Positions 1 to 63,016 are shown, numbered from the whole stretch's first letter. The stretch is DNA of 63,016 nucleotides, filler included, from Lenisia limosa (GCA_001655205.1; 9 parts of 9 records of this genome joined end to end with filler, not necessarily neighbours in it); one strand, 5' to 3'. Notes: generated by a model not told the origin, from the letters alone. Numbers and translations are program-made.

Positions 1-87
1 AGTTGTAGTAAGTATCTATGTTCTGCCTTTAGATAACGCATACAACCTCACTATTAACAAAATTTTTTTTTTTTGACATATTTTTTA

Positions 88-3000
88 GTATTGTGAGACC
101 ACCGATGCAGCCCCTGTTCTATGCCCCTCCGGCTCCTACTCAGACGCTTCCCAGGTTGGTTTATTAAAGAATAAATCACTGCTAGTCTTCTTACATTTGT
201 AAATAGTATTAACAAAAAATCGTTCTTTTTCCCATAATACACACATCATTTATCACAAACCGTCATTTATTCTGCTCTTCACAAAACTCAGACATCTTGC
301 ACCGATTGTCCAGCCGGATCTGCCTGTGTCGCTACCACAAGTGTTGTCTCCGATTGTCCCGATGGTAAGCTCTTCTGCACCCCTCCACTCTCTTTTTATC
401 AGGACTGCTTTTCTCTGCATGTACTTCTTTTTATTCACGCCATCTCCACCTATTTTCAAAAACTGGGCACCATTACCCCCCCCCCTCCAGGCCAGTATTC
501 TCTCCTCGGTGAAATGACGTGCACCCAGTGTGTCGCTGGTGAATACTGCCCGTCAAAATCGTGGGATTTGGGACAGCGCTTCATGTCGGTTCGAAAAATA
601 ACTGAATTTCTCGATAAAACCTTACGAACCGAAGTAAAACCTTTGGCTTTTCTACAATGTCAACTACATATGCATATACTGTATATTTTCGGGTTTATGG
701 TAAACTGTTCCTCAAAATTGATTTGAGATTCCACAATTCGATATAGTATATCATATGTTATGTAGCATATTGTTTTCGAGAAAATTGGTGAATGCTCTAA
801 TACCTGTCTAGAGCGCCCCCCATGAAGTGTGGACCCGGGTCCTACTCGGGTGCCGGCGCAACGTCGTGTACCCCCTGTGAAGCCGGCAATTATTGTCCTG
901 ACGGTGCTTCTAACCCGCAATGCGGAGCTGGATACTACTCAACTTCGAGTGGGGGGGGGGGGGCNNNNNNNNNNNNNNNNNNNNNNNNNNNNNNNNNNNN
1001 NNNNNNNNNNNNNNNNNNNNNNNNNNNNNNNNNNNNNNNNNNNNNNNNNNNNNNNNNNNNNNNNNNNNNNNNNNNNNNNNNTGATGATGTGGACGGCTTC
1101 GACCAGATCTAGGGTATACTTCTTTCGTAAAATGACTGAATCGCATCGATAATTCCTCGAAAACTATCGATATTTTTGTTATTTTTCAAATTAGAGTAGA
1201 ACCCTAGATACATCTTTTTCTCAGCTCGCTTCCGATTGATAAACCAGGTCAAAGTGTCTGCACTGTTTGTACTGGGGGTTATTCCTGCGCGGCCGGAGCC
1301 ACTACCGCTACCGAAACCCCGTGTCCTCTTGGGTCGTATTGCTTACCTCCAAGCCCCCCGATTCTCTGCCCAACTGGTATATAAAAAAAAATTATATCAT
1401 ATCATATACTGACATATTGGTACTACTTTTATACACTGGCATGTTCTTTTATACACTGGCATGTGAAGAGGCTCTTTTATATACTAATTTTGAGTAATTT
1501 AATTTTGTTTTGTATTGGTGTATTTTACTTTTATATTTATTACTTTTAGTGTGCTATAGCTCTCTTTTGTGACACATTTAGGCAAATATGACAGTATAAA
1601 GTATCCTCAGTTTGATACAATAAACATGAAGATAGTTTATTTTGTAACACATTGGCACTTCTGACAGTATTAGAACTAATTTAATACACGGAGTTCTACT
1701 TTGTAACGGTATTCAGGCACATATGGCACCTCCGCAACAGAGGCCCTGAGAGAATCGGCGTGCTCCCCCTGTACAGCAGGCTACTTCTGCTCCACCGCCG
1801 GGATGACCAGTGTTGGAGTGGCTGAGGAATGCCTACCCGGATCGTACTGTCCCGAAGGCACGTCGTCATCAACCGATCCGGATCTTCTTTGTCCGTCCGG
1901 GACATATAATCCCGACCCAAAGAAAACGGCTCTTACCGACTGTTTGCTTTGTACCGTTGGCAACTATTGCGAGGAGGGAGCTGTCACGCCCACGCCCTGT
2001 CCTGCTGGTATGCTGTTTAATATCTTTTGTGTTATCTCTGGGTTCTGTTTCTCTCTTTTCCCGGATCTTCAGAAACCACTAGCCTGTGCTCTGTTTGTTT
2101 TGTTGTTTTCAACCCTCGTGCTCTTCCCAAATGATAGCCAACATAGTTGATTTCGCTCTTCTTCTTTTTTTTATTTTATTTCATAAATTTAATTTTCTAT
2201 TTTACCCCCTTGCAGGCTTGTTTTGTGTACTAAGTCCCAATTTTACCCCCCCCCCCAGGCTACGTGTGCCCTGCCGGCACCGCGCGAATTGTTCCTTTTG
2301 GCCCCTCCGAAGCCTGTCCAGCCGGGACCTATTCTAACACCACGTCTGCGGAGGATATGTCCGTTTGTCAGGACTGCCCTGTTGGTCACTACTGTCCTCA
2401 AGGATCCTCGGTATGAACTGGGGGGGGGGGGGNNNNNNNNNNNNNNNNNNNNNNNNNNNNNNNNNNNNNNNNNNNNNNNNNNNNNNNNNNNNNNNNNNNN
2501 NNNNNNNNNNNNNNNNNNCCTTCAATTGCTTTAACACTCTTATTTTTTTACTCTCTTTTAATAAACCTTGAAATGTATTCATTATTGTCACTCTCCCAGT
2601 CAGTCTATGTACTGTTAATTTGTGTTTGTATCCCCTTATTTTACTCGATAAACCTTCAATTGGTTTAAAATCTTTAATTTTTACTCTCCCAGTCAGCCAC
2701 CCCATGCAGCGAAGGAACCTTCAACCCCGACACCCGGTCCGCATCGCCATCATCCTGCCAACTCTGTACCCCGGGGTGGTCATGCCCATCGTCCGGCCTG
2801 GACTCCCCGTCCACCCCATGTTCAGAGGGCTACTTTTGCCCAGCAGGAACCGCGGGACCCCAGGATTACCCCTGTCCTTCGGGGACTTTCACGGCCAGCA
2901 CTAATCTAACCAGGGTACAAAATTGCACAATATGTCCGCCGAAGTTCGCCTGCGGTCGCGGGACGGGCGTCAATATTAACCCCATGTCTCCGTGCACTGT

Positions 3001-6000
3001 TGGGCATTATTGTCCTGAAGGCACATCGTTATCCCAGGAGTTCGACTGCCCGCCCGGGACTCTCACCACAGCCACTGATCTTGAAATGGCGTCCGAGTGT
3101 TCACCTTGCCCTTCTGGTTCCTATTGTCTTGGCGGATCGGTGAGAAGGGGGAGTTATTTATTCGGTGAGTTTTCACCAGTTGTGCCATCCTGGGCTTCCC
3201 TACTTCTCTCTCTTGCTGACCTCTTAGAATGTCATTGACGGGCCCTGTACGGCAGGCTTCTTCTGTCCCGAGTCTTCAAGCAGTCCTGTTACCAACCCGT
3301 GCCCCTCGGGAACATACAGCGCTGAAACCGACCTTCCAGCTGCTGCCAATTGCACTGACTGCCCCCTAGGCAATTTCTGCCTCCAAAGTTCAACCGCTCC
3401 CACGCCCTGCCCTGCTGGTACCTTCACCAATGTCCCCAATACTGGAGGTTTGTCTAATTTCATCATATCTCTTGATTATTTTGTTGGTCTCCTTTTTTAT
3501 TTATGATTGTATAAACTCTAATTTTAATGGGATGGGATGCGGTGCTGCAGAAGCGATTGGCCTGGGCTTTGTTTATTGGAGTAATGGGATGCGGTGCTGC
3601 AGAGCGATTGGCCTGAGCTTTGTTTTTTTTTGTTGTTATCAACCCTTGTGTGTTATCAGCCAACAGAGTTGATTTTGGGCTTCTTTTTTTTAATTCATAA
3701 ATTGTCAATCCCCAGGAGTTTATGCCAATATTCTTCATCAAAATTTTCTTCGTTTACCCCCCCCCCCCCNNNNNNNNNNNNNNNNNNNNNNNNNNNNNNN
3801 NNNNNNNNNNNNNNNNNNNNNNNNNNNNNNNNNNNNNNNNNNNNNAGTGTGCTGAGCAGTCTAGCAACCCCAACCCCTGTCTCGCTTCCACGTGCTCTGG
3901 TCCCGGTACTCGAGGGGTGGTCCTATTGACAATAAAGTCTTATTTGGAGAATAAAGATTAGAGCCTTTTTTTAGGAGCAGGAAGTTACCTGAACCTTTGT
4001 ATTCGCCTCTTCTTTTTAACTGTGTTATTCGCCTCTTCTTTTTAGCTGTGTTGTCTTCGCCTCTTCTTTTTAACTGTGTTGTAGGAGCAGAAAGTTGCCA
4101 GGCTTGTCCCAGCGGATACTACTGCCCCGATCCGTCAATGGCACTTGCTGATGTTCTGACTTCGTACAAATGCCAACAAGGCAGACTATGCCTGGAGGGT
4201 TCCGTAGATGTTAACACACTTTGTCCTGCAGGCCAGTATTGCCCCGAGGTATGCTCCGAGGGTTTCGCTCCGATCCGACAACGATGGTGATATCCCGAAA
4301 TTTTTCGAGACAGAAATATTTTCCGTTTCTTGATTTCCCATTTTGCTGAAATTTAAATACTTCCCGTGACGGTTTAGGCCTCAACCGCGGCCGTTAATTG
4401 TCCCGTCGGTACATTCCGAAGTGCCGAGTCCGGCGGCGTACTAGCCGACTGTTCTCCTTGCACTGCTGGTTCCTATTGTGACGAAGGCGTGTCAGCCGTG
4501 TCAGGACCGTGCTCTCCGGGTTACTATTGCCTCGAGGGATCTTCGAGGTTAGTAATTTTTTTGTTTGGTATAATGCACCCTGGTGGACTTCCCTCTAATC
4601 ACATATAAGACTGATTATTACACTGATTCTTAGTAAAAACCAGAACTATCAATAATCGAAAATTTTAAAGCTCTATGAAATATTTGTTACCTTGATTTTT
4701 AATGTAAATTATTTCTTCTTACTCAAACATGACGTTGAATCTTACATTCTAGCCCCACCGCCACTGCTTGTCCCGTCGGAACAATCCGAACCGCATCCGG
4801 CGCTGCCGTCTCCGGAGACTGCTCACCATGCCCTCCGGCATCATTCTGTGACCTGGCGTCTTCTGCTTTGGAACCTTGTCCCCAGGGTTATTATTGCCCG
4901 GAGTCGACCGAGTATCCCGTGCCGTGCCCAAAAGGAACCTACGGCAATGTGACTGGCTTGTCCGCTCTAACCCAGTGTCAAGACTGTCCTGCAGGAAGCT
5001 ATTGTGATGGTCGAGGACAAAGTGCTCCCACTGGAGAGTGTACTCCCGGCTACTATTGCACCGGCAAAGCCTGGCTAGCCTCCCCCACAGATGGTATTAC
5101 TGGTGACTTGTGTCCTGCTGGTGGTTACTGTCCGGCCGGATCACAGCTTCCTGCTTCCTGTCCTCCAGGTTTGCTTTTGTTGAAAGCTTTAAGTAATATT
5201 GCCTTTTTTGAGGGTAATAACGAATATCAGCATATCAGCGTTTATTTTTTACTTTTAGCTAGTCCTCCACTATCTCTTTACATGCATACTTTGTATGATA
5301 ATATAAATTTCTTATAATAATGTTATACATATATACATGTATGTGTCGATATATAGAGTATACTATGATATATCATATGTATATAAGACATGTTTATCGT
5401 ATATATGTTGAGCTTCATCTTTTTGATATTAGTTGTTATGTATTTCAGGGTCTCTGTGCTTTATAATACCAAAAAATACTTTGTTCAATCCGATCATCAC
5501 ATCTTCAGGAACGTACAACAACTACACCGGTGGCATGACTTCGCTCGACTGCTATTCCTGCGACCCGGGCTACTACTGTGCCGGTTCGAATAACCCAAAT
5601 CCCTCCGGTCCCTGTGACCCCGGATATTTCTGTACCGGCGGCTCCGCAATTCCCCGTCAAAACCCCTCCCCGGCCGGCACGTACTCTCCAAGTGGGTCCA
5701 CCGCAGCCATTGATTGTCAGCCCGGCATGTTTAATCCAGCTACGACTCAAGAGGTCTGTCAGCCTTGTCTTGAAGGTTACTACTGCCCCAGTGCCAGGAT
5801 GACCGTTGGCACGCCATGTCCCCAGGGGTCGTTCTGTGAGGAGCGTTGTAGTTCACCCGAGCTTTGCCCAGCTGGAAGCTTCAGTAGCGCAACTCAGCTA
5901 ACTAACGTGACTCAATGTACTGCATGTTTGCCCGGGAGTTACTGTGAACTGGCTGGACAATCCGCTGTGTCTGGCGACTGCTTGGCTGGTCACGTGTGCT

Positions 6001-9000
6001 TCGGATCTGCCATCCTCAAGGACCCGCCTCTCTCGGGTGACATTCCTTACGGGCGGCCTTGTCTTGCTGGGCATTATTGTCCCGAAGGCTCGCATATAGA
6101 CACCCCATGCCCCGCGGGAACATTCAACCCGGAAACGGGAAGTACAAAACTGGCTGACTGTGAGCCGTGTCCCTCCGGGCAGTACTGTCTTCAAGGCGCC
6201 TCATCCGCTACCGCACCCTGTGACCCGGGCTACTACTGCGGCTCCTTGGCCGAAACAGCCCAGCCAAACGTGGCGCATACGGATGCCGGAATCTGTCCTG
6301 CAGGCTCGGAATGTCCAGCCGGATGTTCAAGCCCTACAGTGTGTGCCGAAGGTTCCTACGCAGCCACACCGGGAATGGACGCGTGTACAGAATGCCCACA
6401 GGGACAGTACTGTGTGGCGCCTTTCACGTTCACCACCCCATGTCCCGCCGGAAAGTTCTGCCCCGCCGGTAGCGGTTCGGCTCTTCCGCTTTGCCCTTCT
6501 GGAACATTCGATAACTCCGGCGGTCTCTTCCAGTCCTCACAATGCAGCCCATGCCCAGCTGGAGAATTCTGTCCCGGGCCGGGCAACACCGCTTCTTCTG
6601 GTGACTGTAAGGAGGGCTTTTTGTGCCCCGGCGGCTGTGCTGATGACGAGGGCAGTGCTTGCTCCGAGCCACTAGGCGGAGTGTGTCCAGCAGGGCATTA
6701 TTGCGGACCGGGTACGGCTATTGCCACGCCTTGCCCCTCTGGAACGTACTCCTCGAGCACTGGGCTGACCATTGTCGATGACTGTCTCCCTTGCCCGTCA
6801 GGAGAATATTGCTCCGGATCCGGGCTAACCGAGCCATCGGGGCCATGTTCCGAAGGTTATTTCTGCACTTCCGGTGCGACCGTAGCTACTCCTGCCTCGG
6901 GCCCAAATGGTGGACCCTGTACCCCTGGAAACTACTGCCCTGAAAACTCATCGTTCCAAACTTCGTGCCCCCCAGGATCATACTCGGATATTCCCTTACA
7001 AGCTTCGTGTCAACCCTGCGTTCAAGGCTACTACTGTACTCTTGGAAGCAGCAGCTACCTCGACAAACCTTGCCCCGTTGGCCACTTCTGTCCAGAAGCC
7101 ACGACATCTGCCAGTGAGTTTCCCTGTCCGATCGGCACCCTTAATTCCCTCACGACGCAACCGTCAAACTCGTCATGTTCGCCATGCCCAGCAGGGGACT
7201 ATTGCTCCGCCCCGGGTTTAAGTTCTTCATCCGGCCGTTGTTCCTCTGGGTACTGGTGCGCTGAGAGTGCCACCACAGCAGCGCCTTTAGACGGCGTGAC
7301 GGGCGACGCTTGTCAGCCTGGTGAGTTCTGTCCGGAGGGCTCGTCAGAAGCCACGCCGTGCACCCCAGGGTTCTACTGTAATACCGTAAATCTTGCTGCT
7401 GTGTCGGGCAGTTGCGCGGCCGGCTTCTTTTGTGCTGCCGGATCCGAAACCAATCGCCCCGATGCCGGAGAATGCCCCACCGGCCACTATTGTCCGACTG
7501 AGTCCGCAACCGCAACACCTTGCCCAATTGGCACATTCAACCCGACCCAGCGCTTGACAGCTGAGGCTCAATGTCAGCCGTGTACCCCAGGAAGCTATTG
7601 TTCTTCCCCGGGCGCTTCGGCAGTTTCAGGTCTTTGTGACTCTGGTTTCTTCTGTCCAGGATCCGATACTCAAGCCCAGCCAGTAGGACAGGAATGTCCA
7701 GAAGGTCACAAGTGTGTCGAGGGCTCAGCATCTAGCGACCCTTGTCCGATTTCTACGTATCAGGATCTCCCTGGCCAGTTCGATTGCAAAATCTGCCCCC
7801 CTGGCTTCTACTGTGGAACGCCAGCTTTGCTGTCCCCCGTTAACTGCACTGCCGGTGCCTATTGTCCTGAAAACTCCACAGCCCCGTTGCTCTGTCCAGC
7901 AGGGACGGCTTCGGCCTTCACCAACCTCGAGCGTATCGAGGACTGTCCTGACTGCGTACCGGGCCAATATTGCCCTAGTGAGGGCCTCACATCACCTTTC
8001 GGTCCCTGTGCTGCGGGTTACTTCTGCCTATCAGCCTCTACAGAATACCGTCCGACTGACGGTGTGACCGGCGATGAATGTCCGAGGGGTCACTACTGCC
8101 TCGAAGGCTCTTCCGGACCCCAACAGTGTCCAATGGGAACGTATCTGCCAACCACTTTGGCTGAAGACGTCTTAGACTGTCTGCCGTGCCCCTCGGGTCT
8201 GTATTGCCCTAAATTGGCCATGCCTGATCTCACTGACGCTCTACCATGCGCGACCGGGTTCTACTGCTTATCTGCAGCGGTTCAGGATAAGCCTGTGGAC
8301 GGCGTGACGGGATACCCTTGCCCCCGGGGATTCTACTGTCCTGAAGGAGCAGTGTCTCCTGTACCATGCCTCTTAGCAACGTATGCGCCTCATAACGGAA
8401 CTGTGACTTGTCTAACTTGTCCGCCGTCTGGACTCTGTGACGAAACTGGTCTGACAATTCCCAATAGCTGTCCAGCAGGTTCGTATTGCCCCGAGGGTTC
8501 AAGCTTACCCGTACCTTGTCCGGAAGGAACGTACTCAGCCACTCCCGACCTCTTTAGTAAGGACCAATGTTTACCTTGTGACAGTGGCAGCTACTGCGCC
8601 CCTGCAGGCAGGACGGCCGTGACGGGGCCTTGTGCGGCAGGATTCTTCTGTACCACCAACGCCACGACCAACAGACCAACCGGCGTGTATCCCGAGTCTG
8701 GCCCGTGCCCCCCTGGCTCCTATTGCCTCGAGGGAACAACCAGTGTCACCCCATGTCCTGTCGGCTCGTTTGTGACCACTTCCGGCTCCAGCCGAGCCAC
8801 CGACTGTCTCCCTTGTGCCGCTGGAATGTACTGCGCTGACCCAGGAATGTCATCTCCCTCCGGTCCGTGCGCGGCCGGATTCTACTGTCCGTCTAGCCTT
8901 TTGGCAACTTCCAGCATGCCAAGCACGCACAAATGCCCATCCGGGGCGTATTGTCCCGAAGGATCCTCCGAGCCAGTTCCATGTGAAGACGGCACGTATC

Positions 9001-12000
9001 AGAACACTACTAACGCGGAGGCGTGTTTGGAGTGCCCAGAGGGCAACTTCTGCAACTCTGGCGCGGCCTCTCCTGCCGAGTGCCCTGATAACCATTATTG
9101 CCCCGCCGGTTCCGGATTTCCCCTGGAATGTACCGACGGAACAATTGGTAACGGGCCGGGACTCTCCAGCAACGACGAGTGCCAAAGCTGTCCTGCTGGA
9201 AGCTACTGCCGTAACGGCGTAGTTACTGGACCTTGTTCAGCGGGTTACATTTGCTATTCCGGCTCCAGCACCCCAACGCCAGTGTCATTCTACAGTAACG
9301 TCAATGTGACGTGTGATATTACGCAGACGCCAAGCTTGGGCGGGCCTTGCTCTCCGGGCCATTATTGCCCCGAGGGAACCCTGGTTGAAATGCCGTGTAC
9401 TGACGGCAAGGTTTTAGCAACCTGGGGTGGACGCAGTGCCGACGATTGCTCCCCGTGTCCCGCGGGTTCATACTGTGTTTCAGGCAACCCTGTCCCTCTT
9501 CCCTGTCCAGCTGGGTATTTTTGTGAATACGATAAGGTCCCCCAAGCATGCCCTCCTTCAACATACAACGCCTTGCAAAGCCAGAGCCTCGCAACTTCAT
9601 GTTTGCCGTGCACAGCTGGCTTCCTTTGCCCTAACAACGGGACTATCAACCCCTCTCTTCTCCCGTGCCCTTCTGGTCACTACTGCCCTTCAGCGTCCGT
9701 TTTGCCCGAGCCATGCCCGGAAACGACTTTCCGCAGTGAACCGTCAGCGACTTCCATTACCGACTGTCTCCTGTGCACGCCAGGTTTTGTTTGCGGCAAC
9801 GCCACCACCAGTCCCGCGCCCTGCCCGAACACCACGTATTGCCCCGAGGGGTCCACCGTCTGGACTCCATGCCCAGCCGGAACGTATTGCCCGGAACAGA
9901 CTGGAGAGCCGATTCAGTGTCCCTCTGCTTCCTACTGCCCTCTCGCCGCGATCGTGCCTATTCCCTGCGAACACGGGACGTATTGCCCTGATGGATCTGC
10001 CGAAGCTGTGCCCTGTCCTGAAGGCTCCGTGGCGCGCCCGTTGTCATACCCGAATAACCGCGATTCGGTCGATAACGCTTGTCAGTTCTGCTCAGCCGGT
10101 TTTGGACCGAAGGACTCCGAATGTGTCCCCTGTGAAGCCGGATACGTTTGTCTCGGCAAGGCTACAAGCGTTACGCCTTCTGATGTCGATGCTGATAACG
10201 GCTATGTCTGTCCTGAGGGTGCGTATTGTCCTGAGGGCTCCGCTGACTTCACGCCGTGCCCAGCAGGTACTTTCAGAGCGTCAACAGGAGGAAAATCACT
10301 CAGCGATTGTTCTCCTTGTGCTGCGGGTACCTTTAACAGTGAAGCCGGGTCTTCTGCGTGTATTTTATGCGGTGTTTCTGCCTGGAGTGATGAGGGCGAT
10401 AACTCGTGCTATTGTAATGGAACTAGTAGGGCCTTCCAGCCTTCCGACAGAACATGTATCTGTTACCCTCGCCATCAATGGCGTGACAGTGACAATAACC
10501 TTCGCAGCAGTAACGACGACAGTACTATTGACTGTGAACCTGTGGTGTACAACCGTTGCGATGACCACACCGGGCGTGACGCAGATGGAGATTGTATCAC
10601 CGTCCACAGACAGAGTGATGGTTATGACGACTACTGTACAGGGCGTTGTATGTCTGGTCAAGGAACGTTCAATGCCCAAACTGGATGGTGCGAATGCCTA
10701 GGGCTTCCCCATGAAGACCAGGTTTGTAACCAAGCCTGTCGAACCAATCAGCTTCGCCTCGAAGTCAGAACCACCGAGGGCGAGTCGTACATTGATGCTG
10801 TTGACCCAGTAAATGGCATTTTGACATCCAGCCTTCTTTCCGACAACCAGAACATCCTTGGAGACCCCTCGTGCCCCAGCGGCTCTTCCTGTGAAATGTT
10901 TATTATCGCAATGTCCCCATCTGCTATGACTGGTATTTACGACCCGTCATTTGACCTTCTTCAGTCTATTCTAGGCCAGGAATCCAGCTCGAGTAGTCGG
11001 AGGAAGAGTGACGTTCTGTTGACCATGTCAGCTGCTGAGCGTCGAGAAGACAACTCCACTGAAATCACCTACACGGGCATCGCCAACCCTGTTGTCTGTG
11101 TTGAGTTCAATGAGGCTCTCGTCTTCCGTCTGGTCGATAACGAGCACTATCCAGTGTACGTCAAGGACTCCCTGTACAACAACAACGATGACTTCGACTT
11201 TGGCGGATTCCGCGCCCTTGAAGAATCCATGCTTTCCGGGCAAGACGTGTCATCCTTCTCATTTACATTTAGTCAAAAGGGCACTTACGTATTTGCTGAT
11301 GCTGGAGATCAACAGCGTCAAATGATTGTCGGCGCCATGGGTGAGAACGAAGCATGCCGCGGTTCGGCTCGCATTCTGCCCGCCACCAAATCCAACCTGG
11401 TCGCTATCGCCGCTTCTGCAGAGCAAGACCTTCTTCTCGAGCCCGATTGGACCCTCGTGGCTGCTCTGATCTCTGCCGTCTTCGTCCTGGCCACCGGAGT
11501 GATTCTCGGTCTAAGACAGTTCCGCCACCGGACCTGGGGAGGCGGAATTTCACCGACGCCTTTCTATCGCACAACTGCTGCTGGGTACTCCATGTCCACG
11601 CATGCCTCCCGAGGCGGCATGGTGGAGAAGAAGGCTCTGGCCCAGACCTTCGTTTCAACTACGCTTGATGGCGAACAGACCAACGTGGTTGGCAACGCTA
11701 CAGCTCTCGTTGTCCCCAAATCCAAACAAGCTGAAGCGGGAGCTCCACCCGGTCCTGTTGTCGATGCCCTGTTTTGGGACGATTCCCGACAAATCGACAT
11801 GGAAGGCTTTACGGTTAACACGCTTTATCAGCTTCTTGAGAGCCAGACCAAGCAGATGGGTAGAGAACTTCTGAAAGCTAAAGACGAGGCAAAGTCGTTC
11901 TACGACCGCATCGCTGTCCACACTGACGAACTCAAGGGCCTTGTAGCCCACAAGCTTGAGGCGAGTGTCGGTGAAGCTGTTTTCACAGGCGAAATGCCTG

Positions 12001-15000
12001 TGAAAGAGCGTAACCGTCGTAAGGCATTAGCGGAAGACTTCCTTGGCACTGCAAACGCATGGGCAGTAACTCGGCATTCCAACCTTATCGCCAGACTTGA
12101 GCATTACGACCGAATGAGCGTTCTGATTTGGAGGGCTGACGTGGCTCTCGAACAGACAGTCAACGCCCTTCGTTTAGCCGACCCAGCTAGCTGCCCAGCT
12201 GAAGAGGAGCTTGACCTCTCCGAAGTTCAAGCAGCCCATGCGTCCCTTATGGAAGCTGTTACCCTCGCGGACCAGGAGATGACCAACGAAATCTATCGTC
12301 GCCGCTTATGGCCCGGCACGGATGACACCCTGGGCGCTCCGATGGTGGACCCCGTCACAAATGAGGCCTACAACGCACGCTCCCTACATGACGCTTCCGG
12401 CCGCCTACGTCTAATTCCCGGAGTTACGAAGTTGGACGTTGTGACTGGACTGGTCGTTCCGGACCGGAAAGCAAGGGTTCTTAAGCCAAACGGTCGTCCC
12501 GCGGCCCCTCCCGAGTCTTGCTGTGTCCACCCCACGACTGGCCGTGTTATACCCATGGTCGGCAGTGTTGCCCTCGAACCATCATCCGGCCGAACAGTGG
12601 TGACGTCATGCCTCATGCAAGAACCTGGGGTGTCAGCTGACCAACTTGTTCCCTGGCTTCCGTTGCCAGAAGATGTCGAAACTGGCTTGGCAGCGCACAA
12701 CACTCGAGTCGTCCCGGGAGGGAAAATGACAGACCCTCGCAGCGGCCGAACCTGCCCTGTTATCGCGGCCGGATTTGACCCTAGATCCCGCCGAGCCGTG
12801 CCGATTGGTGGTGTCTACACGAACCCCCTTACTGGAAAAGAAGCCGCTATCACGATTGGCGAGGCTGTTTTGGACTCTCTCAGCGGCAGGGTTGTTCCCA
12901 TTGCCGGTGTGTCCATCGACATGTCAAGTGGAAATGTCATTCCCGTCGGAGGACTCGTGAAACGCTCAGACGGCACCAAAGGAAAGGTTGCTATTCTTCC
13001 AGGCACAATTGGAGTCGACCCTCTTTCTGGAAAGGAAGTTATGGTTGATGGTGGAGCACTTTCACAGTCGACCGGCAAGGCCATGGCCATTTATGGCGGC
13101 CCGGCTTCTTTGAGCGACTCAGTTGAAGCTGGCCACGAATCCGCCTGGGTAGCAACGCATTCCGAAATCGCTTCAATGCTGATGGAAGTTGTCGAAGGCC
13201 ACCTGACAGCTCATCAGAACTTTGCTTCCGTCATGACTGCCGGCAAAAGTGCTGACGGTATGGTGGAGGCCCGGGCTCAAATGGAGCATCATCGCGCCAC
13301 GTCCGACTTACAGACCCGTCTCGATTCGACAATGGCCCAAGCCACCAACGTCATGGCGGCGGCAAAGGAATGCTTCATCAATATGCGTCGTTTCAACCTT
13401 CGCGAATCGGCTATGGAGCGTGGACGCGAACGTGCGCGTATCAGTCTTGCTAGCTCGGTGAAGAAGGACGGTGTCGCTATTGCTGCCGGTGCGCCTGAAG
13501 ATGACAGCGGCTTGTCAGTGTTAGAGGCGGAAATCAACGCGAGAGAAGGCTTTGTGAGGCGACAGGTCACTGTGTACCGCTACCTAAAGGACGCCGAGAA
13601 GGCCGTGACCGAAGCATTTCAAACTGTTCTGCATGAAGGTTTGCCGGCTGATGGCGAGCAATCGCCTGTTGACGAAGCCCTAAACAGGCTGTTCACCCAG
13701 ATCGAGTCTATGGAGGCAGCAGTTGCCCGTGAAATGGCAAGACGCGAAGACATGAGTCTAGACTTCCATACAGTCGGCAGAGATGTGGGTCCGGTTCTTA
13801 ATATGGCCGACGAGGGTGTTACTGTCACTGAGCAAGCACTGTTTTCCTCCCACAAGACCTTCCACAATACATACTCGCAGTCGGTTCGTCGCCTTGCTGA
13901 CATCATTGATGACAGCGATCGGAGAGCTTCAGACAATGAGGAGGAAGCCGCAGCGGCAGCGAGAGAGGCCCATACCCGCGAGTTGATCTTAGATCTAATG
14001 GACGAACTGCAAGGAAACCTCCTCAAGGTTGAGCAAGATGTTGTTCACCGCGAGGCTTCGCTTGAGATGTGGCGCGATATGGCTGGGTTCTACGCCGAAG
14101 CTGCTAAAGCACTTTTGAACGAACAAACTCAGGAGGCAGCCCAAATGGCCTCAGCGACAGGAAACCGCAAGTTGAGACATGTTGAAACTGACACTCGTCA
14201 TCTTCTGCCGGCAACCACCCTGCGCCCTCAAGACCACCAAGCCTTTGGCTCGGCCGTCAACATCGCTAATGTCCCGCCGGAACTTGCCAATCTCCTGGCT
14301 GCTCTTGCTGAAGCCGCGTCAGCAGCGGGGTCAACACAGACTCCCGCCATGCCTTCCGCAAAACAGCCAGCTACCATTACGACAGTACCTGTAGTTCCGA
14401 TCACCGCGACTGTTTCCAAGGAGCTGTCTTCGGACGAGAAGTCTGCTGTGGACCGTCGGTTGGCTGAGGAAGAAAAGGACGAGCTTGAGGCCATTCAGAC
14501 CAAGATGCAGCGCAAGAAGGAGCAGAGGCTTGCTGAAATGCGCACCCGTCTCGACAACGCGCTTCACGACCAAAGTGTTTCGATTGAGCGTCAAAATGCG
14601 GCTTTGGAGAAGCACGAAGCCGAAATCGAGGCGCTAGAGGTCGAACTTGCCCGCGAGCGAGCCAAAAGCGAGAAGGTTGTCAAGGCCAGTCTCGAAGCAA
14701 AACGGCCCGAATTGGAGCGGCTTCGAGTGGCCCAACGTAGCGTTTCCGGCGATGGAAATGAGGAGTCGCGAGTGGCTGCCGAAGTATCCCGACGCGAGGC
14801 TCGGATTGAAGCCGCTTATCGTGAATCCATGGCTGAGAAGGAGGCGATGGCCATCCAGAACGCCGACAAAAAGGCCGAGGAAGCCCTCAGAGCCGCCACG
14901 AAGCGTCTCGAAGAGCTCGTTACCATGTCAGAGACCGCCGCTGACAGAGCTCTTGCTGAAGAATCTCACAAAAACGAGCTCCAGGCCCGGGCTAAAATCA

Positions 15001-18000
15001 CGGCTGCCGAGCGCTACCGTGCCGTTTCTGCCGCACGTGACTCCGCGTTTATTGAAGAGGCACGCGAAAGAGGTGAAACGCTTGCACGCAACGAGGGTGA
15101 GGGTTCAGACATTCAATGCCGGCATCAGATTGCCCGTGCCGAGGTCATTGCCGCAGCCGCGGTGGAAGAAGCCGAAGCTATTGAAGCAGCCCGGCTCGGA
15201 CACGTCACCAAGCGAACGCGGGCGATTGAAACGGCCCGATTTGACATTAAGGCCAAGATGGAGGCGGAAGGCAAGGAAGTCAGCCCCGCCGTCGTATCCC
15301 TTGCAACAATGGCTGCGGTTGCCGAGACGGACTTGGAACTTGAGAAGCGTGAGGAGGAGATTCGAGCGAAGGTGTTTGCTAAACGTGACCGTCGACTCGA
15401 CAATCTTCGCCAAGACCAGGCGACAGAGCTCCAAGTTGCCTCCGGTGCACCTGAAGCGCCCGCAAGCATTCTCAAGGGATACAGCGTCAAGGAAGCCAAG
15501 GCTATGGCCCAGGCTGAAGGGGAGTTAGATGCCCAAGATCAGAGCGATCGCCAGGTGTTGAAGGAGGCATCGGGTGACGCTGATGTGTTGGCCGAAGCTG
15601 AACTTCTGGAATCCAGGCTCAGCGCACGTAGACGTCGACGTCTCATTTCGCTTCATCTTGACTTTGTCCGCAAGCGGCAGACAGCCCTACAGCGCTTCAT
15701 TAATCAGCATAAGACCGATCAGCGCAAGCCTACTCAACCATCTCAACCAGGAGACCTTGCTGAATCTGGTAAGGGCGTGTCTATGGCTGCTTGCACGGCA
15801 TCTCTGCACTCCACGAAACCCGTAACGCAGCTGACAACGGTTGAGGCAGTGGAAGAAGTCGTGGTCCAGGAAATGGCAGCGATTCAGAAGGAGAAGGACA
15901 AAGAAGCCATGGCGCAAAAAGCTAAGGAAGAGTCTAAAATCGCCTCGATGGCCCGTAAAGAGGAAGCCTCTCACAACCGCAAGGCTGAACTTGACCAGCT
16001 TAAGGCGTCATTCCTTACCAAGCTTCTCTCCTGTAAGTCTGACGCTGAGCGCATGGAAGTTATTTCCGAGAACCAGCAGCAGACTGTTGCTTTAGAGGCA
16101 AAGTGGTCGCAAATCAAGTCCGAGCAAGACTCCAAGGAGAAGGCAGTTGTTCAGCCAAAGGAGTCGCTGTCTGCACGCCATGAACGCGAGCGCAATGAAC
16201 TGATTGCTCAGCTTGACCAGGAAGACAAAGAAGAAATGGATGCATTGGAAGAGGAAATCAAGCAGGCCCAGCCAGACGATCCTATGGCGGACCCTCATGC
16301 TGCAAGTGCACGCAAGGCTGCCCAGCAACAACGACTCGAAAACAAAAGAACACGCCGTCTCGAGGCACTCAACAGACAGCAGAGCAATGAGAGAGCCGCC
16401 ACCGGTGGTGAACTTATTGAAGAAGAGGAGGAAGAAGAGTCGGACGTTATTATCGACGACGATGATGAAGAAGAGACCATTGAGGAGATCCGTCTCAAGG
16501 AACGCCAGAAGAAGGTTCTTGGCGATATGGACAGCCGTTATGCGGAGGAGGAAAGCCACATGGCGCAGATTTATAAGGAGGAGGATGAGCGAAGAAGAGC
16601 TCGGGAGGAGCTGGAGGAAATGGAGAGAGTCACTCGTCGTCGCCGTGAGCACGAAGCTCAAATGGCGAAGATCAAGCAGGAGAAGCCGCAGATTTCCGAG
16701 TCGGAACTCATGAAGCACATGAACCAGCATGAGCAAGAAATGCTCGCCCTCGAGTCGAAAATGCTCGAAGACTACAACAGACAGTCGGATATTATGCGAA
16801 ACAAGCTTGAAGCTCGTAGGAAGAGAAGGCTTGAAGAAAAGGCCCGACACCGCGAGGCTGAAAAGCGCAAGGAGCTGATGCTTCAGCAGAAGGAACGCGA
16901 GGAGATGAAGAACAAGCTCAGTAAACAGAAAGACGACGAAGCCATACAAGAGGCCGTAACTGCCTTGTCCGGCGACCAGGCTGCCCAGGCCGTGGAGCTC
17001 ATTTTGCAGCGCCGGCACCGCAAGGAGCTGGCGGCGCTGTCTTCGAAACACGTGGTGCAGCAGGATGTTGTTGAGGCGGATACCCGTTCCGAGCTTGAGA
17101 AGAAACACGTCACCATCCGAACGGAACTTCAGCTGAAGCACAGCACCGAGCTTGCTACCGAACTCCAAAACCTCTCTGGTGATGCACTCGAGGCGAAACA
17201 GGCAGAACTCCTTTCAAAACAGAAGAAGGAACTGGACGATCTGGAACAGGCTCAGACCCTCGAGGCCGACCAAGAGGTCAATCTTCGGAGATCCGATCTT
17301 GTCAACGCTCAACAGGAGGAGCTCCTCCAAACCCGCCAACGGCAGTACCAGGAGTTCGCCGCGAGTGTCGAAGAACACGATCTGGAGAGCGAACTTCTTG
17401 AGAAACACGCGTCTGAAATGAAACAAGCCGTGGAGAGTCTCGAGCGCTTCCAGGATCAACTCGAGGACGACACCCGTATCAAGCTGGAGAAACTCAAACT
17501 CGAGAAACAGCGTCTGAATAATGAGTCTAATAAGAAGCTTCAGGAGGAGCTCGACCGTATGGATGCTGAAATCAAGGCTGAAGAAAATCGCGAGAGGCTT
17601 TCCTCGGAGGCTAACGAGAGCGCCGTTATTTCGCAACAAGCTGCCCTTCGTGAAGCCCGCCGGAAGAGGCAGGAAGAGGAGCTCATGTCTAAACTTGGCC
17701 AAGGCNNNNNNNNNNNNCTTGGAACGTCTCGAGGAGGCTATGGACTCTGATAGGCTTCGCCAGAAGAACACCTTCCAAAAGCGGCTCAAAAAGAAGAGGG
17801 ATGACCAGAGGAGGAGGAAGAGGGCGGCTTTGCAAGCCCAGGCCGCGCTTAAACTGGCTGAAGAGGAGAAGCGTTTGGAGCAGCAGCGAAGCGAAGAGGC
17901 AGCGGCGGCTGCAATTAAGCTGCAGGAACAGCAGCAACTCGACCTAAAGNNNNNNNNNNGAGGGACGAGGAGAGGGCTGCCGAGAGCCTGTCACGTGCTG

Positions 18001-18721
18001 AGAAGGAGGCACAGCGAATCCGTGAGGAGGAAGAGAAACTCCAGCGTGAAACTGAAGCTATCCATGAGGAAAGACAGCAGCTGATGAAGAAGTCACTGAA
18101 ACTTCAGAGTGGTGGCGGCGGCGGCAAGACCAACGAGGAGTGGATGGAGTTGTTAAAGGAGTCCCCGTTGTTCGGACGGCTTGAAGCACTAGAAGGACGC
18201 CTGACTTCTGCCATTACCGTCTCGACGCTTACGCCGAAAATTAAGGAGGCTCTCGAGGCTATTCAGACCGCTTCAGCTCAAGCGCCTTCGTCTAAAGCCG
18301 CTGCCTCTTCTGATGACACTGGTAGGCCGTTAGAGCTTCACTTTGGTTCAAATTCTTAATAAATCTGACCGTCTCTTTTGGACCGAAATGAAGGCCTCTC
18401 CGCCATGTAATCTACCTAGAAGTAACAAATAGTCCAGGTTGTACCTGACCGAAGCCGTGTATTTTTTTATATTCCATCTAACCCCTAGGACTGACCTTTA
18501 CTTGTTTTGTTGTGTTTCGCAAATGTTTGGCCAACAGAGTTGATTTGGGTTTTTTATTTTGTTTCACAAAAGTTTCAAATTTTACTCCCCCTCCCCCCCT
18601 GCAGCCGAAGAAAAGATAGACCTGGACCCTCGAGAACATGAGTTCAGCGTAGGAGGCCCTCTCAAGACTCTGAGTGTGGACGATCTCTCCCCCATGGAAT
18701 GTGTTGTAGCTCGTTTCGGCC
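88..18721 (+). CDS. Giant cysteine-rich repeat (GCC2/GCC3, ephrin-receptor-like) single-pass membrane protein with long cytoplasmic coiled coil; multi-exon, partial at both ends
   Basis: Dozens of C-x2-C-P-x-G-x-Y-C repeats occur in the small 5' exons (e.g. 88-154, 291-363, 1715-2007, 2259-2410, 4753-5168) and in a very long exon (5509-18321) that contains the 4105-aa ORF. One hydrophobic helix (WTLVAALISAVFVLATGVILGL, about 11448-11514) is followed by E/K/R/A-rich coiled coil. Splice phases match where checked (2007/2259, 5168/5509, 18321/18605). The last visible exon (AEEKIDLDP...DLSPMECVVARFG) is cut by the scaffold end. N gaps at 17706-17718 and 17950-17958 break the frame artificially. 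Confidence 0.9.
3612..3769 (+). repeat. Shared intron 3'-end module (family C; possible introner)
   Basis: CCTGAGCTT..TTGTTATCAACCCTTGTGTG..CCAACAGAGTTGATTTTGGGCTT..TCATAAATT..TTTAC(C)n. Homologous tracts end at acceptors near 2138-2258, 18531-18604 and 46575-46683, and on the minus strand at about 22736-22825 and 50683-50885. Confidence 0.7.
3997..4083 (+). repeat. Triplicated ~26-bp unit (TTCGCCTCTTCTTTTTAACTGTGT) at an intron 3' end
   Basis: Three tandem copies lie immediately upstream of the acceptor TTGTAG at about 4083. Confidence 0.8.
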
Positions 18722-18821
18722 NNNNNNNNNNNNNNNNNNNNNNNNNNNNNNNNNNNNNNNNNNNNTTAATTAATTAANNNNNNNNNNNNNNNNNNNNNNN
18801 NNNNNNNNNNNNNNNNNNNNN
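18722..18821. other. Artificial scaffold-joining spacer (44 N + TTAATTAATTAA + 44 N)
   Basis: The same 100-nt structure, with stops in all six frames, recurs at 45027-45126, 47629-47728, 49124-49223, 51547-51646, 54532-54631, 60015-60114 and 61239-61338. Confidence 0.97.
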
Positions 18822-21800
18822 TATGTCCACTCCCCACTCCCCATAACCAGCCCCCCCCTCCCACGTTCGTCACTTTCATCCCAAAAATACGACATGTCCA
18901 ACCTCGCCACCTCACTATGAACAAAAGTGTCGACCCTCCGTCACTCGACCCTCCCCCTCCTACGTTCGACCACTCGAGGCCGTCTGTGAGAACGCCATTT
19001 CACTTCCTTCTTGCCTGTGGTTATTAAAAAAAAGCTTTGGAAAAATGAACTAATGAAAAAAAAAAACTGATGAAAAAGGACTTAATTTTTTTTTTTAAAA
19101 AAATAGACTAATGGAACAAGATAAAACTGTTTAGTTTTCCTCCGCTCATAGAACCTCACATCATTTTGATCGAAGAAGCGTCCTCAGTTAGGTGGTGGCT
19201 TGGAGCTGACATAGCGTTCTTGACAGGTGAAAGAAGTAACATCGTTCTTTATAGTTGATTTCACGGTTAAACAGCATCATCGTTTTCAAGGTAGGGTAAT
19301 ACGAAGGCTTTCAAGGTTAAAAAAAACACCTCAAAAAAAAGAGATCCACTTAGTCTCATATGCTCAAGCTTCCCTATGATCAAAAATACAAAATATCGAT
19401 ATTTATCGAGATAATTTCAGTCTTGTTTGAGACCGTTGAGAAGACTATAAAAGCCAGTTACCTCAGAAGGTTCTCTGTAGAGGTTCGCAGGCGTGCTGAA
19501 ATGGATAAGTAACACAGAAATGAGAAGATGACAATATAAATGCGAAGAGCAATATTCGTATGGTCAGTGTATCATTTACGATATCCCACGGCTTAATGAT
19601 GGATGCTGGTTCGCGTCCGCTTGAGAGGTTCTACAACGTAAATTGTACAATATAGTCTGGCAGTTGAAGAGTGTGAGGTTTTATGTTTCTAGGGTAAATA
19701 TAGCCCCAGATTATTGATGCATTAAAGTTCAAAGTTCAAAGTTCAAAGTTTGAAGAAATGCGATTATTGAATATAACACAGACAATTAGGTTTCGAAATC
19801 GATGATCATATCAGACATGTTTTGGGGCAAATCTGTCAAAATATTGAATCTTGCATAATACATATATATGATATATCATCATATTTGAACAAAACTCCCT
19901 CATATAAGGTGTTTTCTTAAAATGTAACCCCATTTTCCTACTCCATATGAGTTGGTAGGGGGAAGCGTCCAATTGGAAGCAACTGTGGAATGTTCATCAA
20001 CAGGAGATACTGGGTTCAATGAACAAATAATGATGTGTGCGTTTTTAACTATAATTGCCCTCCCTCCCACACCCAAAAACACACACAATGAAAAATTACT
20101 ACCACCCCTCACAATGGGCGGGACCGCGAGCAACATCATTGTCTAGCGACTCCGCCATTTCAAAATATCTGAAATTATTAATCTGAGTCATTTAAGTCAT
20201 ATTTCAAATTTCGAATGTGTGCAATTCTTTCCGAAGTGAAGCCCTTTAAGAGAATGAAAACTCCCACCGTTGAGCCAGGGTTTCATCAGACACAACCGTC
20301 TGTAGGAATGAAGCGTAATGCCTCAGTATGGACTTGGACTGGGGGAAGCTTCGAAGTAGGCGGCGGTAAGACTGGGCTGGGAGGGTGAGTGATGGTACTT
20401 CACAAGGAGGAGAAAAAGTATAATCTGTGGGACATGTAAATACTGTGACCACGATAAGTCTTGACACGGTTGGCACAAATAATCATAATAATATAGAGTG
20501 GGGGCACACACAATACCATACATTACCGATCTATCATGTCCCAAAGTGGCCGCTTCGCTCCCATGTGGTCCATTAATCACCGGTAAATAATTTATGGTGT
20601 TGTGAAGGCGCCCACTCAATATTATTAACCATTCCCACCAGCAGATGTTTTGTACTTATCAAGCTTCGCAGCCTTGGCTGAGATTTTATTGAGGTTCACG
20701 GATGTGGGCTGTAAGAGAACCTGGGGGGNNNNNNNNNNNNNNNNNNNNNNNNNNNNNNNNNNNNNNNNNNNNNNNNNNNNNNNNNNNNNNNNNNNNNNNN
20801 NNNNNNNNNNNNNNNNNNNNNNNNNNNNNNNNNNNNNNNNNNNNNNNNNNNNNTAACTATTCCTAGATTTGCCCCAATGTGTTAAACAATCCTTGATCAT
20901 ATGATAATCACAAATTTGGGCTCTCTACTCCTATGCCACTTTTATCAAATAACAGATTAATCTTCGCTCTTTGTTTTGGCCTAAAAATCATTTGCAAAAT
21001 AAAATAAAAACAAAAAAAAAATAGGAAAAAAAATAGTTTTAGGTGCAGAAGTGAGTTTACCAACAGTTTTATTTCAATACAAGCGGGCACTCAGAATATA
21101 AACCATAACAAACTTATATTGAATTTGTTAGTCGTAATAACAAATTCACGTATTTAGTACTATTTAAGCCGAAAAGTTAGATTACTGAGCCTCTTTGAGA
21201 AGCTTAAAACCCCAACCCTCCGCGTCCCTGTTAATAGTTATTTTCTGTATCTAGGATGCTAATATATAATAGAGCTTCAATGAAGGAAGGGATGTTTTGA
21301 GTCCTTTCAAGACTCTAAAAAACTGTCATCCAACATAGTTGTTCTCCTGACACTGTCAATTATGGTTGAACGAATATCCAATACTCAAATTGTCACAACA
21401 TATTAAAGCATATTATATGATATATTAACTGTATACCTATCACATTGTAAATTTAAACTGGTGGTAACAGCTTGAAATGGTATTCATGGAGTGCACACAT
21501 GGGAGGTGAAATAAAACACAAACCTGCCAAAAGCTCTTGGTCATGGCCAAAGCAGCCTGATGGTTCTTTTTAGCGTCAGCAAAGGTCCGACGGAAGTCCA
21601 TAAAGTCTACCAATCCTGGGGGGGGGGGGGNNNNNNNNNNNNNNNNNNNNNNNNNNNNNNNNNNNNNNNNNNNNNNNNNNNNNNNNNNNNNNNNNNNNNN
21701 NNNNNNNNNNNNNNNNNNNNNNNNNNNNNNNNNNNNNNNNNNNNNNNNATTAACATGAGATAAAAATCCTGGGGGGACGATTTTACCGTGCATTTACCCC

Positions 21801-24800
21801 CTCCCCCACCCAGTTTGTCATGACCATTGCCGCTGGTCATGTGCAAGGTTTCACGTTCCTTTTCCCATTGTCGATTCCTGCGTGGTGAGCTTTTTGTTGG
21901 TAACCTATAGATCATTCTTATTCCTTTGTGGTCCATTTCCTGAAATGAAAAATGAACCTCTGGGACTGATAAGTGAGCAGATCTTCACTTCGGTTATATA
22001 AAAACGACTGAATTCTTGATGAATTCTCGAGAACTATTTTTATAGTATTGCAGATTTTTGTGATCGAAATGAGGCCCTAGGAGTAAAGTTCTACGAAAAA
22101 TTTTTGATTATTGCTACGTTGTTGGAGTGGGGGTTGGGGGGGGGGGGTTCTGGNNNNNNNNNNNNNNNNNNNNNNNNNNNNNNNNNNNNNNNNNNNNNNN
22201 NNNNNNNNNNNNNNNNNNNNNNNNNNNNNNNNNNNNNNNNNNNNNNNNNNNNNNNNNNNNNNGTAGTTTACAAACCTTGTAAAGATGATGAATCGCGGTA
22301 GCAATCCAGGGCTCATCCTGATGAGATTAAGTGCTTACAAGTGTGAAGTTAATCCAACAGTGCCATTATGAGACCCACTCACTTCTCAGCCTTCTTCATT
22401 TGCACTCCCGCTTTCGGAGAGTCCCTTTTAAACGACAGAAAAAAAGTGGCGTATCGAACTGTAGTGTTGATGAGTTTAAGCAAACAATACGTTGTATTAA
22501 GCATTACAATTTGTATTCCGTGTAATTGGGAATGTGTCAAAAAAAAAGTACGAGCAGTTATAGTCTACATTCAATTGCAGATGGTATTGTGTCCTGTTTA
22601 GGTCAAATTCTGTTGGAAGCCCTTCTTACTTCTAATGATGACACTATGAGGGAACTGGATCAGGCCTGCTTTGAAGATGTTTTCTGCTTTCTGCATGGCC
22701 AGCCTCGTGCGTTGTTTGTTGCGCTGGATATTGGATAAGGGTGGGGGTGGCAAAATTGGACAATTTATGGAACAACAAAAAAAAAAAAATGAAGCCCCAA
22801 ATCAACTATGTTGACGAGTAATGTACAGAGACGGGATAAGTCTTGACCGATTTTCCTTGGGAAATCATTTATCAAATCGGCCAAGACTTATCCTGGTCAC
22901 TTTATCTGCCTTCTATGTCCATTGCTGCCTACGTAAATAAATCTAGTTCGAATCTCAACGTCTTCTTCAGAGAAAAACAGCCGTGGGGGATCGGGGTCGT
23001 AGCATTCATGTTCATGCGTTGCAATCTGGGGGAGAGGTGAATATGAGAACTTAAGAATATTTGTAACAACTCCAGAGGGATAAGGGGTAAGCTTTAGAAA
23101 ATAAAAATCTCCTAACACCCCCCCCCCCCCAANNNNNNNNNNNNNNNNNNNNNNNNNNNNNNNNNNNNNNNNNNNNNNNNNNNNNNNNNNNNNNNNNNNN
23201 NNNNNCTCTGTTTGGTTAAGAAATAGCAGCTTCACTTCGGTCCGAAAAAGACCGGTAAAATATCGATAGTTTTCGAGGATCCAGTCAAAGTAAAGCACTA
23301 AGCCTGGCGGAATGATAATTTCACGGTCTCCCAACGTATTTTTTTTGCATTGCCTATTTTTAGAGTTAATGTTTATATTTAGAGAAGACTAATTCAAAGA
23401 GCAAGAATATATCGAAATAATTTCATAAATACAACAATGATCATTCTCTTATCGCATGGGATGATGTGGGGTGGGGGTGTAAGACGGGAATGAGAAAATG
23501 GGAGCGGGGAATGACCCACAATATATAGTAACAGGTGGCTTTGATACAATCGTGAAAAATAGATTTTTTTTTTCTTTTTTTCGAGTTGACTTTTTTCTGT
23601 TTTTCTTTTTCTCGATTAATAGTGTTATTCTGTATCGTCAAAATCCCAGCAGAAAGTGCTATCCTATTCCACATACGGAGATTGGTTTCAACCCGCTTCT
23701 TGAGATAATTGGAAAACAGCTGAAAGAGGCCACCAGAAACGAGCAAGAATATAACTGGGGGAGGTCAATATCGAAAATTTGAAACATAAAACTCCAGGTA
23801 AAAACAACATAAACAAAAGGGGGGGGGGTGTTGACATTGTAATATTTATAAAGAGGAACAATAATGTTAAATGAGGCCGAAGCCTTCTTAGATGTTTTGG
23901 ATAATAATATAAAATTCATCCACCCAATCAGTTGTTTTAAAACTCTGTGCAAACAGCTTTTTTAGCTAATCAAGATAAATAATTTTAATTAATTATCATA
24001 AATTAATAGTTGCTCTTAATTCAAATTGGTTTGTATCCATATATTTGTTTCCCAAGATTTGTAATGTAGCTATAAGATATATTATTTCTTGTTAATAATT
24101 CAAAGCGTTTACCGGACCTACCTCCGAGGGCAACAATCATTATGAAGACCATTTCTGTTGATGCCTGAAAGATGAGAATATAATTATGGAAGGTTTCTGA
24201 GGACCACATTGTAAAGAATACAGATATGATATGATATGAGCCAACAAAAAGCGTGACAATCACTTGGTGGTCATGATAAGAAAACTGACCGTGATAACTC
24301 ATGAAAAGGGTATTGAGCTTTAACTTTAGTAAATCGTGACAGGACTTATCACAGTAACTGAATAACTTGCGCCCCATCATACCCCAATAGCAAGCGCATA
24401 TCCACCTAATGCCACACCAAAAGCCGAACCAAACAGCATGGTTCTCTGGTAAGTCAGTGCAGCCACATTTTATCAAAAACAAATATATATACTCAACTGG
24501 ATCACACAAAATTAATATTCCGCACTGTAGTATAAACTTGTTGTATTCTGTTGTTCAAATATCGCTCAGGATGTGATTGATTTTTATAAAAATAAATAAA
24601 ATTGAATGAAATTGTCTCCCCAGTCAATCTAGTGAGGGAGTGTGGCCACAGAATAACCTACAATGAGACTCCACCGGACACAATAGTAGTACGGCCGAGT
24701 GATGGTCCGAAAAGTGCACCAGCCTAAAAATCGTGAAAATTATCGAGCTGAAATGCAAATAAAACGAAATTTGGTGCATCAGTATATTGTTTGAACTAAG

Positions 24801-27800
24801 AAACAAAATAAAGAAGTATATGACAGAAGCCGTCTACACCATATATATTAAAAGACAAACAATTAAATTGTTACACGTGTATACTGATCATGAAATTCTG
24901 TTAGTGATCAAAATCAAATTTGTATTTTCTTGTACTCAAAAATATTAGCACGCTCACCTAAAGAGAGAACCATCAGTGACATTGCCACCCAAAGGTATGA
25001 GCTAAATGGTCACATTTCACACCAAGTTCGATGTTGTTAAAATATACGCTTTCGTAGGGTATTAGAGCAAATCTCTTGAAAACCAGTCAAGTCATACCAA
25101 TGTTAGAGAGAATGTATTGCTGAAATATTATATACCCGTTCCTGAAAAAAAATTAGAGGGTGTAACGATTAGGAAGTAAATTCACAATATGTAGGATGGA
25201 GAAAAAAGTACCCCTACTCACCCCCAAAGCCAGATATAATATCACTTAGTATGTATATCATATGAGATAGTATATATTACGTACAAATCTGGCATCATGA
25301 ATAAGCAATGCCTTGAGTAGATCTTCACTATTATTTACAAAAGAGTGCTGAAATATTGATAAATAACTAGGGTTTAACAAGAATAGTCTTTTTTGGAACC
25401 GAAAGTGAAGCTCTGGTTTGAGACAGCTGTAAACAAGACAATCATACCTGATTGACAAGTCATTAAGTCTGAAATAAAACACCCAGATCGTCTTAATAAG
25501 CAGGTACCTAAAATGATAAAACAAAAGGTATGAGTTGCCTTTCCATGTTGAAGAAGATGTCATTACCCCCACCCTCAATTAACCATCTTTTTGGTTCTAT
25601 CCCCTCAACTGCCACGTTAATCATATCATGATATCGTTTCTTTCCCATCAAAGCCATTAACTCTAGTCCCCCTCCCCCCATATATTGAAGCACTGACGTT
25701 CAAGTTCAAGTCCCCGCTCCCCCTACTTGGCATCAAAATAAGACTCGGGTCGAGCGAAAGGGTCCCTACTTCGGGGGTCGCTTTCATACAATCTGAAAGG
25801 AGGTGAGAGTAACTCAGGACAGTTTTAGATTTTTGGAAAAATTTTCACACCAATTTTTGGATCATATTCGTACGGAATATTACTATCATTTTCCATACAT
25901 CCCGCAGATTTGAGAGCAAAAAAACACATTCAAAACCCAGGCCATTTCCATGTTAAATTAAAATATTTCCTGTATGACAATATCTTTTAGTAGAGGTCTA
26001 CAAAATTGACCTCGGAGAGAATACAACTTACACAAGAGAAATCAAGAGGCTAAAGGGGATAAACACTAAGAGCACCAGCGCTGATGACCCTGTGTAATTA
26101 GTGGGGCAATATATATATATATTTTAGAACTGCGGGGCAAATATGTACATACATTATGAAGGAAAGCTTACATATCCGTATCGAGAAATTCAGATATTTT
26201 TTGGAACAATAGAAACGTTATCCTTGATAATAACAACACAACACACCATCTTGACTTTCAAATACACCCAATTCAAACATTTATTCAACTTACCAGAATA
26301 AATGAGGTTTCCTGCTGACACACACGAATCGGAACGGTCAATATAGTCATAGACAGAGGATTTGGGGTTTGAACACGACAAAAACGTTGTCAAAATCTAG
26401 AAAATGGTTAGGGTAGTATGAGCTACAGGCAAACTAAGAGTTTAATAAGTGGTATGTAACCCATTCTTGTATTGAAATACAAGCTTTGTTGGTGGTGGTA
26501 ACAGTGAAACTTAAAATCTATCAATTTTTAAATGATTTGACACTTTCTCCCACTGTTAGAATCGGAATGTAAAATGATGTCACCATAGCAGACGCGAGGA
26601 TTCGAACTGCACGCACAACCCAAATTGGTGTTGATGAATTGGTCTGTAAATGGAGATAAAAAAGGCAAAATAATGAAACAAAACAGCATAAAAAAAAATA
26701 CATTGACAAGAAACCCAGGCTACTCGCCCCAACAGCACCGCACCTCATCACTCCAGAGTAAAAAATGCAAAATTAATGAAACAGAAACACTCCAAAATCA
26801 ACTCTATTAGCTAGAAATACAAGAGTTTTGAAAACACTCCACCCACCCCATGTTGACTCACAACAATGGTATAACTCATAATGAGCACCAGTACTATGAA
26901 GGCCAGGGTTGTTGCGTAGAGAATCTTCCAAATGCTAAGGGAGCATAAGAACCGGAAATTTATTATTTACAGTATGCAGGAATGTCATTTTGACCAACAC
27001 AAAGGAAAATGATAGTTAACACAAAGTGAAATAAAAGATCACATGATCTATAGTACAATAATAGTGTGACACATAGTTTACACAAGGAAGTACTAAAAGT
27101 GATACTATTTGGCGAACTACAAATGATGTTCATTTTACCAAGCTAAAACGCCTTTAATTCTCTCCCCACCCAGGAAATCGCCCCCTCCACCCTTACAGGA
27201 AATCGAACGTCAGAACACCAAGTGGAGACTGAAAGACGTTGAAAAATTCAGCAATAAGTTTCTCTTCTGCCAGCACACCAGCAGTTAAGATGAAGGATAG
27301 CGACTCTAGGAACTGAATAAGATATAATAAGGGAACTATATAATGAATGATTGAGATAGAGATATTGCAAATACTGGGCACTCCAAATGTGTTTGGGCCT
27401 GAGGTACGGATGCTAAGATATTGGAAGAATGAGCAAAACGTTGTATAAATCTCAAACTTTTTTCAAACATTATACCTCCCCTCCACCCCCCCCCCTCTCT
27501 CCTACGGAAATAGTCGATAAACACAGCAGCTGCCTGGAGAATTGGAGACCTTCCTTGACCTATAGGATTTATTGGGGACCCTGCATTTAATATTTTGAAT
27601 TCATTAATTAAACCATTTTGAAAGTGAAGCGGTTGAAAGGAGTGTATTTTCCAATAAAAAAAATGTCCCTCTTCAAATTGAAAGTAATTTCTCACAATAT
27701 TACGGAGTTTGGTCGGCCCCTCATATAAAGAATGCACATACACCGAGAAGTCCTGAAACGGAGATAGACCATAACATTTGGTCAATCGTGTCAGGACTTA

Positions 27801-28320
27801 TCACGCTTTGTTTATGTATGTGTTTACAAGTGTCTACATTATGAGTAGACTGAATGAGGATATGAGTATGTATGAAAGACTTTCTGATTATTAACCCTCT
27901 ATAGACTCATTTGATACGAACGCAACTAATGAACGCCCCGAAATTTCGAAATAATAACTATTATATAGAAATGACAGTTTTCGAGGAGGGATATGATCAA
28001 TATTTAGCCAACTTAAGAGGGTTGATTTAATTAATAAAAAGGAGCTATCTAAGTGTCTCGCGAATCCAACAATCCTTGGCCAGGGAATCCATAAGAATTC
28101 GCTATCCGAACACAAACATGGTTCCAGCAAGGACAAAACGAAGACGTATTACAGTAACACCTCCAATAACCACCCTTAGTAAATCCAACCAACCAGTTAC
28201 GAGAGTGTACAGGAACTGGAAGAGGTGCTCCTCAGTGCTGGACCTGACATGTTGATCAAGATTGCTTGCCCATGCCGACTGGGTCTGAGTATATGGAACG
28301 GTTGAGGCTCGTACTGACAT
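18822..28320 (-). CDS. TmcB/TmcC ('tiny macrocysts')-like multi-pass membrane protein: N-terminal TM region plus TPR-like segment; 3' part truncated by the scaffold end
   Basis: ATG at 28320. Minus-strand exons read, in order: MSVRAS...EEHLFQFLYTL; PLLYLIQFLESLSFIL; IWKILYATTLAFIVLVLIMSYTIV|TNSSTPIWVVRAVRILASAMVTSFYIPILT; LYESDPRSRDPFARPESYFDAK|YLLIKTIWVFYF; FFSEEDVEIRTRFIY; AMQKAENIFKAGLIQFPHSVII; MSPGLLPRFIIFTR; LVDFMDFRRTFADAKKNHQAALAMTKSFWQ; SYRRLLRSFPQSKSILRHYASFLQTVVSD. This motif order matches my recollection of the TmcB/TmcC PAS-domain membrane protein family. The PAS domain itself is not seen. Confidence 0.75.
22826..22902. mobile_element. MITE family B copy
   Basis: CAGAGACGGGATAAGTCTTGACCGATTTTCCTTGGGAAATC...GGCCAAGACTTATCCTGGTCAC, flanked by TA, within a Tmc-like gene intron. 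Confidence 0.7.
23228..23300 (+). mobile_element. Dispersed repeat / probable MITE (family A)
   Basis: GCTTCACTTCGGTCCGAAAAAGACCGGTAAAATATCGATAGTTTTCGAG. Related copies are at about 576-642 (hairpin form), 1121-1180, 21983-22040, 35195-35250, 46423-46470, 61501-61570 and 62683-62720, and in reverse at about 18372-18396, 20230-20250, 25390-25415, 41580-41605 and 51015-51082. All are intronic or intergenic. Confidence 0.65.
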
Positions 28321-29069
28321 GCTTAAAGCTGTTATATTAGTGTTAATTAGCTTAAGGGGAGAAGGAGGTGGGCAGAAGTGGAGTGTACGGAATGTGCGGA
28401 AAGATTAGAAGCCATCAAGACACTATTACCGAGAATCGTCTCAGATTTGTTTATATAACCAAAATTTGCAACATCTCCAACGCTTACAAGTTCGTTAAAC
28501 GACCTATTCAATCTGTCCAGCAACTCCTTTGTGCTGAATTCCGATCAAAGTGCGCTAGCTGCTGCTTTCTCACCAAGAACCACGCAGCACAACCACCAAG
28601 AGGAACAGATGGGCCGGAATGTGGTCTTGGGTCTTGGTCTTGTCTTGGGTTTATAAAATCCGAGCCACGGGTTGTGAATTTCTCATCTACTCATCCCTCA
28701 TACGCCACCTCGCGCAAACTCCAGTTATAAGGCCAAATGATGCCCAGTGCGTACCGGGAAATCCCTAGCCCTCGCGGTCTGTCTATTTCAAGTCTATTTG
28801 TCTACGTGTCATTTTTTTTATATAAAACATTGAGTATTTGAGTTTTCTTGTTTTCAGTTTCAGTTTTCAGTCCCTTACAATACATACTTTGAGATGAGAA
28901 TCTGGTCGAATCAGGCCTTTATTATCATTTCTTATGATGTATATATATTATATATCAAATATGATATACATTACATTAAAATATCAAAAAGACAAGAAAC
29001 AAAGAAACTGAAACTCAGAAAGAAAGAAAACAAAGAATAAATTGTGATAAAGTAAAAGGGGAATAGTAG

Positions 29070-32000
29070 TCAGCTGACAATCATCCGTGTTATGACCCCC
29101 AAAAGGCCAGCAGCCAAAAGGGAAGCAATTCCCTGTATAACTTCAAATGACACCTCACGGCCAAGAACCCTGAAAGTTGAGCTAAAGGCTAAACTTAGTT
29201 CATAATCTGATTGAAAAAGACTGTATACCTACAATTGCCTGTTGCATTATACCCCTTTGAATGATATTTGTAGAATGGGAGATGGTGACAATTACCAACG
29301 GCTTGTAGAGCAAGAAAAGGGGTGAACATGCTCATTGAAAGCTCGGAATCCCAAAAAAAGATGACCACTTCCATATGGCAACTTTCGAGTCAAAATTATA
29401 AACACAGATAATACGAGGGGTCACCTTGAGTGTATCAGAATTATTGAAACTAATTATTCTCCATTGAAAATGAGAGTTCAGACATGTGAAAATCATTCAG
29501 AATTGATATGATCAAGATTCTCTCAGCGATTCCCTCGCTCACTCAATTCGAGTATCGGATGTGGTAATCAGCCCTATGAGATCCTCCAAAAAATAGTGGC
29601 CCTCGCGATTGAACACTATTGACAGAGCAGTATTTGGGTACTACTTAGTCATTTTTGAGGTCAACACATGCATGAGAAAGGGTGTGTCATATTGAGCACA
29701 ATTAAATAGTATCATATATCTCCTTGCCGTAATGTGTTAAGGGCTTCCCTCCTTTCCAAAAAAGACCAGTAAAATCTATATTTTTAACAAACTCCGTCTT
29801 TTCTGGGACCATAGGGACGCTATAGTTACTAATCAGACATTATAAAATGGACAAATCAAACAACAAAGGATATGAAGCTCTGAAAAGCGTTGTAACAATT
29901 ACAGGAGATCGACATTTGGCCTGATATATCAATTTTTCACCTCTCAATTCCCCTAAAATCCCAACTACCGAAGAGAGTAGTTGGTCTAGAGTCAAGCCTT
30001 GGTGCCTGCTCATGAACCTGAGGTTCCTCTTTTCCAGTTCAAGAGTAGATCCTATCACCTACAAGGGGGTAAAGTTAAACAAGTATGTGATTTTGAACAA
30101 TAAAAGTAAATGTTTAGTAGTATATTTATATATCATATGATAGCTTTGTATTTACAAGAGAAAGTGAGATCTTTTTTGAAAACCCCGCTTTATCTTAACA
30201 TGACACATCCATACACACAGATACAACAAATACAATATAAATATCATAAAATAAAGACTTTGATAAGAAATCAATTCAAAATAAAAAATCATATCAGCAA
30301 ACCACCACCTACTCTCCGTGACACAATATCTCTGAGATGCATCTAAACTATTAAAAACAGCGTGGTGAAAAAATATATATAAAGGTTGCAATTATGCAGT
30401 AACACATTTAGCTGTGAAAACTTGATTGAATTACGAGCTTATCTGTTTCATAAAAGACAGAATTTGAACTAAAGTGAAGCAACCTGACACCACCACTCCC
30501 CTTAATAAGATTCCCACTTTTTCTCTGTGAAGAAGTCCGATATGCGATCTCAACTCGGCATTCACTGATGCTGCTGTTCTCAAACTCATAATTAGAATGC
30601 TGAGATGGTGAAAATACTAGGGACAAAGCATTCAGAATGCAAAAAAATGTCAGTAATCTATAGGCCTCATCACACACAATAATCCACATATCATTTATTG
30701 GAATATAGATAGAGCAAATTAGAAGGTAATAACTGAACTCACGAGGCAAATACGGCCATTGCTAATCCAAAGAAAATGGTCATATCATTGACTTCGGAGT
30801 AGATTACGATCCGCATTAAAACCAAGGCTGCAAGGAAACTGCAAGGTCAGAATTAGAACTCCGTTAGAAATGTATTCATCAAATACTAGTTTTATTGTGG
30901 AAATATAGCACAAAACATAAAAAGTATCACCACTTACATATTTGTGACAAGGCCAAAGCCCAAAAGCGACGACAGTCGAGCTAGTGCAGGCCTCATGCTG
31001 TCCTGGAAATGAACTCTGATCTTGGACCATGCAATGATCTAAAACAGATTATCTATTGTGAAAATCAAAATAAGTGTTGTGATGGTTGTGATCTGGGCAA
31101 CCCTTCAGTCGAAAAAGTCAAGATATTTATTGATGATTATCGACGTTTTTCGTTCAAAGTTAAGCACTAGTTCTGCTAAGTATAAGAACCTCCTTTCTGA
31201 ATAGATTACCAACACTCTATCGTCGGATTAAAGAGTGAATTGACACAAGTTGGATATTGTTAGTTTGAAAAAATTGTGGAGACAAAATGTATTCGTGAAT
31301 TATATGAATAGATTATTCAATTATTCTATATTACTATGTGGTTGCTCCAAATTGTCGTAAAATTATACTGGTACCATTCACTCTTATTTGAGAAAAGGCG
31401 GTATGCTTACGTTATCTAGGTATTGGAAGTTGAGGTAAGGAACTCCAAAGGCCATCCTTTCGTTGTCGTTATAATTGGAAAGTTGGCTACAATTAATAAA
31501 AAATGCTATTGTCAAGAGGTATTGGATGATTTGTGGGCAACAATAGTTGATATCTATATTTAATTTATTGAGATGAGAAATAAAACAAGATTGCATCTTG
31601 CCAAAATGATATATACCGATATATATACTATATGATATGTTATAATTAGGGTTGCCGGCAACTATTAAAATACATGTACATGGAACAAAAATTTACAAAC
31701 TCTAAGATTCATGACAATGTGACTATGTTTACAAACACCTGAGCATGGTTGCTAGTATTTTGTCTATTTTGGTACAATTTTGCATAAGACATTTCTGCAT
31801 TCCAACTGACCAAAAATTGTCAAAATTATACAGAGCTATATGATATATATTACACTAACTGGGATAAGTCTTGACCTATTTTCCTTGGGAAATCAGAGAG
31901 CAAATTGGTCAAGACTTATTCCGGTCACTGTATATATGATATAGCTATATACCGACTGACCTGAAAGCAGTAACCATGAATTGGTAACACATGAGAGAGA

Positions 32001-35000
32001 AAAAGTGTTTTGAAGACACTGCAATGGCAAGGTATACCTCAATTGTAAAAGCTATTCAAACTTTGAGTCCAAAGGCTTGGGGTGTACAAAATGTGTTATC
32101 AGTGTTGCGAGGTAAATCATGGGTAAAATTAAAATTAGGCACTATTGTTCAGTCTATCATTGATGCCTTTCTCACAACTCACAGAATAAACCTTGTATCA
32201 TATGATAATTGTAAGATAAAGCCATCCTACCCATGTGAATGTGAGAAAGCTGTTGAGAATCGTGCATTTCCTGTAAGGTAAAATTGCGAAAATCAATCAG
32301 AGTATGCCAATGCTTTGCTAAATCCCCTCCAAAACCCCGAGCAGCAAACACCCGGGTAAAAACCCGTGGCAGTGTGACTGTTCATCGCAGTGAGCATTGT
32401 ATTTGCATCCATTATATGTCACGGGTACCCAACCATTCAAAAGAAGACGTTTCACTTGTCTCGAGGAACCATATTTGGGGGACAAACGTCAGCAAAAAAG
32501 CTGAGATCAGTCCCAAAATGACACTGTTTCTAAAATGTGTTAGACGGTAAATAATACACAAGTGAAAACGTTGCGAATCAATCGAAGCTGATTTGGTATG
32601 AAAATTGGATCTTTTACTTTGTTCATCAAAACAGCACTTCTATCATTTTGTATTGTTTAACTACAAACGCTCAAACAATACCGCATTTTTAGATGAGCCG
32701 TATTTTCTTACAAACCTTTTGACTCTTCTGAGAAAACGTAATGTTTGACTTTCAAGACAAATCGAAATGTCATATCTAAATCGTCATATGATTATGGGGG
32801 TTGGGTCGATGAGGAATAACCTCAGGGTTAAGGATCATATCATCCTTGATAACACTTGCTATTCCGCATACGCATTGTCAACTGAAATAGACTTGGAGAA
32901 TAAATCCTACACAATCAGAAAAACGAAATAAATTCAAATTGAGTAAGGTGGCAAAATATAGTATAATACTCTATAATTGATATGATATCAATCTCCCACA
33001 ATATCCACACATCCACAAACTTTTAAACTATTGAGGCGTGGCAAATGGTGCAAGCTGGTAGTTCCTGTACTCAACGTTGCCCACGCGGGATACTAGCATA
33101 ATAAGTTCGGAAATAAGAGAAACAACTAACTACTGTGTTTGGCTTAGTTATTACAGTAGAGACTTTACTGTAAAAAATGGATACCTCTCTTGAAATGCAC
33201 CACTTACCGATTTAAGCCATGACCTCTCCATACACGACCCAACAATTCCGGAAGGCACCGCATGGACACACTACTGATGAAAGCGAGAGAGAAGGGGTAT
33301 TATATCATTAAATTGTTCAGGAGAGGGTTCTATCATAAAAAATGAATTATCTCAGCATGATAAGTCGGACCATCTCTACCTCCACAAACAGCAAAAAATA
33401 CGAAGCAGCAAACACCACTAAACCGCTGAAGAAGAGACAAGGTGCTGTGGTCGTGATCTGGATGAAACTGTTGAACCCCCTTGAAGAGCAAATTGCTAAG
33501 GGACTCATCAAAGAACAATAATATTTTGGTTATGAAGTTTTTTGAAGAAGATTTAAGAACTTCGGCTACGAATCTGAATCTTCAGATTTGGTTAAAAACC
33601 AAGCATAACTGTTTAATTGAGGCAACAATTACATCCAAGATCTGAGCAAACCTTTCATTCAACTGGAATATGAAGTATACATGTGTCATCAATACCAAGA
33701 CCCATGACAAAGCATCTAGAGAGATGAGAAGGATATTCAACACAATGCAAAAAACAATTTGAACTAATTGAAAAAAATATACATTATAAAATAGAAACCT
33801 TAGACCTCGGTGTTTTAGCCCCTTTTCTTGAAAATGAAAATTATCCCTTCATTGGTAATTATAAACAGTAAACTGACCGCGATAAGTCCTGACACTGATA
33901 TTGAGCTTTATCTTGAGTCAACCGTGTGAATACTTGTTGTGGTCAGTGTATGTACATGTATATACAAAAAATGATGAAGTTATTATCGTATGCATATATC
34001 ATATCTATAATATATAAATATCATTAGTTTTATTGTCAGCTAAACAATAATCCAGATGTTCTATTTCTTGTTTTGCTCTCAATTAATGTTATTATATATC
34101 ATATGTTAAAACATATAATAACATGTTCCAGGTATATTCTGAACTAACTTATGAGATACTACACACCCTTTTACATTTAAAGAAAAGCCTCCATGATGAA
34201 GAGTTGTTGAACAGATGCGTGGTGATTGAAGTTCGAATTTTTAACACACCTGGAAATAATCAGATCAGGAAACATAAAAACAAAGTATGATTCAACAACT
34301 CCCCTTTCAAAATGCCAATAAAACTCTTGTCCGCCAACAAAATAAGGGAAGGAGATAGGGGAAGAGAAGCCACGTCATCAACGTCATGAAGAAATGGCCT
34401 GATAGGAGATGAGTTGGTATTCTAATTCAGGAACAAGCTCTGATTTTTTTTCAAACAAGAAAAGAAAAATAGTCTGAAGGTTGTGACATCTTTTGTTCAG
34501 AGAAAAATGTGTCAGGCAATAATTCAAGTTGAAAGGAAGTTTAAAAAGAAATAATCAAAGTAACTGGTACATTGTGATACAATTCCATCTAACAAAAGTC
34601 ATTTACTTCATAAGAGCGTTAACCAACTTAGATAAACGTCAACATTCATCTTTTGTCGAAAGAAGCCTGGAGCGAACTCAAACTGGCTCTTCACAACCGA
34701 TTTCATAAACTGCAATATCAAGCATAGGATTTCGATTTCGTCCGAAAATAAACGACCTAATATGACAAAATTTCCAAAACGAAGACTGTTTTTTGGAACC
34801 AAAATTGGTCTACTAATCCCCCAATTATTCGGTGTTTGTTATCACCACACGTAATCTTGCTTTCTCTCCTTTCTCCACTTCCTCTTGTAAATTTGATGTT
34901 TATTAAGAAGATATTGGTTGGATATCCCCCTCCCTACCTTGCTGGTTGTCAAGGTCCGTTCGTGTCTGTGGGGAATAGACAGTCGTCTACGGGACTCTGG

Positions 35001-35072
35001 AGACTCTTCGACAACTCGAATGTCCATTGGTGGTATTTCATCATGGGTGGCCAGAGGACTTCTTTGCATCAT
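29070..35072 (-). CDS. PHTF: PHTF-like seven-transmembrane protein (7TMIC / insect chemoreceptor-related fold); 5' end uncertain
   Basis: Phase-consistent splicing of the 3' exons gives ...AFSQLSNYNDNERMAFGVPYLNFQYLDNIIAWSKIRVHFQDSMRPALARLSSLLGFGLVTNIFLAALVLMRIVIYSEVNDMTIFFGLAMAVFASILIMSLRTAASVNAELRSHIGLLHREKV...FLEDLIGLITTSDTRIDSTFRVLGREVSFEVIQGIASLLAAGLLGVITRMIVS* (TGA 29070-29072). This parallels the PHTF motifs VPxFxL..NIxxWxxxR, LLxEQI and DSPFRLYG...SGVISDLL. Further TM-like exons lie at about 33385-33495, 33630-33715 and 34180-34250. The assignment is at family level only. Confidence 0.65.
31853..31930. mobile_element. Palindromic ~80-bp MITE, Tc1/mariner-like (family B)
   Basis: Consensus TA|CAGTGACCGGGATAAGTCTTGACC...GGTCAAGACTTATCCCGGTCACTG|TA, i.e. 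about 24-bp TIRs with CAGTG-type ends and TA flanks. Other near-full copies are at 22826-22902, 36886-36964 and 62186-62255. Confidence 0.75.
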
Positions 35073-35936
35073 TGCAAGTATGACCCGTTTTAGGCCAGGA
35101 CAGCAGCTTTTTCGCTTTTACTGTGGAGTCAGAATTGTAGATTATCACCTTATTACAAAGTGATGGTCTGTAGGGCTGGTTACATTCTCCTACATAGGAC
35201 GGTCGGAAAAAGCCAGTAAAATATCGATGTTTTTTGAGGTTTTATCAAGAAAATCTGTCATATCTGGAGATGCTACATTATTATGCGAATGTCAGACAAG
35301 AGTGGATAGTATTGATTCAAGCAACCGTTGGAGATTACCGCACAAACAAATCATCAAAAAAGGGTAGCGCATGAGGTGCTTTAAAAAACAAGAAGACGTA
35401 TCACCCAGCCTACCAAAGTAAGAATAATCTCACAGTGTTGGTGATAGCAGAGCTAGCCTAACCTGCCACATAACTTGATACAATTAAAGTTAATTATTAG
35501 GAGACAATACTCGTCTCTCTTGTATTTCAAGCCTGGTCTGAGTTCATTAGTTATCAGAGTCAGAGGGCGGTGATCAATTGAAAACAGGACAAAGGTGGGT
35601 TCGAGAATACTCCTCCTATATTCAATTCACTGGTCAAATTTACATGGTTAAATAGAGGATAAAGGGGATGGCTGGCTGCTGCCTACACTTGTTCAAACCA
35701 AAGAGTATCAATTCACGGATTTTATCTTGAACACTGTTGTTGCTCCTTCAGCTCCTTTTCATTTCCTTTCCTGCACATATTGACAAATTTTACTAGTATA
35801 TTCAGGAATTGAGGAGTTTACTCCGGTAGTGTTTTAAGATTTGGAGATCTTGCATTTCTCTTCCCGTTTGTCAATCTCAATCTGTGTTCTTGAACAGGGC
35901 CTTAACGCACTGGGCACCATACAACATTCCCCGTTA

Positions 35937-38900
35937 ATGGGCCTGTTGTACCTCTTGGTATGGCTGAGTATCTTGCAGATCTGCCGTGCTTACGACCAAT
36001 CTATTCCGTATGTTNNNNNNNNNNNNNNNNNNNNNNNNNNNNNNNNNNNNNNNNNNNNNNNNNNNNNNNNNNNNNNNNNNNNNNNNNNNNNNNNNNNNNN
36101 NNNNNNNNNNNNNNNNNNNNNNNNNNNNNNNNNNNNNNNNNNNNNNNNNNNNNNNNNNNNNNNNNCTCCACATGGAGCATATCATCGTACACTGACTCTG
36201 GGATAATTGCTGAAATGAATGGGTAGGATGAAGCTCAAAATCACTGGAAATACTTATCGCGGTCTGTATATACCTGTATATCGCCTTACTATGACGTATC
36301 CTTCTTCGATATTTGCCTTTTTTATGTACTCCATAAGTTTCTTGCGTCAATCTGTGATCCCCCCCCCCCCCNNNNNNNNNNNNNNNNNNNNNNNNNNNNN
36401 NNNNNNNNNNNNNNNNNNNNNNNNNNNNNNNNNNNNNNNNNNNNNNNNNNNNNNNNNNNNNNNNNNNNNNNNNNNNNNNNNNNNNNNNNNNNNNNNNNNN
36501 NNNNNNNNNNNNNNNNNNNNNNNNNNNNNNNNNNNNNNNNNNNNNNNNNNNNNNNNNNNNNNNNNNNNNNNNNNNNNNNNNNNNTTCAGTTATCGTCCAA
36601 TTTACCCCCCCCCCCAGGCTAATAGCTGAGCCTCTTGACGCACCCGACTTTGAAGCCTTTGTGGGATGGGGTTAGATTTGTTCTGTATTATTATAACTGC
36701 ATTTTGGTTACCAAAAGACGGATGCAATCGTGTCAATAATTTTGTTATTATTTGAGTTTGAAGTGGTGCACTATTCAACCATACACAAATATGGTATATA
36801 TCCTAGAAATATCGAATTATACACTTGTCTTTTGTTAGGGCTGAAAGTGAAGACTGTTTACTATATTATATCAGATATCGATGTAAAGTGACCGGATAAG
36901 TCTTGACCGATTTACTATGTGATTTCTCAAGGAACACGGTCAAGACTTATCCCCGGTCACAATGTACAGATTAAAAATCATACAGTCAACGTCTTATGTT
37001 TCCTTGAAATATGACTACGATTACTTTTCTTGCATTTGCCTATTGAATCCTCTCGAGTTGTTTTTTTTTCTCCTTAAAATTCCCCCCTGATACCATTGCC
37101 GCAGAATGTGCATGGAGGCGTTTTCAAGTTATCAGACCTCACAGGAGCAGGGCATGTGGTTGGCGGAGGGTGTGGGGAATGCAATGAGAAATAAAAAATA
37201 AGGAAGTATCTGGCCGACGCCACATCATCATGCTTATAAGAGATATTGGATTATGGTATAATATTAATTCACCCAATCATTTGCCTTTCAATTCTGTGCA
37301 CACAGCTTTCTGCGTGTCTCCCCAGCATACATGTAGTGTAGATAGGGCTTCCTTTCAGCCCAAAGAAGACTGGGTTTCTCGATAATCCACGATAATATGG
37401 TCAGACCCGTCGACCCCAGCACATTGTATTTATCTATCTTACTGTACTATGTCAAAAAGAGAGAAAAACAAGGTAGTACCTCTCAGAAGCCGTTACAGAC
37501 AGTGGATTATTGATTATTGCATAAATAATAACCTTACAGGTTGTTTTGGATCTTTTCAGCACGTTATGCCCCCCATGCAGAAAACTTGCGAAATTTGTCC
37601 TTAAGTGAGTTGGGGTTCAGCTTAGAAAATATAGAAGTATTGTTTTTTTTTCAGAATTTATCAAAATGTGATCAGGGAATAATAAATAAGTATGTCTAAC
37701 TTTTTTGACGCCTTCACTCTGACAAATTAGACTGGTACGATAATCTGATTCATATTTTTGGCAAAATTGTTTTGAAACCGTGTAGTATTTTATCTTTTTA
37801 TCTTTTTTCTTTCTTTGCTTCATATATTCCCTGAATCACATCCTCAGACCCCTTCATGACGTTTTGACAGCGCAATCAGTTGAGGATGTCGACGTAGGTG
37901 ATGGTTTGTTTGTGGCAGTTATTGTTGTTGTAAAGAGTCTACTGAGAAACTCGCGTTTTGTACACATTAGAGCTTGACCTACTGTTCCAATAAATACTGA
38001 ATCCTAGATAAATCCTCGATAAATATCGAAAGTGGTGCTATTTTATAAATATGTATTATGTGATGATAACTTTATAGGAGCTGTTCATTCAGGACAAATG
38101 AGAATTGTCGTTATTTACAATTTGATCCATTATTTGGAATTGAATTAAAGCTCTGAAGCTGTTGATTTTATCTCATATCACCTTATCCATACTAGATTAA
38201 ACTGAACTTGGCCCCATGCAATTTATTGAGAAATGAATTGTGATTTTTAGTGCGGGATATAGTATATAACCGGAACTATGTTTCTAGATCTTTTATTTCG
38301 AATGATGTCATACTTCGCAGCTTTTGTCCGTGACAGTCAATCCTCATGACACCTTCCCAATCCTGCGGTCATTCATTTCCACTGAAGGCTACCAATGGCC
38401 ACATTGCACCGCACCGGAGTACAATGTATGCTAGGCTTTCCCTCGCAAAATATTTTCTTCCTCGATTATCCTCACATAATATGGATTTTTCCCTTAAACA
38501 AAAAAAAATACGAAGTGTATTTAATGCTTCTTTGGATTCCTTAAAAAGTGAAATTTTGGAAAATCGTCGAATAATATATTTTTTGCTTTTGGATTAAAGT
38601 GCCTCCCGCTTGAGTAGATACACCCATGTCTGGGTCAGCTTGCTAATCAGAGTTTTCTAACTGAGTTAACACCTTCTAGCTTGGCATGATGTACAACGCC
38701 TATTACATTCCAAGTATTTCGTTTATCGGACCTGACGGGAAGGTATGTGGGGATTGTCTTTATGTTATGACCCTTTTTTTAATGAACAGATCCATGCCCG
38801 ATGGGGAGGTGGAGACGGACCTATTTCACCCGACATTATGCTGGCTACCATTGCTTCGATTATTGACAGGTTTGTTCGGATAAATCTAATAAACAGCTGC

Positions 38901-39646
38901 CAAATGCACATATTTGCTTTAATCATCTAGTGATAGAGTATGATCTTAATATATTATCATATCAATTTTCGATATCTAGGAAATCATTTAAATTGATATC
39001 GATATATCGATATATACTTAGTATATCATTCTAAATCCATATCGATATATATACTAGTATATCAGATATTTAAAGGGACAGTGGTAGGTCTTGACTGAAG
39101 GAAAATGGTCATGTCTTGCCAGTATCATTTAAAATAATATCCAAGCTTCAATGTAATTCACCCATACATCTATCAAACCTTTGAGAACAGAGCCTATCAT
39201 ATGTCTGAAAAGTTTATTGTGTAACTGCCCTCTTACTTTCATCATATCTACATGTGTATGGATACGTTTCAGGGTAGATGGAGTGGAGCTTGCCAGTGAA
39301 AATGCAGACATTAACGAGCAAGAAAATGATCCAAGTATGTGGTGCTCGTGTGACACTTTTTAATCTGTTGTGAAACTTGGAATATCCAACTGCATGTGTA
39401 CACTGCCTTAACCAAAAGAGAACTGTTGCACATTTTGGATAATCAATTTATTTTACCCACTTCTACCTTCCTCCACACTAAACATCTATTTTGACCTCAT
39501 CCCCCCCTCCTTCAGGTTCCAATGAAGACCCTGAGGATGGAGTATGTAACCCAGATGATGCAGTGACGGGGTGTGGTGATCCCAATCAAGGCAATCAAGA
39601 CCCTGAAAAGCCTGGACCGGAAGCGCGAAGTATCGCTGAACTTCCT
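35937..39646 (+). CDS. Signal-peptide-bearing TlpA/ResA-type thioredoxin (redoxin) domain with CPPC active site; probably the N-terminal half of a fusion with the downstream CcdA domain
   Basis: The spliced product is MGLLYLLVWLSILQICRA-YDQSIP|STWSISSYTDSGIIAEMNG|LIAEPLDAPDFEAF|NVHGGVFKLSDLTGAGH|VVLDLFSTLCPPCRKLAKFVLK|PLHDVLTAQSVEDVD|LLSVTVNPHDTFPILRSFISTEGYQWPHCTAPEYN|LGMMYNAYYIPSISFIGPDGK|IHARWGGG..., followed by an acidic linker. CPPC is at 37567-37578. The checked junctions are GT-AG and phase-compatible (one acceptor lies in an N gap). Confidence 0.85.
36886..36964. mobile_element. MITE family B copy
   Basis: GTGACCGGATAAGTCTTGACCG...CGGTCAAGACTTATCCCCGGTCAC in an intron of the thioredoxin gene. 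Confidence 0.7.
37186..37282. repeat. Dispersed ~95-bp intronic repeat (family D)
   Basis: AAATAAAAAATAAGGAAGTATCTGGCCGAC...AAGAGATATTGGATTATGGTATAATATTAATTCACCCAATCAT is the near reverse complement of 47385-47482 (PUS7 intron). A diverged partial copy is near 60290-60350. Confidence 0.7.
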
Positions 39647-39680
39647 GTTTGAGGATCATATGGAGTTCATCATATTTTAG

Positions 39681-42600
39681 TTTCAAAGAAATAGAGCCAC
39701 AATCACTGTTTTGAAGTCTGCAGTATTCTTCAGATTAATCGGATACCTTGTTGTTGAGCAGTAATAACTGTAATAATATGTGCTTTTTATATTGTCGATA
39801 ACTTTATTGTAGGAAGCTGTGCGGGATACTGCTGCTGCTGCTCTATTGGCTGAACAAAACGCTCGAATACAGAAGCTTAATGCCTTCAATGTTTGAGGAT
39901 TGCTTTGGAAATGACTGTTTAACGTTTCTTTCTCTTTTTCTTCACTGTTTTTTGCACTTGGTTCCCCATGTTTGTTGATTTTTGAAACGAGATTTTCATC
40001 TGGAACATTTATTGCCTTTGCCTATTTTCGCTACTTTTACAACATTAAATGAAGGTGTGTCTTAGTTCGAAATACCTGACTTCATTGGCATTGTTAGCAG
40101 CTGGAGGCTTTGCTTTCTTCCTGACATTGTAACAAAGCTAGAATGGTGCAATGCTATGCATGGTCAAGATATCTATTTATTCAGTCACAATGTGATCTGT
40201 AGAATGTAAAATATCTAGTGCGGGAACATGGCTAAGAGAAACGTGGTGCGAAAAGTCAGATACAATAGATTGGGGTCGGTGGCAGTCAAGCAAGTTGGCC
40301 ATGGCGTTAGATGTGGTACTGCACTCTTTGCGAAGTCCGCCTTGAACCTTCCTTGTTTTGGCTGGGTCGTATCTTCACGGCTGCCGTTGTTAATACCTGA
40401 ACTGTTAGTTACAGGTAAACATAAATTATTCTTTGAAAATGTTTTTCAAGTTGGACAAATACGAGAGAGAAAAAAACCGGGCCAACAAACTTGCAAGCCC
40501 GTTGGCCACCATTCCTTCCAGTACAGCCTTATAAATGTCAAGAAAGCAGGAGATCTTAAGGTAGTCGGGTCGGGTGGATCGCCTTGAGTGTGGGTAATGC
40601 TTGGTCCGGCTAGGATTTGCATTCTTGGCACATTGTCTGAATGAGGTCGTAAGTGATTTTGCTCCCTCACGACATCAATACACCCCAGCATAGTGGAGGT
40701 AGCGAAGTTCCCTCCATTGGCACCAGCGCATATAGAACACCAGTCTTTTCTTCACTTTCTTCGTGATCATTTTCTTCATCTGATTACTTAAATTTGCGAA
40801 ATAGTCATCTCTCGAAACACAAAAGCCACAGACAACCAGTTTTTTTTTTGCCTTTCAGGTTTACCTTCCAGTTGGCTCGATTTCTTCCCAAAGCTCTTTT
40901 TGCAATTCTGACTGGTAAGTTTATGTCAGTATTACATGATCTACATAAAATACGTTACCTGAGTTGCCATACTAACTTATCATCATGTTTCATGTATTTT
41001 GCAAATCTACCGTTCCTTATCTAATGTCCAGGGTCATACTCCTTTTTTTCACCATGTGCCTTTCCTCTTCTTTCCGGCTACGTCTCGCTCCACCTCTCAT
41101 CAAAAGAAGGAAAGTAGGGGGAGAGTAGTGCCAAAAGCCTGAAGGTTTTAATTAAATTAAACATTTACTTTTCTCCCACTAGAACACCTGTTATCTGTAG
41201 TAATTCATTCACATCCATTCAAACCCACCCCTACACCCTGCCAGTAGGGCTGGTTTTATTTATTCATTTTTTTATTTTGCTTTTTTTCGCAGTTACCCCC
41301 CCCCCNNNNNNNNNNNNNNNNNNNNNNNNNNNNNNNNNNNNNNNNNNNNNNNNNNNNNNNNNNNNNNNNNNNAAGTCTTGTACTCCTCTCTGTGATGTCT
41401 ACTCCGATAGCCCATATAATGGCGTCATTTTTGTCAAATTACGCCGACCTTATGAGTGCTTTTGTAAGACTTACTGGATAGTTTTTAGTATTACAAGAGC
41501 TCCATTGCCAAATCTAATGATAGACTGTTTTTTTGTTTTTGTTTTTTGAAATATCCTGGATCCATTTTGATAATACCATATTTTTTGGAACCGAAAATGA
41601 AGCTCTATTTTTGTATTAGGTGATTGTATAATCAATGGTTTCTCAACAGGCTGGGTCTTTATTTCTCTTGAATTTGTCGTTTTTGGTATTTTTCGTTTTA
41701 TGTGCGTATTTATCATTTTAGGTACTTATTATTATGGCGCTCTTGGTCATATTGGACATCGACGTTATGGACTATTTATCAGCGGTTCCGTCTCTGAGGC
41801 TTTTCACGGCTATCAAAAATTGGACCGATAAAAAGACTGGTACCAATGTGAGGGGAAGTATATTCCTATGGTAGAATATTTACCTTTAGACAAAGAAATA
41901 CTTACCCCTTTTTAAAACAGTATTAGTTCATAACTTTAATGCATCTTTTAGTTATCAGACCCAACTCAGACATCAACGAAGGTCAAGGCCTTTGCATATG
42001 GTCTCGGATATGGCTTTGCTTCTTCAGGATGTGTATGACGGGGGTTGGTTTGTGTTCTTATTTCATTCACAGAGCTCCCTCATTGATTTGGGAACTAAAC
42101 TTTTGTCAAGCGATCAATAACAAAAACAATAACTCAATTTTTTTCCCCTCAACATTTTGAAAACAAAAATCAGAGCTAATCATATCACTTTTTGGTTCAC
42201 TTTCACCTGTAGTTTCAACATCTCAACGTTATTAGTGTCTTGTGGTAACCTCTCATCAATATAGAATCTTCCGCTTTTCCTCTCTGTTCAAGCATCAACC
42301 CTCTCCGAGCCACCTGTATGGGCAGTTGCGCTCATATTACTCTACAGTCTATCTGCTTCAGTATTGATGGGTAGGGATCAACAGAATTTTGGAAGGTGAA
42401 TCACCGTTTGTTATTTTAACATTATTATGTTATACTATTGAGATGGTTTGATGGAAATGTCTTTGGAATCAGAAACAGTACTCTTCAAAGTTGACCATTT
42501 TAGTTATTTTCACTGCTCTTGCTTCTTCATGGGCCTCAATACTTGAAAAAGTGTTCAGAGTTCCGCCAAAATGGATGCGAATACTCACTGGTGGGAGGAG

Positions 42601-42741
42601 TGCGTACTTACTTTGATTCAAGAGCCAGCTACTCAGCAAGAAGTTTTCAGTCATACCTCTTTTGATATTTTAGGCATGGTAATGCTTGGTATTGGAATAT
42701 GGTTGATTGTGAAGGCTAAGTCGAAGTTGTTTGGAACCTAA
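39681..42741 (+). CDS. ccdA: CcdA / DsbD-family transmembrane electron transporter (cytochrome c biogenesis CcdA-like), spliced
   Basis: Exons give ...KALFAILTG|SYSFFSPCAFPLLSGYVSLHL (Cys 41055-41057) ... KAFAYGLGYGFASSGC (Cys 42030-42032)|NLPLFLSVQAST...VALILLYSLSASVLM|VIFTALASSWASILEKVFRVPPKWMRILTG|MVMLGIGIWLIVKAKSKLFGT* (TAA 42739-42741). Both redox cysteines (SPC and GC) and the terminal 'G..l..G.wl' helix of CcdA are present. Additional hydrophobic exons precede it (39681-39760, 39813-39890, 40066-40128). Confidence 0.85.
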
Positions 42742-44418
42742 TACGTGTGTAATTAATTATGGGAGTTTTGGAGGAAAATTGCTTATAAACATTTTAATTA
42801 ATGTGCTGAATGAACCTGTTTTGTGGTTTTTTCGAATGTTTCAATGCATTTTTCTTTTCATGGTAAAAATTCCTACACTGAAGTCTGGAGTTTTGGTGAA
42901 TAACTCTTTTGGTTGACCTTCATAGTGCACTGGGGTCCACAATTTTCGCCCATTACACGACAATTTACTTTGCTGATCCCTAGTTTTCAAATATTTGCTT
43001 CAATGTCAGAGGTTCTGGATAAAAACGAGAGCCAACAGGAACATAGCATAATAAATACATTCAATCTTAAACTATTGACAAAAACACACATAAATAAATA
43101 AAATAATAAAATTAACTTATCCCAAACGTCCGGTCTTTATGCGCTGAATCATAAACGGGAGGAGGGGATGAAACAAACGAATTGCCTTGAAAAAGCAAAA
43201 CTTTCATACTCGGTGGTGTTTTCTACAAATGATATTTCTAATAATAGCATAATACATGTAAATTTCATAGAGAAAACTACATTCCACAAACCGTATTCTA
43301 AATTTGAAACAGAATCATCAAGAAGAAGGGCAAATCTTTTGGGGTCTTTGTACATTCGGCTCAATTCTAAGTTACGCGGGTCTTTCTGATATATTAGGGA
43401 TTGTTTGAACTACTCACTAAAAAAAAAACAACAACCTAACATACTCATTATCATCATTTCATACACCCATCATAATCATAAACAATACTGCTTAATGGAA
43501 ATAAATAAGCTATTTGTTATTTGAAAATAGCAAGAAATGGATGAAACCTGCCATTGTCAATTCAAAGCCCAAAAAAGAGAGTCACCGAAAAAGAAATGGG
43601 GTGAAAAGGCGTGGTGTCGTGTTATTCCAGATTTTTATCTATGTATACGTCTCAAATTGGAAAGTGACATCTGTCCTAATTCCATATTGCTCTGACTCGT
43701 TGAGGCAAAGTGCCCCTATTTTCCGCCAAGCCGGCCTTGAAGTTAAAAATGCTTACACGGTCCAGATGTTGCTTCAAACTTATGTGACGTCAACAACTGC
43801 TGAATTTACCCTGCATAGAATTTGAGTAAGCATAGAATTGGGTACGAGAATAGCTTTTGGCTGTGAGTGCTGGTGTCACACTACCGCTGACAGAGTTGCC
43901 CCATCAGCTCCCGTCATCTAAAATGCAGATACATGTACGAACAGCTTCAATTTGCCCGCATTGTCAGCATTGTCAATGCAAAATTATCCCATTCAAGTTA
44001 CCCCAGATCTCCCTCCTCCAAAAGATCTGCAAAGAGGGCTGGAACTGATGAACGCTTACATAAAGCTTGCAAATGTGTTATGATTATCCATCTGAATCAG
44101 TAAAATAATTGTCTTATTAACAATGAAATATGACAGACGCAATACAAGTGTCGTATCTGCTTCTTTGATTGAACTATGTTGTCGTATATTTTCAATAAGA
44201 TTGACGCGATCATAACATGTAAATCGATTTATGAGGAGAGGGTTCGTCATTTATTTAAAGTGTTTCTTTGAATTTTTTTCATCAACACGTTGAAAATCGG
44301 AATCAACTTTATGCAGCACAGCTCTAATGCAAAGATATGGGTATAGAGGGTTAGGGAAAAAGAAAAAAATATGATGAGAGCAGGTGCATAAAAAGAGAGA
44401 TAATATTCGACTATTACT

Positions 44419-44834
44419 CAGCAATCCTCCTACAAATTGAACTGGTGAAACATCCGCACCATGTAGCTGAAGATATTGATAGGTTTCTAGATCGCCAATG
44501 TAAAGCGCATCGTAGAGCCACCAATCTTCCTAATAATAAGCGGGTTGACTACTCTAATGTTGCTATAGAAAACGATAAAAAAACAGCCAAGAGTATTCGT
44601 TTTCATTGAAATTATGATCAAAAAAGTTAACTCTCAATACATCTTTGATGAGAATAACATAGCAAAAAACAATGATAATTATCATTACAATTTGGGAGAA
44701 TAAGTAAGGTTGCAAGTCATACTCACCTTGTTTCTTGAACAACTTGGGTCAAATCCGCAATCTTGGCAGTTTTCCATCAAGAAATGGACCATCGACGAGT
44801 CGTGATCCAAAATGGCTGTCTTCATTGGGTGGAC
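44419..44834 (-). CDS. Exons of a probable ankyrin-repeat-like protein (fragment)
   Basis: Two GT-AG bounded exons read VHPMKTAILDHDSSMVHFLMENCQDCGFDPSCSRNK and EDWWLYDALYIGDLETYQYLQLHGADVSP, resembling ankyrin helices. The rest of the gene could not be resolved. Confidence 0.35.
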
Positions 44835-45245
44835 CTGTGTTTGAATTAATCATTATAACAGCATTTCCAAGAATCAAATCATAAAAAAATGAAATTACAT
44901 TCCATTTCAGTAAAACACTGATAACTATTATACTAGTATAGGTGGGGGGACATGACCGTGTCCACTTTTTTTTTATTTTCTTCAAAAAAACACTAATTCA
45001 ATAAAAAATGTTGCGAAGGGGAAAGCNNNNNNNNNNNNNNNNNNNNNNNNNNNNNNNNNNNNNNNNNNNNTTAATTAATTAANNNNNNNNNNNNNNNNNN
45101 NNNNNNNNNNNNNNNNNNNNNNNNNNTCATCAACATCACCACCATCATCAATATCATCAACATCACCACCATCATCAATATCATCATCACCACCACCAAC
45201 CATCACAATCATCACTTTCAACCTGACCATGCATAACTGGTGTAG

Positions 45246-47601
45246 TACTAAGGGGCGTGTCCAATGTTGAGGCTGCCATTAAGGGTTGTGAGGCTCTGAA
45301 GAACGGTGGTACCTTTGTCAACTACTTCGGATTACAGAGGTCCGTGTGGAGAGGTCGACTGCTGTTTATTATTGTTCTTTTCTGCTTCCCGCCCCTCCCC
45401 CTCTTTTTCTTTATCATTTTTTTTTTTCTTTTTTTTTTNNNNNNNNNNNNNNNNNNNNNNNNNNNNNNNNNNNNNNNNNNNNNNNNNNNNNNNNNNNNNN
45501 NNNNNNNNNNNNNNNNNNNNTATTAAGCACTGGGATAGAGGAATCAGATGTAATATTGAACTCAAAGCCCTGAACATTTCAGTCAATAGCCTACATTTAA
45601 GCGTAATAGATATGGAAAATCCAAAATAAAGGGACTTCAAGGGCTGAAATTTTATAAATGACACAAAACAAACGTTTAACGGTACTTTACCGCGCACAAA
45701 CACCAACGGCGTTCTTAGCGGACAAGTCGGTCTGTTGGTAGGTTGGTAATAGAAATGTATTTGAATTCAAAGAGCTATTGCAACGTTTCACCTTCCCTAT
45801 CAATGAGCTTCTTTTAGCTGACTACCCTAAAACATGTTCTTGACCGTAGTGTGGTGAGTCTCATCGCCACGAAATATCAGCCTACTCAGGATGGAGTCCT
45901 GCGAGACGGTCAGCTCAGTCTCTGTTCCAGCTCCAACGCAAGGGGTGGTAAATCTGTACTTCAGGAACTGCAATCAAGTTACATCTTGGGGACCAAAACC
46001 GCGGACACAAACAATACAGCAAACCTGATGCATTAGCAGACCTACTTTGCCACCCTGTCAAAACAGAATCGCAATTGATGAGGACTGCACTTTAAGCAAA
46101 GGATTAGGTTATTTTTCATCAAGTTCCAAAATGGCATTCTGACTCTACGATTTTTCAACAAAAAATGAAGACGATGCAACCTTTGCTCGGGACTACGTGG
46201 ACAGGGCTGGGTTTTCGAAGTATGGTGCTCGTCAGGTCGATCGAGGTTGAACAGCAATCCTTCTGTCCCTATCCATGTTGATGGTTTATGCTGACTATCG
46301 AGCAGGCAGGGTCCGGTCTCATCCAATGCCCTTGTGAAAGCATGGTGGAGGAGAAATGCTATTTTTGGCGCGCGATTACAAACTGCAACTGAGTTGTGAT
46401 TATTAAATGATGTCCCTTATAGGGGCTTCACTTCGGTTCGAAAATGACTGGGGAAAGATTGATAGTTTACCTCAACAACAACAACAACCTGACAACAATT
46501 AACAACTCAAGAGAAAAAACAACTGAAGAGAGAAAACAACTGAAGAGAAAAAGCAAGGACGTCTGCAGTGTGTCTGCCTGAGCTTCTTTTTTTTTGTTAT
46601 CAATCCTTGTGTGTTGTCAACCAGCGATTTGGGCTTTTTTTCTCATAAATTGTCCAATTTTAATTCCCTCCCCCCTCCCGCAGATTCGGAACTGGAACAA
46701 TTGGGACGCATGCAGTTGGGCGTGCCATTCTCCAGGGTGATTATCAGACTGTCGGGGGTGAATGGAGTTAAAAGACACCTCTTCTTTTTCAGTACGGAGT
46801 TCTTTCACACCATATTTGTAATTCTTCCGGCCACCTTCCATATTTTTTTTATTAATCGGCCACTTACCATATTTTTAATTATTTTGGCCACTTACCATAT
46901 CAGGCAGTTGACGCCATTTTGCAACCCTCAGACAGGATTAAGCCAGAAGGTCAGGCCGCCCTTAGAATTTGGCACGAAACAAAGGTGAGCGTGCTGATAT
47001 CATGGAATGTCCTGTTAACATAATTTCGCTGGTAATTGGGCACTTTGTTGTTCAAACAAGATAGCACACTGTTCCATTAGTGGACTATCTGTGCTTGTCT
47101 TTTTCAAATTAATTTTCAATTCTCTTGACGCAGTAGGATGCTCAAGCGGCTCTCAATGCCCTCCCCAAGTTCATGCGAATTGAAAGGTGCGACCAATGTA
47201 AAAGAAATCCTGGGGGGTATACATGCGCTATATGATAATACTATATAGTATATATATATTTATATCATATGATATAGTATATACTATGCATATATTATAT
47301 GATATATAAATCTATCTACTATATGATATGATATTATGCTACATCAGATACGATATTGCCTAATACATGCCTTCATAGATATGAGATGATTGGGTGAATT
47401 AATATTATACAATAATCCAATATCTCTTAAAGCGTGATGGTGTGGATGATGTCGGCCAGATACTACCTTATTTTTTATTTATCATTGCTATATTCTAGTC
47501 ATTTGGACCCGATATGAATCCTCCTTCATTATTTCAGAGACCTTCTGTGGGGACTTGTCAAGGGTGGCGGAAAGAACGCCTTGATGAACGGTCTCACCAA
47601 A
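45246..47601 (+). CDS. PUS7: tRNA pseudouridine synthase PUS7 / TruD family, internal fragment
   Basis: Exons read LRGVSNVEAAIKGCEALKNGGTFVNYFGLQR|FGTGTIGTHAVGRAILQ ... AVDAILQPSDRIKPEGQAALRIWHETK|DAQAALNALPKFMRIER|DLLWGLVKGGGKNALMNGLTK. NYFGLQRFG is the TruD/PUS7 signature. Confidence 0.88.
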
Positions 47602-47781
47602 GTCCGAGGGAATTGGGGGGGGGGGATGNNNNNNNNNNNNNNNNNNNNNNNNNNNNNNNNNNNNNNNNNNNNTTAATTAATTAANNNNNNNNNNNNNNNN
47701 NNNNNNNNNNNNNNNNNNNNNNNNNNNNCCCCCCCCCCCCCCATTGGACACATAGTTAATATTCGATTCTCACATTTGCAG

Positions 47782-48129
47782 CAAGAAAACGCAGCTGAGA
47801 TGGAGCCTGATGATGATGAGATGGAAATGGGTAGGCCACCTTCGCTTTTTTGTAACATACGTTACATCCTCTCTCAAACCCCCCCCCTCCGCACTGCGAT
47901 TGGATGCGGTGCTGCAGAAGCGACTNNNNNNNNNNNNNNNNNNNNNNNNNNNNNNNNNNNNNNNNNNNNNNNNNNNNNNNNNNNNNNNNNNNNNNNNNNN
48001 NNNNNNNNNNNNNNNNNNNNNNNNNNNNNNNNNNNNNNNNNNNNNNNNNNNTGCCCTCCCCTGACCCCCCAAGACGACGCCTCTGATGATGAGTATGTCC
48101 AGTCCGACGACGGCATGGGTTCGGACTAG
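47782..48129 (+). CDS. Last two exons of an unidentified protein with an acidic C-terminal tail
   Basis: QENAAEMEPDDDEMEM(D)|DASDDEYVQSDDGMGSD*, with a phase-compatible junction and TAG at 48127-48129. Confidence 0.45.
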   Translation, partial: QENAAEMEPDDDEMEMGRPPSLFCNIRYILSQTPPLRTAIGCGAAEATXXXXXXXXXXXXXXXXXXXXXXXXXXXXXXXXXXXXXXXXXXCPPLTPQDDASDDEYVQSDDGMGSD

Positions 48130-49289
48130 TGTTTCTTAGACTTTCTTATGAATTGTACTGTACAATCTTCAGATCCTTCTATTAGGGCTCACAACAGCCT
48201 ATAAACTAAAACATCCACATATTTTAGAGGGTTTAGAGGGACCATGGGCATTACTACTGTCGGCAAACAGTTTTCGCAGCTTCGAATGCAGGGTTCTTAG
48301 ACAGCGTTATTAGTCTGGGGGAGGGGAACGGGTAATTGCTTCATCAACTATCAAACAGTTCAACCCCCCCCCCATCCACTTACAATGTCTTCTGATTTAC
48401 AGGTAGGATTGGGCTGAGAGGGGGTACTTTCATTCTCTACTGCAATCTACAAAGTAACAACAGTCACATCCGAGGAGGGTCACATCGTTCCAGAAGAGCA
48501 GAAAAGTTGAAGGTGTCATCAGACATCTCCCAATCCCCCATTCCCCTACAGTAAATGTATCTTTGTCCGTGTTAACAGGGTTGAGCTGGGACTCGGTGCT
48601 TTCTTTTGCGTCAACCTACAAAGATGACGCCACCTTGTCATAAACAGTCCAAATAAGTGGAAATAAAGAAAACTGTGAATTGAATAGTATGACGTTCCAT
48701 CATAAGCTTTGAATGTCATGTGATATTTTGTCGTGTTTATGACATTTTTATTTATAATATACTATCATATGATATAATATATCATATGTAAAAACACTAT
48801 TAGTCCTTCTGTAGTACAGTCATAAAACCATTCACCATCCTCCATACACTATTCTCGTGATCCTTGTCAGGTGAATTGAGTTGGGATTTGGTGCTTTCTT
48901 TCTCAGTATCAATCTATAAAGATGAAAATAGAATATATATAATATTGCAAAACAAAAAAACTGCAAATGGAAACAATTTTTTTTTTGAACTTTGCAATTC
49001 ACTGATACATAGCAGAGTAAAAAATATCATAATGTAAATGAAACCACGAATTGATTTTAATAATTAACCACTCCCATCATCCCCCAGACGGTGTTAACCA
49101 CTCCCATCATCCCCCAGACGGTGNNNNNNNNNNNNNNNNNNNNNNNNNNNNNNNNNNNNNNNNNNNNTTAATTAATTAANNNNNNNNNNNNNNNNNNNNN
49201 NNNNNNNNNNNNNNNNNNNNNNNGCAGGGGATATAGGTGTTATGACGGTTGATTATACTCGGCTATATCACTTGCTTTCTATCACCTAC

Positions 49290-51532
49290 TTCAGCCTTCT
49301 GTTCGAGCGAGGGTTCAGGAGCGGACGGTCCTTCGATTTGCGCCTGAACTACCAGGGAAGTTGCCATTGCCACCTGTACGAGATTAAAAATAATAATATG
49401 AAAATATTGAACAAAAAAAAAAAAAAAAAAAAAAANNNNNNNNNNNNNNNNNNNNNNNNNNNNNNNNNNNNNNNNNNNNNNNNNNNNNNNNNNNNNNNNN
49501 NNNNNNNNNNNNNNNNNNNNNNNNNNNNNNNNNNNNNNNNNNNNNNNNNNNNNNNNNNNNNNNNNNNNNNNNNNNNNNNNNNNNNNNNNNNNNNNNNNNN
49601 NNNNNNNNNNNNNNNNNNNNNNNNNNNNNNNNNNNNNNNNNNNNNACCCCCAACCCACTCGGGATGCGACCTCCTGCCAGGACTGACGGAACTCAATTGG
49701 GAGAGGCTGAAAACATTAGGAATATGAATTCTACCAGTAAATAACAATTTACTGTTTGTTTTCCAACCTGTTTATCAAGGAAAACGGCAGAGAGAGTATC
49801 ACAGTGCTTCTGCAGTCTTGAGAGAGCATCATCAGTTCCCGATGCAAGAGCCTGGTCTAAATCGAGTTAAATTACCAGGTACTGTTTCAGGCAAATTGAG
49901 AAGAGTATTGGTAAAAATGACATGGATAGTGTTATATAATGAGTTGGAAGGTGTTGAATGTGTTGAGGAAATGAGAAAGAAAGACCCACCATCCCAACAG
50001 ACTTCAACTCAGTAATATCTCCAAAATACTTACAAACAACTACCCCTCCCCCCATACGCTCAAATCAATAATAATACAAAAAAAAAACACTCCCATACNN
50101 NNNNNNNNNNNNNNNNNNNNNNNNNNNNNNNNNNNNNNNNNNNNNNNNNNNNNNNNNNNNNNNNNNNNNNNNNNNNNNNNNNNNNNNNNNNNNNNNNNNN
50201 NNNNNNNNNNNNNNNNNNNNNNNNNNNNNNNNNNNNNNNNNNNNNNNNNNNNNNNNNNNNNNNNNNNNNNNNNNNNNNNNNNNNNNNNNNNNNNNNNNNN
50301 NNNNNNNNNNNNNNNNNNNNNNNNNNNNNNNNNNNNNNNNAACCCCCCACTTCGGTCTGAGTGGCGTCAGGCTGGTGTTCGGGGAGTTTGGAGGGCACCT
50401 CGTCTTCGTAGGAGATGATCAGCTTCTGGGGAGAGTAAATCTAAAACGACGCGACACACACACACACATACACACAAAAAAAAAAAANNNNNNNNNNNNN
50501 NNNNNNNNNNNNNNNNNNNNNNNNNNNNNNNNNNNNNNNNNNNNNNNNNNNNNNNNNNNNNNNNNNNNNNNNNNNNNNNNNNNNNNNNNNNNNNNNNNNN
50601 NNNNNNNNNNNNNNNNNNNNNNNNNNNNNNNNNNNNNNNNNNATGATGTCGCTGCAGAAGCCGGTCATCTTGGTGATCTGGGGGAGGGGGGTAAATTGGA
50701 GTAAAATTTGGGTAAAATTGGGGGAAAATATCTAATTTGTGAAACAAAAAAGCCAAAATAAACTCTGTTAGCTAACAATAACACAAGAGGGTTGATAAGA
50801 AAATTTATGAAACAAAAAATCCCAGAAAATAAACTCTGTTAGACAACAACACACGAGAGTCAAGAACAAACAAACCCAGCCTCACCTCAACATCTGAAAT
50901 GATGCCTGCGGCGGCAGCGATACCGACAAAGAGTGTGACCTCGTGGATGGTTGACTTGAGAGTCTCAACAAAGTTGCGGAGGTCGGACTAAAGGGTGATA
51001 TACATAGATATGAATAATTGTCAACACTTTTCGAGGATTTATTGAAAATTTCAGTCTTTGTTTTTAACCGAAGTGAAGCCAAATACACCTTTTACACTCC
51101 CATTACCTTGCTAGCAGCCTCGTCAAGGGTGGTTCTCAGCTCACGAAGGCGGGCAAAGAGTAACTTGAAAGACTTGGCCTGAGGGATGAGAAAAATAAAT
51201 AGTGAAAGACTTGGCCTTGTTGAAGGATAAAATTATAAAGACCAAGTCTTGAAGGAAAGTGAACTATTCATAGGAACAACAACAACAATAAATAATATTA
51301 ATAATAATTACAAAAATAATTGCTGTTTTGTTTGGAGTTTCGAATTTTTCGGTTCGTGATTAGTACCTTTACCCCAATATTCTTCATCGAAATTATCTTC
51401 GTTTTACCCCCCCCCCCCCAACCTTAGGTCCATTCGGATGGCCTGCGGCGGCGGCGGCAGCGAACTGAACCTGCATTCCGCAGATTTGTGATGACGTGGA
51501 CAGCGCGTTGAGCTGACGAGCCAAGGCTGGCT
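49290..51532 (-). CDS. Unidentified predominantly alpha-helical protein, internal fragment (at least 7 exons)
   Basis: Consecutive phase-0 exons read PALARQLNALSTSSQICGMQVQFAAAAAAGHPNGPK|AKSFKLLFARLRELRTTLDEAASK|SDLRNFVETLKSTIHEVTLFVGIAAAAGIISDVE|ITKMTGFCSDI..|IYSPQKLIISYEDEVPSKLPEHQPDATQTE|PLPIEFRQSWQEVASR|VAMATSLVVQAQIEGPSAPEPSLEQKAE. The codon usage resembles that of the other genes. Confidence 0.65.
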
Positions 51533-52219
51533 CTGGGGGGGGGGGGNNNNNNNNNNNNNNNNNNNNNNNNNNNNNNNNNNNNNNNNNNNNTTAATTAATT
51601 AANNNNNNNNNNNNNNNNNNNNNNNNNNNNNNNNNNNNNNNNNNNNTGGAAATGAACATATGCTTAGTATACATGCATACACTGAACGAGATAAGTCCTG
51701 ACCATTAAGTCTTGGATCATAACATTTCATCATTTTAAATATTTTTTTAAAATAATTATGGGACTAGATGCCTACAAAAGTGAAGTTTTGATTTTATATT
51801 AATTGTTCCTTTTTGGGTAGTGTAGTGAACGCATTCACTAAAATCATCAAAATGATTTAGGCTTTTTGTTTCATAAATTTGCCAATTTTACTCTCCCCCC
51901 CCCCCCNNNNNNNNNNNNNNNNNNNNNNNNNNNNNNNNNNNNNNNNNNNNNNNNNNNNNNNNNNNNNNNNNNNNNNNNNNNNNNNNNNNNNNNNNNNNNN
52001 NNNNNNNNNNNNNNNNNNNNNNNNNNNNNNNNNNNNNNNNNNNNNNNNNNNNNNNNNTGGGAGGGGGTGACACATTGTTGAGGGTCTTTTGGGGATACAC
52101 TAAATGTCTTCAAATTAGCTTTTAAATAAGCGTATAGGGGGGGAGATAGTTCACACAATCTTTGAAAGGGATGGTGTGGGCTGACTCAGACAGGCACTTC
52201 TTTCATTAACAATGCTCAG

Positions 52220-54489
52220 GGCTATCTTATATGACAATGCTCAGGTTGTATCGTCTCTTCTCAGTGGCCTAACAGACTACTACACGGACGACAGAGGCGA
52301 TGTTGGCAGTTGGGTGCGTGTGGCCGCAATGGAGGGTCTCACTGCGTTTGTACCCTTGGCCATGCGGATGGGTGTCGGGTGCGTGGGGGTATTGACTCCC
52401 ATATTATACAAAGGACGAATAGTGTACTTGAGCCATACATACATGTATATTCCTTTGGTGCTTTCTTTTTCAGCCTCTCCCTTGCTCAGCCTACATTTAT
52501 TCTTTACACCAGTCACTGTTTATTAGAATATCTCCGACGATGATCAACGAAATGTTTGGTCTTTTGCTGCAGAACGCAGCAGAGAAGATCGACCGTATCC
52601 GTCTTGCTGCTGGCTCGACTATCGAAATCGTGGGATGGATCGGGTTTATTTAAAGTGGAATAGGCATCTTTATGATTGGTTATTGGGNNNNNNNNNNNNN
52701 NNNNNNNNNNNNNNNNNNNNNNNNNNNNNNNNNNNNNNNNNNNNNNNNNNNNNNNNNNNNNNNNNNNNNNNNNNNNNNNNNNNNNNNNNNNNNNNNNNNN
52801 NNNNNNNNNNNNNNNNNNNNNNNNNNNNNNNNNNNNNNNNNNNNNNNNGATTGCGTTCTGCATGCCGCAAGGAGCAGTGACAAGCCACGCCGGAATAAGG
52901 AAGAACATCGTCAAGGCCTATACACTGACTGTGCTCAGGGAAGAACACACTGTGGCCAATACGGACGCCGCCCTCTCGGGTATCGACAAAGTGCTGAACA
53001 GGTGGGAGGGGGTGTAGATGAGAGCCATAAATAACATTGAACCTTCACTTCATGGAATTAAATGAGAATCTTGTCCATTGAGTTCCACGATATAGTATGT
53101 ATGTATATATACATTGATAGTATGTACATATTGTACATGCATTTCTCAAAAAAAGCCATATTTTAATGGAACTATCCCCCNNNNNNNNNNNNNNNNNNNN
53201 NNNNNNNNNNNNNNNNNNNNNNNNNNNNNNNNNNNNNNNNNNNNNNNNNNNNNNNNNNNNNNNNNNNNNNNNNNNNNNNNNNNNNNNNNNNNNNNNNNNN
53301 NNNNNNNNNNNNNNNNNNNNNCCACACCTGCCATCCCATGGTCTCTCCCGTCCACTGCGTTTGCCGTGGCCTCCAGCCTGATAGAGGAGGTGAGTGGGGA
53401 GATAGGTAGATGCACTCATGACATTTACATATTATTGCAAGGTACTCCTTTTTATCTCAATTATTTCTTGAAACAACTTTGCACAGCTATTGAGCTTTAT
53501 GTCCTTCTGGTGGTTTGTGTGTCTCACATCGCCAGGATGTTTTCACGAAGGCGGTGATCACTGGACTTGTGGTGTCGTCCGGAGTTCTGACCGAATCCAT
53601 TGGTGGGTCAGGCTTCACGAGGCTCAGAAGTTATCAAAAAGGAAGCCAAGGAGTTTGATTTCAATCCCGTATCTGACTCCCCCCGCCCCCGAGTTAGTGT
53701 AATCACCCCCACAGCCTTTTCGGCTCGCGACTCTCTGCAGTGTTTCCTCAACAACTCTCCGCTGACACTTTTCGAGGACTCTCCTTCAGAGTACCTGGTG
53801 GGAGGGGGGGGGGAATTCACGAAGATGCTTTTGATAGTTTGTGGCTTTTATAATGTGGAAATGATTCCATGTTTTTGAGATGTTGTTGCACATTCTGACG
53901 ATTCAGCTGCCGACACGGACCTCCCAGGAAGGACGGGTCAAAATACTCTGTGACATGCTTTCCGACCTACTGAAAGAGGAGAACCCTCGGCTTGTCCACT
54001 CTGTTTTAATGGTTGCTGAGCTAGAACGGAAACTCTTTTATGCCATAAAAATATATGAGATGGAATTGCTATTTTTCGGGGTTTGGTCAAAAAATATCCC
54101 ACTTCTTTTCAGCTTGAGCATTAATGTCAACATCTTGTACTCTATCCCTGACCTGTCCAGACCATTGAAGCCCTTTTGCAGAACAAAGTACTGAGAAACT
54201 CTAATGAAGGCCCCATGTTCGCCCAAGTAAGGGGGGAGAGTAACTCTTTTGTAGTGAGTTTGGTTTGAGTGTGGTGATTCAGACTGATTAGGTCGAGTTT
54301 CACAGTTTAGAACACGCATGTACAGATCAAAGTCATCATGAAAACATCCAAGGTTAGTCATTTGTCTTATCGGGCCGCACAGCATGGCTAATTGAAAGAA
54401 GGCGCTTCCTGCCTTACCACCTTATCACGTAGGAAGTTCGCCTCTTGACCACGTGCATCAATGTTCTCATGGAGCTTCTCCATTTCGAG
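52220..54489 (+). CDS. TBCD: Tubulin-specific chaperone D (tubulin-folding cofactor D), internal fragment
   Basis: LTDYYTDDRGDVGSWVRVAAMEGLT, LLQNAAEKIDRIRLAAG, IPWSLPSTAF, AVITGLVVSSGVLTESI and EVRLLTTCINVLMELLHFE occur in the order expected for the TBCD C-terminal half. Confidence 0.88.
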
Positions 54490-54631
54490 GTCTGTGTGGC
54501 AGCCTGTCGATGTAATTACCCCCCCCCCCCCNNNNNNNNNNNNNNNNNNNNNNNNNNNNNNNNNNNNNNNNNNNNTTAATTAATTAANNNNNNNNNNNNN
54601 NNNNNNNNNNNNNNNNNNNNNNNNNNNNNNN

Positions 54632-55139
54632 GCCCTGTAAACGCCCGCCATCCTAAAAGAGTTATTCGACGGTGAGGTAATTCAGCTTCAAAACAAGTAG
54701 AGGTGAACAACATTAATGGATGGATGATAAACATTATATTGCTCAAAAGGGGCTTAGTATAGAGGTTTACTCGGAAGACAAGTGAGATGACATGTACATG
54801 ACATGGATGCCAGTGTTATATTTCCTCACCTGCACAATAAGATTGTCAAAATCGTCTTCTCCCAGCCATTTTTCGAGCAATCGAACGGCCCAGGTATCAT
54901 CATGGAACAACGAATAGACAAGAATCTGGCAATCAGAGGGAGGATGCGGAGTACCATATACCAACAAAACGGAGAAAAAAAAAACCCTAATTTGATTGTG
55001 AGCTCACCAACAACAAGCCCCCTACCAATGCTGTGACAATGATGAAGAAGAGGATGACAAAGAGGTAGATAGTAGAGCCAGTCCATATAGCTGGCGTTCC
55101 CGAGGAATGCAAACGAGAGGCTGGAACAACCTTCGTCAT
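54632..55139 (-). CDS. Unidentified N-terminally membrane-anchored protein, 5' fragment, divergent from PEP mutase
   Basis: ATG at 55139. It reads MTKVVPASRLHSSGTPAIWTGSTIYLFVILFFIIVTALVGGLLL|ILVYSLFHDDTWAVRLLEKWLGEDDFDNLIVQ|... and is cut by the scaffold end. Confidence 0.5.
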
Positions 55140-55543
55140 GACAATAAACACGAAATGGTCAGCAACTTCTTTACATTGTTATTCTTGTTGTTGTGATAGT
55201 TAACACCATGAGTGCAAGGGAGTGAGCGGGGCCAGTGAAATTTCCCTTAGTGGATCCACTTTCAGATCAAAAACCCATTAATATTTCTTCTTTATTTATT
55301 ATAATCAATGTGAAGCAGCAACACAGAGACGCAGAGACGCAGAGTGTAGTAACCTTCTTCTTCCTTTCTTCCCCGTGCCGGTACCGGGTCGAGAAGCAAA
55401 TGTGTGAGGCAAATGCAAATGGAATTGATTTCGGCCGCGCGTTTGTGATTTGAACTGTTCCCAATTTTTTTGTAAGCCTTTTTTTGACCCTCAAAATGTG
55501 AGTATATTTGATGTCTGTCGCACACTTATCAGTCTAGAAAACA

Positions 55544-57780
55544 ATGTTGTCTTCAGTGACCAATCTTGTGAGCAAAGCCGCTCCCCTCTGCTCAAGGGCA
55601 ATCTCTACTACCTCAGCTACTACGAAAACCAAAATTTTCCGTGATATGCTGACGTCAGACAAGCTTGAGTTTGTGATGGAAGCTCACAACGGAATGTCTG
55701 CCAAGATTGTCGAAGAGGCCGGTTTCAAGGCTATTTGGGCAAGGTGAGGGTCATTTCAAGTCTTTTGGACCGTGATTTATTTGTTGTAACCTTCTCTCTG
55801 CTGCTTCTACTGCCTCCTATCTTTTAAATAGCTTATACGTGCTAAATAAATCCAAAAGTGCGCTTTTTTTTTTTATTGTTCCGAGTTTAAAATTCAAACC
55901 TTCTCTTCAGTGATCCCCCAACCCATTCACAGCCCATTCATTCTACTGGGCTTTTATTTCTGAAATGAATACTGATAGAATTGTACTGTTGTTGAAATTA
56001 ACATATTGATTATTGAGATGTGTTTGGACTCTGGAAATCCATTTTGTCTGGACAATTCTTCCTGGGGGAAACCAGGTTATAGAGGTATGCGAAACTAACT
56101 TTCTTTTAGTGGACTTTCCATGTCTGCTTCACTTGGTGTTCGTGACTCAAATGAAGCTTCATGGACTCAGGTAAGCTTTTCTCTCCTTTCCTTAAATGCC
56201 GGTTCTCTTTTCATGCCGCAGGTCCTTGACGTCTGCGAGTACATGTCTGACGCCACCAACATCCCCATTCTCCTTGATGGTGATACTGGTTTGTGGCAAA
56301 ATGCTTTCAGGTTGATGGGACATTTTAGCATGAGGTGGCCGGTGTGAATGGTAAGAACTAACCTCCCAGGATTTGGTAACTTCAATAACGCTCGCCGTCT
56401 TGTCCGCAAGCTGGAGCACCGTGGTGTTGCCGCCGTTTGTCTTGAAGATAAGGTCCGTTGAAGGTTGACTTCTATTAAAAGCAGTTTTTTTTTTCACGTA
56501 CAACATTTACTTTTTCAGCTCTTCCCCAAGACTAACTCTTTCATCGATGTTGAAGGTGGGGAATTCTAAAATGGGGGGAGGGGTATTATAACTCGTTTCG
56601 TTTTTAAGGACAAGAGGAGCTTTGTATCAGTTTTTTTTAATAAACGCCCTTAGGAGGCCAGCCCCTTGCCGACATCACCGAGTTCTCCGCCAAGATCACA
56701 GCCTGCAAGGACGCACAGCAAGACCCTAACTTCTCGGTCGTTGCCCGCGTTGAGGTGTGTTTCACGGATTGTCGTGGTATTGTAATATCTCAATATGACT
56801 TTTGGAGTTATTGTGATATGGGTGATGAAATGTCTGAATTGAGTATTTATTGAAAAATTGTGATGAGTGTTGGAGGAGTTCTAATTGTTCCAGTCACTCA
56901 TTGCCGGATGGCCCCTTGAGGAGGCACTCACCCGCGCCCACTCTTATGCTGATGCTGGTAGGTTGTTCGCTTACCTTCTAAGGTGCAAATGGCAGCTTTT
57001 CAACGCATTATGAGCTACCACGACAATTTGAAAATCTTCTGGCTTTAGTTTTTTCTCGGGCTAGTTTCTGGTTTAAAAACATTAGCTGAAATACCCCCCT
57101 TCACAATATCATTATATAGGTGCTGATGCTGTTCTTGTTCACTCCAAGATTAAGACTAGGTGAGCTGCTATCTGACACTCTGTGATTTGTTCAACTAGAA
57201 TACTGTTTGTTAAAAACCGCCCCGTTACCCTATTAGTGAGCAGATTGACGCGTTCATGAAGGAGTGGAAGAGAGATACTCCCATTGTCATTGTCCCCACC
57301 AAGTACTACAACACTCCCACCGAGCACTTCAAGGTAGTTCATAATTCCACATTGACAGATGATACTATGAGAGTTTTCTGGAACCTCCGCTGACGTTCAG
57401 GATATTGGTGTTTCTACCGTGATTTGGGCCAACCACAACTGCCGCGCCGCGGTGACTGCCATGCAGGAAATCACTCGTGAAATCTATGAGAAGCAGCACC
57501 TTATGGATGTCGAGTCTGGGTATGTGGGGTCTGCATCTGTTGTTTGACGGGCTGGCTTTGGCTTCTACAAGCCTTGGAAATCAAAAGGAATTGGAAAAAG
57601 AAGAAGAAGAAGATATATCCATTTTGTAATCGTGGCTGTGTCTTCCTCCCTTCTTGGTTTCGAATCCTCGTTCCCCCCTCCCCCTCCTGTAACCCCTCCA
57701 GCATCGCAACAGTGAACGAGCTTTTCCGTTTGCAGAACGAGGCTGAGCTTCGTGAGGCCGAAAAGGTCTACCTCCCCTAG
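55544..57780 (+). CDS. pepM: Phosphoenolpyruvate mutase (PEP phosphomutase), complete, 11 exons, with an N-terminal mitochondrial-type presequence
   Basis: The spliced protein contains [64 protein letters not shown], the PepM-diagnostic [50 protein letters not shown] and [20 protein letters not shown] (TAG 57778-57780). The introns are GT-AG and phase-consistent. Confidence 0.96.
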
Positions 57781-59405
57781 GTTTGCTTCATCCTTATGAG
57801 CGAAATCCTCTTTCTAGTGTATTGCAAACAACATTACACCCTCATTCTCCATTTGCGGCAAACTCTGACGTACTAATTCCATCTCATTACCTTTTTTTTT
57901 GCTTACACTCTAACTCCCTGGTCATTTTTCTTCAGTCTATTCTGACTCTGTAGACAGTTTGAAAGGTGTGATTCAGAGAGTACAGGATTTACTAGTGTAT
58001 GGTAAATGGTTAATGTAACATTTTGGTCAAATCAAACATCAGTTATCATCTCAAGATCTCAAGTTTGTCTCAAACATTATCACATAAAAGAGCGTTGAGT
58101 GAAACGGTCAACAAATGTTCAGTGGTTCAGTGCTCTGAGATTGCCCAACCCACCTCCTCAATCAATTAATAATAATTCTCTAATACGCGTGGACGCCTGG
58201 AGCAGACCCTCGATGTCGGTGTTCAGTCGGTTGTCAGAGCTGGCGTTGCAGTTGGGGGTTGTGTAAACTGTAATTCTCTGTGGGAAACTTACAGTCCTCA
58301 CTCGGCTTCGTCCCTCGGAACCTCCTTTCAACAACCGCGAAAATCCCGGAATACCATATCCCCTCGGGAACATATATGATATGATATGGTTTGAACAAAA
58401 ACTGGGGGTTTTCTTTCAATTTTGGACAAGAGATGACTAATTTTCACCAAAAACACACATTTCAAAAGAGTTACATACAATCACATGATCTGGGGTATCA
58501 ACAAACATGCAATAGTAGCTCATTATTTAATTCAAAATACATAGAAAAAAAAACACGAATATGGGAATAATCACGCTTATTTTATCAAAAAATTGCAGAA
58601 ATCTTCCGACATACAGAGCGAGAAAAATCTTGAAAATGATTAAAAATGAGCGTAAATTTCTACAGATTGGCAAAAATATGATAGATGTAAATAATTCATG
58701 GGAGTGTTCGCGTTCATGTATAGTCACCTTCAAATTCGAATTCTCCTTAAAAATCTGGGTTTTCTCAGTCATATGCCCAATATGCTTTTCTTATGAAAGA
58801 GGGGGTTTTCAAAAAATATTTTGGAGTAAAAGAAACTGGATGACCCCGTTATTGATGTTCCTGTGCTGGAACCACTAAAAATTGTTGTTACTAAAACGAA
58901 TTGTCACGATTTTTGGCTTGTTCGCGGTTTTAAACAAACCTATACCTGATATATGTATCATATTACCACACTCCCTACAAACCATGGGGTGTGTATATAT
59001 ACAATCTTTTCCGTTTGCCACAAACATGTTTTTCCACTCCCTTTGTCTTTGCCGCTTTCCAACCTCCACAACACAACATGATGACACAACACATTTGCAT
59101 CGCACCTGCACCCATATTGCAGAAAGAAGCGAAGAAGAGCAACAGTTGAGTTCATCTTCGCATCTGATCAAACAACTCAGGTGGTTAAGTCAAGAAGCAG
59201 TCAATAAGTCTTTAAAAAGTTGTTATAAATCACATTAAAGTGGGAGAGCGATCAGGAGGTTGAAATGAAAAGATCACCAGCCTGTTGCAAGCCCCTCGCC
59301 CTCGCCCTAAGCCACCCTCCCCCTATATGTAGGTTAGTGTTTCAGTCATTTTTTATATATTTTATTCCAGCATCCTTTCAATCCTTTTTATTATCCTGTT
59401 CCAAT

Positions 59406-59879
59406 ATGACCATGAAAACCTCTGATATCATTTCCGTTATTCGCCAGCAAAGGTAAGACAAGCACTTCTCTTCCATCCTTTCGCTCAATACATATCTTTT
59501 CTAAAATCAAACTTTTATTTTCCATATTAAAATATTCATGATATAGATCAAAGAAAGCCATCCAAATGATTGACTTCAAAACAGTTCTGCAGCGTGATGA
59601 GGTATGAAAACAGAGTTGCATATTTTGTTGATACCAACATTATTGAGAAATATCAGTTCATGCCTCTGACCTTATTCAGCTCAACCGCACCCCCCTGCAA
59701 TGGGCAGTTATTGGTAGGCTTGATTTTTTGATATGAAGTACTGCATTTGCTAAAGTACAACTTTCATACATTTGCAATCCTCGTTTACCAAGTTTTGAAA
59801 TGACAGTCCAGGGGGTATGAAGCAATTAGTCAGTGCATTAGCCGCCCATCCCGGCACTAAACTTAATGCCCAGGATAAG
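59406..59879 (+). CDS. Ankyrin-repeat protein, 5' fragment
   Basis: Exons read MTMKTSDIISVIRQQR|SKKAIQMIDFKTVLQRDE|LNRTPLQWAVIG|GMKQLVSALAAHPGTKLNAQDK. The RTPLxWA...G...LV..L...G..LNAQD pattern is an ankyrin consensus. Confidence 0.75.
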
Positions 59880-60438
59880 GTGGGTTCATTTTTTATGTGC
59901 AATCTCAATAACCCCAAATATTTTTTCTTAATCTATTATGACAAACCAGATATCGATATCACACCGTCCATATATCTGTGAATTTTCCTCTATCTGTGAA
60001 AACAAGCCAAATGANNNNNNNNNNNNNNNNNNNNNNNNNNNNNNNNNNNNNNNNNNNNTTAATTAATTAANNNNNNNNNNNNNNNNNNNNNNNNNNNNNN
60101 NNNNNNNNNNNNNNTTAGTTTAGGACCGTTATTAAAAGTTTAATAATAAATGCGACATACAGCAAATAGTTGGAGAATGAAATATATTTTATGGAAGTGT
60201 TCATTGTAGAGGAGGTACTTAAAAATTCGTAAATTAACGTAAAATTCGTTTACCCAAAAGGTCAGGATATGTATAACAATGACAAATAAAAAATAAGGTT
60301 GTATCTCGCCAAAACCGTCCACACCGCCACGCTTTTAAGAGAGGCTATTGTAGATCCATATGTGAAGAAGGGTGGAAGAGGAAAGTGAGTGAAGAAGGGT
60401 GTGTGTAAAGGACAAGTGGGGCGAATACTCTTAGAGTG

Positions 60439-60530
60439 GCATTTCTACATCTTGCATTTCTACACCTTGCATTTCTACATCTTGCATTTCTACATCTTGC
60501 ATTTCTACATCTTGCTTTCTGTGCATCTTA
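60439..60530. repeat. 15-bp tandem repeat (GCATTTCTACATCTT) x5 plus one degenerate copy
   Basis: Directly visible head-to-tail units with no spacers. Confidence 0.9.
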
Positions 60531-62185
60531 TGTTTCTACTTGAATTTATACATGTGTGTCTGATGGACAAGGCTGACCGCAACTTTTTGGACCTTCCCTT
60601 ATAGCGAGATTTTGAGTTTCTGTTCCTTTCTTCTTCTTCTGGGGGAACTAACTAACTATTCTCTTGTTGATCGAAAAGAAAAAGCCTTCATAAAGTTCCA
60701 CCCTAAGAAGAAAGGTCAAAGGCGAGGTGTTAGGGTGGAAGATACGGCCTGCATCCGCGGGTGGAACCTCACCATTGGTGACTTCGTTTCACGCCCGTGT
60801 AACCTTTCTGCTGAAACGGCATCATACGAGTGTTTAACAAGAAATCGCAGCCATGGGTAGTATACTGAACACTCAGTCTGAGAACGCCTTTTGTCTTTCT
60901 TCATTTCTGCAAAAAGCAATTCCATTCAAACCTCTACACATATCATATCATATCAATAGAAATTTAATAAAAGACCACAGAAACCTTTGAGTTGAATATA
61001 TTTAACGTTTAGAACTCTAAAAATAGTATTACCGTTTCAAAGACCTCAAGATACGGTACACACGGTGATACCAGGCCCGGAAGCACCGGAAAACCCGTCA
61101 TAACATACACCACACCCGTCTCCCCTGTATAAATTAAAAGGTTGGATGTGGTGCATCAATAGAGCCTCAGTTCAGTCCGAAAAACCAGGTAAAATATTGC
61201 CTCTACTAATTATGTTGGACCAAAGAAGCCTGAGTAATNNNNNNNNNNNNNNNNNNNNNNNNNNNNNNNNNNNNNNNNNNNNTTAATTAATTAANNNNNN
61301 NNNNNNNNNNNNNNNNNNNNNNNNNNNNNNNNNNNNNNGCAGTGTTGTTATGCTTCTGTCAAGACAATGCCCGATATTCTTAAAAGACATAGTATACTAT
61401 CCCTAAACATCCTCTGAATCTGGTCTCCACAAACCTACATTACGTAAGCTTAACCAATACTAAATCAATTATGTCCAATCTTCCAACCCCTTTCTGCAAT
61501 AGGGCTTCACTTCCGTCTGAAAAAGACCAGTGGAATTATCAAGGATTTTACAAGGATTTATCGAGAATCATTTTTCGGACTCCCCCTACCACTTGCACAT
61601 CTATCTCATTTTATACTTAGTATATATATTGAATATAGCAGATTAGTTTATCAAAGGTGGGTAGTAGAGCCCAATGTATCAACCGACGAGCCCCAAATCC
61701 ATGAATTTTGTCCAAAAGGCCAAAAGCTGTACCCAAAATACATGGGAAAATCCTTACCCTCCGAGGTTTCATTCTGGTAGCGGTTTTAAAGGCACGCACT
61801 TGTGGGTGGATAGTTACTATCTATTTACCCATTCACACTGAGTTGAGTAACGTTGTCAGCCCCCCCCCCCNNNNNNNNNNNNNNNNNNNNNNNNNNNNNN
61901 NNNNNNNNNNNATCTTGATTACCCTGCACCACTCTCTCTTTGAAATCAGAACAACTTAAATCACGAAACAATACACAACATTACTCCTTATCCGATACCT
62001 GAAGCAATTAAAAAACATACTGTGTTCTCGGATTGCAGTATCAATGTCAAATTGATTGCTACAACAACCTACGATCCGCTCATTACCATTGTTTGTTAAT
62101 CTAATCGAAGAAGATGATTATTATTCTCTCAATTGAAACAAAAAAAAAGTGTTAAAATAAACACTGTTTTATTTGTTTTCATGTA

Positions 62186-62255
62186 ACGTGAAGTCTTGAC
62201 CAATTTTCTCTACGATTTCCCAAGGAAAATCGGTCAAGACTTATCCCGGTCACTA
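62186..62255. mobile_element. MITE family B copy (inverted, left TIR partly deleted)
   Basis: AAGTCTTGACCAATTTT...GATTTCCCAAGGAAAATCGGTCAAGACTTATCCCGGTCAC; the internal part is the reverse complement of the 31853 copy. Confidence 0.7.
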
Positions 62256-62439
62256 TAATTTGAAGAAGGAAAAAAAAATATATATATGGGGTCAACAAAA
62301 GGGTGGTAGTAACAACAAGGCTATGTTTACATGAGTAAAAGTTGAGAAAGAGTCAGAGATCCAAAAAAACATTCAAACAAAATACCATGTTATAAAATGA
62401 CGTGATCCTCTCCCCCCAACCTCAATTTCACTTTCTTCC

Positions 62440-62784
62440 GATTCGGAACTTGAGCCTTCCGACTCCGAGCCTGAAGCGTCCGTCTTCTTCTTGTGGTGGC
62501 GGTGGTGAGCGTCGAGGCCGGCCCACTGTGTTGGTTAAAACATGTATGGTATAATATAATATATCGATATACTGTATGCTATAATAAATACATATACAAT
62601 GATAGAGATGAGAAATAAAACAAGGTTGTATCCGGGTGTTGGTTAATAATAGATAGTCCGCGCTGTGTTTGTTAATAAAAGCGCTTCACTTTCGGGTAAA
62701 ATATCGATATTTATCGAGGAGTCATGGAAGAGTCAGTTTTTCGCCAGAAAACACCACCACCACAAACAACAACAACAGGAATAA

Positions 62785-62847
<63 letters not shown>

Positions 62848-63016
62848 GAAGAAGAAGAAGAAGAACAACACCAACAATAACAACAGGAATAAGAGAGGGC
62901 CCCAACCAACCCTGAGAATGGTCTCAAGCATCCACACGCGCCTGAAGCGGCCTAAAACGCGACGATCACTCTGGATCAATTTCCGCAGCAGAATGAAGTT
63001 CAGAATTCCGATCGTG
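62440..63016 (-). CDS. Exons of an unidentified gene (fragment)
   Basis: GC-richer segments on the minus strand read ILNFILLRKLIQSDRRVLGRFRRVWMLETILR and WAGLDAHHRHHKKKTDASGSESEGSSSESEE, separated by a microsatellite-containing intron. Confidence 0.35.
62786..62865. repeat. (CAA)n followed by (GAA)n microsatellite
   Basis: Directly visible; it produces spurious poly-T/V/L/C ORFs. Confidence 0.95.

Follow-up and report, generated by a model that had tools for sequence, protein, structure and literature searches.

The question raised by this locus is whether a eukaryote, Lenisia limosa, encodes a secreted-type thioredoxin and a CcdA-type membrane electron transporter as one protein, and where such a gene would have come from. 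The locus lies in the window, the whole stretch of DNA that was analyzed (63,016 nucleotides, with nine parts of GCA_001655205.1 joined by filler). The best explanation is probably a single prokaryote-derived gene for a signal peptide, a thioredoxin domain, a linker and a CcdA domain, whose product would move reductant across a secretory membrane.

Gene Structure and Expression

The ORF model spanned positions 35937-42741 on the + strand and comprised 19 exons, 507 codons plus a stop, and 18 introns, all of them GT-AG (Table 1). The initial annotation had described the gene as heavily intronized, which stood, and had counted about 20 introns, which was lowered to 18. The 3′ UTR extended beyond 42800, with AATAAA at 43050, 43093, and 43105.

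Table 1. Exons and first intron of the gene model, in window coordinates; a slash marks the putative cut or a split codon.
Feature	Position (strand)	Content	Basis
Exon 1	35937-36007 (+)	ATG and hydrophobic N-terminus MGLLYLLVWLSILQICRA/YDQSI; putative signal peptide, residues 1-19	Sequence and phase
Intron 1	36008-36617 (+)	Phase-2 donor; acceptor 36617 gives cc/g = Pro, then LIAEPLDAPDF	Predicted
Exon 2	36618-36660 (+)	Thioredoxin-fold domain begins (LIAEPLDAPDFEAF)	Aligned to archaeal xAPDFxV
Exon 3	37105-37158 (+)	NVHGGVFKLSDLTGAGHV	
Exon 4	37540-37604 (+)	VVLDLFSTLCPPCRKLAKFVLK; C66-P-P-C69 redox motif at 37567-37578	Aligned to archaeal VVLLDFMSxTCxPC
Exon 5	37848-37893 (+)		Sole in-frame GT-AG path
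Exon 6	38321-38425 (+)	LLSVTVNPHDT...WPHC...EYN	RNA contig record 1 (38328-38425 plus 57 nt of exon 7)
Exon 7	38680-38742 (+)	YIPS, conserved cis-proline context	
Exon 8	38790-38869 (+)	Thioredoxin fold ends; 47-nt intron directly 5′	
Exon 9	39273-39334 (+)	Acidic linker begins	
Exon 10	39516-39646 (+)	Acidic linker with C207, C216; ends on codon boundary	
Exon 11	39813-39890 (+)	EAVRDTAAAALLAEQNARIQKLNAFN, helix-like segment preceding TM1	RNA contig record 3 (piece 39813-39890)
Exon 12	40872-40914 (+)	First half of CcdA TM1 (LARFLPKALFAILT)	RNA contig record 3
Exon 13	41032-41113 (+)	GSYSFFSPCAFPLLSGYVSLHLSSKEG; redox Cys289 at 41055-41057	RNA piece 41031-41113
Exon 14	41306-41463 (+)	Acceptor and first 42 nt in assembly gap; visible 41373-41463 = TM2 (SLVLLSVMSTPIAHIMASFLSNYADLMSAF)	
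Exon 15	41722-41847 (+)	TM3 and lysine-rich loop	Sole in-frame junction from 41463; 30 nt of RNA record 3
Exon 16	41952-42032 (+)	...KAFAYGLGYGFASSGC; redox Cys421 at 42030-42032	RNA contig record 5
Exon 17	42265-42370 (+)	NLPLFLSV..., remainder of TM4, then TM5	RNA record 5 (piece 42265-42369)
Exon 18	42504-42590 (+)		RNA records 5 and 6
Exon 19	42674-42741 (+)	TM6; stop TAA 42739-42741	RNA record 6

Expression was followed in spliced contigs from polyA-RNA, placed by their pieces and by bin depths. Contig record 3 consisted of pieces 39813-39890, 41031-41113, and 41373-41463 plus pieces of 42, 42, 40, and 30 nt, which, placed by bin depth, brought the total to 406 nt. It carried the junctions 39646/39813, 39890/40872, 40914/41032, 41113/gap, and 41463/41722, and ran from the exon 10 linker to 39813, then from 39890 to 40872 and onward into CcdA, as one in-frame spliced RNA. 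The earlier proposal of a single spliced signal-peptide–TlpA–linker–CcdA gene was thereby upheld from linker to CcdA, exon 1 being predicted. The 39646/39813 joint was not among the listed joints and was deduced from depth arithmetic, in which bin depths of 0.04 and 0.54 (3 + 37 nt) put the last 40 nt of record 3 at 39607-39646. Exon 12 corresponded to 42-43 nt of the same record between the pieces ending at 39890 and beginning at 41031 (bin depth 0.61). Upstream, record 1 held the junction 38425/38680; downstream, record 5 held 42032/42265 and 42370/42504, its 71 nt being 41962-42032 by depth, and record 6 held 42590/42674 (joint 42589/42673, GT..AG, depth 31).

Following the 39646/39813 joint, 39647-39812 was a single 166-nt intron, with the TGA at 39650 intronic, past the end of exon 10 (39646); 39891-40871 was likewise a single intron in record 3. 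Four introns had been annotated over this region (39647-39680, of 34 nt, 39761-39812, 39891-40065, and 40129-40858). The 34-nt intron was not seen in the RNA, the mini-exons 39681-39760 and 40066-40128 with their extra TM helices were missing from record 3, and the exon before 41032, given as 40859-40914, was 40872-40914.

The stop codon directly after this donor suggests another reading, in which most transcripts retain or terminate in intron 39647-39812 and yield a secreted thioredoxin ending at TGA 39650, with CcdA made separately or rarely joined. An RNA depth of only ~3 over the junction and the presence of unspliced contigs (records 2 and 4) in the same library would agree with it. However, the sole RNA contig reaching the junction was spliced in frame, the homologues in prokaryotes show the fusion too, with the domains arranged in this order, and exons 9-13 of the gene model contain no Met codon, leaving CcdA with no separate start in that part. 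Two products are thus quite unlikely; since the depth is only ~3, minor isoforms may occur, including the thioredoxin-only product. The locus is probably one nuclear gene, expressed and spliced, in a eukaryote rich in introns, a judgment made jointly with the explanation as a whole.

Assembly gaps touched the model in two places. Gap 41306-41372 concealed the exon 14 acceptor and 42 coding bases, and the RNA contig had exactly 42 unplaced letters, in frame, between 41113 and 41373; the phase closes over the gap (2 + 42 + 91 = 135 = 45 codons), with 15 residues of the protein model unread. At the 5′ end, reading on from the upstream stop at 35835, the first ATG in frame was the one at 35937. 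Provided that exon 1 ends at its predicted donor (GTATGT at 36008), gaps 36015-36165 and 36372-36584 would be inside intron 1. In the RNA run, 0.00 of the words of 36166-36371 were present, and these 5′ gaps may partly conceal another in-frame exon, which would end at 36222 (STWSISSYTDSGIIAEMN).

Thioredoxin and Membrane Domains

The spliced protein was compared with a profile built from 29 archaeal redoxin–CcdA fusions (Heimdallarchaeota, Poseidoniales-like, and Thermoplasmatota), with no window sequence included. It scored 164.8 bits over both domains, the best of 1000 shuffles reaching 7.2, and of 50 family positions that vary little or not at all it retained 35, among them the cis-proline, every one of the four redox cysteines and the prolines adjoining the membrane cysteines. 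The annotated TlpA-like CPPC domain (LCPPC) and CcdA domain with both redox cysteines, on one strand, were borne out.

The N-terminus had a Kyte-Doolittle value of 1.55 over residues 1-19, with C-R-A preceding the putative cut, and occupies the place of an N-terminal TM anchor in the archaeal homologues; it is a putative signal peptide or signal anchor. In the domain that follows, C66-P-P-C69 aligned with C102/C105, which hardly vary in the archaeal family, as suits a CxxC active site at the N-terminus of helix 1, and Pro139 of YIPS aligned with the invariant P170 (alignment A4). Residues 29-156 scored 68 bits against the fusion profile (shuffles ≤7.2), and exon 4 alone (27 residues) matched Pfam Thioredoxin at E = 0.03. 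By its alignment, this domain is a TlpA/ResA-like thioredoxin fold with a CPPC active site. The linker (residues 176-240, 65 residues) contained 18 Asp/Glu versus 3 Lys/Arg.

The CcdA part scored 96 bits against the same profile. Its cysteines, SPC289AFP in helix 1 and GC421NLP (SSGC) in helix 4, aligned with C232/P231/P235 and C389/P392 of the family. Hydropathy clearly indicated TM2, TM3, TM5, and TM6, with TM1 and TM4, the helices containing Cys and Pro, under the cut-off; the alignment with archaeal homologues took in all six, and the AF2 model of homologue P0006 was all-helical over residues 214 to 470. Single membrane-domain exons had no match in Pfam. The archaeal members themselves matched DsbD_TM (PF02683) at 2e-11 to 7e-5, some under the 27.1-bit cut-off, and their profile matched the PDB CcdA structure 5vkv at 7.5e-6, in TM1 only. 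Judged from motifs and profile, the membrane domain is probably a divergent one of the CcdA type, in which six helices form two inverted three-helix repeats. Lys and Arg were concentrated in loops 3 and 5, with none in loops 2 and 4, a pattern that fits a membrane domain whose N-terminus lies outside, the arrangement of bacterial CcdA; because the loop charges fit this orientation, extra TM helices between the two domains would not be needed. The protein ends 9 residues past the predicted sixth helix.

Relationship to Archaeal Fusion Proteins

In blastp, the model aligned with the archaeal fusion protein L024 (the same protein as P0006; Poseidoniales/Marine Group II-like) at 26% identity over 494 columns and both domains (residues 31-497 versus 65-465, E = 4e-28). 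The archaeal homologues carry Pfam AhpC-TSA/Redoxin/Thioredoxin_8 and DsbD_TM, with AhpC-TSA matches of 1e-14 to 7e-19, and haloarchaeal relatives have CcdA annotated adjoining TlpA. In their source records the fusions are named 'redoxin domain-containing protein' or 'cytochrome c-type biogenesis protein'; no experimental characterization of the archaeal family was found. The layout of N-terminal anchor, redoxin and CcdA was common in Archaea and present in Bacteria too; the fusion is not a eukaryotic invention.

The Lenisia protein and the archaeal fusions have the same order (N-terminal hydrophobic segment, TlpA/ResA-like domain, predicted six-helix CcdA), align end to end, and share the motifs APDF, VVxLDxxSxxCxPC, FFSPCAFPLLxGY, and YGxxYxxAsxGCxxP. 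In contrast to them, the Lenisia copy is split by 18 introns, and what looks like a cleavable signal peptide replaces the TM anchor. Its acidic linker is longer by ~60 residues, its first cytosolic loop is shorter, and Ser stands at the invariant Pro of PLLPGY. The score of 165 bits versus ≤7 in shuffles argues for prokaryotic descent of the fusion, and the collinearity with the archaeal proteins argues for descent from a prokaryotic fusion gene. On this comparison, the fusion gene is inherited from prokaryotes, not assembled in the eukaryote, in line with the prokaryotic-type, intronized CcdA annotated at the outset. The route would most simply be lateral transfer, followed by intron gain and substitution of a signal peptide for the anchor.

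As every detected relative was prokaryotic, contamination or an assembly chimera had to be considered. Yet the coding sequence is interrupted by 18 GT-AG introns, polyA-RNA contigs were spliced exactly at introns, a 6.7 kb DNA contig spanned 37302-42800 at a single-copy depth of 33.6, and identity to any prokaryote was just 25-35%. The spliced RNA refutes this explanation, and its probability is negligible.

A scan of 185,579 species genomes for FSPCAFPLLxGY, a 12-residue pattern picked from the Lenisia protein itself, gave 33 prokaryotic loci, only archaeal and Chloroflexota, with no cyanobacterium. Heimdallarchaeota accounted for 12 of the 33, with the same fusion, and the AU test did not reject a union with their clade (p = 0.31), as would suit a vertical relic of the Asgard ancestor of eukaryotes instead of a later transfer. 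Against such a relic, the free tree placed the Lenisia protein, itself on a very long branch, beside the Poseidoniales-like sequences (support 80/88, unstarred), Chloroflexota (p = 0.27) and Halobacteria (p = 0.43) were equally unrejected, and no further eukaryotic copy was found with queries other than the whole spliced protein; we consider it very unlikely. The phylogeny, which took in archaeal and Chloroflexota sequences, supports no donor lineage, because the alternative unions were not rejected.

Targeting to a complex plastid would account for the protein differently, as a fused equivalent of CCDA and HCF164/CCS5 acting in cytochrome f/c6 maturation, with the signal peptide as the first half of a bipartite targeting signal. 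In many complex-plastid presequences an aromatic residue follows the cut, as it does at the predicted cleavage CRA/Y. The Ser/Thr-rich in-frame stretch ending at 36222 may belong to a hidden exon, and the family's thioredoxin domain is closest to ResA, a cytochrome c maturation reductase. Plastids are known to pair CcdA with a TlpA-like thioredoxin anchored in the membrane (PMC5526843, PMC3842002). However, only ~12 residues separate the predicted cut from APDF, too few to hold a transit peptide unless a hidden exon lies in the 5′ gaps, the collinearity with the archaeal fusions extends over the entire protein and takes in its thioredoxin domain, and the motif scan contained no cyanobacterium. 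Plastid targeting is therefore unlikely.

Proposed Function and Comparison With Known Systems

The gene structure, the junction backed by RNA, the homology and the retained redox residues are shown. For the prokaryote-derived secretory protein favored here, we infer topology, electron flow, location and substrates as follows. Cytosolic thioredoxin would reduce the CcdA cysteine pair, CcdA would hand the electrons on to the CPPC domain, tethered on the side away from the cytosol, and this domain would reduce disulfides, or oxidized Cys/Met repair enzymes, in the secretory lumen or at the cell surface. A service to a giant surface protein at 88-18721, suggested earlier, falls away, as that gene comes from another piece of the joined stretch. 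If the scheme is true, one protein may carry cytosolic reducing power over a membrane of the secretory pathway, and delivery to the ER lumen is a reasonable inference. In the mammalian ER, cytosolic thioredoxin reductase and thioredoxin reduce lumenal proteins by way of a membrane component yet to be identified, for which DsbD-like disulfide exchange is presumed (PMC7197872, PMC5331760, PMC5751730). The Lenisia protein has the parts that such a conduit would need, if it were sited in the ER.

The sole described eukaryotic CcdA system is plastid CCDA with HCF164/CCS5, in which electrons pass from stromal thioredoxin through CcdA to a lumenal TlpA-like thioredoxin (PMC5526843, PMC3842002). Compared by description, that system consists of two polypeptides with cyanobacterial ancestry and transit peptides, whereas in Lenisia a single polypeptide bears motifs of archaeal type and shows no transit peptide.

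Escherichia coli DsbD belongs to the same DsbD_TM superfamily and likewise has a covalently attached thioredoxin-fold domain that takes electrons from membrane cysteines. DsbD begins with an immunoglobulin-like domain, has eight helices and ends in a thioredoxin domain; the Lenisia protein has six predicted helices and only one thioredoxin domain, at the N-terminus, and lacks the Ig-like domain. DsbD proper, of the E. coli type, was ruled out by the N-terminal thioredoxin, the missing Ig-like domain and the end of the protein shortly past helix six.

In Bacillus subtilis, as proposed here, a membrane CcdA reduces a membrane-tethered extracytoplasmic thioredoxin-like protein, ResA. The archaeal family profile matched ResA chains at 6e-21, and the family's AF2 model fitted ResA with a TM-score of 0.86 by target length. 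ResA and CcdA are, however, two separate, unfused proteins of cytochrome c maturation; the active site of ResA is CEPC, versus CPPC in Lenisia, and a secretory compartment of a eukaryote would not be expected to contain its substrate, apocytochrome c.

The thioredoxin domain of the archaeal family also resembles the extracellular, membrane-tethered TlpA-like thioredoxins Etrx1 and Etrx2 of Streptococcus pneumoniae, which work with CcdA1/CcdA2 (profile matches to PDB 2yp6, 4hqz, and 4hqs at E ~1e-15 to 1e-16; TM-score ~0.8). These differ in being separate lipoproteins of a bacterium. Etrx1 and Etrx2 receive electrons from CcdA and supply a methionine sulfoxide reductase at the cell surface, and this system may offer a plausible model for a non-cytochrome role of the Lenisia protein.

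Gene structure and transcript evidence

The DNA piece at 18822-45026 was AT-rich (~37% G+C) and without long ORFs, giving it the appearance of intron-rich eukaryotic DNA. Starting from the thioredoxin-like and CcdA-like frames, every frame-keeping GT/GC-AG pair was enumerated, and the resulting model comprised 19 exons in a single ORF of 507 codons, with GT-AG introns throughout. The intron-rich single ORF of the initial annotation was thereby retained, and its splice path between the two domains was replaced.

Exons of the spliced thioredoxin-CcdA gene model and the RNA contigs (records) that cover them
Exon	Coordinates	Strand	Basis
1	35937-36007	+	model
2	36618-36660	+	model
3	37105-37158	+	model
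4	37540-37604	+	model
5	37848-37893	+	model
6	38321-38425	+	model; 3' junction in RNA record 1
7	38680-38742	+	model; 5' junction in RNA record 1
8	38790-38869	+	model
9	39273-39334	+	model
10	39516-39646	+	model; 39607-39646 in RNA record 3
11	39813-39890	+	model; RNA record 3
12	40872-40914	+	model; RNA record 3
13	41032-41113	+	model; RNA record 3
14	42 hidden nt + 41373-41463	+	model; RNA record 3
15	41722-41847	+	model; 41722-41751 in RNA record 3
16	41952-42032	+	model; 3' junction in RNA record 5
17	42265-42370	+	model; RNA record 5
18	42504-42590	+	model; RNA records 5, 6
19	42674-42741	+	model; 5' junction in RNA record 6

The locus was present in one polyA RNA run and one DNA run of the same study, from which reads were placed on 36810-42800. 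The DNA contig was unbroken over 37302-41252 and 41373-42800 at a depth of 33.6, while RNA coverage was low (2-4) and 3'-biased, reaching 31 at the last exon. Junction 38425/38680 was backed by RNA record 1, and junctions 42032/42265, 42370/42504 and 42590/42674 by records 5 and 6. RNA record 3 (406 nt) had listed pieces at 39813-39890, 41031-41113 and 41373-41463; the remainder was placed by bin depths and checked against every other bin, with 42 nt in bin 40810-41009 (40872-40914) and 30 nt in bin 41610-41809 (41722-41751). Of its last 40 nt, bin 39410-39609 takes 3 and bin 39610-39809 takes 37, a split that fits the 39607-39646 block only, and the pieces then add up to 406. It follows that the transcript joins 39646/39813 and 39890/40872, both in frame, bearing out the proposal that the TlpA-like and CcdA domains share one frame and one transcript. 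The 34-nt intron (39647-39680) and the mini-exons (39681-39760 and 40066-40128) by which the domains had initially been connected were missing from this RNA, and with the mini-exons go the "extra TM helices" that they encode. A transcript ending at the TGA after 39646, named at the outset as the case against a fusion, was not what the RNA contig reaching that junction showed: it is spliced, and the TGA at 39650 is intronic. A candidate exon at 41637-41685 with a 36-nt intron was ruled out, 41463 being joined directly to 41722, in agreement with the RNA.

RNA records 2 and 4 were unspliced, at depth 2, and colinear with intron sequence (39043-39233 and 41553-41751), which points to pre-mRNA or genomic DNA in the polyA library; RNA presence by itself is thus no proof of an exon at this locus.

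Assembly gap 41306-41372 cuts an exon. None of RNA record 3 fell in 41210-41305, so that 42 letters, the missing coding bases shown by RNA, belong in the gap, and phases close across it (2 carried bases + 42 + 91 = 45 codons). Gaps 36015-36165 and 36372-36584 would lie within intron 1, given the exon 1 donor GTATGT at 36008; the predicted junction with exon 2 (cc|g) gives Pro, followed by LIAEPLDAPDF. An in-frame alternative exon end occurs at 36222, between the two 5' gaps. Words of 36166-36371 were absent from the RNA run, in which 5' coverage was low, and this absence speaks weakly against the alternative exon. Poly-C runs flank each gap in or near the gene (36362-36371, 36606-36615 and 41296-41305), suggesting homopolymer-related assembly breaks rather than large missing inserts.

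The region 36810-37409, from intron 2 through exon 3 into intron 3, was a very high-copy interspersed repeat, with DNA word depths of 43,961 in 37210-37409 and 1,000-3,000 in 36810-37209 against 33.6 in the single-copy flanks, and many DNA contigs broke or jumped within it. Adjoining it in intron 2 was a 23-nt inverted repeat (36894-36952; 87% complementary, 13 nt apart), possibly one end of a small element of the foldback or MITE-like type. No recognisable neighbour gene was found in 18822-35900 or 42800-45026, where ten ORFs of ≥100 residues matched no Pfam family, and 18822-45026 had no Rfam matches. A reversal in the sign of the A+T skew near 34.8 kb may point to an upstream minus-strand gene.

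Protein organization and topology

The spliced model (the window protein) begins with a hydrophobic N-terminus (residues 1-19), followed by a thioredoxin fold (~25-175, C66PPC69), an acidic linker (176-240, 18 Asp/Glu against 3 Lys/Arg), a helix-like segment (241-266) and CcdA (267-507, Cys289 and Cys421). The exon 10 part of the linker contains two extra cysteines, residues 207 and 216, nine apart (C-NPDDAVTG-C) and missing from archaeal homologues, which could pair as a small disulfide loop or serve as a further redox relay.

CcdA/DsbD proteins carry two membrane cysteines that are accessible from one side of the membrane and from the other in turn; through them, electrons pass from cytoplasmic thioredoxin to a thioredoxin-like acceptor outside the cytoplasm. 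The CcdA N-terminus is extracytoplasmic. In the model sequence, Lys/Arg cluster in CcdA loops 3 and 5 and are absent from loops 2 and 4, a pattern that fits a lumenal or external thioredoxin domain with no need for extra helices. The acceptor thioredoxin would be tethered to the CcdA N-terminus behind a signal peptide, and the membrane cysteines would pass electrons from cytosolic thioredoxin to the tethered CPPC domain, facing the lumen or the exterior. By analogy, substrates could include non-native disulfides, peroxiredoxin-like enzymes and methionine sulfoxide reductases.

Archaeal and bacterial relatives

Single exons were too short for protein libraries, yielding only a weak Thioredoxin match and weak DsbD_TM leads in Pfam, PDB and ESM Atlas. 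Relatives were fetched by a degenerate DNA pattern for FSPCAFPLLxGY, which retrieved 33 loci from 185,579 prokaryotic species (one genome each): 12 in Heimdallarchaeota, 10 in Chloroflexota, 7 in Halobacteria and the rest in Thermoplasmatota, Bathyarchaeia and unclassified archaea. Many of the archaeal ORFs had 440-490 residues, and in these the motif lay around position 210. Both halves of the spliced model matched them in the same order, the best being L024 from a Poseidoniales-like archaeon (26% identity over 494 columns, E = 4e-28), and Pfam assigned the homologues AhpC-TSA/Redoxin/Thioredoxin_8 and weak DsbD_TM domains. ESM Atlas also showed redoxin + DsbD_TM fusions in Archaea, Bacillota and Pseudomonadota.

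A mixed-profile database search found 389 family members, the best 120 of which were all archaeal and, where a source gave them a name, were called "redoxin domain-containing protein" (Heimdallarchaeota, Poseidoniales, Thermoplasmatota, Euryarchaeota and an unclassified archaeon) or "cytochrome c-type biogenesis protein". A profile of 29 archaeal fusions, built with no window sequence, scored the spliced model at 164.8 bits (68 + 96), against at most 7.2 for 1000 shuffles. Of 50 family positions that are invariant or nearly so, the window protein kept 35; the four redox cysteines are all among them, as are the cis-proline and the membrane prolines. Ser replaces the invariant Pro in PLLPGY.

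Heimdallarchaeota also carried a second, shorter paralogue (~367 residues; loci L027:1401-2501, L028:5917-7026, L012 and L006) with a reduced thioredoxin part, which formed a separate long branch of length 1.57 with full support (100/100), adjacent to the full-length fusions. The fusion of L023, a locus labelled Bathyarchaeia, grouped tightly with Heimdallarchaeota L021 (100/100), the result of misbinning or of a recent transfer from one archaeal phylum to another.

Origin and search for eukaryotic relatives

Prokaryotic contamination was excluded because the RNA is spliced. The gene is a clean case of a prokaryotic two-domain membrane gene taken up and then broken by 18 introns, and its source was probably archaeal. 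In a tree of 39 sequences, whose sampling was skewed by the retrieval motif and left out cyanobacterial and plastid CcdA, the window protein had by far the longest branch (2.55) and came out as neighbour of the Poseidoniales-like clade, at a support of 80/88 (unstarred). Three forced placements all survived AU tests, p being 0.31 for Heimdallarchaeota, 0.27 for Chloroflexota and 0.43 for Halobacteria, so that no donor lineage was singled out.

No eukaryotic relatives were seen with queries consisting of the single motif exon, DNA motifs, the mixed profile and an archaeal homologue model. ESM Atlas clusters labelled eukaryotic contained no redoxin + DsbD_TM fusions, an exact 50-mer and the degenerate FSPCAFPLL[S/T..]GY pattern had no matches in JGI metagenome contigs, and a tblastn search of plasmids with the motif exon found nothing. 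Against 1.84 billion protein representatives, the motif exon (30 residues) gave two spurious repeat-protein matches only (a P450-fragment repeat and fibronectin type II), suggesting that the window protein, the RNA-contig fragment and any very close orthologue all lie outside that set. In Foldseek searches of AlphaFold DB clusters and Swiss-Prot, the archaeal homologue model drew thioredoxin-domain and generic matches only; cluster entries carry no organism names and gave no pointer to eukaryotic relatives. In a local test the spliced model itself would rank 121st in the mixed-profile search, behind archaeal proteins, so that this search was unable to reveal eukaryotic relatives. Such relatives may have been overlooked by exon-, motif- and archaeal-based queries.

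Possible function and comparison with known systems

In eukaryotes, CcdA/DsbD-type carriers are known only from plastid thylakoids. A plastid-targeted protein, the fused counterpart of CCDA and its known partner HCF164, is a reading weakened only by the architecture, the motifs and too little room for a transit peptide; it would be a Rosetta-stone fusion of the two, less surprising and still informative. A bolder and rather doubtful reading makes the window protein a self-contained DsbD-like conduit, plastid-independent and derived from archaea, that resides in the ER, elsewhere in the secretory pathway or at the plasma membrane. It would be the first eukaryotic membrane protein identified as bringing electrons from cytosolic thioredoxin to the secretory lumen. 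If true, this conduit would provide a working model for the missing membrane step of the ER reductive pathway. An expressed, spliced signal-peptide thioredoxin-CcdA gene would mean that the ER reductant problem has been solved in bacterial style by one eukaryote at least, and the protein offers a target for tagging, knockout and assay.

Among known systems, the family profile matched ResA at 6e-21, along with DsbE, StoA, TlpA and pneumococcal Etrx proteins, and CcdA (5vkv) over TM1 only (7.5e-6). An AF2 model of the L024 protein (P0006; pLDDT 76) superposed on ResA with a TM-score of 0.86 by target length. Haloarchaeal plasmids differ in carrying an unfused neighbouring pair, annotated CcdA and TlpA. 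In mammalian cells, cytosolic thioredoxin reductase reduces ER-lumenal proteins via an as yet unidentified membrane protein (PMC7197872, PMC5331760, PMC5751730). The mammalian ER reductive pathway needs the same relay that the window protein would perform if it sat in the ER.
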